A stretch of 64,000 nt of DNA from Piromyces finnis finn (lineage: Eukaryota; Fungi; Neocallimastigomycota). Under the pieces are notes generated by a model, which was not told where the DNA came from, searched no databases, and saw nothing but the letters and a program-made list of their open reading frames with translations. Below, piece by piece: positions 1 to 64,000 of the stretch. The position numbers and the translations under genes were made by a program. Every line of letters starts with the position of its first letter. The stretch's first letter is position 1. The DNA is taken from assembly GCA_002104945.1 (NCBI GenBank), contig MCFH01000003.1, forward strand, positions 1,589,769-1,653,768, read 5' to 3'.

Positions 1-109
1 ATAGAAATATATTATATTAGTACATTAAAATAAAAATTCAATATCTTTTTTTTTCTTCATACGATTCTTCCTTAATAATAATTAAAATTTACTCTTTTTT
101 TATGTTCAA

Positions 110-720
110 TAGAAAAATTTGAAGTTTCTGGTGGTACAACATTGATTCTTATTTTTTTTGGACCTTTATTAACAATCCTAATTATCAGATATATTGTTAA
201 TAATATTAAATAATAATTGATAAAGAATATGTGTTAATAAATGTTATAAAAAAAGAACATATTTTATTATTATTATTATTTTTTTCTTCATATTATTTCG
301 TTGTATATCCTTTAGCATTTATCTTTTTTTTCTTTATCTTTTTGATGATTAAATTTTAATGTGATATACATATTAACCTTATAAATTGCTTTTGTGTAGT
401 ATTTATATTAAATCCTGAAAAATGTATAATAGAAGGTATGCATTCTATTTTATCAGAGTAGTATAAGAAATCATCTATAATATTTATAGAAATTATGATA
501 TTTATTAGATGGTTTAATATATAATTTTTAATATTATAGTTAATAAATATTGAAAAAAAGGTGAAATACTTGTAATATCCTTAGAATTGCTAATAGTTGT
601 TTTAATAAAATCGATATTTTTTGAATTTTGAAAAAAATCACCATTAAACTTAATATCATTATTGCTCGAATCAATAGTGATTTCACTATTTAAATCACTT
701 ATCATTTTTCTTTTTTTACA
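110..720 (-). pseudogene. Degenerate coding remnant of unknown family (possibly the end of a gene extending beyond the window)
   Basis: Minus-strand ORF 514..705, followed by a protein-like reading in another frame (NHLINIIISINIIDDFLYYSDKIECIPSIIHFSGFNINTTQKQF) ending at a GT donor near 377. The frames do not join cleanly and no motif was recognised. Confidence 0.25.
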
Positions 721-2060
721 GTATCTATAATAAAAATGTATTTGTATATATTTGTTTTAACAAAATAAATGGTATACAAAATGAATCATCTAGTATAGTA
801 GTATAGTATATCCAAAAATTATGACCTTTAATAAAATATCAATATTTCATTAATATAATAATAATCTTTTAAAAATCTTTAACCAAAATTGTATATTGTG
901 CTTTTTTTTTTTTTTTATAATTTATACAATATAAAAAATATACAAATATATATATATGTGAATATAATTATTTATATCTTTTATATAAAATGTACAATTA
1001 TTTTAATAGTATTTTTTAGTATTATTATTTTTAAATATTAAAACAATTATTTAATAAAAAAAGTTTATAGAAAGAAAAAAGTATAAATGGGTGTGAATGC
1101 TATCCTTAATTGTTTCAAATAATTAATGATAAACTTTATTTGGTAGTAATCCAAGGTTTAATAGGAAAAATAAATATAATTCTAAACCATTTTTTTTTTT
1201 TTACAAATATTTTTTATACATGAATTAATAGAGTATATGTCCCATCATGGTTTTAAAACTCAGATGAAAGATAATAATAAAATTCTTGAGTTACTTAAAA
1301 AAAATTAATAATGTAGGACAAAAGTAACCAAGAAAGAAAAGAAAAAAAAAAAAAGTCTAAAAAATTCATTTTTAATAGAATTACTATATAATTTCAATCA
1401 TCGTTATTATTATCATTTTATCATTGTTCTTATTATTATCATTGTTATTATTACTATTCCTATGGATTATTTATAATGTAAATATATATTATGTTAAAAA
1501 TATTAATCTGCCTAAAGTGTTGCCTGCTTTATTTTTCTTTACCTATTACTAAACCACCAATACAATTTTATTTTATTTTATTAAAAAAAAAATTTTTTTT
1601 TTTTGTAAACTTTATATAATTTTATTAAATTTGAAATTTCAAAATTTAAAGATTGAAGATACTCAAATTTATACTTTTATCTATAATAGAATTTCATTTT
1701 TAAACTATAATATATATTTAAAAAAAATTGAAATATTGAAAAGTGTTAAGAATATATTAATAATAAACAGTAAATAAAATCATTATAATAATAATAATAA
1801 TAAAAAAGAACTTCAAAATGATTTCATCTTCATAATTATAAAAAAAATTTACAAAAATTTCATTATAAAATCATATCATAAATTTTTGTTTTAATTCAAA
1901 GCAAATCATTATTCATTCAATTTAATATCTTATACCTCATATTTATTAGAAAATCCGTTATATTAATATATATCTTTTTACTCATTCAACAAAAAAGAAA
2001 AAAAAAATAAACCCTTTTTAATAATTTTTAATTAATATACCTATACATATTATTTCTAAT

Positions 2061-4198
2061 ATGTTAAGAGCTATTCTCTCAAATAGGCTTTCATCAAACA
2101 ATGAAGCCAAAGAAAATCGTACACTTCATAAAACTCCAAGTAAAAAAGCATTAAATAAGACAAGTAATTATTATTAATAACAATATATATTTTTATTATT
2201 TTTAAATATAATCCTATTTATATATTTTAATAGAAATTTTCAATTTTGAATTTTTCTTGTAATCTACCTTTACACTAATAAATATATTTATTAAATATAT
2301 TGTTTTGAAAACTTTTTTTCTTGTTTGTTTATATATCTTTATATATATATTAATATTATACATATTCTATTATTTTATCAAGTTGGTAGTAATAAAACTG
2401 GAAAAAAATTAAACAAGTTACAAGCTTATAATTCAGACTTTAATGCTTTAAACATTATTAATGATGAAAAAGATTTAATTAAGCAAAATAGTTTAAAAAC
2501 ACCCTTAAAAATTAATAAGCAACGAGCACCATTATCAAACATTGAAAAAGCAAATGTTAAAGAAAAATCTATTAAAAATTTAAATAATCAATTAAGAAAG
2601 ACATCTCATTCTGCTAAAAAGAAATCTTGTCAAATTTTAACAACCCCTTCTTCTCAAAAAATCAGTAAAATAAATAATGAAAACAACAATGAAAATGTAA
2701 ACTTACATGGACTTAAACGTCAAAATTCACTTAATCATTTAACACTTACACCAACTCTTCCTAATACATTAAAGAAAAGTCATAGTTTTGATATTAAAAG
2801 CCAAAATGCTTCGGAATTAAAAGAAAATATATTTATTACACATATGAAAAAAAATATTTTAGAAGATAATAAAAATTCAACAGATGATGATATTGAATAT
2901 ATGCCACCTTCATTATCTCACTTGGGTAATTTATCACTTTTATATATTTTACCTTTTTTTTTTATATTACTATTTCAAAATAAATTTTCAAATTAATTAA
3001 ATAAATATTTTATTTTTTTTTTTCTAATAAATAGAAGAAAAGGTAGAACCAAAATATAAAATTGATTATAAAGATTTATTAAAGTTTAGACCAGCTACCC
3101 TAGTAGATTCTGATATTTTTAAACGTGTTAATGAAGAAATTGATATTAATTTAGATCCAGAAACAAATTTATTAAAAACAAAGAGTACGTTTTTTTCTAT
3201 TATATACTGTATAGTAAAAAAAAAAAAAAGAGTATCATTAACAATAATATATTATTTTTTATAATACTATTATTATTACTATTACTATTACTATTACTAT
3301 TACTATTACTATTACTATTACTATTACTATTACTATTACTATTACTATTACTATTACTATTACTATTACTATTACTATTACTATTACTATTACTATTACT
3401 ATTACTATTACTATTACTATTACTATTACTATTACTATTACTATTACTATTACTATTACTATTACTATTACTATTACTATTACTATTACTATTACTATTA
3501 CTATTACTATTACTATTACTATTACTATTACTATTACTATTACTATTACTATTACTATTACTATTACTATTACTATTACTATTACTATTACTATTACTAT
3601 TACTATTACTATTACTATTACTATTACTATTACTATTACTATTACTATTACTATTACTATTACTATTACTATTACTATTACTATTACTATTACTATTACT
3701 ATTACTATTACTATTACTATTACTATTACTATTACTATTACTATTACTATTACTATTACTATTACTATTATTATTATTATTATTATTATTTTCCTTTTTT
3801 TTTTTATAAATAAAAGATTTTGAATTCGTAGATGATTTTGTAATTGATTTTAATTCTATCGATAAAGAATCCAAGGATAAAACTATCAATTCCGAAAAAA
3901 AGGATACCGATAGTAAAGATCTTAAGAAAAAAGATAAAAAAGAAGTAAATAAAAATCTTCAAGAGAAATTATCTCAAGATTTTAATTTAAGTTTTGAAGA
4001 AGCATCAGATGGTTAGTTAGATTTATTATAAATCTATTTCGTTATATATAATTTTTTTTTTTATTGTTATTCTAATATCCATCATTTTAATTCTATTTAT
4101 TTTCATTTTATTTAATATTAGAGGAAGAAATTAAATTACCTGATTTTCTTACTACTGATGATAAAGATGCCTTATATTTTGATGAAATTAATCTTTAA
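2061..4198 (+). CDS. Probable securin (Cut2/Pds1/PTTG-like separase inhibitor), 5 exons
   Basis: Phase-consistent GT-AG exons 2061..2161, 2383..2925, 3035..3184, 3817..4011, 4122..4198. The protein has an N-terminal KEN box (AKENRT), a D-box (RAPLSNIEK), a basic disordered N-half, the motif DDIEYMPP and an acidic C-half. RAPL and DIEYMP match motifs I recall from S. pombe Cut2. Confidence 0.72.
3275..3766. repeat. Perfect (ATTACT)82 hexanucleotide microsatellite in intron 3 of the securin-like gene
   Basis: 492 bp of uninterrupted ATTACT, flanked by (ATT)n. Lies between the donor at 3185 and the acceptor at 3815-3816. Confidence 0.97.
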
Positions 4199-4921
4199 AT
4201 ATAATTCATATTATTAGTCTCTCTATATAAAATATATACATTCTATATATCATTATTTAAATATCATAGTTTATATGTATTGTTACCCATTTCTCACACA
4301 ACTTTTCCTTTATACTAAATTAAAATTATATAATTTTGTATATATATTTATATAATCATACAATCCTAATCAATCTTTTTTAAATAATAAAATAATAATA
4401 TATCATATAGTTTTTTTTTCTTTTATTAAAATAATAATGTTATTTTTATGTACTATCTTTTCTTTTTATATAAACTAAAATAAAACTATATCTTCATTAT
4501 ACCTAATAATTAATCTAATAAATTATAAATATTTTTATGTGCCAACATATATATATATATTTGTAATTTGATAATATATATTATATTGTATAATAAAGTT
4601 TATTCTATTTAAAATAGAAAACGTTTTAAAGATACTTGATAGTATGAAGGTATTTAGAAACTATATATTATGGTATTATTAAAATATTTTTTTTTTTGTT
4701 ATAAAAATAGTTTGGACCTTTTATTAGGAAAAAAAATAATATAAAAATATAGATTAATTTTTTTTTTTTTTTCAATTTCTATAAATTACATTAATGTATA
4801 ATGTAATGTAATTAATCAATAATATAACATATTATTGTTTTTTTTTTCTATTAAAATTAATTTTTTTTTTTTATTACTTTATTTTTTTAACTAAATTAAC
4901 AATAAATATAATAATATAAAG

Positions 4922-7100
4922 ATGGTAAGTAAAAACCTGAATTATTTTAATTTAGTAATTTACTAAATTATTGTTGTATATCGATACATTTCTATTATTT
5001 ATTGTATATATTTGAGTACATTTCAGATATATATATTTGATCACAATTATTAAAAGTCGATTTAAATTATTTTATCAGAAATTAATGGATGACAGGATTG
5101 ATTAAAAATTCAAAAAAAAAAAAAAAGTACATTATTCCGTCACTTAAAAAAAAAATAATTGATTATTTAAGAGAAATAATAAGAACCTAATATGCATTAA
5201 TAGTTGAAATATTTTCAATTTTATACAATATTTATAGAAATAAATATAAAAATAGAAATATAATAAATGAAATCTATGAAATTTTAATATTAGTATAATT
5301 ATCCATCGTATAAAATTAAAAATTTTAATCGATTCACTTAATAAAATGTTTATTTATATATATATTTTAAATTATCAAACTAGACTTTAACAAAGAAATC
5401 AAGAATGGCGACTATCATAAATAGTCGTATTAAAGTTACCATTCAAGATAGTAGAACCTTTGTTGGTCAAATGTTAGCATTTGATAAGTATATGAATTTA
5501 GTACTTGCAGATTGTGAAGAATTCAGAAAAATCAAATCAAAAGGAAAAGCTAATGCTAATCAAGGTGATAGAGAAGAAAAACGTGCTTTAGGTTTAGTTA
5601 TTCTTCGTGGTGAAATTATTGTTAATCTTAGTGTTGTTGCTCCACCACCAGCTAAAGCTCCAAAGCCAAAAACTACTATTAATGTACAAACTCCAGGTAT
5701 TAGTAGACCAGCTGGTAGAGGTATTTCAGCTGCTGCAAGTATGTATTTTTTTTTGTCATACCTTTTTTTTATATAAAAATTTGTGAATATTTCTCAATTA
5801 CCAAAAAAAAAAAATATAATAATAATTTTTTCCTGGTAGATTTTATTATTTTTATTTTTTTTTAAGCATTTTATTATTTTGATTAAACATTGGAATTCAT
5901 AAAATTTAGATTAAAATTTTAAAATCTCTTTAATTATTTTTCAATTGAAAGAAAATGTTTGATTTAATATTTTATTCAAATTACTATTTTCGAATTCTTT
6001 TTCTCTCTCTCTTTTTTTTTGATATGATAATTAATGCTTTATAAAATATCTTTAAAAATATAGGTTTAGCCGGTCCAGTTAGAGGTTTAGGTGGTCCAGC
6101 TCAACAAATTATGCAACCAATGGGTATGGTACCACCACAAGGTGCTTTCGGTAGAGGTGTTCAACCACAACCAGGTGCTCCAAGCATTATAAGACCACCA
6201 ATGTATAGACCACAAGCACAAGGTATGCCACCAATGAATATGCCACCACAAGGTTTTAGACCACAAATGAGACCACCACAAATGGTAATATTTTTTTTTC
6301 TTAATTTTTATAATTTAAACAGATACTGTTTTATTATATGTGCGATGAATTATAAAAGAAGCTTAAAATTAGTTTATTAACAATTTTTTTTTTTAAATTT
6401 TATTTTTAAATATTTTTTTCCGAAATAAATATATCTATTTCACTATTTATGACATTTATGACAATACATCGATATTTTAATTTAACAATAAATTATAAAT
6501 ATTTTTAAAAAACAACAACAACACTAATAACACCAACAACACCAACAAAAAAATAAACATCATCATTATTAATATCAAAAATACAATAAATTTTATTTTA
6601 AAAATTTATTCATATTCAAAATGAAACACCCTTTAAAAATTGTATTACATTTATTTTCAATTATAATGTTAATATTGTAAATGTATGCTTTTATTTCACA
6701 ATGATTTATATTATATCAACTAAATATGCATTTCATATTTATATACATACCTTTGTAATCATCAACAAATATAAAATCACTATGTTGAACATGATACTAT
6801 CAAAACAAATTCATTAAATCATTTCATCAATAATATATATATTTAATCCATTTTTAATTGTTCCAATTTATTTAATACTATGATTTATCACTATGTTTAT
6901 CAATCCTCATCAACCTTATTATTATGCATAATATTTCATATTTTAAACATTTCTCAAAAAATCATGATCATAATTTCACAACCTTTATGACTTTAATTAT
7001 TTAAACGAAATAGGGTGTTCCACCACAATTTGGTGTTGGTAGAGGTACTTTCCCAATGCCACAAAACCCAGCAGCTTTCCGTCCACGCCCAGCTAAATAA
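4922..7100 (+). CDS. SMB1: Small nuclear ribonucleoprotein B/B' (SmB), 4 exons
   Basis: Exons 4922..4924 (ATG only, then GTAAGT), 5384..5738, 6064..6284, 7014..7100. Sm1/Sm2 fold ([37 protein letters not shown]...[16 protein letters not shown]), the conserved [11 protein letters not shown], and a Pro/Gly/Met/Arg-rich tail. Confidence 0.95.
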
Positions 7101-9438
7101 ATATAATTTTATTCAGTAAAAAAAAAAAAAAAGATGACATTGACAATAATTATAAATATTTAATGAAAAAAGTTCAATCATCATCATTTCCTTTATATAC
7201 ACACTTTTTTTATATTTTATTATTAAAACCACACTTATAAATAATGATATGATATCTATTTTTTTACTTTTTGTAATTTTTTTTTTTTTACTTTATTATT
7301 ATGCAAATAATTTTTTTTTACAAATAAATAAAAAATAAATACTTAAAAAAAAAAAAAAAAACAAACATCTACGACTCTATCTTTCCCATTTATTATTATT
7401 ATGAATATTATTATTGATTGCTTATTTTTGAACTTTTATATAAGGAAAAAGAAAGTAAGCGTTGAAGTCATTTTTATTTTAAATATTTTTGATGCGTTTC
7501 ATCAAATATATAACTAAATAAAAATATATATATATATAAATAATTTTTTTAAATAGAGATGTTTATCATTCTAATTTTAAAAGAGTTCCATAGGTTCTGT
7601 AGGTTCTGTAAGTTCCATAGGCTTCATTGATATTTTTTTTAATTGTATCGTATCGTAGCATCCTTCATGTAGGCGATATACTTTTTTTCACCTTATTCGT
7701 CTCTTTTAAAGCATCTTTTTCAATTTTCAATTTTCCTCCCTTTTTTTTTAAAAAATTTTTTTAATAAATCCATATATTAAATTATATTACAATATATTTA
7801 TTAATATAAAAATTATTATTGTTTTTAATAAAATTAATAATTAAAATTAAATTATTAATAAAAAAAAAAAGATAAAAAAAAAAAATCTTTTTTTTGAACT
7901 TTTCTTTTTTTTTTAAAAAAGAAAAAAAAAAATAGGTGCAATTTTAGTTATCGATAATGATATTTTAACGAAAAAGTAGCAAGAAGCATAAACCTATTTT
8001 ATTATTAAATATAAAAAAAAAGAAAGAAGAAAAAGTAAAGGAAACAATAAAAAAATATTTTTTTTTTCAAAAGAATTAACTGTCATATAAACTATAAAAT
8101 TTTATTTTAAAAGTAAGCATTTATCCTATTATTTAGTGGAAAGAAAAAAAAAAAAAAACCAACATTTAATATTCGTTCACTATTGAAGTATTATTATTTT
8201 TTTTTAAAGAACTATATACTCTTTTTTTTTTTATGGATATTGCATAGTTACAAAAAAAGTTATTAAGAAATTAACAATACAATATTTCAACAAAATTTCG
8301 ATAGAGAAGTTGATAGTCCATTACCAAAAAAAAAAAAAAAAAAAAAAAAAAACAGTCAAAATATATATACTAAAAATTAAGAAAATTTCAATACATAGTT
8401 TAAAATGAAATATATAAAAGACAACAATAATTTATTATTTTTCATATAAAAAGAATTAGAAATATTAACTAATGAAAAAAAAAAAAGTTAAAAATTAAAA
8501 ATAAAAATGAATAACAAGGCTAGAGGAAATTTCGAGGAATATTTTTTTTTAATAAAAAAAAAACAATTAGGAAATTTTTGAAAAATAAAAAAAAAAAAAA
8601 AAAAAAAAATAAAAACATGTAGGCTATATAACGAAAAGCAAGAGAGAAAACAAAACAATAGTCTTGATAATAATACAAAAATATTTAATAGTAAACCAAA
8701 TATATAAAAGAACAAATTAACTTTTTATAGATATTTTTTTTTTTTTTTAAAAAAGAAACCTTTTCAATAAATTATTTTAAAAATTAATTGTTATATATAT
8801 TTAGTTATAATATAAATAATAACGATATAAATATATGTATTTATTAATATTTTGTTCAAACTTTGAAATACTAACTTTTTTGTCATTTTAATATTTTATA
8901 TTTTATACCTATATATTTATATTCATTTATATATATGTATATAATATATCTGTTATATTATATTGTGTCGTATACAAGGCTCAATTTTATATATTAAAAT
9001 ATTTTCTATATTTTTATTTTCGAACAAGTAATAGATATAAATACTTTTTATCCTTTAAACGTTGAAAAAAGTTATTAATATTGAAATATTATACATCGAT
9101 ATTCATTATTTATATTTATATATATAAAAGATAGTCACTTTTTGATAAAATAAAATATTAGTTTATCCAATTTTAGAAATTCAGTTTATTAAATATTTTT
9201 TATTTTTATATTTAAAACAGTAAAGTGAAAATAGCCTTTTTTTTTTCTTTTTGTTTTCTATTATTATAATTATTATTTCTAACGATATATAAAAGAATAA
9301 TTGTCTTTTATTCATAATAATAAATAGATTATAATCATAGTTTATAAATTTTAATAGTTAATAATAGTAATAAAATAGTAATAATAAAAAAAAAACATCC
9401 TTTTATTTGATAATATTATAATTTAATTGTGATAATAA

Positions 9439-9472
<34 letters not shown>

Positions 9473-9476
9473 TAAA

Positions 9477-9980
9477 ATGGGTAATTGCTTAACAAAACAA
9501 GAGGAAGAAAATGTTCGCTTTGAAACTGCAGCATCTACTGGAGGTGGTGGTACAACTCAAACAAATATTTTAAAAGGTATTAAAAATAAATGTATATACA
9601 CACATACACATACACACACATATATATATATATATATTATATTATATTATATTATATTAGCATAATATATTCATTTTTATTTTATTATATTTTATTTTGT
9701 CTATAGAGGGTAATAAAAAACTTGTTCCAATTTCAACTTATTCATGGAAATCCGATAAACCAATGACTAAGGATGATGTTAATAAACGTCGTGAAGAATT
9801 TTGGTTAACCTCACCAAATTATAATGTAGGTAGAAGAAATTCAATACAAGTTTTGAAATATACAATTATTATTATCATTATTATTTAATTATTAGGAACT
9901 TATTATAAAACTTTTATTCTATTTTTTTTTTTTTATTTTATTTTATTATGAATAATAATAATGATGATAATCTTAATCCA

Positions 9981-10017
<37 letters not shown>

Positions 10018-10729
10018 TAAAATAAAAATAAAATAGGGTAGACAAGAAATTTGGCAAGCATTAAAAGCTATTTGTGAAACTGATTCATTAGAATTAGCTC
10101 AAGTTATTGCAGATTCTGCTGGTATTACTATTCCAACTGGTAAATTAACGGATGGTTGTTATGATGAACTTGGTAATCAATATATTGTTCCTAACTTTTG
10201 CTTAATTGAACCTTCTAATCTTGTTGAAAAGTCAAGTGCCAACGATATTAATCAACCACTTCTTGCCAATGAAGAAGGTGGTAGTCAAGAATCATTATCC
10301 GTACCACTAGGCAATGAAAAAGCTACTACATCAACCACCGCCGCCATAGATCATTCCACAAACCATTCTGCTAATAATAAATATTATACAAAGGATGAAG
10401 ATGGTATTCTTATTACAAAATTAGCTATGGATGCTGGAGGTAAAACCTCATTAGCTAAAAATGGAAATGGTGGAAGTGATGGTAATAATGCCATGACCAC
10501 TCTTCGACTCAGTAATAATAAAGATATTAAGCTAATTATAAATAAGATGGATACCATTCAACAACTTATTAAAATTATTGAAAAAAGTGAAGAACTCGGA
10601 GATGATAAGAATAATATTCGTATTATTGTAAAGGGTAAAGTTTTAGTTAAAAGTAGTAAACTTTATGATGATTTAGTTCAAGATGGATCGATCAGTATTG
10701 TTCAAGTCTTTATTTCTCCAAAGAATTAA
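9477..10729 (+). CDS. UBTD1: Ubiquitin domain-containing protein (UBTD1/2, DC-UbP family), 3 exons
   Basis: Exons 9477..9576, 9707..9825, 10037..10729. MGNC N-terminus (likely myristoylation/palmitoylation), DC-UbP motifs RREEFW..GRQEIWQALKA..GITIPTGKLTDGCYDELGNQY.VP.FC, and a C-terminal ubiquitin-like domain (IRIIVKGKVL). Confidence 0.9.
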
Positions 10730-11303
10730 ACCACCTTGAAAAAAAAAAAAAATTTTTTTTTTAAGTTATAACCATAACAGTATTAATAATAACACACCTA
10801 CTACTACTACCAACAACACTACCAACAATAATCAAAATAATAATCAAAATTAAATAAATAAATAAATAAAAAAAAAACCTTTATCAAAATCATATAATAT
10901 TTACCTATTTATCCTCTATTTTATATACTTATCCATTATATCCATAGGAATTTTATATATTTTTTATTCTATTTTAACCCCTCTCTCTCTTTGTTTTTTT
11001 TTCTTTTTTAATTATGAAAAATCAATAGAATGTTTTATTGATATTTTTATTTAATTCAAAAAAAAAAAAAAAAAAAAAAAAAAATTTACAAATAATAATA
11101 AAAGAAAAAAGAAAATACCAAAATAGTCTACAAAATATAAAAAATAAAAGTTTATCTCTCCAAAAAAGAAAGAAAAGAAAAAAAATAATACAATATCCAT
11201 ATTAATATATATCGTATAAAATACTTTTTTTTTTTTTTTATCTTATTATTTTTATTATCCTTTAATATTTATATTTTATTCATTTTACAAATTAGAATAA
11301 TGG

Positions 11304-11338
<35 letters not shown>

Positions 11339-11872
11339 TTATGGATTATATTGAAAAATAAAGAAAAATAAAATAAACTGAAAATAAATAAATAAAATAT
11401 ATGTATCCATATTTTCTAGTTTTTTTTTTTTTAATATAGTTGTCATAATAATATTGATAATCAGTTGTTAAATAACAATAATGATCATCCTTAGAGTATT
11501 ATATGTATTTTTTGAGAACCTAAATATTAAATATTATTGCCTATGAATAAATAACAATACATACATATTATTTTTTTGTTATAGGAGTACTATATATGTT
11601 TTACAATAACAAAAAAGAATAATAAATAAATGAAAAAAAAAAAAGTTTTATTGTTTTACTATTTTATAGTTAAAAAAGGCTTTCTCTTTAAAATAATATT
11701 CATCATTTTTTTCCTCTCTTCTTTTTTTTCTTTCTTTTTAATCTATGTACATTTAATAGTATATTAAAGGATGTGTAGATATAAAAAATTAAGAAAAAAA
11801 AAATTTATATATATATGTTCATTTATTTATTTTTATTTTTATTTTTTTCTATTCATCTTTTGTTGTTATTAG

Positions 11873-11906
<34 letters not shown>

Positions 11907-12546
11907 ATTTGTTTTTTATTCTTTAAGATTAAAAAATTAATAATCTAAAAAAAAAAAAAAAAAAAAAAAAAAACTTGGAATTTAATAGATCGCATGTAAA
12001 TAGGTAAACATCTAATGATTTTCCTTTTCTTTTTTTTTTCCTTTTTTTTAAAAAATAAAAAAAACTATAAAAAAAAGAAACTGAAATTAATTAAAATTTA
12101 TGAAATCTATATATAGGTGTATATATTGCATATACATATAGATAATAAAGAAATGGATAGAAATCATTAAAAAAGTTTTTTTTTTTTATTTCATATAACA
12201 TCAATTTGGTTGATTTTATTTTTTTGTTTCTTTTTTTTCCAAAGGAAAAAAAGTTAAAAAAAAAAAAAAACTATGTATTTTTTTTATATAGTTTTAAAAA
12301 AATTAATGAAAAAAACTAATTAAAACAATACTATAATAATATATAAAAAGAAAAATAATAAAAAAAGATTATGGATAAATTAAAAAATTGATACTTTATG
12401 TCTTTTTTTTTTTTTTTTTTTTTTTTGGATAGAGAATAGATTTCATGTTTTTTTTTTTAAACGTTAATTACATTTATACCATAAAAAAGGTGTTAGATAA
12501 GAAAAAAAAAATTTTTTTTATACAAGACAATAATTACAATTTAGGA

Positions 12547-13619
12547 TTATAGATTAATTTCCGGTACACGATCTGGATGATTATCAGCAAATTCTTTGAC
12601 TTTAAGAATTCTTTTAAATCTTGATATGGAATAATAAATGATAAATATTGAAAGACCCATCATAGCAAAGCCTACCCATTTACCATACCACCATTGATCA
12701 ACGATTCCGTTTATTCCATTATATTCAAATTCTTCATCTGCTGGGGATCCGTCCATTGGATTATCACTATCTGTAATGATAAGTAATCCATATCTAAATA
12801 TAGTAAGGGCTACACCAATAAGTGCCCCTTTACGAGTACCATGAGATGTTGATAAAAAGAAAGTCATAATAAATCCGATAAAGTCAAATATAAATGAGAA
12901 GAAAGCAGATAAAACCATACCTGCCCAAGTACCTGCTGGAATACTATTAATTAACATTTCACCGTAAAATTCACCGATACGACAATAGGTCACTTCATAT
13001 CCGTAAAATGGATCGAATTCTGCTTCACCGGTTACTTCGGTGTAAGTTGGTAAGGCGTCAGAACGAATTTCTGGTTTTTCATTCAAATTTGAGAATACAC
13101 CATCATGAGAATTAATAACAAAAGGTTTAGATGATTTTGGCTTTTTTTTAAAGAATCTAAATTCCGACAAAATACTTTTCTTTAATTTTCCTGATATTGT
13201 TTCTGAAGTTGAATTATTGGTGGATGAGGAAGGAAGGAATGGATTACGAATAGTCTCACTCGTACTAGCTTCTATATTATTATTATTTTCAACGACAACA
13301 CCAATTGGATTTTCATTTTCTTCATCATTTTCATTCGACTCCTCTACGTCAATCTGTGCTACATTATTTTTTGGTATTAATAACTCCTGGTCATTACTTT
13401 CTTGTATTTCTAATATTTCATCTTCTGTTGATGCATTTTGTTCTATATTGTCCAACGGTATATAATCTATATTCTTTATTTTTATTAATAATAATGTTAA
13501 ATAAAATGAAGAGAGAGGAAAAAAATTTTTTTTTTTAACAATTTGTCAATTAAATAATATGGTTTTTATGTTGTTTTTGTTATATAATTTATTTTTAGTT
13601 TAATCCATACCTTGTTCAT
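12547..13619 (-). CDS. BSD2: Bsd2/NDFIP-like Rsp5 (Nedd4) adaptor membrane protein, 2 exons
   Basis: Exon 13619..13611 (ATG AAC AAG, then GTATGG) plus exon 13473..12547, in frame. Motifs HDGVFSNLNEKPE and LPTY (PY-like), followed by three hydrophobic segments including FIGFIMTFFLSTSHGTRKGALIG. Confidence 0.85.
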
Positions 13620-14054
13620 TTCTCTTTTTATATATATATAGGCGAATTTTTTAAAGTATTTTGAATAACTATTAATTTATTTTATTATGTATTATTGTTT
13701 TTTTTTTTAAATAAAAATAAATTCTAATTTTTGAACTTTAAAATCAATAGTTATATAAAAGTAATGAATTAATATTATTATCAATATAGAAAATATTTAT
13801 AATTTGTACTATTTAAAATTTATATTTTGAAAATTAATACTATATATATTATACGTATATATTTTTTATACTAATACTACGATAAAACAACAACAATATA
13901 TCTTATTATTATTACTTTTATTATTATTTAATTTATTTCATGTAAATTATAAAAATATATAAAATAAAAGAATGGCTTACTTTTGTTGTAGAGTTTTTTT
14001 TTTTTTTTTTTTTTTACCTTTCTTCTTGATAAATAAAAGTATACTTTTTTATTA

Positions 14055-14085
<31 letters not shown>

Positions 14086-14176
14086 GAAATATTGTTTGAC
14101 TTTTAATACTGCTTTGATTTTATTATTACTTGATTTTAAATATTTTTGTTTTGTTTTGTTTTGACAAATGATATTG

Positions 14177-14210
<34 letters not shown>

Positions 14211-16943
14211 ACTGTAGTATTTATACACTTTCTTTTTATTTTATTACTTTTTACTATTTTTTTTCTTTTTTTTTTTCTATTATTATTTAGTTATGTTGTT
14301 TACCCTTCTTTAAAACTATTAATATTAATATTTATTACAATTCCTTTTTTATTATTGTTTCCATAAATATAATAAAAATAAAAAAGACTTTGGTTATTAT
14401 CCTTTTTTTTCAAAAAAAAAGTATTTTTTTTTTTTCTTTAATTCTTATTATATTTACTTTTTTTTTTTTTTTTTTATTTCTATCGTTCCACTTGTTGTTC
14501 TTCCTTGTTTTTTTTTTTTTTTTTTTAATCTTTTTTTAATAAAATGAAAAGTATACTTTTTCCTATTTTTTTTAATTTTTATTTTTAAAAAGGTTTTTTA
14601 GTACAAAAAAAGAAAGAAAAGAAAAAACTAAAAAAAAAAAAATTTATTATTAAATATTCCAAATTAAATTTATTAATAATTAAACTTTTAAAATTTTCAT
14701 TTTTTTTTTTTTTTGAAATTCATTGAAAAAAAGTGTTTGGGAAAAACAAATAAAGTAAGGAAGGAATGCCTAATGAAATGATTATAATTTATATTATTAC
14801 ATCACTCACTTGAATAATAATAATATAAAAAAAAGAAGCATCAATGTTAAAATAGAAAAAGATTTGAAAATTAAAAAAAGATAACAGATATTCCAAAGGG
14901 TATAGAATGTAGGTCAAGAAGAAGAAAACGTCATATTAACTTTTTATGAATATATTTTATTAAAAGCTTTTATATTTCCATTATTATTATTACTCTACTA
15001 CGACGATGATGATATAACAAATTAAAATAGAAATAATGAAATAAAATGAAATAAAAAAAACGCCTTTTTTTTACTACCAAAACTCAACAAGAATTTACCT
15101 GAAGGTATGATGAAAATGACCACAAAGTTCTTGGTATAAAATTTTAATAAAAATGTCATTCCTTATGAAATTAATTAAATTATTAATAATAAATAATAAT
15201 ACAATATATTATCACTCATTTTTATTGGTTATATTCATTTAAAAATAAATTCGTATTATATTCTTAATATAAATAATATATAATGAAATAAATTAATAAT
15301 ATATTAAGTATATTTATTTGTATAAATTAAATAATAAACAATCAAAAATAAATAGATAAATAAACATAAAATAAATAAATTTATAATAAAAAGTAAATGA
15401 ATGAATAAATAAAAGTGTCAAAGTAAAATGTTTGATAAGAAGAAGAGGCAAGAGTGAAAAAAGGTTTTCTCTTTTTTCTTTTTATTATTAATATCTTTTA
15501 TCATTTGCATCTCTTTGATTATACAATATTTTATTAATAACAATTTAACAATCTTTTTTTTTATTATTATGAAATTGGTCTTTTCTTTTTTTTTCTACTT
15601 CTAATCCTTTGTTGTTGAATTTTAAAATGTGTAACAGAAATATTTAATAATGAAATTTTCTTTGTCCTTTTTTCTATATTAAACAAGCAATTTAATAAAA
15701 AGTTGCACTTTTCCAAGATCCATTTCTAAGGATTTCTTTTAAATAATAATTGAAAATTTTGCCTTTATCATTCATACAAAGAAAAAAAAAAGACTTTATT
15801 GTTGCCCAAATTATTTTTGGTGTGGTGGTGGTGGTGGTGGTTGATGGTTGATGGTTGATAGTGTATAGTATTATTTTATAATATATTTAATTATATTTGA
15901 ATATATTTGGATCATATATTAATAAATCAATTTAATTAAAAATTTTAAATTGTTAAATCATAAAAAATTTTTTTTATATATAAAGCAAACAACAACAAAA
16001 AGTGGTTTATTTTTTATTTTTTATTTTTATTTCTTTAATATTTTATTATTATTTTATTTTACCATTCCATATACTTTCAATAGTTAAAATCTATCTTTTT
16101 TTTTTTTCTTCTTAAAAACAACCACCACCACCACCACAACAACAACCTTTTAAACCTATTGAATGGATAATTAATAATAATAATAATAATAAAATCATAT
16201 CATTATTGAAAAGAAATTATTTAAAAATAAGAAAAGATATTTAAATATGAAGTAATACCTATAAAGACTATAGGATAGTTTTATTTTTATTTATTTATTT
16301 TTTTAATATAACCTAATATTTTATAATAACAAGAGTAAGTGTAAATTGTATAGTACTTTTTAAATTATAAAAAAGTATGTTTTTATATATATTAAAAATG
16401 GGTTTATAATGAAAGATGGAGGGACTACGAATAAAAAAAAAAGTAATTTTTCAGTAGTAGTGATAAACATTAAATGATGAAATACGCAATCAAAAGATAA
16501 ATTCAGACATATAAATTCGTATTAATAAGAAATGTTAACCTATCTTTACTGTTAAAAAAATAAAATGATAACTATTGATGAATCTAGTTTGAAATTTAAA
16601 ATGACTTTTTTTTTTATTGTTATTTCTCTTTAATTGAAAGAATTTCATAATGAAATAATAATAAATGTAATATATATATTAAAATTTTTAAATATAAAAT
16701 AATATTATTAGAATTTGTAAAAATTCAACAATTAAACAATAAAAAAAAATATATATTTTTTATAATATTCATAGTTTTAATATATTTAACTATTTACGAT
16801 GCATACCAAAATAAAAATAAAAACTTAAATAATTTTTCTTTTTATGTTTTAAAAAAAATACCAATTCTTTTAAAAAATTCATAAATTAATTATTATTACT
16901 ATTATGTATTAAAATTTAGAATAATTATTAAATATTATCAAAA

Positions 16944-19450
16944 ATGACCAATATGAATAATACTGATAATTTAAATACCTCAACTTCCGATCTATCATCA
17001 AATAATTCTGGAAACCACAACAAGAATACTCGCTCAGGTGAAAAGAGAAAAAGAGAAAGTAATGAAAAGCAGGATAATGTAACAATTATAAATGAACAAA
17101 GAAATCTGAAAAAGTCAAGAAAAAATGGTAAATAGATACAACCAATTATAATTATTAAACTATTATTCATAATAAAATTTGATATAATAAATTAATAAAT
17201 ATTAAATATTATTATTATTATTATTATAATTATTACTTTGATATTAATTATTATGTTATTATTATTATTATTTCTTTTATATTTATTATTATTATAATTA
17301 TTATTTTGATATTAATTATTATGTTATTATTATTATTATTTCTTTTATATTTATAATTATTATTACAATATTTATTATTATTATTGATATAAATTTGTTG
17401 TATATTATTGTTTATATAATATTTAAAAGTCAATAAAGATAAATCAAAGAATGAAGCCACAAGTCAAAGTTTATTAAAAAATGATAATAAAAAGGCTCAA
17501 TCATCTTCATTATCTTCTAATGAAAAAGAAAATAGTCTAAAGAAAAAAAAGGATAGAGTACATTCTATCTTTAATAAATGTATAAGTAAAATAAAAGGAT
17601 TTGGGAAGGGTAAGTCAAAATCATCAAATTCTAATAAAGAATCTTCAGATTCAGGTGCTTCCTCTTCTCAAAAAAATGAATCATCTAGTGCAAATTTAAA
17701 TTCCAATACTACTCAAACATCATTACTTAATAGATCTGATGTTGACTCAAAGGATTCTATGGAATTAACATCAAATAATGAAGATTTAAATAAAAGTATT
17801 AATAATAATAATCTTTCATCATCATCTAGTGCGAATAATAACAATGTAGAAGTATCCACTAATACTAACTCAAATTCACAATCTCAAACTCAAACTCAAG
17901 CACAATCATTGAGATCATTACCTATTAATTTGGGCAGTAATAGTAGAATATATTTACGACCAATTGTGATAACAAGACCTATCATTAGACGAAGTATCAA
18001 TACATTAAATAGAACAAATCAATCTGGTAGAGATGCCTTAAACGCATTGATCATGGATGTTGTGACTAATTCTAATCAATTTACTCCAGTATCTGAATTG
18101 AGAAGAAATAATTTATTTAGTAACACAAGTAATAACAGTAATAATAATAACAATAACATAAATAATAATAGTAATAATAGTAATAATAGTAATGATAATC
18201 ATGCCAACAGCAACAATAATAATATTAGTATTAGTAATAGTAATGATAATCATGCCAACAGCAACAATAATAATATTAGTAATAGTAATAGTAATAATTC
18301 TGGAACAACAAATGCAACAACAAATATTAATAATAGATTAAATCTACCAACACTAAATTCAAACCTTCATTCAACTACAAACGCATCAAATTCAACTACA
18401 AATTCATCAAACTCAACAAACGGTATATCTAATTATTTCTTTTCTTATCCACAAGATAATAATAATGCTGTTAGATATACTGGTAATTCATTATTAAGCA
18501 ATATATTAAATAATTCATTAATGGTGTCTATTAATGCAATTCAGAATTCTAATAGCAATCCTAATAATGCAGCAGTAAATAGTCCTTTTAATTTCAATTT
18601 TAATAATCGTTCTGGTCCATTGAGACCAATTACAATACAAAGATCCCATATTGTACGTATTCCTACTGTACGTACAGGAATACAAGCAAATATAAACTTA
18701 AATAGAAATTCCAATTCGTCTCCAAATACTACAACAACAACAACTACAAATACTACAGTACCATCTACAAATACCACAGTACCATCTACAAATACCACAA
18801 CACCATCTACAAATACCACAGCGCCATCTTCAAACTCCAATAGAACTACAAATTCCAACGTAACAAATGGTGCTAATTTAAGGGATGTTAATCTAAACGA
18901 TGTCATTACTCGTATTGTAGATATAATCGGTTCCATTGTTGAAAGAAATCAACATAATAATAGTGTTACATCAAATAATACAGTTAACTCTACTTCAAAT
19001 TCAAGTAATAGCTCATCTTTGAATAATACTCAAAATAATTCAAATCGTAATTTGTTCAATGTTGATAGAGATCATTCAAGTATGAATAATTCAAGTTTAG
19101 ATAGTATGGCTACTTCTGTAAACATATCAAGTAGATTGAACAACCGCAATAACAACAACAATAACAATGCAAACAATACAAATAGTACAAGTCATAGTTT
19201 TAATACTAATATTAACAACAACAACATTAATGGAAATACAACAGGATTATTTACAAGATTAATAACTCAACAAATTATTGAAAGATCAAGATCAGCTGAA
19301 GAAATAAGAAATTCGTTGATAAATAATATTTTATACGATATAAATAATATCGTAAATAATGATAGAAATAATAATAGTACTACTACTGTTTCTTCTATTG
19401 CCTCTACTACAAATAATAATAATAATAATAACAACAACAACAACAACAAC

Positions 19451-19527
<77 letters not shown>

Positions 19528-21442
19528 CAACAACAATAATAATAATAATGTATTTACCCAAAATAGAAACATTTTAAATAGAAGTAATAATCCATTATTA
19601 TTTTATAGCCCGTTAATTCATCAAGCAATTGTCGAAAGATTAAATAATCATACAAATAATAATAGTAATATAAATAATTCAAATGCGACTGGAAATACAG
19701 CTAATAATGCGAACATAGGTAGTAATACAGCAAACACAAATAATTCAAGTAATATCAATGATTCAAATAATGGCATTCAACAAGGATCTAATAATAGATC
19801 TGCAACAATAAGTACTGAATTTATTCCAATATCTTTCAGATTTCAATTGCCATTAAATAATGAACCACTTATGCTCTATGAAGATTTATTAGAATTAGGT
19901 GAATTATTCGAAAATGTAAGAACTCGTAATGCTACAGAAGCAGATTTACAACGTGATCATTCCCTATACACATATGATGCTAAGAAAAAGACTTTTATAC
20001 TCAAAGAAGAAAAGAAAACGAAAGAAACATCAAAAAATAAGAAAGAAGCATCAAAAAATGAGGCCAGTTCTTCCTCATCTTCAACAGCCATAAATGGAAA
20101 AGCATCCACAACATCAAATACATCAAAGAAACAAAAAGAAAAAGAAAAGGTGGAGAGTATAGTAAAGGAAGATGATAATACATCACCTACCTTTGGAAAG
20201 AATAAAACAGTAGGTATTAGGGAAATGTTAGGATCTACTGGTAATTCATGTACTATCTGTTTATGTGAATATGAAGATAAAGATGAAATAAGAGTTTTAC
20301 ATTGTAAGCATGCTTTCCATAAACAATGTATTGATGAATGGATTTCCAAATATGTAAACAATTGTCCAATTTGTCGTGGTAATGGTGTTCAAAGAGAAAA
20401 TACCAATCGTTTCTCCTCCTCCTCAATACGTATGAACAATAATAATAACAATAATAATAATAATAATGATAATAACAGCGATACAAATCATGTAAATAAT
20501 AATCATTCAAATCCAACCACCAATAGACCATATTCCATTTTTACGTCTGGTTTAAGTCTAGGCAATCTATTCCAACCACACTCTCAAACTCGTCTTAATA
20601 ATGCTAATGCAAATGCTAATACTAATACGGATACTAATTCCTATTTTCCTTCTATACAAATAAATAATCTTAGATCTGGAACAGAATCTTTATTAAATAC
20701 TCAGTCTAATGCTAATCCTATAGTTATTGAAATTGATTTTGGAGGTGATAATCGTTCTCCCCTTAATATTTCAAATACGGCTAGAGGTCGTAATGACGGA
20801 AACAATACAAGAACAAATTCCACCGCCACCACTACCACCAATACAACTGCTAACACCGCTAATACCACCACTACCACTACCACCAATACAACCACTAACA
20901 ACACCAATAGAACCACCACCACCACCACTACTACTACTTCCACCAATACTACTACCAACACAAATAATAATGGTGTAAATGCAAATCAGAATAATCATCA
21001 TAGTATCAATATTAGCCCAGGTTCATTATTATTTGGATCTACCATTACTATTAATCCTGAACAATTCATTGACAGCGATCACCATGATCGTGAAAGAAGA
21101 TTAATTTTAAATTTCTTTGAACCTTCAGAGAGTAATAATAATAATAATGATAGTAATTCAAATAGTAATACTCATCGAAGCAACACCAACAATTCAAACA
21201 ATACCCAAACTAATAATAATACCAACACTAATCGTTCCTCCCCAAATGTAAGCTTATCTAGTATCATTAATTCAGCTCGTAATAACAATTCTTCTTTTAG
21301 ATTTAATTTAATGGACTTTGACCTTCAACCCACTCAACGTCATTCAACATCTTCCAACACATCAAGTAATAATGAATCCAATACCACAAACACTACTTCT
21401 AAAGATACTACCAAAACCAATTCTAATTCAAATAAAAATTAA
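16944..21442 (+). CDS. Large Asn/Thr/Ser-rich RING-H2 E3 ubiquitin ligase-like protein (about 1398 aa), 2 exons
   Basis: Exon 16944..17127 (phase 1) joins exon 17430..21442 in frame with the 17759 ORF. RING-H2 motif CTICLCEYEDKDEIRVLHCKHAFHKQCIDEWISKYVNNCPICR, preceded by YEDLLELGELFENV; basic NLS-like KRKR and KKSRK in exon 1. Confidence 0.88.
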
Positions 21443-22708
21443 TTTTTTTTTTTTTTTTTTTATAATTTTAAAAAACAAATAATGATTATTTATTGATTTA
21501 TACATCAACATAAACCAATATTTATTTTATATAATATCACCACTTTTTTAATTTCATTTTTAATAAAATTTAATATTTATATGGATAATTAATTACTAAA
21601 GGATTATTATTATTTTTTTTTTATTTTAATTCATTTGGAAAATAAAAAATAAATAAAATCTATTATCCTATTTTATTTTTATATACTACTACTACTACTA
21701 CTACTACTAATAAAAGAATTATAATAACAATAAATGATAATGATCATAATAAATAAATAAATACATGAATAAATGATAATAATAATAATAATAATAATTT
21801 TATAATTATTATTGTTATTTATTATTATTATTATTATTATTATTTTTTTTTTTCTTTATTAACAAGTCTTTTTTTTTTTTTTTTTTTTTTATATGAAAAT
21901 AAAAAAATTAAGATTTTTATTTATTTTTAATACTAAAAGAGATAATATATAAATGAATGAATGAACGAATGACTATACAAATATAATAAATAAATAAGTC
22001 TTAAAGGCTCAAATGGGATGGGTTTAAATATGGTCATTTTACTAATGAATATTATAAAGTATTACATTTATTTAATAATAATGATTAATATGGCTAGTAA
22101 TAATTTGTAATATAATGCATGCGTAATAATCAGTGCCTACATGATTATTCACATATTCTAACAAACAATAAAGTAAACAATATTATAAATAAATAAATAA
22201 ATAAGTATTATATATAACCTTGATTAAGATATGATTATCACTGCTTTAGTAATACTTGTTTTATTATTAAGAGTTACTTAGATTAGCAAGTTACAAAGTT
22301 GCTAGTGTAAAATAAATACATAATGAATGTATTTTATATGTTTATAATGTGGCTTATACATTTAATTTACATTATATATTCTGAAAAATGTATAAACCAT
22401 TGAATAACTAGAATTATTTTTATTCAAAGCTATGCAAAAGCACTTTGCCCATTTTATCATTTTAAATTTTTAAAAAGAAAGAAAAAAAAAATAAAATAAA
22501 AATTATTTTTATTTTTTTTTCTTAGTTAATATATCATACTTTAAATAGTATTGTTATTTATTCATTATTATTTAATTGTTATTGTTAAAATAATCATTTT
22601 TATAATAAATACTTTTTTTTTTTTGCAACAATAAAATATTTTATTTGAGGGTAAAATTGCTATCAATCTTGGAATAATCAAAAATATCAATAGAAATAAA
22701 CCTCTCCC

Positions 22709-22739
<31 letters not shown>

Positions 22740-22743
22740 ATAT

Positions 22744-25083
22744 ATGGATATTTTAGAAAAAGAAGATAAATTTGTATATACCCATTCACAAATAATAAGA
22801 GTATCATGTAAATTAAATTCAAAATCCTCAGAGGAAAAAAAAAAACCTTTAAATATTTTTTCTCAATTTCAAATTGACTATTTTGAACTTGACCATACAC
22901 CAGATACCAAAACAAGTAAAAAAAGTCATAATGAATTTTCAAAAAAACATCATATTAATATAAAAAAATGGATATGTACTGGTTCTTTACCTCTTTTAGA
23001 TTTATTTAAACAATTTCAATTGGATAAAACAACTTCAACTTTATGGCATTGGGATTTAAAAATTTTACATCATTGGAATGATGGACTGTAACTATATATA
23101 TATATATTTTCTTTCTCCTATTAATAAATTCATTAAAAAAAAAAAAATTCATTATTTATTTTTATATACTATATATAGAATATAAATAATATAAATATAT
23201 TAAATTTCATTTTTCAATATTAATTAGTTATTTAACATTTTGATAGTTGACATTTGAAATTTTCTTTTTCTTTTTTTTTTTTTTATTTTTTTAAAAAAAA
23301 AAATAATAAAATTTAAAAAGAAATTCAAGATACATATATATTTAATTCAATCACTAAGATAATTTTTATTATATTTGTATATATGTATATATGTATTTAT
23401 TTGCTTTATATAGATATTATCCCACCTTGGTTTTTGTACTTGATAATTTTGAAATTTTAACTTTTAAATTACCAAATCATTTTTCAGAATTAGAATGGAC
23501 ATGTCAATGCCATATAAACTATCAGCTTTCACGTCATAAAAATGAATTAAGTGGTTTGAAGATACAGGAAAACTATTCAAAAAAATATTTTCAATTTAAT
23601 AGTTTTGACGGTCCTTTGATTCAATTATCAATAGCTCTTTCACCAAATTCGTCTTCCATACCTTCATCGTCTACTCTTCCAATGACTTATTTTATTTATG
23701 ATACATTTCCTATTTTGGAGGTATTATTTCCATGTTGGTTTATTCAAGCTATTCCTATTCATGAGGATGCTATAGAATTTCAATTTTATAGAAATTATTC
23801 AGAAAAAAAGTATTTTTGGATACGAGAAAATGAAGAGGAATCAGATCGGGAAGCTGAATCCATCATAAAATTAATTTCTGAACATTATGATAGTCCTTCT
23901 TCTTCCTTTATTTATTCTATGTCAGATATTTCTTTTGTCGTTAAAGATGATCAAGAAACCACTATTCTTGGAACGAAAAAGAAAACTTGTATTTGGATCG
24001 ATTCAAATTTTAATATTCGTCAAACGCTTCTTTTGCCTCATATACCCATTGAATTGTAAAAACTATTTATATATATATAAAATACTTTTTTTTTTTTTTT
24101 TCTATTCTTATTTATAATTCTATTTTGTAATTTGTTTTTTATTTTCTATTTATTTTTTTTTTTCTTTAAAAAAAAAAAAAATTATATTACTTAATTATTT
24201 AAAATATATATATATATATATATATCTTTTTTTTATTCATTTTTATTTTAAAAATCATTTCGTAATCACTATTCAATATGCAATAGAAAAAAAAAAAAAA
24301 AAGATTGTTTCTTCTAATTATTTTTTATTTTATAATTTATATATAACCTATTTTTATGAAAATGCCGTCCGTATATATAAAGAAAAATTATCCCCATCGA
24401 AGCAAATAAAATGGTCTATCATTTAAAATTAATTAATAATATAGATTGTTTAGTTTTTGGTGAAAAAACAATAAAAAGTAAAGTAGAAAAAAAAAAAAAA
24501 GGAAAAGGAAAATGAAATATAATATAGAATATAAATTTAAAACATATAAATTAAATATTATTTATTATAAATATTATTTTAATTGATATAAAAATAATAC
24601 TTTTAAATATATATGTATAAAGCATTTGATCATCCGATATTATATCAAAAACCAAATCAAGGTGTTGACATGACAGATACCAATACTTGTGATAGTCATC
24701 ATGGAAATATCATTGAAATTATTGAAAATGATTCCAATTATCTATTTACGAATATTAATGATATTTTAGTATATGATAATAGTATATCAGAGGACGATTC
24801 TCATAAAAATGACCATGAAATTTTGGGTAAATATGTATATACATTTTTTTTTAATAATGATAGTAAACCAATTAAAAGGCTTACATATATAAAAATATAA
24901 ATCCAAAGTAAAAATAGTAATAATAAAAATAATAATATATCTATGAATAATAATAAATAGATAATAATACAGATGATAATCCAAATAAAGAAATGGAAAA
25001 AACAACCAATACAATATTAAACATATTAAATGATTACATTCTTGATATTGATCATTCTTCACGAGATTTAAAGAATCAAGTAT

Positions 25084-25119
<36 letters not shown>

Positions 25120-28100
25120 AAGTAAATCTTTTAAAAAATAAAAAAAAAAAAAAACAGAATAAATAATTCATATATATATATATCATTCTAATGAATTATT
25201 CTTTTTATATAAACATATATATATTATTCTAATGAATTATCTTTTTTATATAAAAATACATTATATATATTATTATACTAAATAAAGCTGGATAAAAAAG
25301 TAATTTTATTAAATCATAATAAACATATGTTAAAGGATTTAACCGATCAAATAAATTTTCAAAGACCAGTTAAACGTTTAAGAACAGATGTTTCTCAATT
25401 TCTTTTTCATACTAATTATACCAATACAACCCCTTCTATCTCTACTTCACCAACTACGGAACAAAAGGAAATGCATACAACTACTCAAGATTTTCTTAAT
25501 GATATTAATGATTACGACGAAGATGATAGTCACTGGCTTACATTACTTTCTCATACAACAACATATTCTGAAAATTATTTTTATTCTAATCTAAGAATAA
25601 AGAATACATCCAAGTAAATCATTTATTCCTAATTTATATTGAATTATTTAAAAAAAAAAAAAAAAAAAAAACATTTTTTTTTTAATTTATCATTTTCACT
25701 ATAATATTATTAAAAAAAAAAAAACATTTATTTTTTTATCTATCTATCTATCTATCTATTTATATAATTGTTAAAATTTTCCCGTAATTCATTATGATCT
25801 CTTTCTCCATAATTATATTCGTAAAAAAGATATATATTAGAAAATATTGTTTTAAACCCTGTATTTATTTTATCAGATTTATTGAAAAAAGAAATAAAAG
25901 AAAAAAAAAAGAGGGTGACCATGGATTTCCCTGTAATACATGTTTCATGTCCAATACATATATTACTACCAGAAGAAGATATTGAACTTTCACTTTCATT
26001 TCAAACCTCTCTTTTTTATTCCGAATTAAAATTAAACTTAGTAGCTCAATATCTTTGTAAAGATGATTATATTTATTCTATAAGAAGTAATAATTTAGGT
26101 ATTTTAACCTATTCTACACTTTCTCATTCAATAAAAGATACCTTTACCCCAAAAGATATAGCAATAATAAACAGAACTAGGAAAAGAAAATTTAGTGAGG
26201 ATACAGACAATTCCTTTGAATTAACAGAATCACCGATAAAGAGAAATTCTCAAGTTACTATTAGTTTTGTAAATCCATATGTAAGTTTGTAAAGTTTAAA
26301 AAATGAAATGCAAAAAAAAAAAAAAAAAAAAAAAAATTTTTTTTATTACAAATTCTATTTAATAACAACTATTCACTATTCAACATTAAATATTAAAAAG
26401 AAAAAGAAAAATTTTATTAATAATTTTAAAATTTTATATTTATAGAATAGAAATGGGGAAATGAATGAGTATCATCATCAATTGAATAAAGCATCATCTT
26501 TTCCTATTGATGAACCCAATTCTTCAATTCAAAAAATTGTAAAATTTTCAGAAAAAAATGATAGAGCTCTTTTTTCTTATCTATTAAATTATTTTCAAAA
26601 TAATTATTCTATGACTTCTGAATTTTTTAATCATCAAGCCTTGGATTATCTTTTAAATTATAAATTAAAATCTGGTATTTTTTTTTTTTTTTTTTTTTTT
26701 TCTAGAAAAAATAATTATATTAGAATATGTATAGAGATATCTATAGTTATGGATAGATAGATACATAGATAAATAAATGTTTGTTTATTGTTTTTATAGT
26801 ATAAAAACTAATTTTTCTTTATATATATATATTTTTCAATTCTTCCCTCCCCTTCCTTTCTTAATTTTTTTCAATGATTTAAATTTTATATGGAATATTT
26901 TTAAATAATCCTTTTTTTTAAGAAAAAAATATAAATGATCTTTATATGAAACACTATTCATTTACCTCAAGAACTTTCCATGAACCAGCCAATTCAATTC
27001 AAAAAAACATTCAAAATACCAAAAATTTATTATTATCAACAATAGATCATCTTAAAACACTACATCAATCCCAACAAATCATGACACGTCCAACCTATAC
27101 TACCCTGTTTCATGAAAAGCAACATGAAGATCCATTATTTTATATGAAAGATCATGGAAATTTTCTTAAAAATATCAAAGTGTATAATTGTTTAAATTTA
27201 AAAAATGAAATTCAATATCGTTTTATTAAACGATTAAAGCGCTATTTTTCAGATATAATTAAATGTATGGATGCCTTTCATCATCCAGAAGAAGTACCCA
27301 TCAATACACCTCCTTCTGTTGCTTATCTTTTTCATAATACTAAAGGAACGTCTAAAGAGGAAACATCCACAATAAATGATCAATTATTAAAATCACCAAA
27401 AAAATATTTATCCCAACCTATTAATAGTAGTAAAAGTAGTCATGATATAAGTTTTCTATCCTCTTCACCACCCATTTTATTTCTTACACCCATTTCTCCC
27501 CAAAAAGTTAAATTAATAAAAAAGGCGAATCAACAACAACAACAACAACAACAACAACACCGACGACAACAACAAGAAATGAGTCATCATCAAAAAAAAG
27601 GAAAAGAGGTAGTGATGAATGAGGAAGAATTTTCCGATACTCCATCTACCTCTAAAAAAGAAATTGATTTAACCATGAGCCCTGATCCTTCTCACCCAAA
27701 AATTTCCAATCAAGAAAAAGAAAATTTATCTACCCTAAATTCTTCATCCACCTTTTTTTCACCCTATAACTATTTTTTTAATCAAAATTTGAATGCGGAC
27801 CCTTCCGAACAACTTTATCTTAATAGTCGTTCCATTTTATCTACGCTCATTTCACGAATAAAATTATGTGATGAAAAAGTTACAGCGGATCCAGAAATGA
27901 AAGAAGCATTACACCTTTCTTCTTCTTCTTCTCCTCCTCCTCCTCCTGCAGAAACAACCGCATCTACCTCTCATTCTAATCCTTATACAAAAGAAAACTA
28001 TTTAGAAACCATTCAAGATCTTTATCAACAACTCAAAAGATATTCACCCCTTTTAAATATTTTGGAAACTAGTTTACAATCCGATCGATCCTACCTTGAT

Positions 28101-28127
28101 GCCATTTTATCCTTAGGTCTTATGTAA
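22744..28127 (+). CDS. Multi-exon hypothetical protein (roughly 1100+ aa if one gene); tentative FANCB-like
   Basis: Exons 22744..23087 and 23414..~24055 join in phase. Exons 24623..24826, 24973..25079, 25288..25613, 25830..26280, 26446..26674 and 26923..28127 also join in phase with GT-AG sites. The link across 24056-24622 is unresolved, so this could be two genes. The FANCB resemblance is based on short remembered motifs only. Confidence 0.5.
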
Positions 28128-28687
28128 TAACAATAAATACTTTAATAAAAAAAAAAGCTTTTTTTATTTTATTTTAATTTTAATTTTTTGTTTCTAAATC
28201 ACTTTATAAATAATTAATTTTAAATAAATAAAAAAATAATAATAATAATAATCAAACATAATTATTATAATTATTATTAATCATTATCATTATTTTAAAT
28301 AAAAATATTTACAATTTATGTGTTTATTTTTTTTTTATATTTATTATATTAAATTGTGGCATTTTTATGTACCAGTTTTTTTATACTTTGTTGGAAACAA
28401 ATTATAAAAAAATAGTTTAAATTGTTTTTTTTTTTTTTTTAACTCTATTTTAAATTTTTTTTTTTTTTTTGAAAAAGGTATTAGTCATTCATTATTCAAA
28501 ATTAAAGTTTTTTTTTGAACATTTATTTATTTTTTGAAAAAGAAAAATGGCGTTTTATTTTTTATTTTCTTTTTTTTGTAAAAGTAAAAAAAAAAAAAAA
28601 GGATTTTATTCTAAATCTATATTAAAAGTCATATTTATAATATGTAATAATAAAAAGTATTATAATAAAATTATTATATTTTTTATA

Positions 28688-28721
28688 ATAAATAAATAAA
28701 TAAATAAATAAATAAAACAAA

Positions 28722-28760
<39 letters not shown>

Positions 28761-28790
28761 AACAAATAAATAAATAAATAAATAAATAAT
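28688..28790. repeat. (TAAA)n tetranucleotide microsatellite
   Basis: About 100 bp of TAAA with two AAAC interruptions, followed by (TAAT)n. Confidence 0.85.
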
Positions 28791-29561
28791 TAATTAATTA
28801 ATTAATAAGTTATTATTATTAATGCTGCGGATTTTTTTTTTTTTTTTTAATTATATTGATTTAAATATTTAAAAAGCGTATTTTCTTTATCCATTATTAT
28901 TTATTATTTATCCATTATTATTATTAATAAAAAAAAAAAAATGTTTTTTTACGGAATTTATTCAATGATAAAAGTAATTATTAATAAAGTTATTTAAGTT
29001 TTAATTAAAAAAAAGGAATAATTCAATACAATTTAATTTAATGAATTTTCCTTTTTTTTTTTTTTTTTATTTTTATTTTAATAAAAGAAAAGAAAAAATG
29101 AAAGGAAAAAAAAAAAAAAAAAAAAAAAGGAAATGTATAATGAAAGAAGGCAAGAAGGCATTAATAATACTTTTATTTAAATGTACAATTAAAATCTTTT
29201 TTTTTCTTATTTTTTAATTGAAACCCTTTTATTAATTCAATAAAAAAAAATTGACCAACATTTTTTTTTTTTTTTTTTTTAAAATAAAGTTTTTTTTTTA
29301 TTAATAATACAAAAAAATAAAAAAAAAAAACTTTGTTTTAGGTTTCAAATATAAAAACAAAAAAGTTTTTTTTTATTTTTTTTTTAAATTAACTTTGAAC
29401 TTTTGAAAGGTAATAAATAAATAAATAAATAAATATTTTAATAAATTTTTAATGGATATTTTTTTTTAAAAAAAGAAAAAAAGGATAATACATCGTAATA
29501 ACACTTTAACCTATTATTATTATAATTATTAAAATATAGAAATAAAAAAATATATATAAAA

Positions 29562-31019
29562 ATGAACACTTTCTTCACTCTTGCTAATGGAATTAAAATG
29601 CCAGCTATTGGTTTAGGAACTTGTATGTTTTTATATTTATTTATTCATAATAATAGAATATTTTTATAAAAATAGTATTATTATTATTATTATTTAATAT
29701 ATAAAAATAAAAATATATAAATGAAAAACAAAACCAATTAAATTAAAAAAAATATTGTTATTATTATTTTTATATTATTTTATTATAATATTAAAGGGAG
29801 ATCTGAACCAGGAGTTGTTGGTAAAGCTATTCTTGATGCTTTAAAGAACGGTTATAAGCATATTGATGGTGCCTATGTTTGTAATTATCAAATTTTATAA
29901 ATTTTTTTAAAATAAATATAGTTTTTAAGAGAAAAAGAAAAAATATATATATATATATTTTTTTTTATATAAATTGTATAAACCATTAACTTTTTTTATA
30001 ATTATATACTATATACAATTATATATATATAATAAATAATAATGTAAATTATTTTTTTTTTTTTGTTATTGTTAAAAAAAAAAAGACGCCAACGAAAAGG
30101 AAGTTGGTAAGGCTTATCATGAAGCTTTCACTACCGGTGGTATTAAGCGTGAAGACATTTTCATTACTTCCAAGTTATGGAACACTCGTCATACTCCAAG
30201 TGATGTTAAGCCAGCTTTTGAAAAAACTCTTTCTGTATGTGTTTTTTTTGGGGAATTATATAACCATATAAATTATATAAATTATTAAAAAGTATCCCTA
30301 ATTATCATAAATAATGAAAAATTAAAATCTTTAAATTTCTATTACTTTCCTTTCTTTTTCTTCATTTTTTCAATATATCAATTTTATATTAATAAAATTT
30401 TTTTATAATGTAGGATTTACAATTAGATTATATTGATCTCTACTTAATTCACTGGCCAGTCTCTACTGATCCAAATGGTGTTGATTTCAATACTGATGAA
30501 AACCCAGTTCCAATTATTGATACCTGGAGAGAAATGGAAAAAATTTATGAAAGTGGTAAGGCTAAGGCTATTGGTGTTTGTAACTTTACTGCTGAACTTT
30601 TAGAAGATCTTTTAAAGGAAGCTAAAATCAAACCAATGGTTAACCAAATTGAATTAAACCCATACCTTCCACAACCAAAGCTTGTTGAATTCTGTCAAAA
30701 GAATAACATTCATGTTACTGCCTACAGTCCATTAGGTTCTGGTGGTGTTCCAAGTGTTTTAAAGGAACCAATTCTTGAAGAAATTGCAAAGAAATATAAC
30801 AAAACTACTGCTCAAGTTGCACTTTCCTGGAATGTTCAACGTGGTATTACTGTCATTCCAAAATCTGTAAGAGTTGAACGTATTATTGAAAATTCTCAAA
30901 CTTTCACTTTAGATCAAGAAGACGTTGATAAAATTGCTACTATTAAAACTAGACTTCGTACTTGTGATCCAAAGGTCTTCTTTAAGAAGGATATATTCAA
31001 GGGTAGTTACTTTGATTAA
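29562..31019 (+). CDS. Aldo-keto reductase (AKR1-like, NADPH-dependent), 4 exons
   Basis: Exons 29562..29622, 29797..29880, 30086..30234, 30414..31019. Motifs MPAIGLGTW, catalytic tetrad D (HIDGA), Y (AYVYANE), K (ITSKLW), H (LYLIHWP), plus [21 protein letters not shown] and VIPKS. Confidence 0.95.
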
Positions 31020-31626
31020 ATACCTTTTTTTTTTAATCAAATAAAAAAAAAATTATTATTATCGCTTCAATGAAAAAAAAAAAAAAAAAAAAAAAAACAA
31101 TTTTTTTTTATTTTACAATAGAAAACATCAGTTGTTATATAAATGAGTAACTATTGTAGAATAAATCATTTTTTTGATCTAAACCTTTAAAAAAAAAAAA
31201 AACTTTCAATTTAAAGGAATGCAAATAAATTAATAAAAAAAAAATATTAAAATAAAAATTTTAAAATAATCTTTCTTTTTCATTAATATAGTGTAAAAAG
31301 GTGTACTTTTACAATAAATATCTATATAATTTTTTGTGTTTTCTTCCTAGGTCTAAAATATATATATATATCTATATAATTTTTTTACTTTATGATATTT
31401 ATTATTTATATGAACAATTTTATTTTATAAACTTTTCCTATCTATTATTATTATTACAATTTTTTTTTGTTTGTTATTCAAACTTTCAAAGGTGGAATTA
31501 AATTAAAAAAAAAAAAAAAGGTAAAGTTTAATCATATATACATAATACCTATTTGTAAGAAATATGTTGTAAATATATATACTATTATTATTATTGCCAT
31601 ACTACCATAGTAATAATAACCCTCAA

Positions 31627-31658
<32 letters not shown>

Positions 31659-31660
<2 letters not shown>

Positions 31661-34600
31661 CCTCTTGGGAACGTGCCTTCATTTATTTAATAAATGTAGT
31701 TTCTCAAGGGGGTCTACTCATGCTCATGGTACTGAGAGAGTAGAAAGAATTAAATCCAAGTATTGCGCAATGGATACTTGGTTAGTCTTTATTTGGAAAT
31801 ATTATTAGGACTAAGCTCATGGTACTGAGCGAACAGAGTTGATAATTTGAGTGTTAGTTGTTATATCATATATCCCTTACACCTTCAACTTATTTTTTAG
31901 ATAGTAGTTGCTTTAACAACTTTTATAACATATTATTTTAAACTTAAAATTGTTTGATTCGGTAGTATTAAATACTGATTTTGAATATTTCTTGATTTCA
32001 TTTTTATTTTAGCTTTCATCGATAATTTGTTATCCCAGTTTACTACTTATTCTCTTTGTTCTTTTATTCCTTTTTTATTCTTTATATGTTGATTAGTCAG
32101 ATAGTTTTGTTTTTTCAGTTAGTTGGTTATTCCTTTCATTTATTCTTGAGTTTCGTGTGGGGTGCAGCTTTCATTACTATAATCATATTTAATCTTTTAT
32201 TTTTTCTATTTTTATTATTTTCGAGGGGCGCGGCTTTTTTATTTTTCCTTTATGATTTTATATGATTCTAGTAATATCTTTTTTTATTTCTTATTTTTTT
32301 GTAACTCTAGATTTTCCAAGGAATCTCTTTTCTACTAACATTCTTTTGTATACTTTTTCTATCTCTTTTCTATATATATATATTTCTTATACTTTATATT
32401 ATATGTATATTTATATATCTGTATAACTTAATTAGGTTTATTATGGACTATTATGGTAAGTATTAACACCTTTTTTTCTTTAACATTTCTATTATCAAAG
32501 CTTCTATCCTGGAAAATCGAGTATTCTATTTTTATATTGTAAATACTACTCTTGTTTCAATTTTATCTTTAAAAAAAAAAAAAAAAAATTTTATTATGTT
32601 TACCCAAAATTCTTCAACTTTTTTCCATTATTTTTGATATAACAACTTTTCACTCTTATTATCTCTCTACCTTACAACATAAACAACCTATATGAATGTT
32701 CAATTTCAACAATCAGAATCAACACAATACAATAATCATCCAATAAATTATACAATTCTTATTAATATAAAGAGCTTTCAAAATACAGTTATAATACAGA
32801 AATCCAAAGTGATAGATATTCAAAATTTATCTTCCCGTTTAAAGTCTTCAGTAGAGTTAGAACTAAGTTTGTCAACAACTTAGCCACTTTTCCAGTTATA
32901 AAATTTAAAATATTGTTTGACAAATAATCCACTTGCTATATAATATATCCGTCTTTACTATTATTATTTTTATTTTACTATATATTTTATTTCATTATCT
33001 TATTTATATCATTATATCAATACTTCAAACTATTAATATCTATTGTCATAATAAGTTCTTTCAAAATGAACAATACCAATTGTACTGTACCTACCTTACG
33101 ACGTGGTCTTCGTTTCTTCGGATCTAACTCCAATAAATCATATCTAATTTTTATCCATGATCTTAGTTCATGGTCAAAACAACGACTAATGGAATTTCTT
33201 TTAAAGGACATTCAACCTTTCAATGATATTCTTCAATCCCTCACCAAAAAATATTCACAATCACTCGGTACCTATTTCATTCTTAAAGTCAATGGAAAAT
33301 GTCCGCTTAAAGCCATGTTACTTATACACTCACTTTCTGAAAAACTCCCAATCTCTAGTAAAATATCTTGGAAATTCATTGATAAGCTCAAAAACAATAG
33401 ATCATACAAAAAACAAACGATCTATCAAATCTACTACTGGTCCACTCTCTGACGATTTCTATTTTAGTCATCTAAGCTCTAATGCTTCCTTTTTCAACTT
33501 ATGTACTTGTTGGAACATCAATGGTTGGAACCCGGAGAAAAAGGACGGTGTTTTATACTTCATCTCTGTTTTCAAACCTGTATGTGTCTGTCTTCAAGAA
33601 GTAGGTAACAGCCAATTCCTCTGTGGTAATGCAATTCCCTCCCCATGCCTACCGAACTATAAACCAGTACACAGACGTGCTAATCCTAAAGTTCCAGGTA
33701 TGAGAGGACTTTACATTGGTGTTCATAATTCTTGTTCCTTTACTCCTGAACCTCTTCTATATAAGTACATCATTTCAGTTACAATATTGTCATTTTGGAA
33801 CCAGAGATGTACCATTGGTAATATTTACTTCCCGCAAACTAGATGGCCGGATGCTAGATTAATTGCCTTTGATGAACTTGATAAGTGGTTAACAACGCAT
33901 AACAAATTCAACCACCCAGCTATCCTTGTAGGAGACTTTAATATGTCAGCTATTAAAATCAAATCTTATATATCACAACACTTCCCGGATTGGACTATGG
34001 CTGAGTTAACTGGTAATAATTTTACCTGGGAAAAAGGATCTAAATCTTCATGCATTGATCATATTATATACAACAAAGCTATGACAGAACACATAAACAA
34101 ATTTTCAGTTTGTGAAGTTTTCCACGATGTTTCTGATCACAAACCGATCCTTGTGTCTTGTAAAAAAGACTCTTCGGATGGTTTCAAAAAGCCTAAGAAG
34201 ACCTTTAAGTGGTCAAGTCATATCTGTAACACAAAGTGTTCTGACATTCTTACTAGTAATCGCTTTGCTGTTCTAGCTTCCGAGCTTGAAGCTAATTGCG
34301 ATAGCCTTTCGGCTGACGATATGGTTTCAAGATTTTTAGATACTTCCAAAACTATAGGTAAAGAAATAAAAGCCATTGTGCCTGCAGATTTAAAAGGTCC
34401 AGCATTCCATTGCCCTCAATACATCAAAAACTTATCACATGAAAAACACCTGGCTTACAAAAATATTAAGCCCCTTTCAGATTGCGCTGACATGGAAAAT
34501 TATCTTAACCAGTTCTCCATATACCAAAATCTATGTAATACCATCAAAAAGGTTAAGAGCAAATTCAGATCCAATCTCTATAAAGCTAATATTGTTTCTA

Positions 34601-37430
34601 TCGGTAAACATTTTATTGATAAAAGCTTTAGACAAGGTTGGAAAGGCCTTAAAAAACTTGCCAAACCAAGTTATTCGTCCTCCCATGTTTCAACTATTAA
34701 GGACAAGAATGGCAAGGATTTATTTACTCCTCAAGAACAATTAAAACGTTGGGCTGAACATTATGAAAATCTTGCATCTGATGTTACAAATCACAGCTTA
34801 AATCGTGGTTACTGGGAAAGAGCCTTCCAATTCAACCATATCAATCAAATAGCATGGGATATAAATGGTCCCATTTCTATTGAGGAAATTAGAAATGTTG
34901 TTCTGTCAATGAAGAATAACAAGGCTCCAGGTCCCGATGGTATCCCAATTGAATTTTTCAAAGCTTTCTTTTGTAACGAAGAACTGGAGAAAGAACATAA
35001 GTCTGCTGGAAATTGTCTTAAATTAATTTTTAATAAAATCTGGAATGGTTCCTTTCCTTTGAAATGGAACTCTGCTGCTTCCATTGTTTCTATTCCAAAG
35101 AAAGGCGATCTTTCAGACTGTAATAATTATCGTGGTATTTCTCTCATCAATGTAGGTCTTAAAATTATTTCAAAAATTGTAACTAATAGAATTTCAAAGT
35201 ATGCTCTTTCTCATAATTTTATAAGACCTGAGCAATTTGGTTTTCGCAATAAAGAAGAATGAATTAGCTTATTTATTTCCATTAGAGAAGGAAATTTAAA
35301 GGAAAAGCCACTTATGTCGCCTTTCTAGACCTTAAAAAAGCATACGACTCAGTTCCTATTTTTAATATCCTTACAAAGTTATATAAATTAGGTATACGTG
35401 GTAAATGTTTTGATTTTCTCAATAATCTCTACTCTACCTCTAAAGCTCGTGCACGTTTCTTGGATATGCTTTCCAATGAATTCCCTATAAACCGTGGTGT
35501 AAGACAAGGATGTCCTCTTTCTCCTATACTGTTTAACCTCTTTATCAATGATATTTTAAATAAATGTGAAAGGCTTGGAGTTAGCTTAGGTAATAAACGT
35601 TGTTGTGGTGGCCTTTTCGCTGATGACATTGTTTTGATTGCTCCTAGTAAGAAGAACCTTCAAAAGATGCTCAATCTAGTCCTTGATTGGGCTAATTTAA
35701 ATGAAATGTCTTTTGGAATAAATAAATGTGCAACTATTGTTGTTAAACCTATCAACTTTAATAGATCCCCTAGTTATGTCGACCCAACATTTTACATCGG
35801 TATGTACTCGATTCCAAAGGTTTCTTGCTATACTTATCTTGGAATCCCATTCGACGAAGATCTTTCTTTGACTCCTATTCTGTCTAATATGTACAAAAAA
35901 GTTCAGAAATCTTTATTCTCTTTTAAGAACTTCCTCACCAACAATTGTGTTCCTATTGGCTTAAAAAACATAGTAATTCATTCTTATATTTTAAGCAAAA
36001 TCTCTTATTATGCTCCTTTGCTTGGTTCCAACAAAAATAGAACTAGAAGAGTCCAATTTCTTATCAATACTGCTGTTTTATGGAGTGTCAATAGCTTTCA
36101 CAATAAAAGTTTTAATAACAAAGATTTTGTTTTTGAACGAAATTCATTTATTAGTCTGTATGCTCTTACAAGAGATATGAAGATCCCTACCCTTTCAGGT
36201 ATTTGTGCTGCGCAACAAGTGAAATGCTTTGTTAAATGGAGAAAATCAAATTGTATAATTAAAGATCTCGTCCGATCTATTCCTCCCATGTCTCATTACT
36301 CTTGGGTCAAAGAATCTTGTTCACTACATAAGAAGCTTATGAAAATAAATATTAAAAGTACTAAAGATATTAGAGAATATTATTGGAATAATAGTAGCCT
36401 AAATAATGGAAGTAAAGCCCTCAGATATACTAACAACAAATTCCTTAATTCAAATCGCCTAATGCATATCGGTCTCAACAAACCTCACTTAAATTTAGGA
36501 ATTACCTGGATTATTCGTATTCGATGCGGTTATGAAAATACTACCCGAATTGCTATTGCCAGTAATAGAGTTACTCCTGACTGCCCTCGTGTCTGTCCAT
36601 GTTGCGGATATGACGAACAATCTTTTTACCATTGGATATTAGAATGTTCTGCATTCTCTGAATACAGAGCTTCTTAACTTAGCTTTCTTGACGATCTTTT
36701 TACCCTTTTTTACAATAAATATAAGAATCAATTCATCACATACTTACTCCCCGAAACGGAAGTAAGAAAAATAATTTATAACTATATTTTTACGTTCCTT
36801 CTTGGTGGAACTTTAGCTTATGATGAGCTACAAATCGATAAGGCGGAACAAAGACATTTGAATGAACAGCTTTACAGTTCATCGGGGTCTCATGTTCCAT
36901 ATGTAGAGGGTCTCGCGGCTTTTCTTACTAAAACAATCCCTATCATTAGTAGCTCTATGAAGCTACTTTTTGATAGGTTTAGTAAGACACCTAACGTAAT
37001 CAAGAGCGCCGACGTCGTACCGATATGGCAAAGGAACATTTCCAATGTTCCGTACACAGGGTTCAATGTTAGTATTTCCTCAAATTCGAATGAAAACATT
37101 ATGAACTCATGGGAGAGTTTAGTGGACACCACACTATCATACCTGATGTTACTTCTTTTTTTTATTTCATTTAATTTATTAGGTAGGGACCAATCCCACA
37201 CAGTACAAATTGCAGAGTTCATTGAACTTTTATGCAACTTAAATAATTATTTTATATTTTTTTATATTTATATTTTTATTTATATATATTTTATTATTTT
37301 TATTTATTATTTATTATATCATTATCAATATGTATTATCACCTAATATTATGTAATATCACTAATTAAGTAAGTAAATAAATAAAAGATGTGTATTCTCT
37401 TCCTAGTCTAAAAAAAAAAAAAAAAAAAAA
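31659..37430 (+). mobile_element. Apparently full-length, decayed non-LTR retrotransposon (APE-RT LINE, family 1; clade not determined)
   Basis: Contains APE, RT and C-terminal Cys/His domains and ends in A21 (37410..37430). Flanked by a candidate TSD: AATTGT(A)28 at 31625..31658 and AATTGT(A)26 at 37429..37460. Confidence 0.85.
33066..37355 (+). pseudogene. LINE family 1 polyprotein (N-terminal extension + APE endonuclease + RT + CCHC-like knuckle), disrupted
   Basis: APE motifs WNING, VCLQE, LVGDFN, CIDHII, SDHKP; RT motifs NYRGISL, QFGFR, FLDLKKAYDSV, GVRQGCPLSPILFNLF, LFADD, YTYLG; CPCC..HWILEC. Lesions: likely +1 in the A6 run 33408..33413, TGA 35260..35262, frameshifting deletion at ~35290, TAA 36675..36677. 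Confidence 0.9.
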
Positions 37431-38206
37431 TTGTAAAAAAAAAAAAAAAAAAAAAAAAAAGATATTTAGAGAGTAACTATTATTTGTTTTTTAAAAACGT
37501 TTGTGTTTACCACCACCACCACTACTGTTTATATTAATACACTATTTTTTTTTTATCCTATTAGAAATAATAATTGAAAATATATACAATAAGATAATAG
37601 AGACTACTATAAAATATCCTTTTTTTTTTTTTTTTAATAAAACTTTATTTTTATTTAATATTTAAAATGTTTATTTTACTCTATTTTATTTTTCTAATAT
37701 TTTTATATTATGTGTTTATTAATATAATTTTAAATAATAAAATTATATAATTGTAATGTTTAATGCTTTTTTTTTTTTTTTTTTTTTTAATATTAAGTAT
37801 TTCTTTTTAGTATAAAAAAACAAACACTACTGAATAAACTCTATTTTTTTTTATATAAATATATATTGATTATTTCAATCCTTGTATTTTCAATCCTTGT
37901 ATTAATAATAACACATTTTTATTATTATTAATACTATCGAAAGTTGAGTGATTTATTCTCTGTTGTTATATATAGAAATGATATTTTATTATTATTATTG
38001 TATTATTATTGATTTGAAAAAGAATAATAATAATTTATCATGTTTTTTAAACCAATTTTCTTTTTTTCAAAAAAAAAAATAAAAATAAAATGGAAAGAAA
38101 AGAAAAGAAAATGTTGGAACGATAGTATTAAATATATTAAAAAATTATTGTAAATTGACTTTTTTTTTTTTTTCCTCCCTTTCCCCCTTTTCTCCTATTT
38201 GATTTT

Positions 38207-38836
38207 TTATGAATATTCTGATGGACAATATGAAAATGTAGTGACTCTAACAGATTGAACTTTTATTATTGGTAATCTATACACACAATTATTTTCAAAA
38301 GTTAAAATAAAATGATATTTTGCATTTTCCTTGGGATCTTTTGTAAAATTATATTCTGTGACTTCTTTATAAGTTCCATCGTCTTGAAGCCATAAGGTCC
38401 AATTTGAAATTTTACTATTTGCTAAATTACATTTTAATAATTTATTATTTTTATCGAAACCATAATCTGCGTTTATTACTTCTTTTGGTAAATAAAAAAG
38501 AAAAATTCGACGAGCGGTTAATTCATTGCATACTATTAAACCTTTATCATATTCAAAATAGCAACTGATAAAATTAATAGATGCATTTCGAAAAATAAAA
38601 CTAATTGATTTATAGTTAAGTTTCAAAGTTTTATCTTTAAAACTTAATGGTCTACATTCACTAGTACCATTTATACTTCTTTTATTTTCTTTTGTTGTTG
38701 TTGTTGTTGTTGTTGTTGTCGTTGTTATTGTACTATCTTTTTCGTTTAGTGAATCAATACCAATATATTTACAATTAATGTTAAATACGAATATTATTAA
38801 TAAAAATAATAGTATATAACATTGTGATAATTTCAT
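38207..38836 (-). CDS. Secreted hypothetical protein (signal peptide, poly-Thr linker, Cys-containing domain)
   Basis: Intronless 209-aa ORF. Hydrophobic N-terminus (MKLSQCYILLFLLIIFVFNINC), Thr run, possible KR processing site, and several Cys. No family recognised. Confidence 0.7.
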   Translation of the reverse strand: MKLSQCYILLFLLIIFVFNINCKYIGIDSLNEKDSTITTTTTTTTTTTKENKRSINGTSECRPLSFKDKTLKLNYKSISFIFRNASINFISCYFEYDKGLIVCNELTARRIFLFYLPKEVINADYGFDKNNKLLKCNLANSKISNWTLWLQDDGTYKEVTEYNFTKDPKENAKYHFILTFENNCVYRLPIIKVQSVRVTTFSYCPSEYS

Positions 38837-38979
38837 TATTTTTTTTTATTTTATTTTTTTTTTTTATTTATTTTTTATTATTGGAAATGAATTTTGATTT
38901 TTGTATTTCTTATAGCGTTTTATTTCTTCATAGATTTAAATTAAAAGTCATTGACAATTTCCAATATTTTTTTAAAAAA

Positions 38980-39011
<32 letters not shown>

Positions 39012-41951
39012 ATATTTTTTTTTTAATTATAAAAACTTTATTTAATATAAAAATTTAATATTTTTTAAAATTTCAAAGGTCGATGGAAAAAAGCATTTGA
39101 ACTTTCTTAGTCTACAAAGGATTATTATTTAATCTTTTATTCATTCATACTATATACAAAATAAAAAAACTAAGGTTTATTAAAAGAAATTATTTAAAAT
39201 AAAAAACCAACATTAAAAACTCAACCTACCTACTTAATTGTAAAGATTACTTTATGGTGGGAATAACAACTAAAATAAAAATAAATCATTCCATTATTTT
39301 AATATTTTTTAAAAAAAAATATATATGTATATATGTAAAATTGGTATTTAGTATTATTTGTTTGATTGATTGCTTGTTTATTGGGAAACTACAAGATGCA
39401 AAAAAAAAATATAAATAAGCTATATTAGCTATATTCATAAAAGAAACTGTCTTGATCATTCCACTAGACTAAATAGAAAGAAGGTAATCTTTATATTCCT
39501 ATGTTATTAAATTTATTTTATCTTGCTCTCTGACTAATTAAATAGTTTATATATTTACACTATTCTATTAAAGAGGAGGAATATTTCTATTCTTATTTAC
39601 TTTTTTATATCTAATCTTTTTTCTATGAATTTTCTATGAACAGGGTAAATTATTTTTGGTTATTACTATGTTTTTTTTTTTTTTTTTTACCAAATTCGTG
39701 TGTTATAGAAAGTTACTATAATTTTCTTCATCATATTCTTTAGCTTTTTATTAATTAATATTAATAATTATGGAATATTAAGAAAAGAATTTAATTGACA
39801 TTAACCATCACTACATTAAATCAAATAATGGTTTTATATTAATAAGCAATATGTCAAGGGGATTACAACCAAAGAATTATTATTTATCTGCTATTATATA
39901 AAAATTAATAATCAAATTGTATTTTTTTTTTCATTAATAATAACTTTATTGTATTTGAAACTTTATATTTTTTATTTTTATAATAAAGTAAGAATGGGAT
40001 TAAATTTACACTATTTCTTCAATACATTAATTGATCTTAGAGATATAATGTTTTAAATCATTAAATTATTATTAATAAAAAAACATATTATTAGAAAATT
40101 GAAAATAGGCTTGCTCTACTCTTAAATTTATAATTTCTACTGTATAAAATGATGTTTTTCCCATTTTAAATACTTTACTTTAGGGTCAACCTTTCATATC
40201 CTTCCCAATTTTTCATTCTTCATAATATTTAATTTTTTATATAAATTAAAGTTTTATTCCATATTTATATTATATTAAAATATTTTTAAGTTTTTATATT
40301 TTATTAATAATTAAACTTTTATTTAGGGTAACATCAAAGATTAAAAAAACTTGTATCACCACAACAACAAATAATATTTCGTGTAATTAAAGGAATATTA
40401 AATATAAAATTTTATTATTTTAAAAATAATAAAAAATAGGCAGATTCATGAATCGAATCCTTGCATTGCATTAGCATCCCCTCCAGCTGTTATACAACAT
40501 CTTGTTTAGAAAGAAAAGAGTATTATAGCTTTTTAAATAAAAATGAGACCATTACTACAATTAAAAATAATAATATAAACATTTAATATACTTTTTTTTT
40601 AAAAAAAAAATAAATATATATAACGATTATTAGATTGCTTTTTTTTCCTATATATAATATAACTTTAAGTATATAGTTCCAGAAATGAAGAAAAGTATAA
40701 TTTTTTTTTATTTTATAATGCCATATCATAATATTTCTTCTTCTTCTTCTTCTCTCTTAAAAACAAATCTGTCTATTTAAGATTAAGCATACATTAAAAT
40801 ATATAAAATTTTATACTTTACAATAATTAATAGATTAGTAAAATATTATATATTTGAAATAGATAAATTATTAAACAATGATTACGCATTAAACTTGTAA
40901 AACTACTTTAACTAGTAAAAATATCCTTTCTTAAGTGAGAAATAAAGTATAGAATGTCTTACAAAAATAATTATGCCAAAAGTTTATAGTAATGTACTAC
41001 AAAACCAACATAAAAATACCTATTCTTTTTTTTTTATCCACATAAAGATAATCAATACTATTTAAAGTATTTAGTCCAAATATTACAATTATCAATTATA
41101 AATAGTATTTAAATATACTTTTTATTTTCTATATTCACTTTTTTTTTTTTTTATCTTTTTTCATTTAATAATTAAAGACTTTTTTTTTTCTAAAAAAATG
41201 TTAAAATGAATATTTTCCTCAATAGATTAAAAAATATACAAAATAGATAGTACTAACTAAATCCAAATTTTTAATTAAAATGTAGGTTACCTGTGTATAT
41301 AAACATTTTTAAGAAAGGTGAAAACAATAGTTAAAGGTGAAACCACTCTATACTTTTAAGGTGTTATTAAAAATTTGTTTGTGTAAATGATTAATTAAAA
41401 AATAAAAAACTTTTTATTATTTTTTTATTTATTATAATATTATTATTGTTGAAATTTATTTACTTTAGATTTTAATTCATTTATTTATTATAGTTATTTA
41501 TTTAATTATTTAATATTTTATTTATTTAATTTTAATGTAAAAAAGAGCTACCTGACCCACAACAACATTAATAATAATAATCTTAATTTTAATTATTTCT
41601 ATTTATGGAAATTAACTACAATTATTAGTTTTCTGTTTACAAATTCCTCAGATTCCTTTAAACCTCAATATTAAGAAAAGGGAAAAAAAAAAACTACATG
41701 TTACATATAGTAGATTTGAAATATTTTATATTTTTTTTTTTTGAATTATTTCTTTATATTTATGTTTTTTTTTTCAATGCTTTAAAATCATCCTGCCTTT
41801 CTCTCTTTTACATTATACAATAATAATACGTTTTTTTAATTTCTTTTTTTGCTTTAGGGTAAATTTAATTAAAGTTTAAAAATTAACAAAGCAAAATTAT
41901 AAAAAAAGTTTTTTTTTATAATACTCAATTTACCCGTAAAACCAATTTTAC

Positions 41952-41952
41952 C

Positions 41953-42023
<71 letters not shown>
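41952..42023. repeat. Compound (CAA)n(TAA)n microsatellite
   Basis: Directly visible CAA run followed by a TAA run in intergenic DNA. Confidence 0.9.
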
Positions 42024-42024
<1 letters not shown>

Positions 42025-43737
42025 TAGAATAATGGATAATGGATAATGATCATAATTTGTTATATCTTTTTTTTTTTTTATTTTCTAACCATAAATCAAA
42101 TTAGCAATTAATAGATATTAATAATTAATGCCTAATTAATATTTATTAAACTTTTTGTAGAAATAAAAATGGTGCTTTTATACTTTTTAAGTTTTAATAA
42201 GATTAAACTTGAAAGTTATTTAGATTACATATATAAAGTATCACCATCATACCTGCACACTGCATTCTAAAGTACATCTTATAATTGTTCATACATGCAT
42301 ATTATTTTCTAATTTTTTTTTCCATTTTTTCTTTTTTTTTTCTTCTTCTTAATCTTACTGTAGTTAGATTATTATTTTTACTAAAAAATAAAAGTATTCC
42401 TGGGAAAGGAACCATTGCCAACTGAATAAAAAAGTGGCCTTTTGGGTTGTTCATTTTTTCTTTATTTTTTTATTAAAAAAAATTTAAATTAAATTAATTT
42501 ATATTAATATATTATAATATATTTTAATATATACATTTGATATATTGTAAATTAGTCATTAAATAAAAAGATGTTAAGCATTATTCATTTTATGTAACTC
42601 ATTTATATATAATAATATATTGTATTCATATATTAATTTTAATTAAATGTAAAACAGTTGAATACACAAAATTAAACATAAATATAAATAAAATACTTTA
42701 TATATTAAAGTCAATTCTAATTCTAATATATAATATAATATCACATATATTACAATATATTACAATATATGCTAATTATTTTTAATTAAAGTTTTTTTTA
42801 TTAAAATTTTTTATTTAAAAAAAAATAAAAATTTCTACTTTTTAACATAAAAAAAAAAAAAAAGAGGAAAAGAAATTGCAAAAAAAAAAGTGGGAATTTA
42901 ACAGTAAATCTTAATAAAAAAACCAAGAAAAAACCCAGAAACAAAAAGAATTAAAAATAAAAAAATTAATTAAAAAAAAAAGAAAAGGAAAAAGTAAAAG
43001 TTTTTTTTTAAAAATTAAATTTTAAAGGTAAATATTGTAAATTCTTTTTTTTTTTTTTTTTTTGGCCATTCTTTACTTGTAGTAAAGTACAAAATAAAAT
43101 ATGTCGCTGAAGCGAGAAAAAATTTATATTTCAACAATTATCAAAAATATTCTTTATGGTCCCTATTCAAAGATAAATAAAAGGGATTGTATGCCATAGG
43201 CAACTTTTTTTAATGACAATTTTAAACCAATACAAAAAAGAGAGAACTCAAGATAGTGATAAGAACGTAGAATTGTATACTAGGTGCATTTTTAATTGTA
43301 ATAGATAGAACTCGAGATGTTTATTTTTTGGCAATAAAATTGATACTTTTTCTAGTTATTATAATTAACAATAACATTTAATGTTAGTTATTTAAAAAAA
43401 TGATGAAAGAGAATTATACAACAGATGAATTGTTTAATACTGGATGCAACCTTTATACAATTAAATTTAAAATAAAATTTTCACCTTTAAATTATTCCTA
43501 TTTTATTTATCAATAAAACATTAAAACATAAATAAAATTTAAATGAAATATAAATGAAATTGAAATTCTTTATTATTAATCTATATATACAATAGATATA
43601 AATACTAATCAAATTATTTTTATTATTATTAAATAATTATAAACATGCATTTTAAAAATATTATGAAACACACACACACACACACGCATACACAAATACA
43701 TAATATATAGTAATAAAACATAAAACTATATTGAAAA

Positions 43738-44367
43738 ATGATTTGCCAATATATTATTGCTTTAGTTTTCTTTATTGCTTCAACTTTCTGTACCACTTGT
43801 GGTAGAGATATTCCTTGTCTTGCTGAAAATGCACAAATGACTTTCCTTGGTCGTGTTATAAATGTTGAAAAAACTAATTCTACCTATTTCTCAGCTGAAG
43901 TTCAACCATTATGTACTATGTATTCTACTGTTCAAAACACTAAACTTGATGAAGAAGAATTTCAACGTACTGTTTTCATTGATGGTTTTGGTACTCATGC
44001 TGGTGGTTCTTGTAATGCTGATAGTGGTATTGTCGGTGATACCAACATCTTTTTCGTTTGGGTTAATGCTTCCAGAGTTCATGGTGTTGCAAGACGTTTC
44101 GGTCTCTATGATCCATGCTATGGTGCTTTCAAATACACTGATGAAAATGCCAATCAATTAAATAACTTTATGGCCTCTCATAATTCTATGGTTCCAACTC
44201 CAACAGGAAAGGAATGCCCATCAGATGCTGGTAAGCCAGGTGTATCTAGTAATGGTATGTCAGGTTCAATTAACTTAGAAGATGGCTTTTCTAGTAATGC
44301 TATGATGAAATATACACTTAGCTTTGTAGCTATCCTTGCTTCTTTACTTGCATTATTTATTATGTAA
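43738..44367 (+). CDS. Secreted, probably GPI-anchored protein with an agrin NtA (TIMP-like OB-fold)-like domain
   Basis: Signal peptide, then TCGRD...ENAQMTFLGRV...VFIDGFG...SCNADSGIVGDTNIFFV. This is collinear with agrin NtA as I recall it (TCPER...EANVVLTGTV...VVISGFG...ICDNQVSTGDTRIFFV). Ser/Gly/Pro linker and C-terminal SSN plus hydrophobic tail (GPI-signal-like). Confidence 0.75.
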   Translation: MICQYIIALVFFIASTFCTTCGRDIPCLAENAQMTFLGRVINVEKTNSTYFSAEVQPLCTMYSTVQNTKLDEEEFQRTVFIDGFGTHAGGSCNADSGIVGDTNIFFVWVNASRVHGVARRFGLYDPCYGAFKYTDENANQLNNFMASHNSMVPTPTGKECPSDAGKPGVSSNGMSGSINLEDGFSSNAMMKYTLSFVAILASLLALFIM

Positions 44368-45254
44368 ATAAGTAGATAACATTTATACAAAGAAATCATT
44401 ATTTTTAATATTATGAAATTATACCTTTTTTAAAGTATATATTTATATTTTTTGTTTATCCCAACTACTCAGTATAATTATCATCATTATTTCACCCATT
44501 AGTATTAAATTTATCATATATATATTATAAGTTTTATTTTTTTTTATTGAATATTTTATTTTTAAAGCATTATTATATCTTTAAGTAATAATTAATATCA
44601 CACAAACCTAAACTCCAATAATTCATTCTATTATTATTTAATTAGTATTTTTGGATTATTTTTACATTTTTGTAAAAAAAGAAAAGATAAAAAAGAAATA
44701 TTCATAAATATTCATAAAAAAAAAAAAAAAAGTATATTTATTTTTAATACAAAAATAAAAGTTTAAAAAAAATCAAAAAATAATTTTAAATTAAGAAAGA
44801 AAAAAAAAAAAACGTTGCTCACACTTTTTTTTTTTTTTTTTTAATTATTGAATGAGTAATGTTTTATAGAAATTAAATGTAATAGTCAAGGGAAGGAATA
44901 GCAATAATAATTATTTAAAAAAAAAAAACTAATATAATTAATACATTATAATTATGAAAGGAAAGATAATAATAATAATAAAAAAGAAAGATTATTATTA
45001 TATGAAAAAAATTAATATTATAATATTTTTTTTTAATTCATATAAATACCAAAGTAAAAATAAATAATTTTAAAAAAAAAAAAATATTGAAAATAATAAT
45101 AATAATAAAGAAATTGTATTTTATTATTAAAATAAAAGTATTATCATTATGCAATATCTAATACCCTCCTTTATTTTTGTTTCATTAAAACTATTTCTTA
45201 AATTTGTGTTGAATTGAACCATTTATAATTAAATCATTATTTTAATGAGAATTA

Positions 45255-45692
45255 GTTATAAGATAAATCTCTAATATCATATTAAAAATATATAATTAAA
45301 TAAAAATATTTTATTTTATTTAATAATTGTGGTATTTCGTAATATATCTATTTCCTATTTTATGATTAAAGAGTTATTTATGAATTACAAGCTTTCTAAA
45401 TTTGATAAATTTGAAAGTTCTGGTAGGGTCACACCAGTTAACTTATTTTTGGATAAATATCTATTTCAAATGAAATTTATATATAAAAAAAAAATTAACA
45501 TTTTAATAACAAATAAAAAAAATAAACTGGTTTAATAAAGAGGAATATTATTAAAAAATTAGATTACAAAGTTTTTAGTTTTGATAACTTTGCAAATTCT
45601 GGTGATATAGAATCAGCTAATTTATTACTAGATAAATCTCTATTTCAAAATGAAAATATAGATATCTATGAATAAAAGTAATAAATTATAAT
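45255..45692 (-). pseudogene. Orphan LRR exon cassette (two complete 72-nt LRR exons plus the start of a third)
   Basis: Exons 45639..45568 (DLSSNKLADSISPEFAKLSKLKTL) and 45460..45389 (YLSKNKLTGVTLPELSNLSNLESL) with intact splice sites. Exons and introns are close copies of ~53330..53745. The third exon breaks after DLSYN. Confidence 0.85.
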
Positions 45693-45719
45693 TAATCTAC
45701 TAGAGATTGAATATTATTT

Positions 45720-47995
45720 GGTAATTTCTTACTTAATTCATTTCCTTAATAAATTAATTTGGTTTCCTTCATTATCGATATATTTTTTTGTATCTGTAAT
45801 AAATTTATATGTATTTTTATCTATATTTTTGTTATTTGACAATTTTATACTATTTTCAACACCCTTTAATACTAATGTTTTACTTTCAGGCGAAATCTTC
45901 TCGTTTTTAATTATATCAATAGCATTACTGTTGTCTAAGTTTTCAAGGTCAAGATGATATAATTTATTTTGTGTATCTGAAAAATCATTTGAATAATATT
46001 CTTCTTTACCCAACTTAGATGCAATACTATTATGTAATTTGCAAATAACTTCACTATTATTTCTTAAATTACCGTTATTATATTCTTTAATATTTTTATT
46101 AAGTAATTCATGTAAATCATTATAGGTAGCTAATAACGTATCTCTGTAAACATCATCAATATTATCTATATCGAGTAATTCTATTTTTTCACACAGTTTA
46201 TTTATAGTATTTAACAAATCTTTTGAATCTGATACTATAGTTTTATGATCAACTTCAAAAGATACTCTTTCATTTTCAACTAGTACTAGACCATACATTA
46301 AATTACCATTATTTAGATTTACAATACCTGTTAAATTTTCAATAGAAACATTATCAATTTCAAATTACTGTTTTTAGATCCTGGTTCATTAGAAATATGA
46401 TATTTATTAAATACTTTACTATTCTCCTCATCACTGATATCTTCGCTTTCACCACTAACATCATTTTCGTCTTTACCATCATTATCAATATTATTATCGT
46501 CATTATCATTATCAATAATATCTTCTTCATTGTTATTATTATCATTGACATTATCAATAGTTGTACTAGTAATCGTAGTTGTAATATCTCCAAAGATTTT
46601 TCTGTGATTTTCTAAATTACTCTTAAAATAACCCTCCATTTCTATTACATCATTCTCATCAAAATTAATTAAAAGAGAATTATCACTACTTTCATATTTA
46701 GCTAATAAGCGTTTATATTGATTAATTGTATGATGATGGTCGATAAGATAACTAGAGCTTTCTTCCTTAGTTAAGCCATTTAAATTTTTGTCATAATTCT
46801 GTGATACATATTTCCATACATCAGTGATTTTTTCTGCATTCTTATGTAAAGCTTTTGGGTTAGATATATCGTCAATACTGTCATAATATGGCAAAAGATT
46901 TTTATCTAAATTTTTTTCTTTAAATAATTCTACTATATTTATTGTATTTAATCTAATATTATTATCAAAGGAAAGTCTTGTTGGATTTGTACAGGCATTA
47001 TTTTCTCCTTTTCGTATGCTTACCAACTTCGATCTTTGGCACATATTAACATTACTTATTGAAATTATATTACCCATCCAATCAAACTCAACATCCATTT
47101 CATATAAATGATCAGCAGTAATTCCAATACCATTTAAAGTAGCACTATTATTTACTGGAAAGAAATATTCAAAAATACTAGCACCAACAGTTAAAGTTAA
47201 TATTTTGGAATGTATTTCATTATTATTATTTCTATTATTATTTATAGGATTTGAAAAATTTTTTATAATTAAAGAAAAATTATAAAATTCCGATCTAGTA
47301 TTTTCATTAACAACATTACTGAAAAATCCTATGTAATCATGGTTATAATTTTGTTTTAGTTGATGCATTTCTAAAGCATCTCATAAAGGAATATTATTTG
47401 GATTATTTATAAAGGCATGTTGTTAAGAATATGTTGCACCAGAATTTCTATTGAAATACTTTAAAATTTTATTTGATTCTTTTAATACATCTAGGTTACA
47501 TATATGATTTCATTATGTTTTTTTCAAGGTTAACTAAATTATTATTATTATTATTATTATTATTATTTCTTAAAGTAAGAAAAAAATGCTGTTCAAATTC
47601 GCTATAAAAGCTTAAATCATGATTATTATTTACTTTAAATTCATTTAATTTAAAACCTTTGTTTAAACAATTATATAGAACATCTTTATATTTCTGTTTT
47701 TCAATTGCATCATTTATATTATCGTATTTATATTGGATATAATCATATTGAATTATATAATTATCAACAATAGCTTTAAATGAATTTCTTAATATACTAT
47801 TACTAATAGAATCACCATTTTTATTCCTATTTATATAACCAGTATCTCTAAATACAACGCCAGTAAAAATATTTAACTTTAAAGCAATATCTTTATAATA
47901 GCCGTTAGAATCATTAATATTATATTCTTTTCTATTATGATACTTAATAACAAATTCAGTGGCTCTTTTTTCTCCTCCATCTGAAGAAAATGAAA
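45720..47995 (-). pseudogene. Decayed large intronless gene X (Asn/Asp/Lys-rich, unknown family)
   Basis: ORFs 47496..48104, 46331..47368 and 45738..46298 can be chained through frameshifts near 47500 and 46350 and two in-frame stops (TAA, and TGA in PL*DALEM). Confidence 0.65.
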
Positions 47996-48001
47996 TAGGA
48001 T

Positions 48002-49500
48002 TATTCATGGTGTTACTGATGCTATTACAGATACCAATGGTGAAACAAATGAACAAAATTGGAGTCAATATTAGGAACATTCCGGTACTCAAGAATATAG
48101 TCATTTAAGTAAGGATGATTTTGATTATTATAATAATCAATATGAGGAAGTGAAAAAACTCAAACATGTTGAAAGTAAACATGAAAAATGTTTTTATGCT
48201 GGTTTAATTAATGGTATAAAAGCTATATGGGCCGTTACTAGTAAAGGTATTTCAAAAATATTTAAAGGTGGTAGTAAAAATGCAGCAAGTAACAATGCTA
48301 ATAAGCGATCTATAAGTGGAGGAAAAGGTGGAAATGTATCTAAACCGGTTAATAATAAATCTAGTAATAATAAATCTAGTAATGATAAATCTGGTAATAA
48401 TGAAAATAAAAATGAGAATAATAAGAATAATAATAAGGATTATGATAGTATTTTTTAAATCAGCAGATGCTGCTCAAGCAGGTATTGCTTATGCTTCGAT
48501 GATTCAAGAAGGGGATATTGCAAATAGAGAACATATTCAAACTGAAGTATGGAATCAAATGAATTACGATCAAATAGAATACTGGAATTATTGGAATTAT
48601 AATCAAACGAAAAGATGGAATAGTAAAAATTATGATCAAACAGAAAAATGGAATCAAAAAAATTATGATCAAACAAATTATTGGAATGACCCTAATTACC
48701 AACAAACTGAAGCCTGGAATACACTAAATTATGAATAGACGGAAAAATGGAATAATATTAATTATAATCAAACTGAGGAGATGGAATTGGAAAACATTTG
48801 ATCAAACTGAATATTGATATCACTCAATATAAATTAGCTAATTTTAATTATGATACTCAAGAATATTTTACTGAAAGGCAAGAAAGGTCAGATTTAGTTA
48901 TGGCTTTAGCAGGTCAACGTTTATCAAGCAATACAGAAGTTGAAGGTTCTAACGATGGCGGTTCAAAAATTAATTCAAAAGAGCATTCAAATTATAATTC
49001 TCATTCGCATGGTATAATGGATCAGAATAAAAATATTAATGGTTACTCGGATGCATATACTTTAGGTCACAGCGAGACATCCAATACAGAATTTTCCAGA
49101 AGTGATAATATTTCTAATATTTTATCTAATACTTATACTAAAGAAAACGGTTGGTCTAAAGAAAATAGTGAATCTAATACATCGACTAATGGAAGAACCT
49201 TTGGTAATAGTTATTCTAATTCAGTTATGAAAGAAATTTCTAAAGAAGATACTAAAACAATTTCAACAGAAAATACAAATAGTAGAATTGTTTCTAATAC
49301 CGTTTTTATCATGGAGTAATTGGTTTTTAAGAAAAAATAATTATCATAGAAGATATATAGAACCATTAGTATATGCAATATCTTCATGTAATTTAGATTA
49401 CCATATATATTTAATATGTATAGTTATGAGCAACCAAATCATGATGGAATTCAAATCGACCCTTATTTCAATAATTTATTACCAGGTGAAATGGTAATAA
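48002..49500 (+). pseudogene. Decayed intronless gene Y with 11-aa W/N/Y/Q repeats and a Ser/Thr-rich region
   Basis: A protein-like reading from IIHGVTDAITDTNGETNEQNW runs into ORF 48150..48458 and continues via frameshifts and stops into 48316..48738 and 48798..49319. Repeats follow NYxQTExWNxx. Confidence 0.65.
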
Positions 49501-50064
49501 ATAAATGAAGTTGTTTTATTTTTTAAAAGAAAATGTATATATTTTATTTCAAATATTATATTTGTTATTATAAATTAGTTATATTTGTATTATTTTTAAT
49601 TAAATTATAAGATATCAAATAAATAAAAAAGATGGTTTTAAAAAATATATACTAAATTTCTTTTTAAATAAAATATTTTTTAAAATTACATCCTTTTTTA
49701 TAATAATTCTAATTTCTTATTGAATTATTTAAATTTGTATTTATTATTATAGAGAGTATAATGGTATAGTATCAATTATATATATATAATATTTTTAAAT
49801 ATCTAATTTATTTTTATGAGTAGTATTGAATTATAAATAGTTTTTATTTATAGGAATGGTTTACACTGATAAAATATAAATATATTTATAGGAATATCGA
49901 TTTTGATAGTGTTAATATAAAATTTTTTTGTTTAATAAATGTAGAAATAGTTTTAAAAATAATCTTTTTTCTTTTTGTGATTTTTATAATATAATAATTT
50001 AAAAATAAAATTATATAGATCCCTATTTTAATCATTTAAATGGATAGTTTTTTCTTTTACTAAT

Positions 50065-51856
50065 TCAATTGTTTGGTTTAATAACAATATCACTACATAT
50101 CTCATTATTATTATTATTATTAGTTTTGTATTGCTGTGAAGATACTGTACTACTCATATTACTACTTTCATCATTTTCATTATTACTATTTCTTCTTTTA
50201 TTTTTTAAATAGACATAGAATGTTGATAAAGCAATAAATAATACACATGGGATAACTAGACATATTATAATTATTAATTTAATATTAGTGCTCTTTGTTT
50301 CTAATAAAGGATTATTAGCAATATACCTTTTGATAATGAATTTAAAATTATTAATATGTTAGCTAAACAATGAAATTTTAATAAGATATAATATAATATA
50401 AAATGATATTTATCTATTTTTATGTTAAAATAAATGAAATTAATTACAATTTTATATTCGATTTTTGGATTTCTTTCGGAACGAATCCACTTAAATTATT
50501 AATAGATAATTGCCTAATTAAAAAAATAATAAATAAAAATACAAATAAAATTAATAAAAAGTATAATAAAATAAATAAGAAAAAAATGATGAATTTCATA
50601 AGAATAATAAAAAGTGAATTACAAAGTATTTAATTTTGGTATTTTTGCAAGTTCAGGTGGTATGGAGCCAGTTAAATTATTAGAAGATAAATCTCTATAT
50701 CAAATGAAAATTATTAAAAATGAAGATTTAGCACATTAACAGTAAGTGATAGTAATAAGAATATAGAATTAAAATTTTAAAAAAAAAAAAAATAAATTTA
50801 CAAAGTTTTTAGTTTTGATAATTTTGCAAGTTCTGGTGGAATAGAACCACTTAATCTATTATCCCTAAAATTTCTATATTAAATAAGAAAATAGGAATAT
50901 TTATGAATAAAAGTAATAAACAAAACATAAATTATTATATAGTATAAATTTAAATACAAATATTCTAGGTTTATTAAGTTTCCAAGTTCTGGTGGAATTG
51001 AATCACTTAATTTATTATGGGCTAAACATCTTTTTAAAGAAAACAATAAATTAATCATTAGAATAAAAATGTATATAACTATTAATTCATTCCATTATTA
51101 CAAGTATTCTAAATTTGATAAATTTCCGAGTTCAGGTGGAATTGAACCATTTATTTTACTTTTACCAAAGTATCTTTTTATAGAAAATAATAAATTAATA
51201 CATAATAATAATAATAATTTATAATATCAATAAGGAAGAAAAAAATATTTCAGTTATTACAAATATTTTAAATTAATTAAATTTCCAATTTCTGGTGGTA
51301 TAGAGACAGAATGAGTTTTGCCAGATATATTTCTTTTTTATTAGAAATAAAAATATATTAATAAATATATATTCAATTATTGAAATGAAAAAGTTTAAAT
51401 TTTGCTTTAAAAAGAAATGTTTATGTTTTTTTTTCATATAACCATTTAAAATAGTTTATACTTTTATATTTTTAAATATATATTAAATAGAAAGTATATC
51501 TATTATTATAAATATCTTAATAATAATAATAATAAAAAAAAATCTTATTCATTGTTCATTACTTTATTTTTTTAATAAAAAATATAATATATTACTTTTA
51601 CTATTTTATTAACGGTTTTATATATATATATTTCATATAAAGTAAAAAATTAAAATATTATAAAATATATAATATATTACATTTTAGTAATATGACCATC
51701 ATTTGAACAAGTCACTCCTTCTTCTTGACAACAATTGTATGTCTGATTTTTTTGTAATAATTCATTTACCACAAAACACTCTTCATTAATAGTACTTTGT
51801 GCAGAAATGCATTTTACAGTAATAATAAGAGTAATTAATAAAATAAATATATTCAT
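50065..51856 (-). CDS. LRR receptor-like protein A (signal peptide, Cys cap, 6 LRR exons, TM, short tail; 287 aa)
   Basis: Exons 51856..51681, 51332..51261, 51173..51102, 51029..50958, 50873..50802, 50694..50623, 50513..50448, 50326..50065. All introns are phase-2 GT-AG and the total is 864 nt with no internal stop. MNIFILLITLII signal, CCQEEGVTC..GHIT cap, GSIPPELGNL repeats, TM IIIICLVIPCVLFIALSTFYVYL then KNKRR. Confidence 0.88.
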
Positions 51857-52719
51857 AATGGTAACTTATCTATTTATTATTATTTAAAAAAAAATTAAAA
51901 ACTAGAACCTTTTTAAACATAAAATCATACAATATCTTTTATTTATAATTCTACACTTAAAGTTTTTTAAAATAATACTATTTATAGTAGTTACAATAAA
52001 AGTTTGGTATTAAATAGTATAGACTAATAGATAAAAACAAAATAAAAATAGGATTTATAAATATTCATTCTATTCATTCCATACATTAAAATAAAGATTA
52101 AAAATTACAAAAATACTAGTATATATTTATTTAATTTTTTATTGTCATGACGAGTAAAATATTGATAATACTATATTTTATACATTTTATTTATTTCCTT
52201 TTTTTTTGGTAAAAAGGGAAAGAATATTTTTACCTTTTATAATGATTAAATAGTTATGATAAATAATTTTTTTACCATGGTAAAAATAAAGTAATTATTA
52301 AATCATATTGGTATTTCTTTCTATGAAATAGAATATTCATAAAAAAATAAAAGTTTAATTCTTTATCAATATGTATTATTTAAAAGTTTTTATAAACACT
52401 TTTTGGATAATATAGTTAGTATCTATTAATTATATAATACTGTAATTTTTTTATGAGTACTATTTATTGAATTAAAAATTATAATTATTTATGGATATGA
52501 TTTACAATGATAAAACAGAAATTTATTTAAAAGAAAAAAAAAAGGATGATATTGTTAATTAATATATATAGGTTTAATGAGTGTAGAGCTAGTTAATAAT
52601 ATATTTTATATTTATAATTTTCATTATAAACTATTATAAATAAAAAATAAAAAAGAAAGTAAAATATATAAATGTATAAATTACTTTCTTTATTAAACTT
52701 TAAAATTGTCTCCATCATC

Positions 52720-55005
52720 TCAAATGTTAGATTTAATAATAATATCGCTACATACTGCATTATTATTATTAGTTTTATATTGCTGTGAAGATGCTGAATC
52801 ACTTATATTACTTCTTTCATCATTTCCATAATTTAGATTTCTTTTATTTTTAAAAAATACATATAGTACTGCTAAAACAATGAATATTAAGCATGCAATA
52901 TTTAGAACTATTATAATTATTAATTTAATATTAGTGCTCTTTGTTTCTAATAAAGGATTATTAGCAATATACCTTTTGATAATGAATTTAAAATTATTAA
53001 TATGTTAGCTAAACAATGAAATTTTAATAAGATATAATATAATATAAAATGATATTTATCTATTTTTATGTTAAAATAAATGAAATTAATTACAATTTTA
53101 TATTCGATTTTTGGATTTCTTTCGGAACGGATCCACTCAAGTTATTATTAGATAAATTTCTATTTAAATTGAAAAATAAAGTTTTTAGTAACGTAGTAAA
53201 AGAACAAAAGGTAAATATATATATATATATTTATTTATAAAAATGATAAAATGTTATAATAATAATTACAAATTTTTTAATTTTGTCAATTTTGCAAGTT
53301 CAGGTGGTATGGAGCCAGTTAAATTGTTATAAGATAAATCTCTAATATCATATTAAAAATATATAATTAAATAAAATTATTTTATTTTATTTAATAATTG
53401 TGGCATTTCGTAATATATCTATTTCTTATTTTATGATTAAAGAGTTATTTATGAATTACAAGTATTCTAAATTTGATAAATTTGAAAGTTCTGGTAGGAT
53501 CACACCAGTTAACTCATTGTTGGATAAATATCTATTTCAAATGAAATTTATATATAAAAAAAACTAACATTTTAACAAAAATAAACTGGTTTAATAGATA
53601 GGAATATTATTAAAAAATTAGATTACAAAGATTTTAATGTTGATAACTTTGCAAATTCTGGTGATATAGAATCAGCTAATTTATTACTAGATAATTTTCT
53701 ATTTCAAAATGAAAATATAAATATTTATGAATAAAAGTAATAAATTATAACAAATTTTTTATATTTTACTTTAATATAAATTTAAATACAAAATTTCCAA
53801 GTTTTTTAAATTTTCAAGTTCAGGCGGAATATCACCAGTTATTTCATTAGAATTTAAACATCTTTTAAATTAAAATAATAAATGAATCATAAGAAAATAT
53901 TTTTCAATTATAACTATATTAAAAGTTATTTTTTTAATTCATTACAATTCTTTTAATTTTGATAAATTTCCTAATGAAGAAGGGATTGAACCTGTTATAT
54001 TATGTCCTTGTATCGACCTTTTTTTTTATTTTTTTAAAAAAAAAAATAAATTAAAATAAAAAAAATCGGAATAAAAACTTTATTAAAAAAATAATAATAT
54101 TAATAATAATTTTTTTTCCTAAATACTAATATTTTAACAATTACAAATATTCCAAATTCGATAATTTTCCAAGTTCTGGTGGTATGGAATCAGTTAAATT
54201 ACCCCCACGTATTAATCTATTATAAATATAATTAAAATATTTATTTCAATAATAAAAATATATATAAATAATAAATTATTTCTTTTAATACAAATATTCC
54301 AGATTTAATAAATTTCCAAGTTCAGGTGGAATGGAACCATTTAAATTATTACTACGTATGTGTCTATTTGAAATAATGATATAATAATAAAATTAAAGCT
54401 TAATAAGTAAATGTTTATCAATGATAAATAATAAATTATTTGCATCAATACAAATATTTTAAATTAGCCAAGTTTCCAATTTCTGGTGGTATAGAGAACG
54501 GTTTAATACTATTTATATGAAGAATTCTTTTTTTTTTTTTTTTTTTTTTTGATAAAAATATAAAAATATTAATAAAAATATATACAATTATTGAATTGAA
54601 AAGATTTAAATTTTGGTTATTAAAAAAATTGTTTTTAAATAAAGTCATTTAAATCTATTTTTTTTATCTATAAGTAAAATAAACAGAATAAATAAGGGAA
54701 ATATAAAATAATACTTATACCATTGTATAAAAAAATTCTATACTATTTTTTTTAATATTTTAAAAGTAAATACTGAACATTATTTAAAAATAAGAATTCG
54801 GTTTGTTTTAAAACAAAATATATCCTATAATTCATTACATTTTAGTGATATGACCATCAGAACAAGTAACTTCTTGACAACAATTGTATGTTTGATCTTT
54901 TTGTAATAATTTATTTGCTATAGAACATTCTTCATTAATAGTACTTTGTGAAGAAATACATTTTATTGTAGTAATAAGAGTAATTAATAGAAATGATATG
55001 TTCAT
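52720..55005 (-). CDS. LRR receptor-like protein B (signal peptide, Cys cap, 9 LRR exons, TM, short tail; 354 aa)
   Basis: Exons 55005..54839, 54526..54452, 54363..54292, 54216..54145, 54017..53946, 53861..53790, 53698..53627, 53531..53460, 53341..53270, 53159..53094, 52972..52720. All phase 2, 1065 nt open. Confidence 0.88.
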
Positions 55006-55859
55006 AATTTATATATTTATTTATATATTTATTTAAAGAGATGCATTATAAAATTGAGTACTTTTAACCTAATAGATTTTCAATAAAAAAAAATTAAGCT
55101 TTTTAAAGTAAAAACTATTTTTAGTAATAAAAAAAAATGGCATTAAAAAAAAGGTGTATTGAAAGTTAAATAGTTATTCGGTACATTATAAAGACTTAAA
55201 AAAATAATTATATATAGATATATTTTTAGTTTTAAAATGAAATTAAAAATATGTAATAGTATAAATTTTTTGGAAAAAAAATAAAGTTTATTTTTTTGAA
55301 GTGCTTTAAAGCTGCTTTACAAAGTTGTGATAAAAATGAATAATTATTAAAATTTATTATTGATGAATTAGTATATATCCTAGATTTTGGAAGGGTTTTT
55401 TTAGGCAGAATTTTGGCCAGGCAAATTTTTTGTCTGGCTAAAAAAATTACCTACAGATTTAAAAATTATGATATTGTTATGTCTTTTTTATAAAATAATA
55501 TATACTTTTAATTTTTTTTCAAAGAATAATTATTAATACATTTTATTCTATATATACTATATAATAGTTTTTATAAATTCTTATTAACAGATAGTATTAT
55601 TTATTAAATTTGTAATTTATTATTTTTTTATGGCTATAGTTTATAGTGAAAAAACAAAAATACGTTAAAGAAAAATATTATCATTGTTAATTTTAATATA
55701 TATATAATAATTTATAATATAATGAAAAAGACTAATATTTTCATTATAAAATAAGATAATAAAAAGTAAAATATAAATGTATAAAATTCGTTTTTTTTTT
55801 TTTTAATAAAGTTGAACTTCTTCCTTCTCGTAATTATTAATTTTAATAATAATATTACA

Positions 55860-57090
55860 TAATAATATTACTATATATATTTCATTATTATTAATACTTT
55901 TATGTTACTGATGATTTCCTTATATCTCTATTAAGTTATTTCTCTGATTCGTATTATTTTTTCTATTTTTAAAATACATATACCATTACTAAAACAATAA
56001 ATAATACACATACAGTAATGGTACTTAATATGATTACTAGTTTTATATTAATACTTTCAATTTCATTTGTTTTATTGTTTAGTAGGTATCTTTTAAAATA
56101 AAAAGAATATTTATTTTTTTAATTATTATAAAAATAATTTTTAATAATAATTTTTTTAATCCATTACAATTATAATTGCATTAATTTTGACAAAGTTCCT
56201 AATGAAGAAGGGATTGAACCTGTTATTAGACTAAATTGAATCCATCTTTTTTTCTATTATTATTATTATTAATTTTTATATAAAAATTTATTAAATATTT
56301 TTTTTCATACTATAATACTTTAATTATTACAAATATTTCAAATTTGATAAATTCCCAAGTTCATGTGGTATTAGACCAGTTAAATTATTTTCATACAAGT
56401 GTCTATTTCAAATATTATTAAAAACAAAATAAAACTATTAATGATTATTCCAACGCTTATTTCAATAAGTATTAAATATATATAATAAATCATATCTATT
56501 AATACAAATTTTCCAAATTTGTTAAATTTCCAAGTTCTGATGGGATATGACCGGTTAATTTTCCACTTATTTCCTATTTCGAATTATATTGATATAAACT
56601 CTTAATACACAGCAATTTATTTATAATGATAAATAATAAATTATGTTAATTATTACAAATATTTTAAATTAGTTAAAATCTTAATTTCAGGTGGTATAGA
56701 AATTAAAGGACTAGCATTGACATATACATTTCTTTTTTTTAATAGAAATATAAATATTAATATATATATAATAAAATAAATAAAAAAAAAGTTTGAATTT
56801 ACATTAGAAGTTATTCATATAGCCATATAACCATATAACCATTTAAAAAATTAAAATATGTTTTATATTTTTAAATAAAATAAATAAAAGAAACACAAAT
56901 GAAAAAAGAATCTTATTAATATGTAGTATTATTAAGACTATAATTATTTAATAAAAAGAAACGTAGTATAATTATAATTATTAATTAAACTACTTCATTA
57001 ACATTTTTACATTTAATAAAAAGTAAAAACTAGATTTTGTTTCATATAAGAAATTTAGTTTACATTATTTATTACAGTTTAGTGATATGA
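55860..57090 (-). pseudogene. LRR receptor-like gene C, pseudogenised
   Basis: Only the HITKL end of exon 1 remains (57090..57077). LRR exons 56731..56657, 56573..56506 (68 nt, frameshift), 56402..56331, and 56245..56174 (donor GTAATT mutated to ATAATT). The TM exon starts at 56089 and has a small deletion giving a stop just after the TM. Confidence 0.82.
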
Positions 57091-57413
57091 AAAAAAAAAG
57101 TATATTTTTAACTTTTTAAAAGTAGAACTTTAAGTCGTGACAGAAATGGATAATTATTAAATTTTATTATTAAGTTTTTTTTTATAAATGTATTAACAAA
57201 GAAAAGAATGTGTATTAATAAATTTTATTCAATATCCAAATTTCATTATACTCTTCTTTGACAAAAAAAAATTTTTTTAATAATAACAACTTTAAGGTAA
57301 AAAAAAAAAACTTTATAAGTATTAAATTAAACCAAGGATATTTATGAATAATCATCATTTTTGATAAAAAAAACTATGAAACTATGGAACTTTTTTATTT
57401 TTTTTTTTATTAA

Positions 57414-59099
57414 TTAAAAAAAAGATTTAGGATGAGAAGGATGTTTTGTTAATAGTATTTCTTTTATTAAGGCATCTTCAATAGCTTGATACCTTTTAGT
57501 ATTAAGTTGTTTTAAAAGATGATCATATACATCAAATGTATTACTTAATATCATGTTAGATATTTCAGATGTAAATCCATTAATATAAGAAATACCCATG
57601 TCATTTTCTATTATAGGAATTGTTGGGGTTGTGGTTGTATTTGATTCATCGCCTTGAAGATTCCAAACAATTAATTTTGGTAAGGTGTAGCCCATTGCCT
57701 CAAATTTAATTTTCATTGTTTCAAAAAAGGCTTTTGTCGGTTTCTCCGACTTATTTCCTATACTAATTTTTTGATCAAATATATTGTTGGATAGAAGAAG
57801 AAGAGTTGAAGGAAGTTCTTCTCTACCTAAATGATGATCCATGGCATGTTTTAATATCAAATGATAAACTTCTTCAAGATTACAATTTTCTTCAAATTGA
57901 TAGGAATGTAAAAACTCTAATTTTTCTTTTAAATTCGTACAGGTTTTCAAATCAATGAAATGTGGATTGGAATTAAAGGTAATATAATGATTTTTAAAAT
58001 GGGGTCCTGAAAATCTTTCGGAAAAATAAAGGGTAAAAGCATGAGCTATTTCCATACATGTAATAGCTTTTGATACCTTATCCTTTAACATCCTTTGTGA
58101 ATTATCGGTAATACAAATTGTATAACCATTACCATTATTACCGTCCATCTCTTCCTTATGGAATAAATTTTTCCAAAGAAGTTCCAACCTATTATTTCTT
58201 TTTACCTTACTATCCGTTGTATTAGTCTGGTATTCATGAACAATTTCATGAGGTAATAATTTAAACATCTTTTCTGCTACTTTTTCTTCTTCTTCTTCTT
58301 CTTTTATTTTGGTTAGATAGGCAATTCTTCTCTCTTCATCATGTTTAAGAAAAGCTTTCTGATATTTAAAATTGGCTTTAAAAGGAACAATGGAATAATC
58401 AATGTTATTCCATTTTTTAGCACTTAAATCAACTTCTACAATTTTTAGATAGGATCTTAGAGTCGATAACGTTTTACGGTATTGTCGTTCTGTCATTTTT
58501 AACTTTTGTATTAGTTGATGGGCTAATTTTTTGGTTTCTTTTGATGAGGTATTGACCGATGGCATCCATTTGGCACAAAGTGATATAGCATTTTTTCTAT
58601 TATTCATTTTCATATTACGTTTATCTTTTTCTAATTGGTTTTTAATTAGGGCTACCACATCATCTTCTAAAGGACTTTGCATAAAACTTAAAATATCATC
58701 CCAACGACCATAGTCTGGTATTAAAGGTAAAACAATTTTTGCTACTTCTAAATGTTCTTTTATTACATAGTTAAAACAACTACGAAATAACCTTCTTTCC
58801 CCTTCCTTACCCTGACCATTCCTTTTTCTACAATCTCTAATGTAAAATAACCATTTCATTGCATGTATCCTATTCTCTTGATAAACTTTTGAAAAATGTT
58901 CTTGAATCGTAGATTCTTTCATTTTTCTCATAGATAAAATGGAATAATTCATGGTAATTAATTCTTTTCCTTTGGCTGTTGTTGTTGTTGTTGTTGTTGT
59001 TGCTGCTGCTGCTGCTGTTGACGATGTCGTTTCCATTGTCTGTATTATTGTATCATTTATAGTCACTGAATTATTATTATTATTATTATTTGTAGTCAT
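57414..59099 (-). CDS. DUF2828-family (TROVE-like helical + vWA) protein with degenerate MIDAS, intronless
   Basis: Family motifs LFYIRD.R...GERRLFR, LIPDYGRWDDI, SLCAKWMPS, ERQYRKTL..LR, IDYS.VP, AFLKHD, LPHEIV, ITFNSNP, GYTLPKLIVWNL. DxSxS reads DNSQR. Confidence 0.85.
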   Translation of the reverse strand: MTTNNNNNNNSVTINDTIIQTMETTSSTAAAAATTTTTTTTAKGKELITMNYSILSMRKMKESTIQEHFSKVYQENRIHAMKWLFYIRDCRKRNGQGKEGERRLFRSCFNYVIKEHLEVAKIVLPLIPDYGRWDDILSFMQSPLEDDVVALIKNQLEKDKRNMKMNNRKNAISLCAKWMPSVNTSSKETKKLAHQLIQKLKMTERQYRKTLSTLRSYLKIVEVDLSAKKWNNIDYSIVPFKANFKYQKAFLKHDEERRIAYLTKIKEEEEEEKVAEKMFKLLPHEIVHEYQTNTTDSKVKRNNRLELLWKNLFHKEEMDGNNGNGYTICITDNSQRMLKDKVSKAITCMEIAHAFTLYFSERFSGPHFKNHYITFNSNPHFIDLKTCTNLKEKLEFLHSYQFEENCNLEEVYHLILKHAMDHHLGREELPSTLLLLSNNIFDQKISIGNKSEKPTKAFFETMKIKFEAMGYTLPKLIVWNLQGDESNTTTTPTIPIIENDMGISYINGFTSEISNMILSNTFDVYDHLLKQLNTKRYQAIEDALIKEILLTKHPSHPKSFF

Positions 59100-59429
59100 G
59101 GATATTTTTTTATTTTTATTCCTATCTTTATTTAAAATAATGTATTACTTTTTTTTTTTTTACAAAAATATTTGAATTTTAAAAAATCATTTAACAGTTA
59201 TAAAAGTATAAATATATATATATACATATATATACATACATACATACATAACATACATACATATTATATTTTTTTTAATTTATAAATTAAATATTGGATT
59301 ATAAGTTTATAATTAAATATTGTCTTTTTTTTTTTTTTTTTTTTAATTATAAAATCAATAGGAATGACCATAAATTTTATTTTATTTTTGTTCATTTGGT
59401 AAATAATAATAAAGATGATAATAAAGATG

Positions 59430-59464
<35 letters not shown>

Positions 59465-59759
59465 TTTTTTCTAGTATAATCAAGGATTAATTAAGGACAG
59501 TAAATACTTTAATTTTTTTTTTAAATTTAAAATTCAATTATATTAAACATTTTTTTTAAAAATATGTAAATACATAATACTTTTATATTATATATGTATA
59601 ACTTTTTATAATTTTTTTTAAATATTTATATTTTTATAAAATGTTCATAATCTACAGAATGACCAAATTCTTCTTAATAAATCAAAATTTTTTAAAACTT
59701 TTTTTGTATTTATATAATAAATATCTATTATTAAAATAAAATTGTACCAGTTTTCTACC

Positions 59760-60271
59760 TAAGAAAACCACTATGATACTTTAGTATAATAATTGTATTT
59801 GACTTCCAATGGGACACCGAGTCAAAGATCAAAATTTTGTTATGGAACAAAATTATGATCTCCATTGGTTGCGCTTCTCTCCTGGCCTGTCTTACTCTCT
59901 TGGCTGTTGTTTCAAACCTTTTGAACATTGACCAATACTGAACAATACCCAAAGGCATGATTTTGGTTAGAAGTTCCACTGTTACCGTCAAGAATAATGT
60001 TCCTTCAACCGTGCTCGATTGAATCTAACATTTGTAAAGTTCTTTCTATTCCCTTGAATTGTAATTGATATTATTAAAACTTCTCCCAAGAAGGAATTTA
60101 AATATTTTATTACACTAGAATAATCATACACATTAATATTAACTAAATTACTATCTAAATTAGAATTATTAATTTATACAATATATTCCTACTTGTATCC
60201 ATTTCTTGCTTTCAATAGCCAGTAGAAACCATAGGTACTCATAATATAATTTAATATAATCTTTAGTTTCA
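59760..60271 (-). mobile_element. Truncated, internally deleted 3' fragment of LINE family 2
   Basis: Clear similarity to 60451..60860, ~60887..60917 and ~61270..61365 of the adjacent element, with large internal deletions and substitutions. Confidence 0.88.
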
Positions 60272-60450
60272 TTTTTTTTTTTTTTTTTTAACGGCATCAA
60301 ATATTTTAAACTTTATTATTAATTTAATTAAAATTATAAACATGTAATATAAAAAATTAAAAATAAAAATAAAAATAAAAAAAAATATGTTTAAATAAAC
60401 ACAAATGAATAAAAATTGGGTATAATGTATTCTAGTAATTTTAATTAAAG

Positions 60451-63400
60451 TAAGAAAGCCACTATTATACTAAAGTATAATAATTGTATTTGACTTCCAA
60501 TGGGACACCGAGCCAAAGATCAAAATTTTATCATGGAACAAAATTATGATCTCCATTGCTTGCGCTGGCCCTCCTGGCCTGTCTTACTGTTTCTTCAGCA
60601 TTGACGCTCTTGGATGTTGCTTCAAACCTTTTGAACATTGACCATTGCTGGCCAATAGCAAAAGGCATGATTTTGGTTAGAAGTTCCGCGGTTACCGTCA
60701 AGAATGGTGTTCCTTCATTAGTACCAGATTGAATCTGACGCTTACAAAGTTCTTTCCATTCCCTTGAATTGTAATTAATATTGTTAAAACTTCTTCCCCC
60801 AAGAAGGAATTTAAATATTTTACTGCACACACTAGAATAATCATACACATTAATATTCACCGGATTATTAGAACTATTACTATCATTAACTAAATTACTA
60901 TCTAAATTAGAATTATTATCATCACTATTGCTATCATTACTAATATTATTATTTCTATTACTACTATTGTTATTATTACTATTGTTACTATTACTATTGT
61001 TATTACTACTATTGTTACTATTACTATTAATGTTATTGCTATCTCTACTGATATTAACATTTTCATTATTATTGATAGGACTATTGGAATTACGTTGACT
61101 GAAAAAATTTAATAGATGGACTATAGAATCATAATGTTTAATACGGATATCTCTAAATGTTGGACAATCTAATAACCAATGTTTAATACTTTGATCTCCA
61201 CACTTACAACATGGACAGTAGTTAGGACAAACTGGATCAACAAATTTAGCAGCTTTGGCAACTCTAGCATCCAACTTGTATCCGCTTCTTGCTTTCAATA
61301 GCCAGTAGAAGCCATAGGCAAACTCTGGGTATTCATAACATAATTTAATAAAATCTTTTGTTTCAATAAATTTATTATCATCATAATATTGCGCTTTGAT
61401 TGAATTCCCTTTGAGATCTTTCCAATAAAAGTTTTTAACTGCTTTAACATCTCCATGTTTCTTTAGTTTTTTATCAAGTGTCCTACTTGATTTGCACCAC
61501 GTGTATTTTCTAAATTTAGGAATGTAATTGACAAGGTGTGAGATAATACAATTTGAGTTTTTCCATTTGTTAAAACATCTAACCTGAGCTAACGCACATT
61601 TGGCTGACAATGGAGGAATATTCAAATCTTTTGAGATAGAGTATAAAGATATAAACGATACAGCTTTATGAACTCCGGCAACCCATCGTATTCCTTTGTT
61701 AACATGTTTCTGAGCAATCCTAGACCTAGCTTTGTTGGATCCAAGTAATGGTGCAAAGTATGAAACTCTGCTAATCACTTGTGAGTTAAGTACTAGCTTT
61801 TTGAAAGGAATAGGAATATTAGGATTTCTTAAGAATTTACTGACTGAAAAAAGTCCTTTCAAAACTTTGTTATTAAGAATTTTAATAACTGGTTTAAGGG
61901 ACAGATTCTTATCAAATGGAACACCAAGATAAGTATAACAATCAGTAGTTGGAATGGGTTGTCCTGCTAAGTAAAATGTTGGATCTCTCTTGTTCTGATT
62001 TTCTATTGATTCAGGACGAATCACCATCGTTGAACATTTCTGGATACCAAATTCCATTTCATTATACAAGGCCCATTCATTAACTCTTCTAAGCATCTTT
62101 TTTAAGCATCCTCTTGTTGGAGCACAAATAACTATATCATCTGCAAAAAGTCCACCACAGCATCGAGTGTCACCTAAACTGACTCCGAGATCTTCACACT
62201 CTTTAAATATATCATTAATAAAGAGATTAAAGAGAATAGGAGAAAGAGGGCATCCTTGACGGACTCCTTTCTTCACATCAAAAGATTTCGAGAATTGTCC
62301 ATCTAATTTGACATTAGCCTTAGATGTTAAATATAAATTTTTGATGAATTGTAAACTCTTACCTCGGATTCCTAAACAATCTAATTTATGGAGAATATTA
62401 CCGATTGGGACTGAATCGTATGCTTTCCTGAGATCTAAAAAGGCCAAATATGTCTCTTTATTATCTAATTGACGTCTACGGCATATTTCTTGGATTGAAA
62501 TGAAAAGACTGATACTTTCTTCCTTTTTTCGAAAACCAAATTGTTCAGGTCTAATGAAATTATTCTTTAGACCATATTCTGAGATTCTAGTGGTGACAAT
62601 TTTGGAAATCAACTTAATACCATTATTGATAAGTGATATACCTCGATAGTTATCACAATCTGTCAAATCTCCCTTCTTAGGAATAGAAACAATACTGGAT
62701 TCATTCCATGAGTTGGGGAAATCTCCATCCCAAATACGGTTGAATAATTTAAGAATAAAATTTAAACCATGAGCATCATTATCTGAAGTAGTATTACCAG
62801 AAGAATTATTACCTGTAGCATTATTAGAATCATTACTTGATGGAACTAATGCTTTGTAAAATTCAATTGGAATACCATCTGGACCTGATGCTTTATAATT
62901 TGGAGTAGTGAGGATAGCTGACTTGACTTCATCAATACTAATATCTTGGTTGATATCCCACTCATCAAGCATAGGAAGTGAAAAACGTTTATTCGTTGGT
63001 TCTTCATACCAATGCTCCAAATCAAGACTTACACCACTTGGATCTGATGCAAGGTTTTCGAAATGATCATGCCACACTTCAAGTTGTTCTTCCGTAGCAA
63101 CAACTAATTCTCCATTTTTATTTTTAATTGGTTGAGCAATAAAGAAAGAATCTTTTCCAATTTTTGCAGTTTTCTTGATCCATTTCCAGGCCTTCTTAGG
63201 ATTATGACTCTTCATATACTCACATCCTGTTTTAATCCAATGAAGATATTCTTGCTTCCTAAATTCATTACATCTTTTGTGGATGTAATCAATGAGCTTA
63301 CGGTAGATTTTAATTCTTTTAATAAATTCATCTATATCATAAATTCTTTCTTTTTTAAATCTCTTATACAACTTCATTTTGATTTTTTGAAGATTAAAAA

Positions 63401-64000
63401 TTTGTTGTGAAATATGAAATGAAGACTTTATAACATTATTTGCTGAGGTAATAGTGAGCTCGTCTGCAATTGAAAAAGCAGTTGAAGTAAACTCTTTGGA
63501 AAGTTCATCTGTAGAAACATTAGGATCGTTGAATTTTGCTTAAAGTATTTGGAATTTATTATGACTGAGAATAGATTCCTTTTCCTCAATACATTTTAAT
63601 CTATTCCATTTCAGAATTTTCTTAGGAACATTAAAGTCATTAGAAAAATCTTCCATAGGAATAATTTTACCATTAATAAGAAGTGGCTTATGGTCTGATA
63701 CTGGATAAAAATTATTTATAAATGATCCTGAGTGAATAAGATCTTTCATCTTCGAATTGATAAGAGCATGGTCAATGTCGGAAGATTGATCACCTCGAGT
63801 CCAAGAGATAGTAGACCCTCTAAGCGGAAGAATTTCCCAATCTCCTAATCCATTAGTTGATAACCAGTTGGATAATTTTACTTTAGACATATTAAAATCA
63901 CCAACAAGAATCGATGGATGGGATGAATGAGTTTGTAACCACAAGCGAACTTCTAACTTTGCATGATCAACATAGATGTTGTGATGACTATGAGGCATAT
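60451..64000 (-). mobile_element. Non-LTR retrotransposon (APE-RT LINE, family 2), 5' part outside the window
   Basis: ORF 63998..63540 (APE: LVGDFN, SDIDH, SDHKP) and ORF 63377..60531 (RT: NYRGISL, FLDLRKAYDSV, GVRQGCPLSP, LFADD; CPCC..HWLLDC) are in the same frame, separated by one TAA at 63542..63540. Confidence 0.93.

Follow-up and report, generated by a model that had tools for sequence, protein, structure and literature searches.

The LRR-coding exons near the end of a scaffold of the gut fungus Piromyces finnis most probably form an ordinary small birth-and-death cluster of a P. finnis gene family for type-I membrane LRR proteins, and the locus shows nothing beyond ordinary gene-family evolution. 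In the window, the whole 64,000-nt stretch of DNA analysed and the end of P. finnis scaffold MCFH01000003.1, on which window 50065-57090 corresponds to 1639833-1646858, these exons lie where an earlier note on the sequence had placed them, all on the minus strand, and comprise two intact genes (A and B), a pseudogene (C) and an orphan two-exon fragment:

50065-51856, minus strand: gene A, intact, 8 exons, 287 aa, spliced model built from the sequence
51856-51681, minus strand: gene A exon 1 (signal peptide and Cys cap)
51332-51261, 51173-51102, 51029-50958, 50873-50802 and 50694-50623, minus strand: gene A 72-nt LRR exons
50513-50448, minus strand: gene A 66-nt LRR exon
50326-50065, minus strand: gene A last exon (C-cap, TM, tail, stop)
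50263-50483, minus strand: gene-conversion tract of 221 nt, a run identical to gene B 52909-53129
52720-55005, minus strand: gene B, intact, 11 exons, 354 aa, spliced model built from the sequence
55005-54839, minus strand: gene B first exon
54526-54452, minus strand: gene B 75-nt first LRR exon
54363-54292, 54216-54145, 54017-53946, 53861-53790, 53698-53627, 53531-53460 and 53341-53270, minus strand: gene B 72-nt LRR exons
53159-53094, minus strand: gene B 66-nt LRR exon
52972-52720, minus strand: gene B last exon
55969-57089, minus strand: gene C, pseudogene, unannotated in the public record
57089-57076, minus strand: gene C exon-1 relic, 14 nt
56731-56657, minus strand: gene C 75-nt LRR exon
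56573-56506, minus strand: gene C LRR exon, 68 nt, frameshifted
56402-56331, minus strand: gene C 72-nt LRR exon
56245-56174, minus strand: gene C 72-nt LRR exon, donor GT changed to AT after 56174
56089-55969, minus strand: gene C last exon, stop directly after the TM segment
45250-45691, minus strand: orphan two-exon fragment, exons D1 (45639-45568) and D2 (45460-45389)

Genes A and B have clean GT-AG introns; all 17 pairs of splice sites are intact, as are the two reading frames. The gene A product matches, letter for letter, database entry P0155 ('L domain-like protein [Piromyces finnis]'), and the gene A span is the one annotated in the public record; the gene B span of 2286 nt and product of 354 aa equal the public annotation values. 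Both genes are thus annotated already, and the description of the system as invisible in the ORF track is true of a single-exon ORF view but not of the public annotation. The earlier note had also counted three tandem paralogues with the full architecture, which applies to A and B but not to C, a pseudogene that has neither start codon nor signal peptide because only a 14-nt relic of its exon 1 is left. Gene C is also without the 66-nt exon. Homology between the promoter regions (57090-57171 on the gene C side versus 55276-55361 of gene B) directly adjoins the relic, which indicates that most of gene C exon 1 was deleted.

The orphan fragment is a copy of gene B 53322-53750, which takes in exons 7-8 with their introns and reaches 20 nt into exon 9; identity is 92.8% over 442 nt. 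Mismatches fall on 10 of 164 exon positions versus 9 of 265 intron positions, and the coding differences are nine nonsynonymous and one synonymous; these mismatch rates and the 9:1 ratio indicate that the fragment is unconstrained. It sits in unannotated intergenic DNA, and its being a piece of the upstream gene was ruled out because it lies outside every gene model and is unconstrained. The cassette previously noticed at 45.3 kb thus does hold LRR exons, but as a decaying, unannotated duplicate of exons 7-8 of gene B.

The intact genes follow a strict exon design. LRR exons are 72 nt long in five of six cases in gene A and seven of nine in gene B, the remainder measuring 66 or 75 nt and standing at the array ends (the last LRR exon has 66 nt, and in gene B the first has 75 nt). 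Every intron of A and B is in phase 2, splitting a codon as TT/A or TT/G after each LRR exon and as AT/A after exon 1 (the slash marks the intron), and at all 15 LRR-exon junctions of the two genes the split Leu codon is followed by x-[L/I/F]-x-x-N. The repeats belong to the plant-specific LRR class, with 24 residues and the consensus LxxLxLxxNxLxGxIPxxLGxLxx; among 12 exons of 72 nt, positions L1, I12 and L22 are invariant and N6, L8, G10, P13, P14, E15, L16 and L19 dominate. The variable residues fall on the x positions of xxLxLxxNx, which are exposed. On these points the earlier note was accurate: the A and B models confirm its one-LRR-per-exon layout and the Leu codon split after the LRR exons, the 12-exon consensus agrees with its 24-aa plant-type repeats, and the variation maps to where it had placed a variable concave face on a constant scaffold. 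Shifted self-alignments that included the introns revealed tandem exon-plus-intron units of approximately 150-170 nt.

The same design is known from plants. Rice LRR-kinases have one-repeat exons of 72 nt with 66- and 75-nt variants and a phase-2 intron in the first Leu of xxLxLxx (PMC3050792), a rule that we used as described in that study, and the intron position, phase and exon sizes of A and B equal those published there. The exon design is common to the Piromyces genes, plant RLPs and multi-exon LRR kinases (rice group-5; ERECTA and ERL with 26 introns; PMC3050792, PMC3682895). Unlike the multi-exon plant kinases, the Piromyces genes lie in a fungal genome of approximately 17% GC and encode no kinase.

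Whole-protein searches, folding and the domain scan were performed with the gene A product. Its N terminus is hydrophobic (model helix 2-20) and forms a putative signal peptide. The AlphaFold model contains seven regularly spaced beta strands, with the LRR strands at residues 56 to 204, forming an LRR solenoid, and a TM helix, in which the hydrophobic segment at residues 218-241 lies inside model helix 207-246. Pfam LRR_1/4/8/14 scored above cut-off, and no Pfam domain was found in the 46-residue tail. The best PDB sequence matches by phmmer were plant LRR receptor ectodomains, led by GSO1 (476 bits) and followed by FLS2, MIK2, RGFR, PEPR1, ERL1/2, BRI1 and PGIP, with the alignment extending to 'GVTC' of the N-cap, and the leading Foldseek matches were RGFR1, FLS2, SERK1/2 and PGIP. 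Signal peptide, LRR ectodomain, single TM and short kinase-less tail are the architecture of receptor-like proteins, as had been proposed for A and B, and the closest structures by both sequence and fold are plant LRR ectodomains. Plant RLPs have the 24-residue consensus, signal peptide, Cys cap, one TM and short tail in common with the Piromyces proteins. Unlike them, the latter gave no match to the Pfam plant N-cap LRRNT_2 (PF08263) even at E <= 5, their N-cap aligning with plants in its last part only ('CCQEEGVTC' versus plant 'CSWTGVTC'); their tail is unrelated to plant tails, and the GxxxG motif is absent throughout proteins A and B, so also from the TM segment. Many plant RLPs use GxxxG in the TM helix for binding the SOBIR1 adaptor kinase.

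On the reading that we favour, the product of each intact gene has a signal peptide, an N-cap with four Cys, between 6 and 10 plant-type LRRs predicted to form a curved extracellular solenoid, one TM helix and a Ser/Asn-rich tail of 45-50 residues with no catalytic domain. An extracellular ligand would presumably be bound on the concave LRR face, and the kinase-less proteins may depend on a partner protein for signalling or may serve in binding or adhesion. The one-repeat phase-2 layout would have arisen as one exon-plus-intron unit was duplicated in tandem time after time, and changes in array length would be due to unequal crossing-over rather than to a programmed exchange of exons.

A second reading keeps the same genes and the same evolution and takes the products for adhesion or wall-contact proteins, which would attach the fungus to plant fibre, partner microbes or its own wall, instead of signalling receptors. 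We regard it as unlikely. In its favour, the tail carries neither a kinase or other signalling domain nor a PPxY motif, the TM lacks GxxxG, the ectodomain has six to nine N-glycosylation sequons, PGIP, a kinase-less pure binder in plants, is among the best structural matches, and the listed gut-fungal cellulosome candidates include LRR modules joined to dockerins (PMC12421816). Against it, the tail segment SSQQYKTN ... I-I-K-x-N is conserved in A and B, and in paralogue Q (L001) in a shifted frame, which hints at a cytosolic interaction.

The earlier note had gone further and read the symmetric exons as interchangeable modules by which a repertoire of receptors, immune-like or microbe-sensing, diversifies. 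Since every LRR exon is of phase 2-2 and has a length divisible by 3, skipping or swapping any of them is indeed frame-neutral; the concave positions are the most variable, the cluster shows birth and death together with an ectopic two-exon fragment, and the Ectocarpus ROCO genes and the Tetrahymena 90-bp exon arrays provide literature precedents. Symmetric phase-2 exons are, however, expected anyway from repeated duplication of one exon-plus-intron unit, and the discordant exon trees that shuffling predicts were not obtained. In a tree that combined the exons of A, B and C with those of two paralogues from a different scaffold, clades followed exon position (support 0.98 for the 66-nt exons, 1.0 for the 'SIPSS' exon and 0.81 for the first LRR exon), although, being built on 72-nt sequences, the tree resolved the middle exons poorly and a few best matches were out of order. 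The exon order of gene B versus paralogue P showed 2 inversions of 36, and none of 20,000 random orders was as collinear (P < 1e-4); free best exon matching scored about equal to collinear matching, with few inversions.

A search of the window and L001 on both strands with an nhmmer LRR-exon profile, filters off, revealed no relics of LRR exons in inverted orientation, within introns or as extra copies; all significant matches were coding-strand exons of the gene models. Such relics are the key signature of Ectocarpus, whose ROCO and LRR genes (PMC3341825) resemble the Piromyces genes in having one LRR per exon, clustering, pseudogenes and a variable concave face. There, intact and inactivated LRR exons also lie in introns and on the non-coding strand and exon paralogy is scrambled, neither of which was seen here, and the Ectocarpus proteins are cytosolic GTPases whereas those of Piromyces are of membrane type. 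The Tetrahymena arrays are likewise tandem series of LRR exons of one length, with phase 2 extremely favoured and a junction codon common to neighbours; their clonal origin by unequal crossing-over has been inferred, and they lie near chromosome ends and LINE-like elements. The Piromyces cluster lies 7-14 kb from a scaffold end, with reverse-transcriptase ORFs and LINE-like elements nearby. Tetrahymena differs in its 90-bp rather than 72-bp exons, its other LRR class and its thousands of genes per genome. The completeness of A and B in the germline argues against a VLR-like design with somatic assembly of the receptors.

Selection analysis gave a dN/dS of approximately 0.3 at scaffold codons across A, B and the L001 paralogues, a sign of purifying selection, whereas the concave face changes fast and near-neutrally. 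At the concave positions, for which positive selection was also predicted, omega was 0.93-1.19 (Fisher P 0.72), and the A versus B value was 2.2 on 12 synonymous sites (P 0.52), neither being significantly above 1. Concave dN/dS of approximately 1 may leave room for mild diversifying selection. Exchange between the genes has left one trace, the 221-nt tract of identity, which takes in the 3′ half of the 66-nt exon and all of the last intron and runs on into the last exon; as the flanks are only 60-75% identical between A and B, we attribute it to gene conversion. With position-wise clades, collinear order and no relics, shuffling fails its own test, and with only two intact genes at the locus and an ectopic fragment that is unannotated and unconstrained, a diversifying repertoire is very improbable.

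Equally improbable is a splice-diversified family of fungal surface recognition proteins, in which regulated exon skipping would vary repeat number and intron retention would yield secreted truncated LRR decoys. Most donors read TT/GTAA (Leu then stop), so retention would truncate the protein cleanly.

Searches for transcripts of A or B were negative: P0155 is on a genome contig only, and a scan of metagenomes with protein A matched three distant loci, one an intronless plant-type receptor kinase gene, with no close fungal relative or transcript among them. Related proteins with signal peptide, cap, LRRs and TM occur on intron-free, AT-rich contigs of approximately 1 kb in JGI datasets, one of which ends in a short run of A; these contigs are consistent with transcripts of family members. 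The gene A exon-1 ORF had no exact record as a single-exon gene call, and exon 1, compared with 1.84 billion representatives, gave only 31 matches, mostly single-exon calls of 58-83 aa, with the A and B models absent. Whole-protein searches with P0023 and P0155 were dominated by generic LRR proteins, mostly metagenomic, some bacterial or plant, and listed no fungal paralogues; a mixed profile of a full-length relative and the window exons recovered the gene A product, not that of gene B. A further reading, on which the region close to the scaffold end has lost its function and is decaying, with the intact-looking models as chance survivors, is highly implausible: one of three copies is dead, a fragment lies nearby, LINE-like elements flank the region and the transcript searches were negative, but scaffold codons are constrained across A, B and the L001 paralogues and all splice-site pairs and both frames of A and B are intact.

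The plant repeat type together with the plant intron position, phase and exon size in a gut fungus raises shared ancestry, transfer from plants and convergence after a bacterial-type acquisition as alternatives, and the exon-plus-intron unit may have a common origin with that of plant LRR receptor genes, through transfer of an intron-bearing plant gene to the plant-eating fungus or through an ancient eukaryotic origin. We found no description of a one-LRR-per-72-nt phase-2 exon design in gut fungi in the literature searched. According to PMC13618815, citing Soanes & Talbot 2010 and later work, Dikarya are reported without LRR pattern-recognition receptors and few such genes are reported for early-diverging fungi. 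The proteins are candidates for plant-fibre or microbial-partner sensing by anaerobic fungi.

Metagenomic LRR proteins of the bacterial 'GSIPPELGNLSNL' kind, such as P0073, have the same idealised consensus and up to 59% identity to the gene A repeats, but they have no introns, N-cap or TM tail and are joined to fn3, Big_2 or T9SS domains. A bacterial origin argued from repeat identity alone was rejected, since idealised repeats inflate identity and bacteria are without introns. P0073 adjoins a transposase gene.

Six-frame translation of the window (positions 1589769-1653768 of MCFH01000003.1, assembly GCA_002104945.1, the last 64 kb of the scaffold; G+C ~17%) confined leucine-rich repeat (LRR) peptides to the minus strand, from 45.3 to 57 kb. 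The placement on this scaffold rests on three window ORFs that match database proteins exactly. The gut fungus of the earlier note is indeed Piromyces finnis, MCFH00000000 being the Pirfi3 genome of this species with horse as isolate source (PMC6712302). Joining the peptides at GT-AG sites yielded two clean genes, A and B, which lie beside a third tandem copy, C, and a two-exon piece.

50065-51856, minus strand: gene A, 8 exons, 287 aa
52720-55005, minus strand: gene B, 11 exons, 354 aa
55969-57089, minus strand: gene C, pseudogene, absent from public annotation
45250-45691, minus strand: orphan fragment, copy of exons 7-8 of gene B and the accompanying introns, 92.8% identity
33.2-36.7 kb and 60.5-63.4 kb: reverse-transcriptase ORFs flanking the LRR cluster

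Exon 1 of genes A and B encodes a putative signal peptide and a four-Cys cap, and the final exon a short 'NNPLL' cap remnant followed by a transmembrane (TM) segment and 45-50 tail residues. The LRR exons are 72 nt long except at the array ends, where the first is 75 nt in gene B and the last 66 nt in both genes. Introns measure 72-127 nt (intron 1 is longer, 312-348 nt) and are all in phase 2, splitting a TT/A or TT/G codon after each LRR exon and AT/A after exon 1; the spliced models thus bear out, for A and B, the one-repeat exons and split Leu that had been proposed. Most LRR-exon donors in the two genes read TT/GTAA, and an unspliced intron at such a donor would add Leu and then a stop, truncating the protein exactly after a whole repeat. 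Public annotation contains models equal to A and B in span and product length, and P0155, recorded in the database as 'L domain-like protein [Piromyces finnis]', is identical to the product of A. The genes are therefore hidden from a single-exon ORF view only, and their reported invisibility in the ORF track holds in that sense alone.

The repeat consensus is of the 24-residue plant-specific type, as had been claimed. In the product of gene A, Pfam models LRR_1, LRR_4, LRR_8 and LRR_14 scored above cut-off, and the plant N-cap model LRRNT_2 gave no match. In a PDB sequence search all the leading hits were ectodomains of plant LRR receptors (GSO1 at 476 bits, then FLS2, MIK2, PEPR1, ERL1/2, BRI1 and PGIP), with an alignment that extended into the cap, placing fungal 'CCQEEGVTC' opposite plant 'CSWTGVTC'. 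An AlphaFold model from the single sequence (pLDDT 70-90 over the repeats) has seven strands at regular spacing, a helical TM segment and a disordered tail, and its top Foldseek matches were RGFR1, FLS2, SERK1/2 and PGIP. The tail of the gene A product contains no Pfam domain and no PPxY motif, and the TM segment no GxxxG motif; a tail segment, SSQQYKTN ... I-I-K-x-N, is common to A, B and, frame shifted, one paralogue on another scaffold.

Rice LRR-kinase genes have phase-2 introns that split the first Leu of xxLxLxx, and their exons are usually 72 nt, equal to one repeat, with variants of 75, 69 and 66 nt (PMC3050792), and ERECTA and ERL genes have 26 introns (PMC3682895). The pattern x-[L/I/F]-x-x-N follows the split Leu of genes A and B and identifies it as the Leu split in rice LRR-kinases; intron position, phase and exon sizes (72/75/66 nt) are thus those of the plant design. 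The two genes encode receptor-like proteins of the plant LRR type, here in a gut fungus, and have the plant exon layout. We found no description in the literature of a one-repeat-exon LRR gene design in anaerobic fungi, and LRR genes go unmentioned in the published survey of horizontal transfer. LRR receptor-like genes are reported to occur in chytrids and to be largely missing from Dikarya (PMC13618815).

Repeat similarity is insufficient by itself as a pointer to plants, since across the repeats the nearest database relatives are metagenome proteins without a name, many of them probably bacterial, being located on Mb-scale contigs or fused to Big_2 or T9SS-sorting domains. The top match over the gene A repeats, P0073 (59% identity), has near-ideal repeats with the same consensus as the fungal proteins and is encoded by an uninterrupted ORF, which adjoins a transposase gene. 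A eukaryotic, plant-like ancestry is suggested only by the cap motif and by the intron position in common with plants. By our estimate, one intron gain would fall on the same position among the 72 with a chance of ~1.4%, assuming uniform insertion and ignoring splice-site preferences. The origin of the intron position shared with plants is the most interesting question raised by the locus. P0073 (locus L010, JGI metagenome 3300037247, contig Ga0392330_0042692), itself probably bacterial and the database protein that scored highest against the fungal repeats, carries near-perfect 24-residue 'LSGSIPPELGNLSNLEYL' repeats and an fn3 domain, and the adjacent transposase gene is of Y2 type.

Equal-length LRR exons with phase-2 introns are known in plants (PMC3050792) and in brown algae, there with shuffling (PMC3341825). 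The earlier note had regarded the P. finnis exons as interchangeable and open to shuffling, and we adopted the criteria of the Ectocarpus ROCO study (PMC3341825): positive selection, exon paralogy that is scrambled, and relic LRR exons, which in Ectocarpus lie inside introns and on the non-coding strand. In contrast, a nucleotide profile of the 72-nt exons, run unfiltered on both strands, in the window and in L001 (MCFH01000066.1, a second locus with at least three further paralogues, including P and Q), matched only modelled coding-strand exons and no relics. A tree built from all exons gave supported clades that sorted by exon position across genes: the 66-nt last-LRR exons {A7,B10,P11,Q8} (support 0.98), the 'SIPSS' exons {B5,P5,C5} (1.0), the first LRR exons {A2,B2,C2,Q2} (0.81) and {A6,B9} (0.89); middle exons were weakly resolved, as expected at 72 nt. 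Unconstrained best exon matching between gene pairs scored nearly equal to the order-preserving best, with 1/15 inversions for A versus B and 2/36 for B versus P (P < 1e-4; 20,000 random orders included none this collinear). The exon array thus predates the gene duplications and its order was kept, an outcome that the earlier note had itself named as refuting the shuffling proposal. Self-alignments at shifted register run through introns, so the arrays are built of tandem exon-plus-intron units of ~150-170 nt.

The L001 paralogue at 6001-8113 has the same exon design, ~200 nt of (ATT)n inside one intron and a tail whose frame is shifted against the conserved SSQQYKTN segment; its public annotation is a 60-aa protein over exon 1 only (P0001).

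Nei-Gojobori dN/dS on positionally matched exon pairs was ~0.3 at scaffold codons, so the genes are constrained, and 0.93-1.19 at the exposed x positions of xxLxLxxNx, where nonsynonymous change was 3.8-fold commoner than in the scaffold (P of 1e-14). The nonsynonymous rate at exposed positions did not exceed the synonymous rate (Fisher P of 0.72), and the value for A versus B, 2.2, comes from only 12 synonymous sites (P of 0.52). Relaxed constraint explains the exposed-face pattern, with which mild diversifying selection is also compatible. A 221-nt run identical between A (50263-50483) and B (52909-53129) covers the entire last intron together with half of the 66-nt exon before it and the first part of the last exon, between flanks just 60-75% identical, and is a recent gene conversion. 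The family evolves through gene conversion, unequal crossing-over and tandem duplication, and the data do not support a repertoire diversified by exon mixing.

The cluster is real, but two of its reported members are dead. Of the three tandem paralogues claimed, A and B stand and C is a pseudogene: its exon 1 is reduced to 14 nt abutting promoter-like sequence, a 68-nt LRR exon shifts the frame, one splice donor reads AT in place of GT, the 66-nt exon is absent and the last exon has a stop immediately after the TM segment. The fragment at 45250-45691, which the earlier note called a cassette, has no public gene model, differs from gene B at least as much in exons (10/164) as in introns (9/265), and 9 of the 10 coding differences are nonsynonymous; we therefore reject a functional cassette in favour of a decaying fragment. 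Upstream of it, Asn-rich ORFs at 45741-48104 (minus) have no Pfam match and are divided by public annotation into 255-aa and 202-aa products.

P0155 is on record from the genome contig only, and a metagenome scan for relatives of the gene A protein returned no close relative. P0023 and P0024, two more remote family members that share the layout, come from intron-free JGI contigs of ~1 kb and 22-23% G+C with short flanks, one terminating in a short A run, so these contigs look like transcripts. In Pecoramyces co-cultured with a methanogen, one of the ten most down-regulated genes carries an LRR receptor-like kinase annotation (PMC6414434), which for the P. finnis family is a lead only.

Tetrahymena has 90-bp LRR exons with phase-2 introns, of clonal origin by unequal crossing-over, in arrays near LINE-like elements and chromosome ends. 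The P. finnis cluster, too, is close to a scaffold end (7-14 kb), and reverse-transcriptase ORFs lie on either side of it, a setting that may be comparable. Both flanking elements are LINE-like, with G+C of 29-34%, above their surroundings: that at 33223-36677 (plus) encodes an endonuclease and the start of a reverse transcriptase, the remainder being in a separate ORF, and that at 60531-63377 (minus) is a 948-aa reverse-transcriptase ORF. A 1227-aa single ORF at 17759-21442 (plus) has a RING-H2 finger at residues 829-873; the protein collection lacks this exact ORF, and the public model therefore differs. Beside gene C, 57414-59099 (minus) encodes a 561-aa DUF2828/DUF7788 protein identical to the public P. 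finnis protein P0151.
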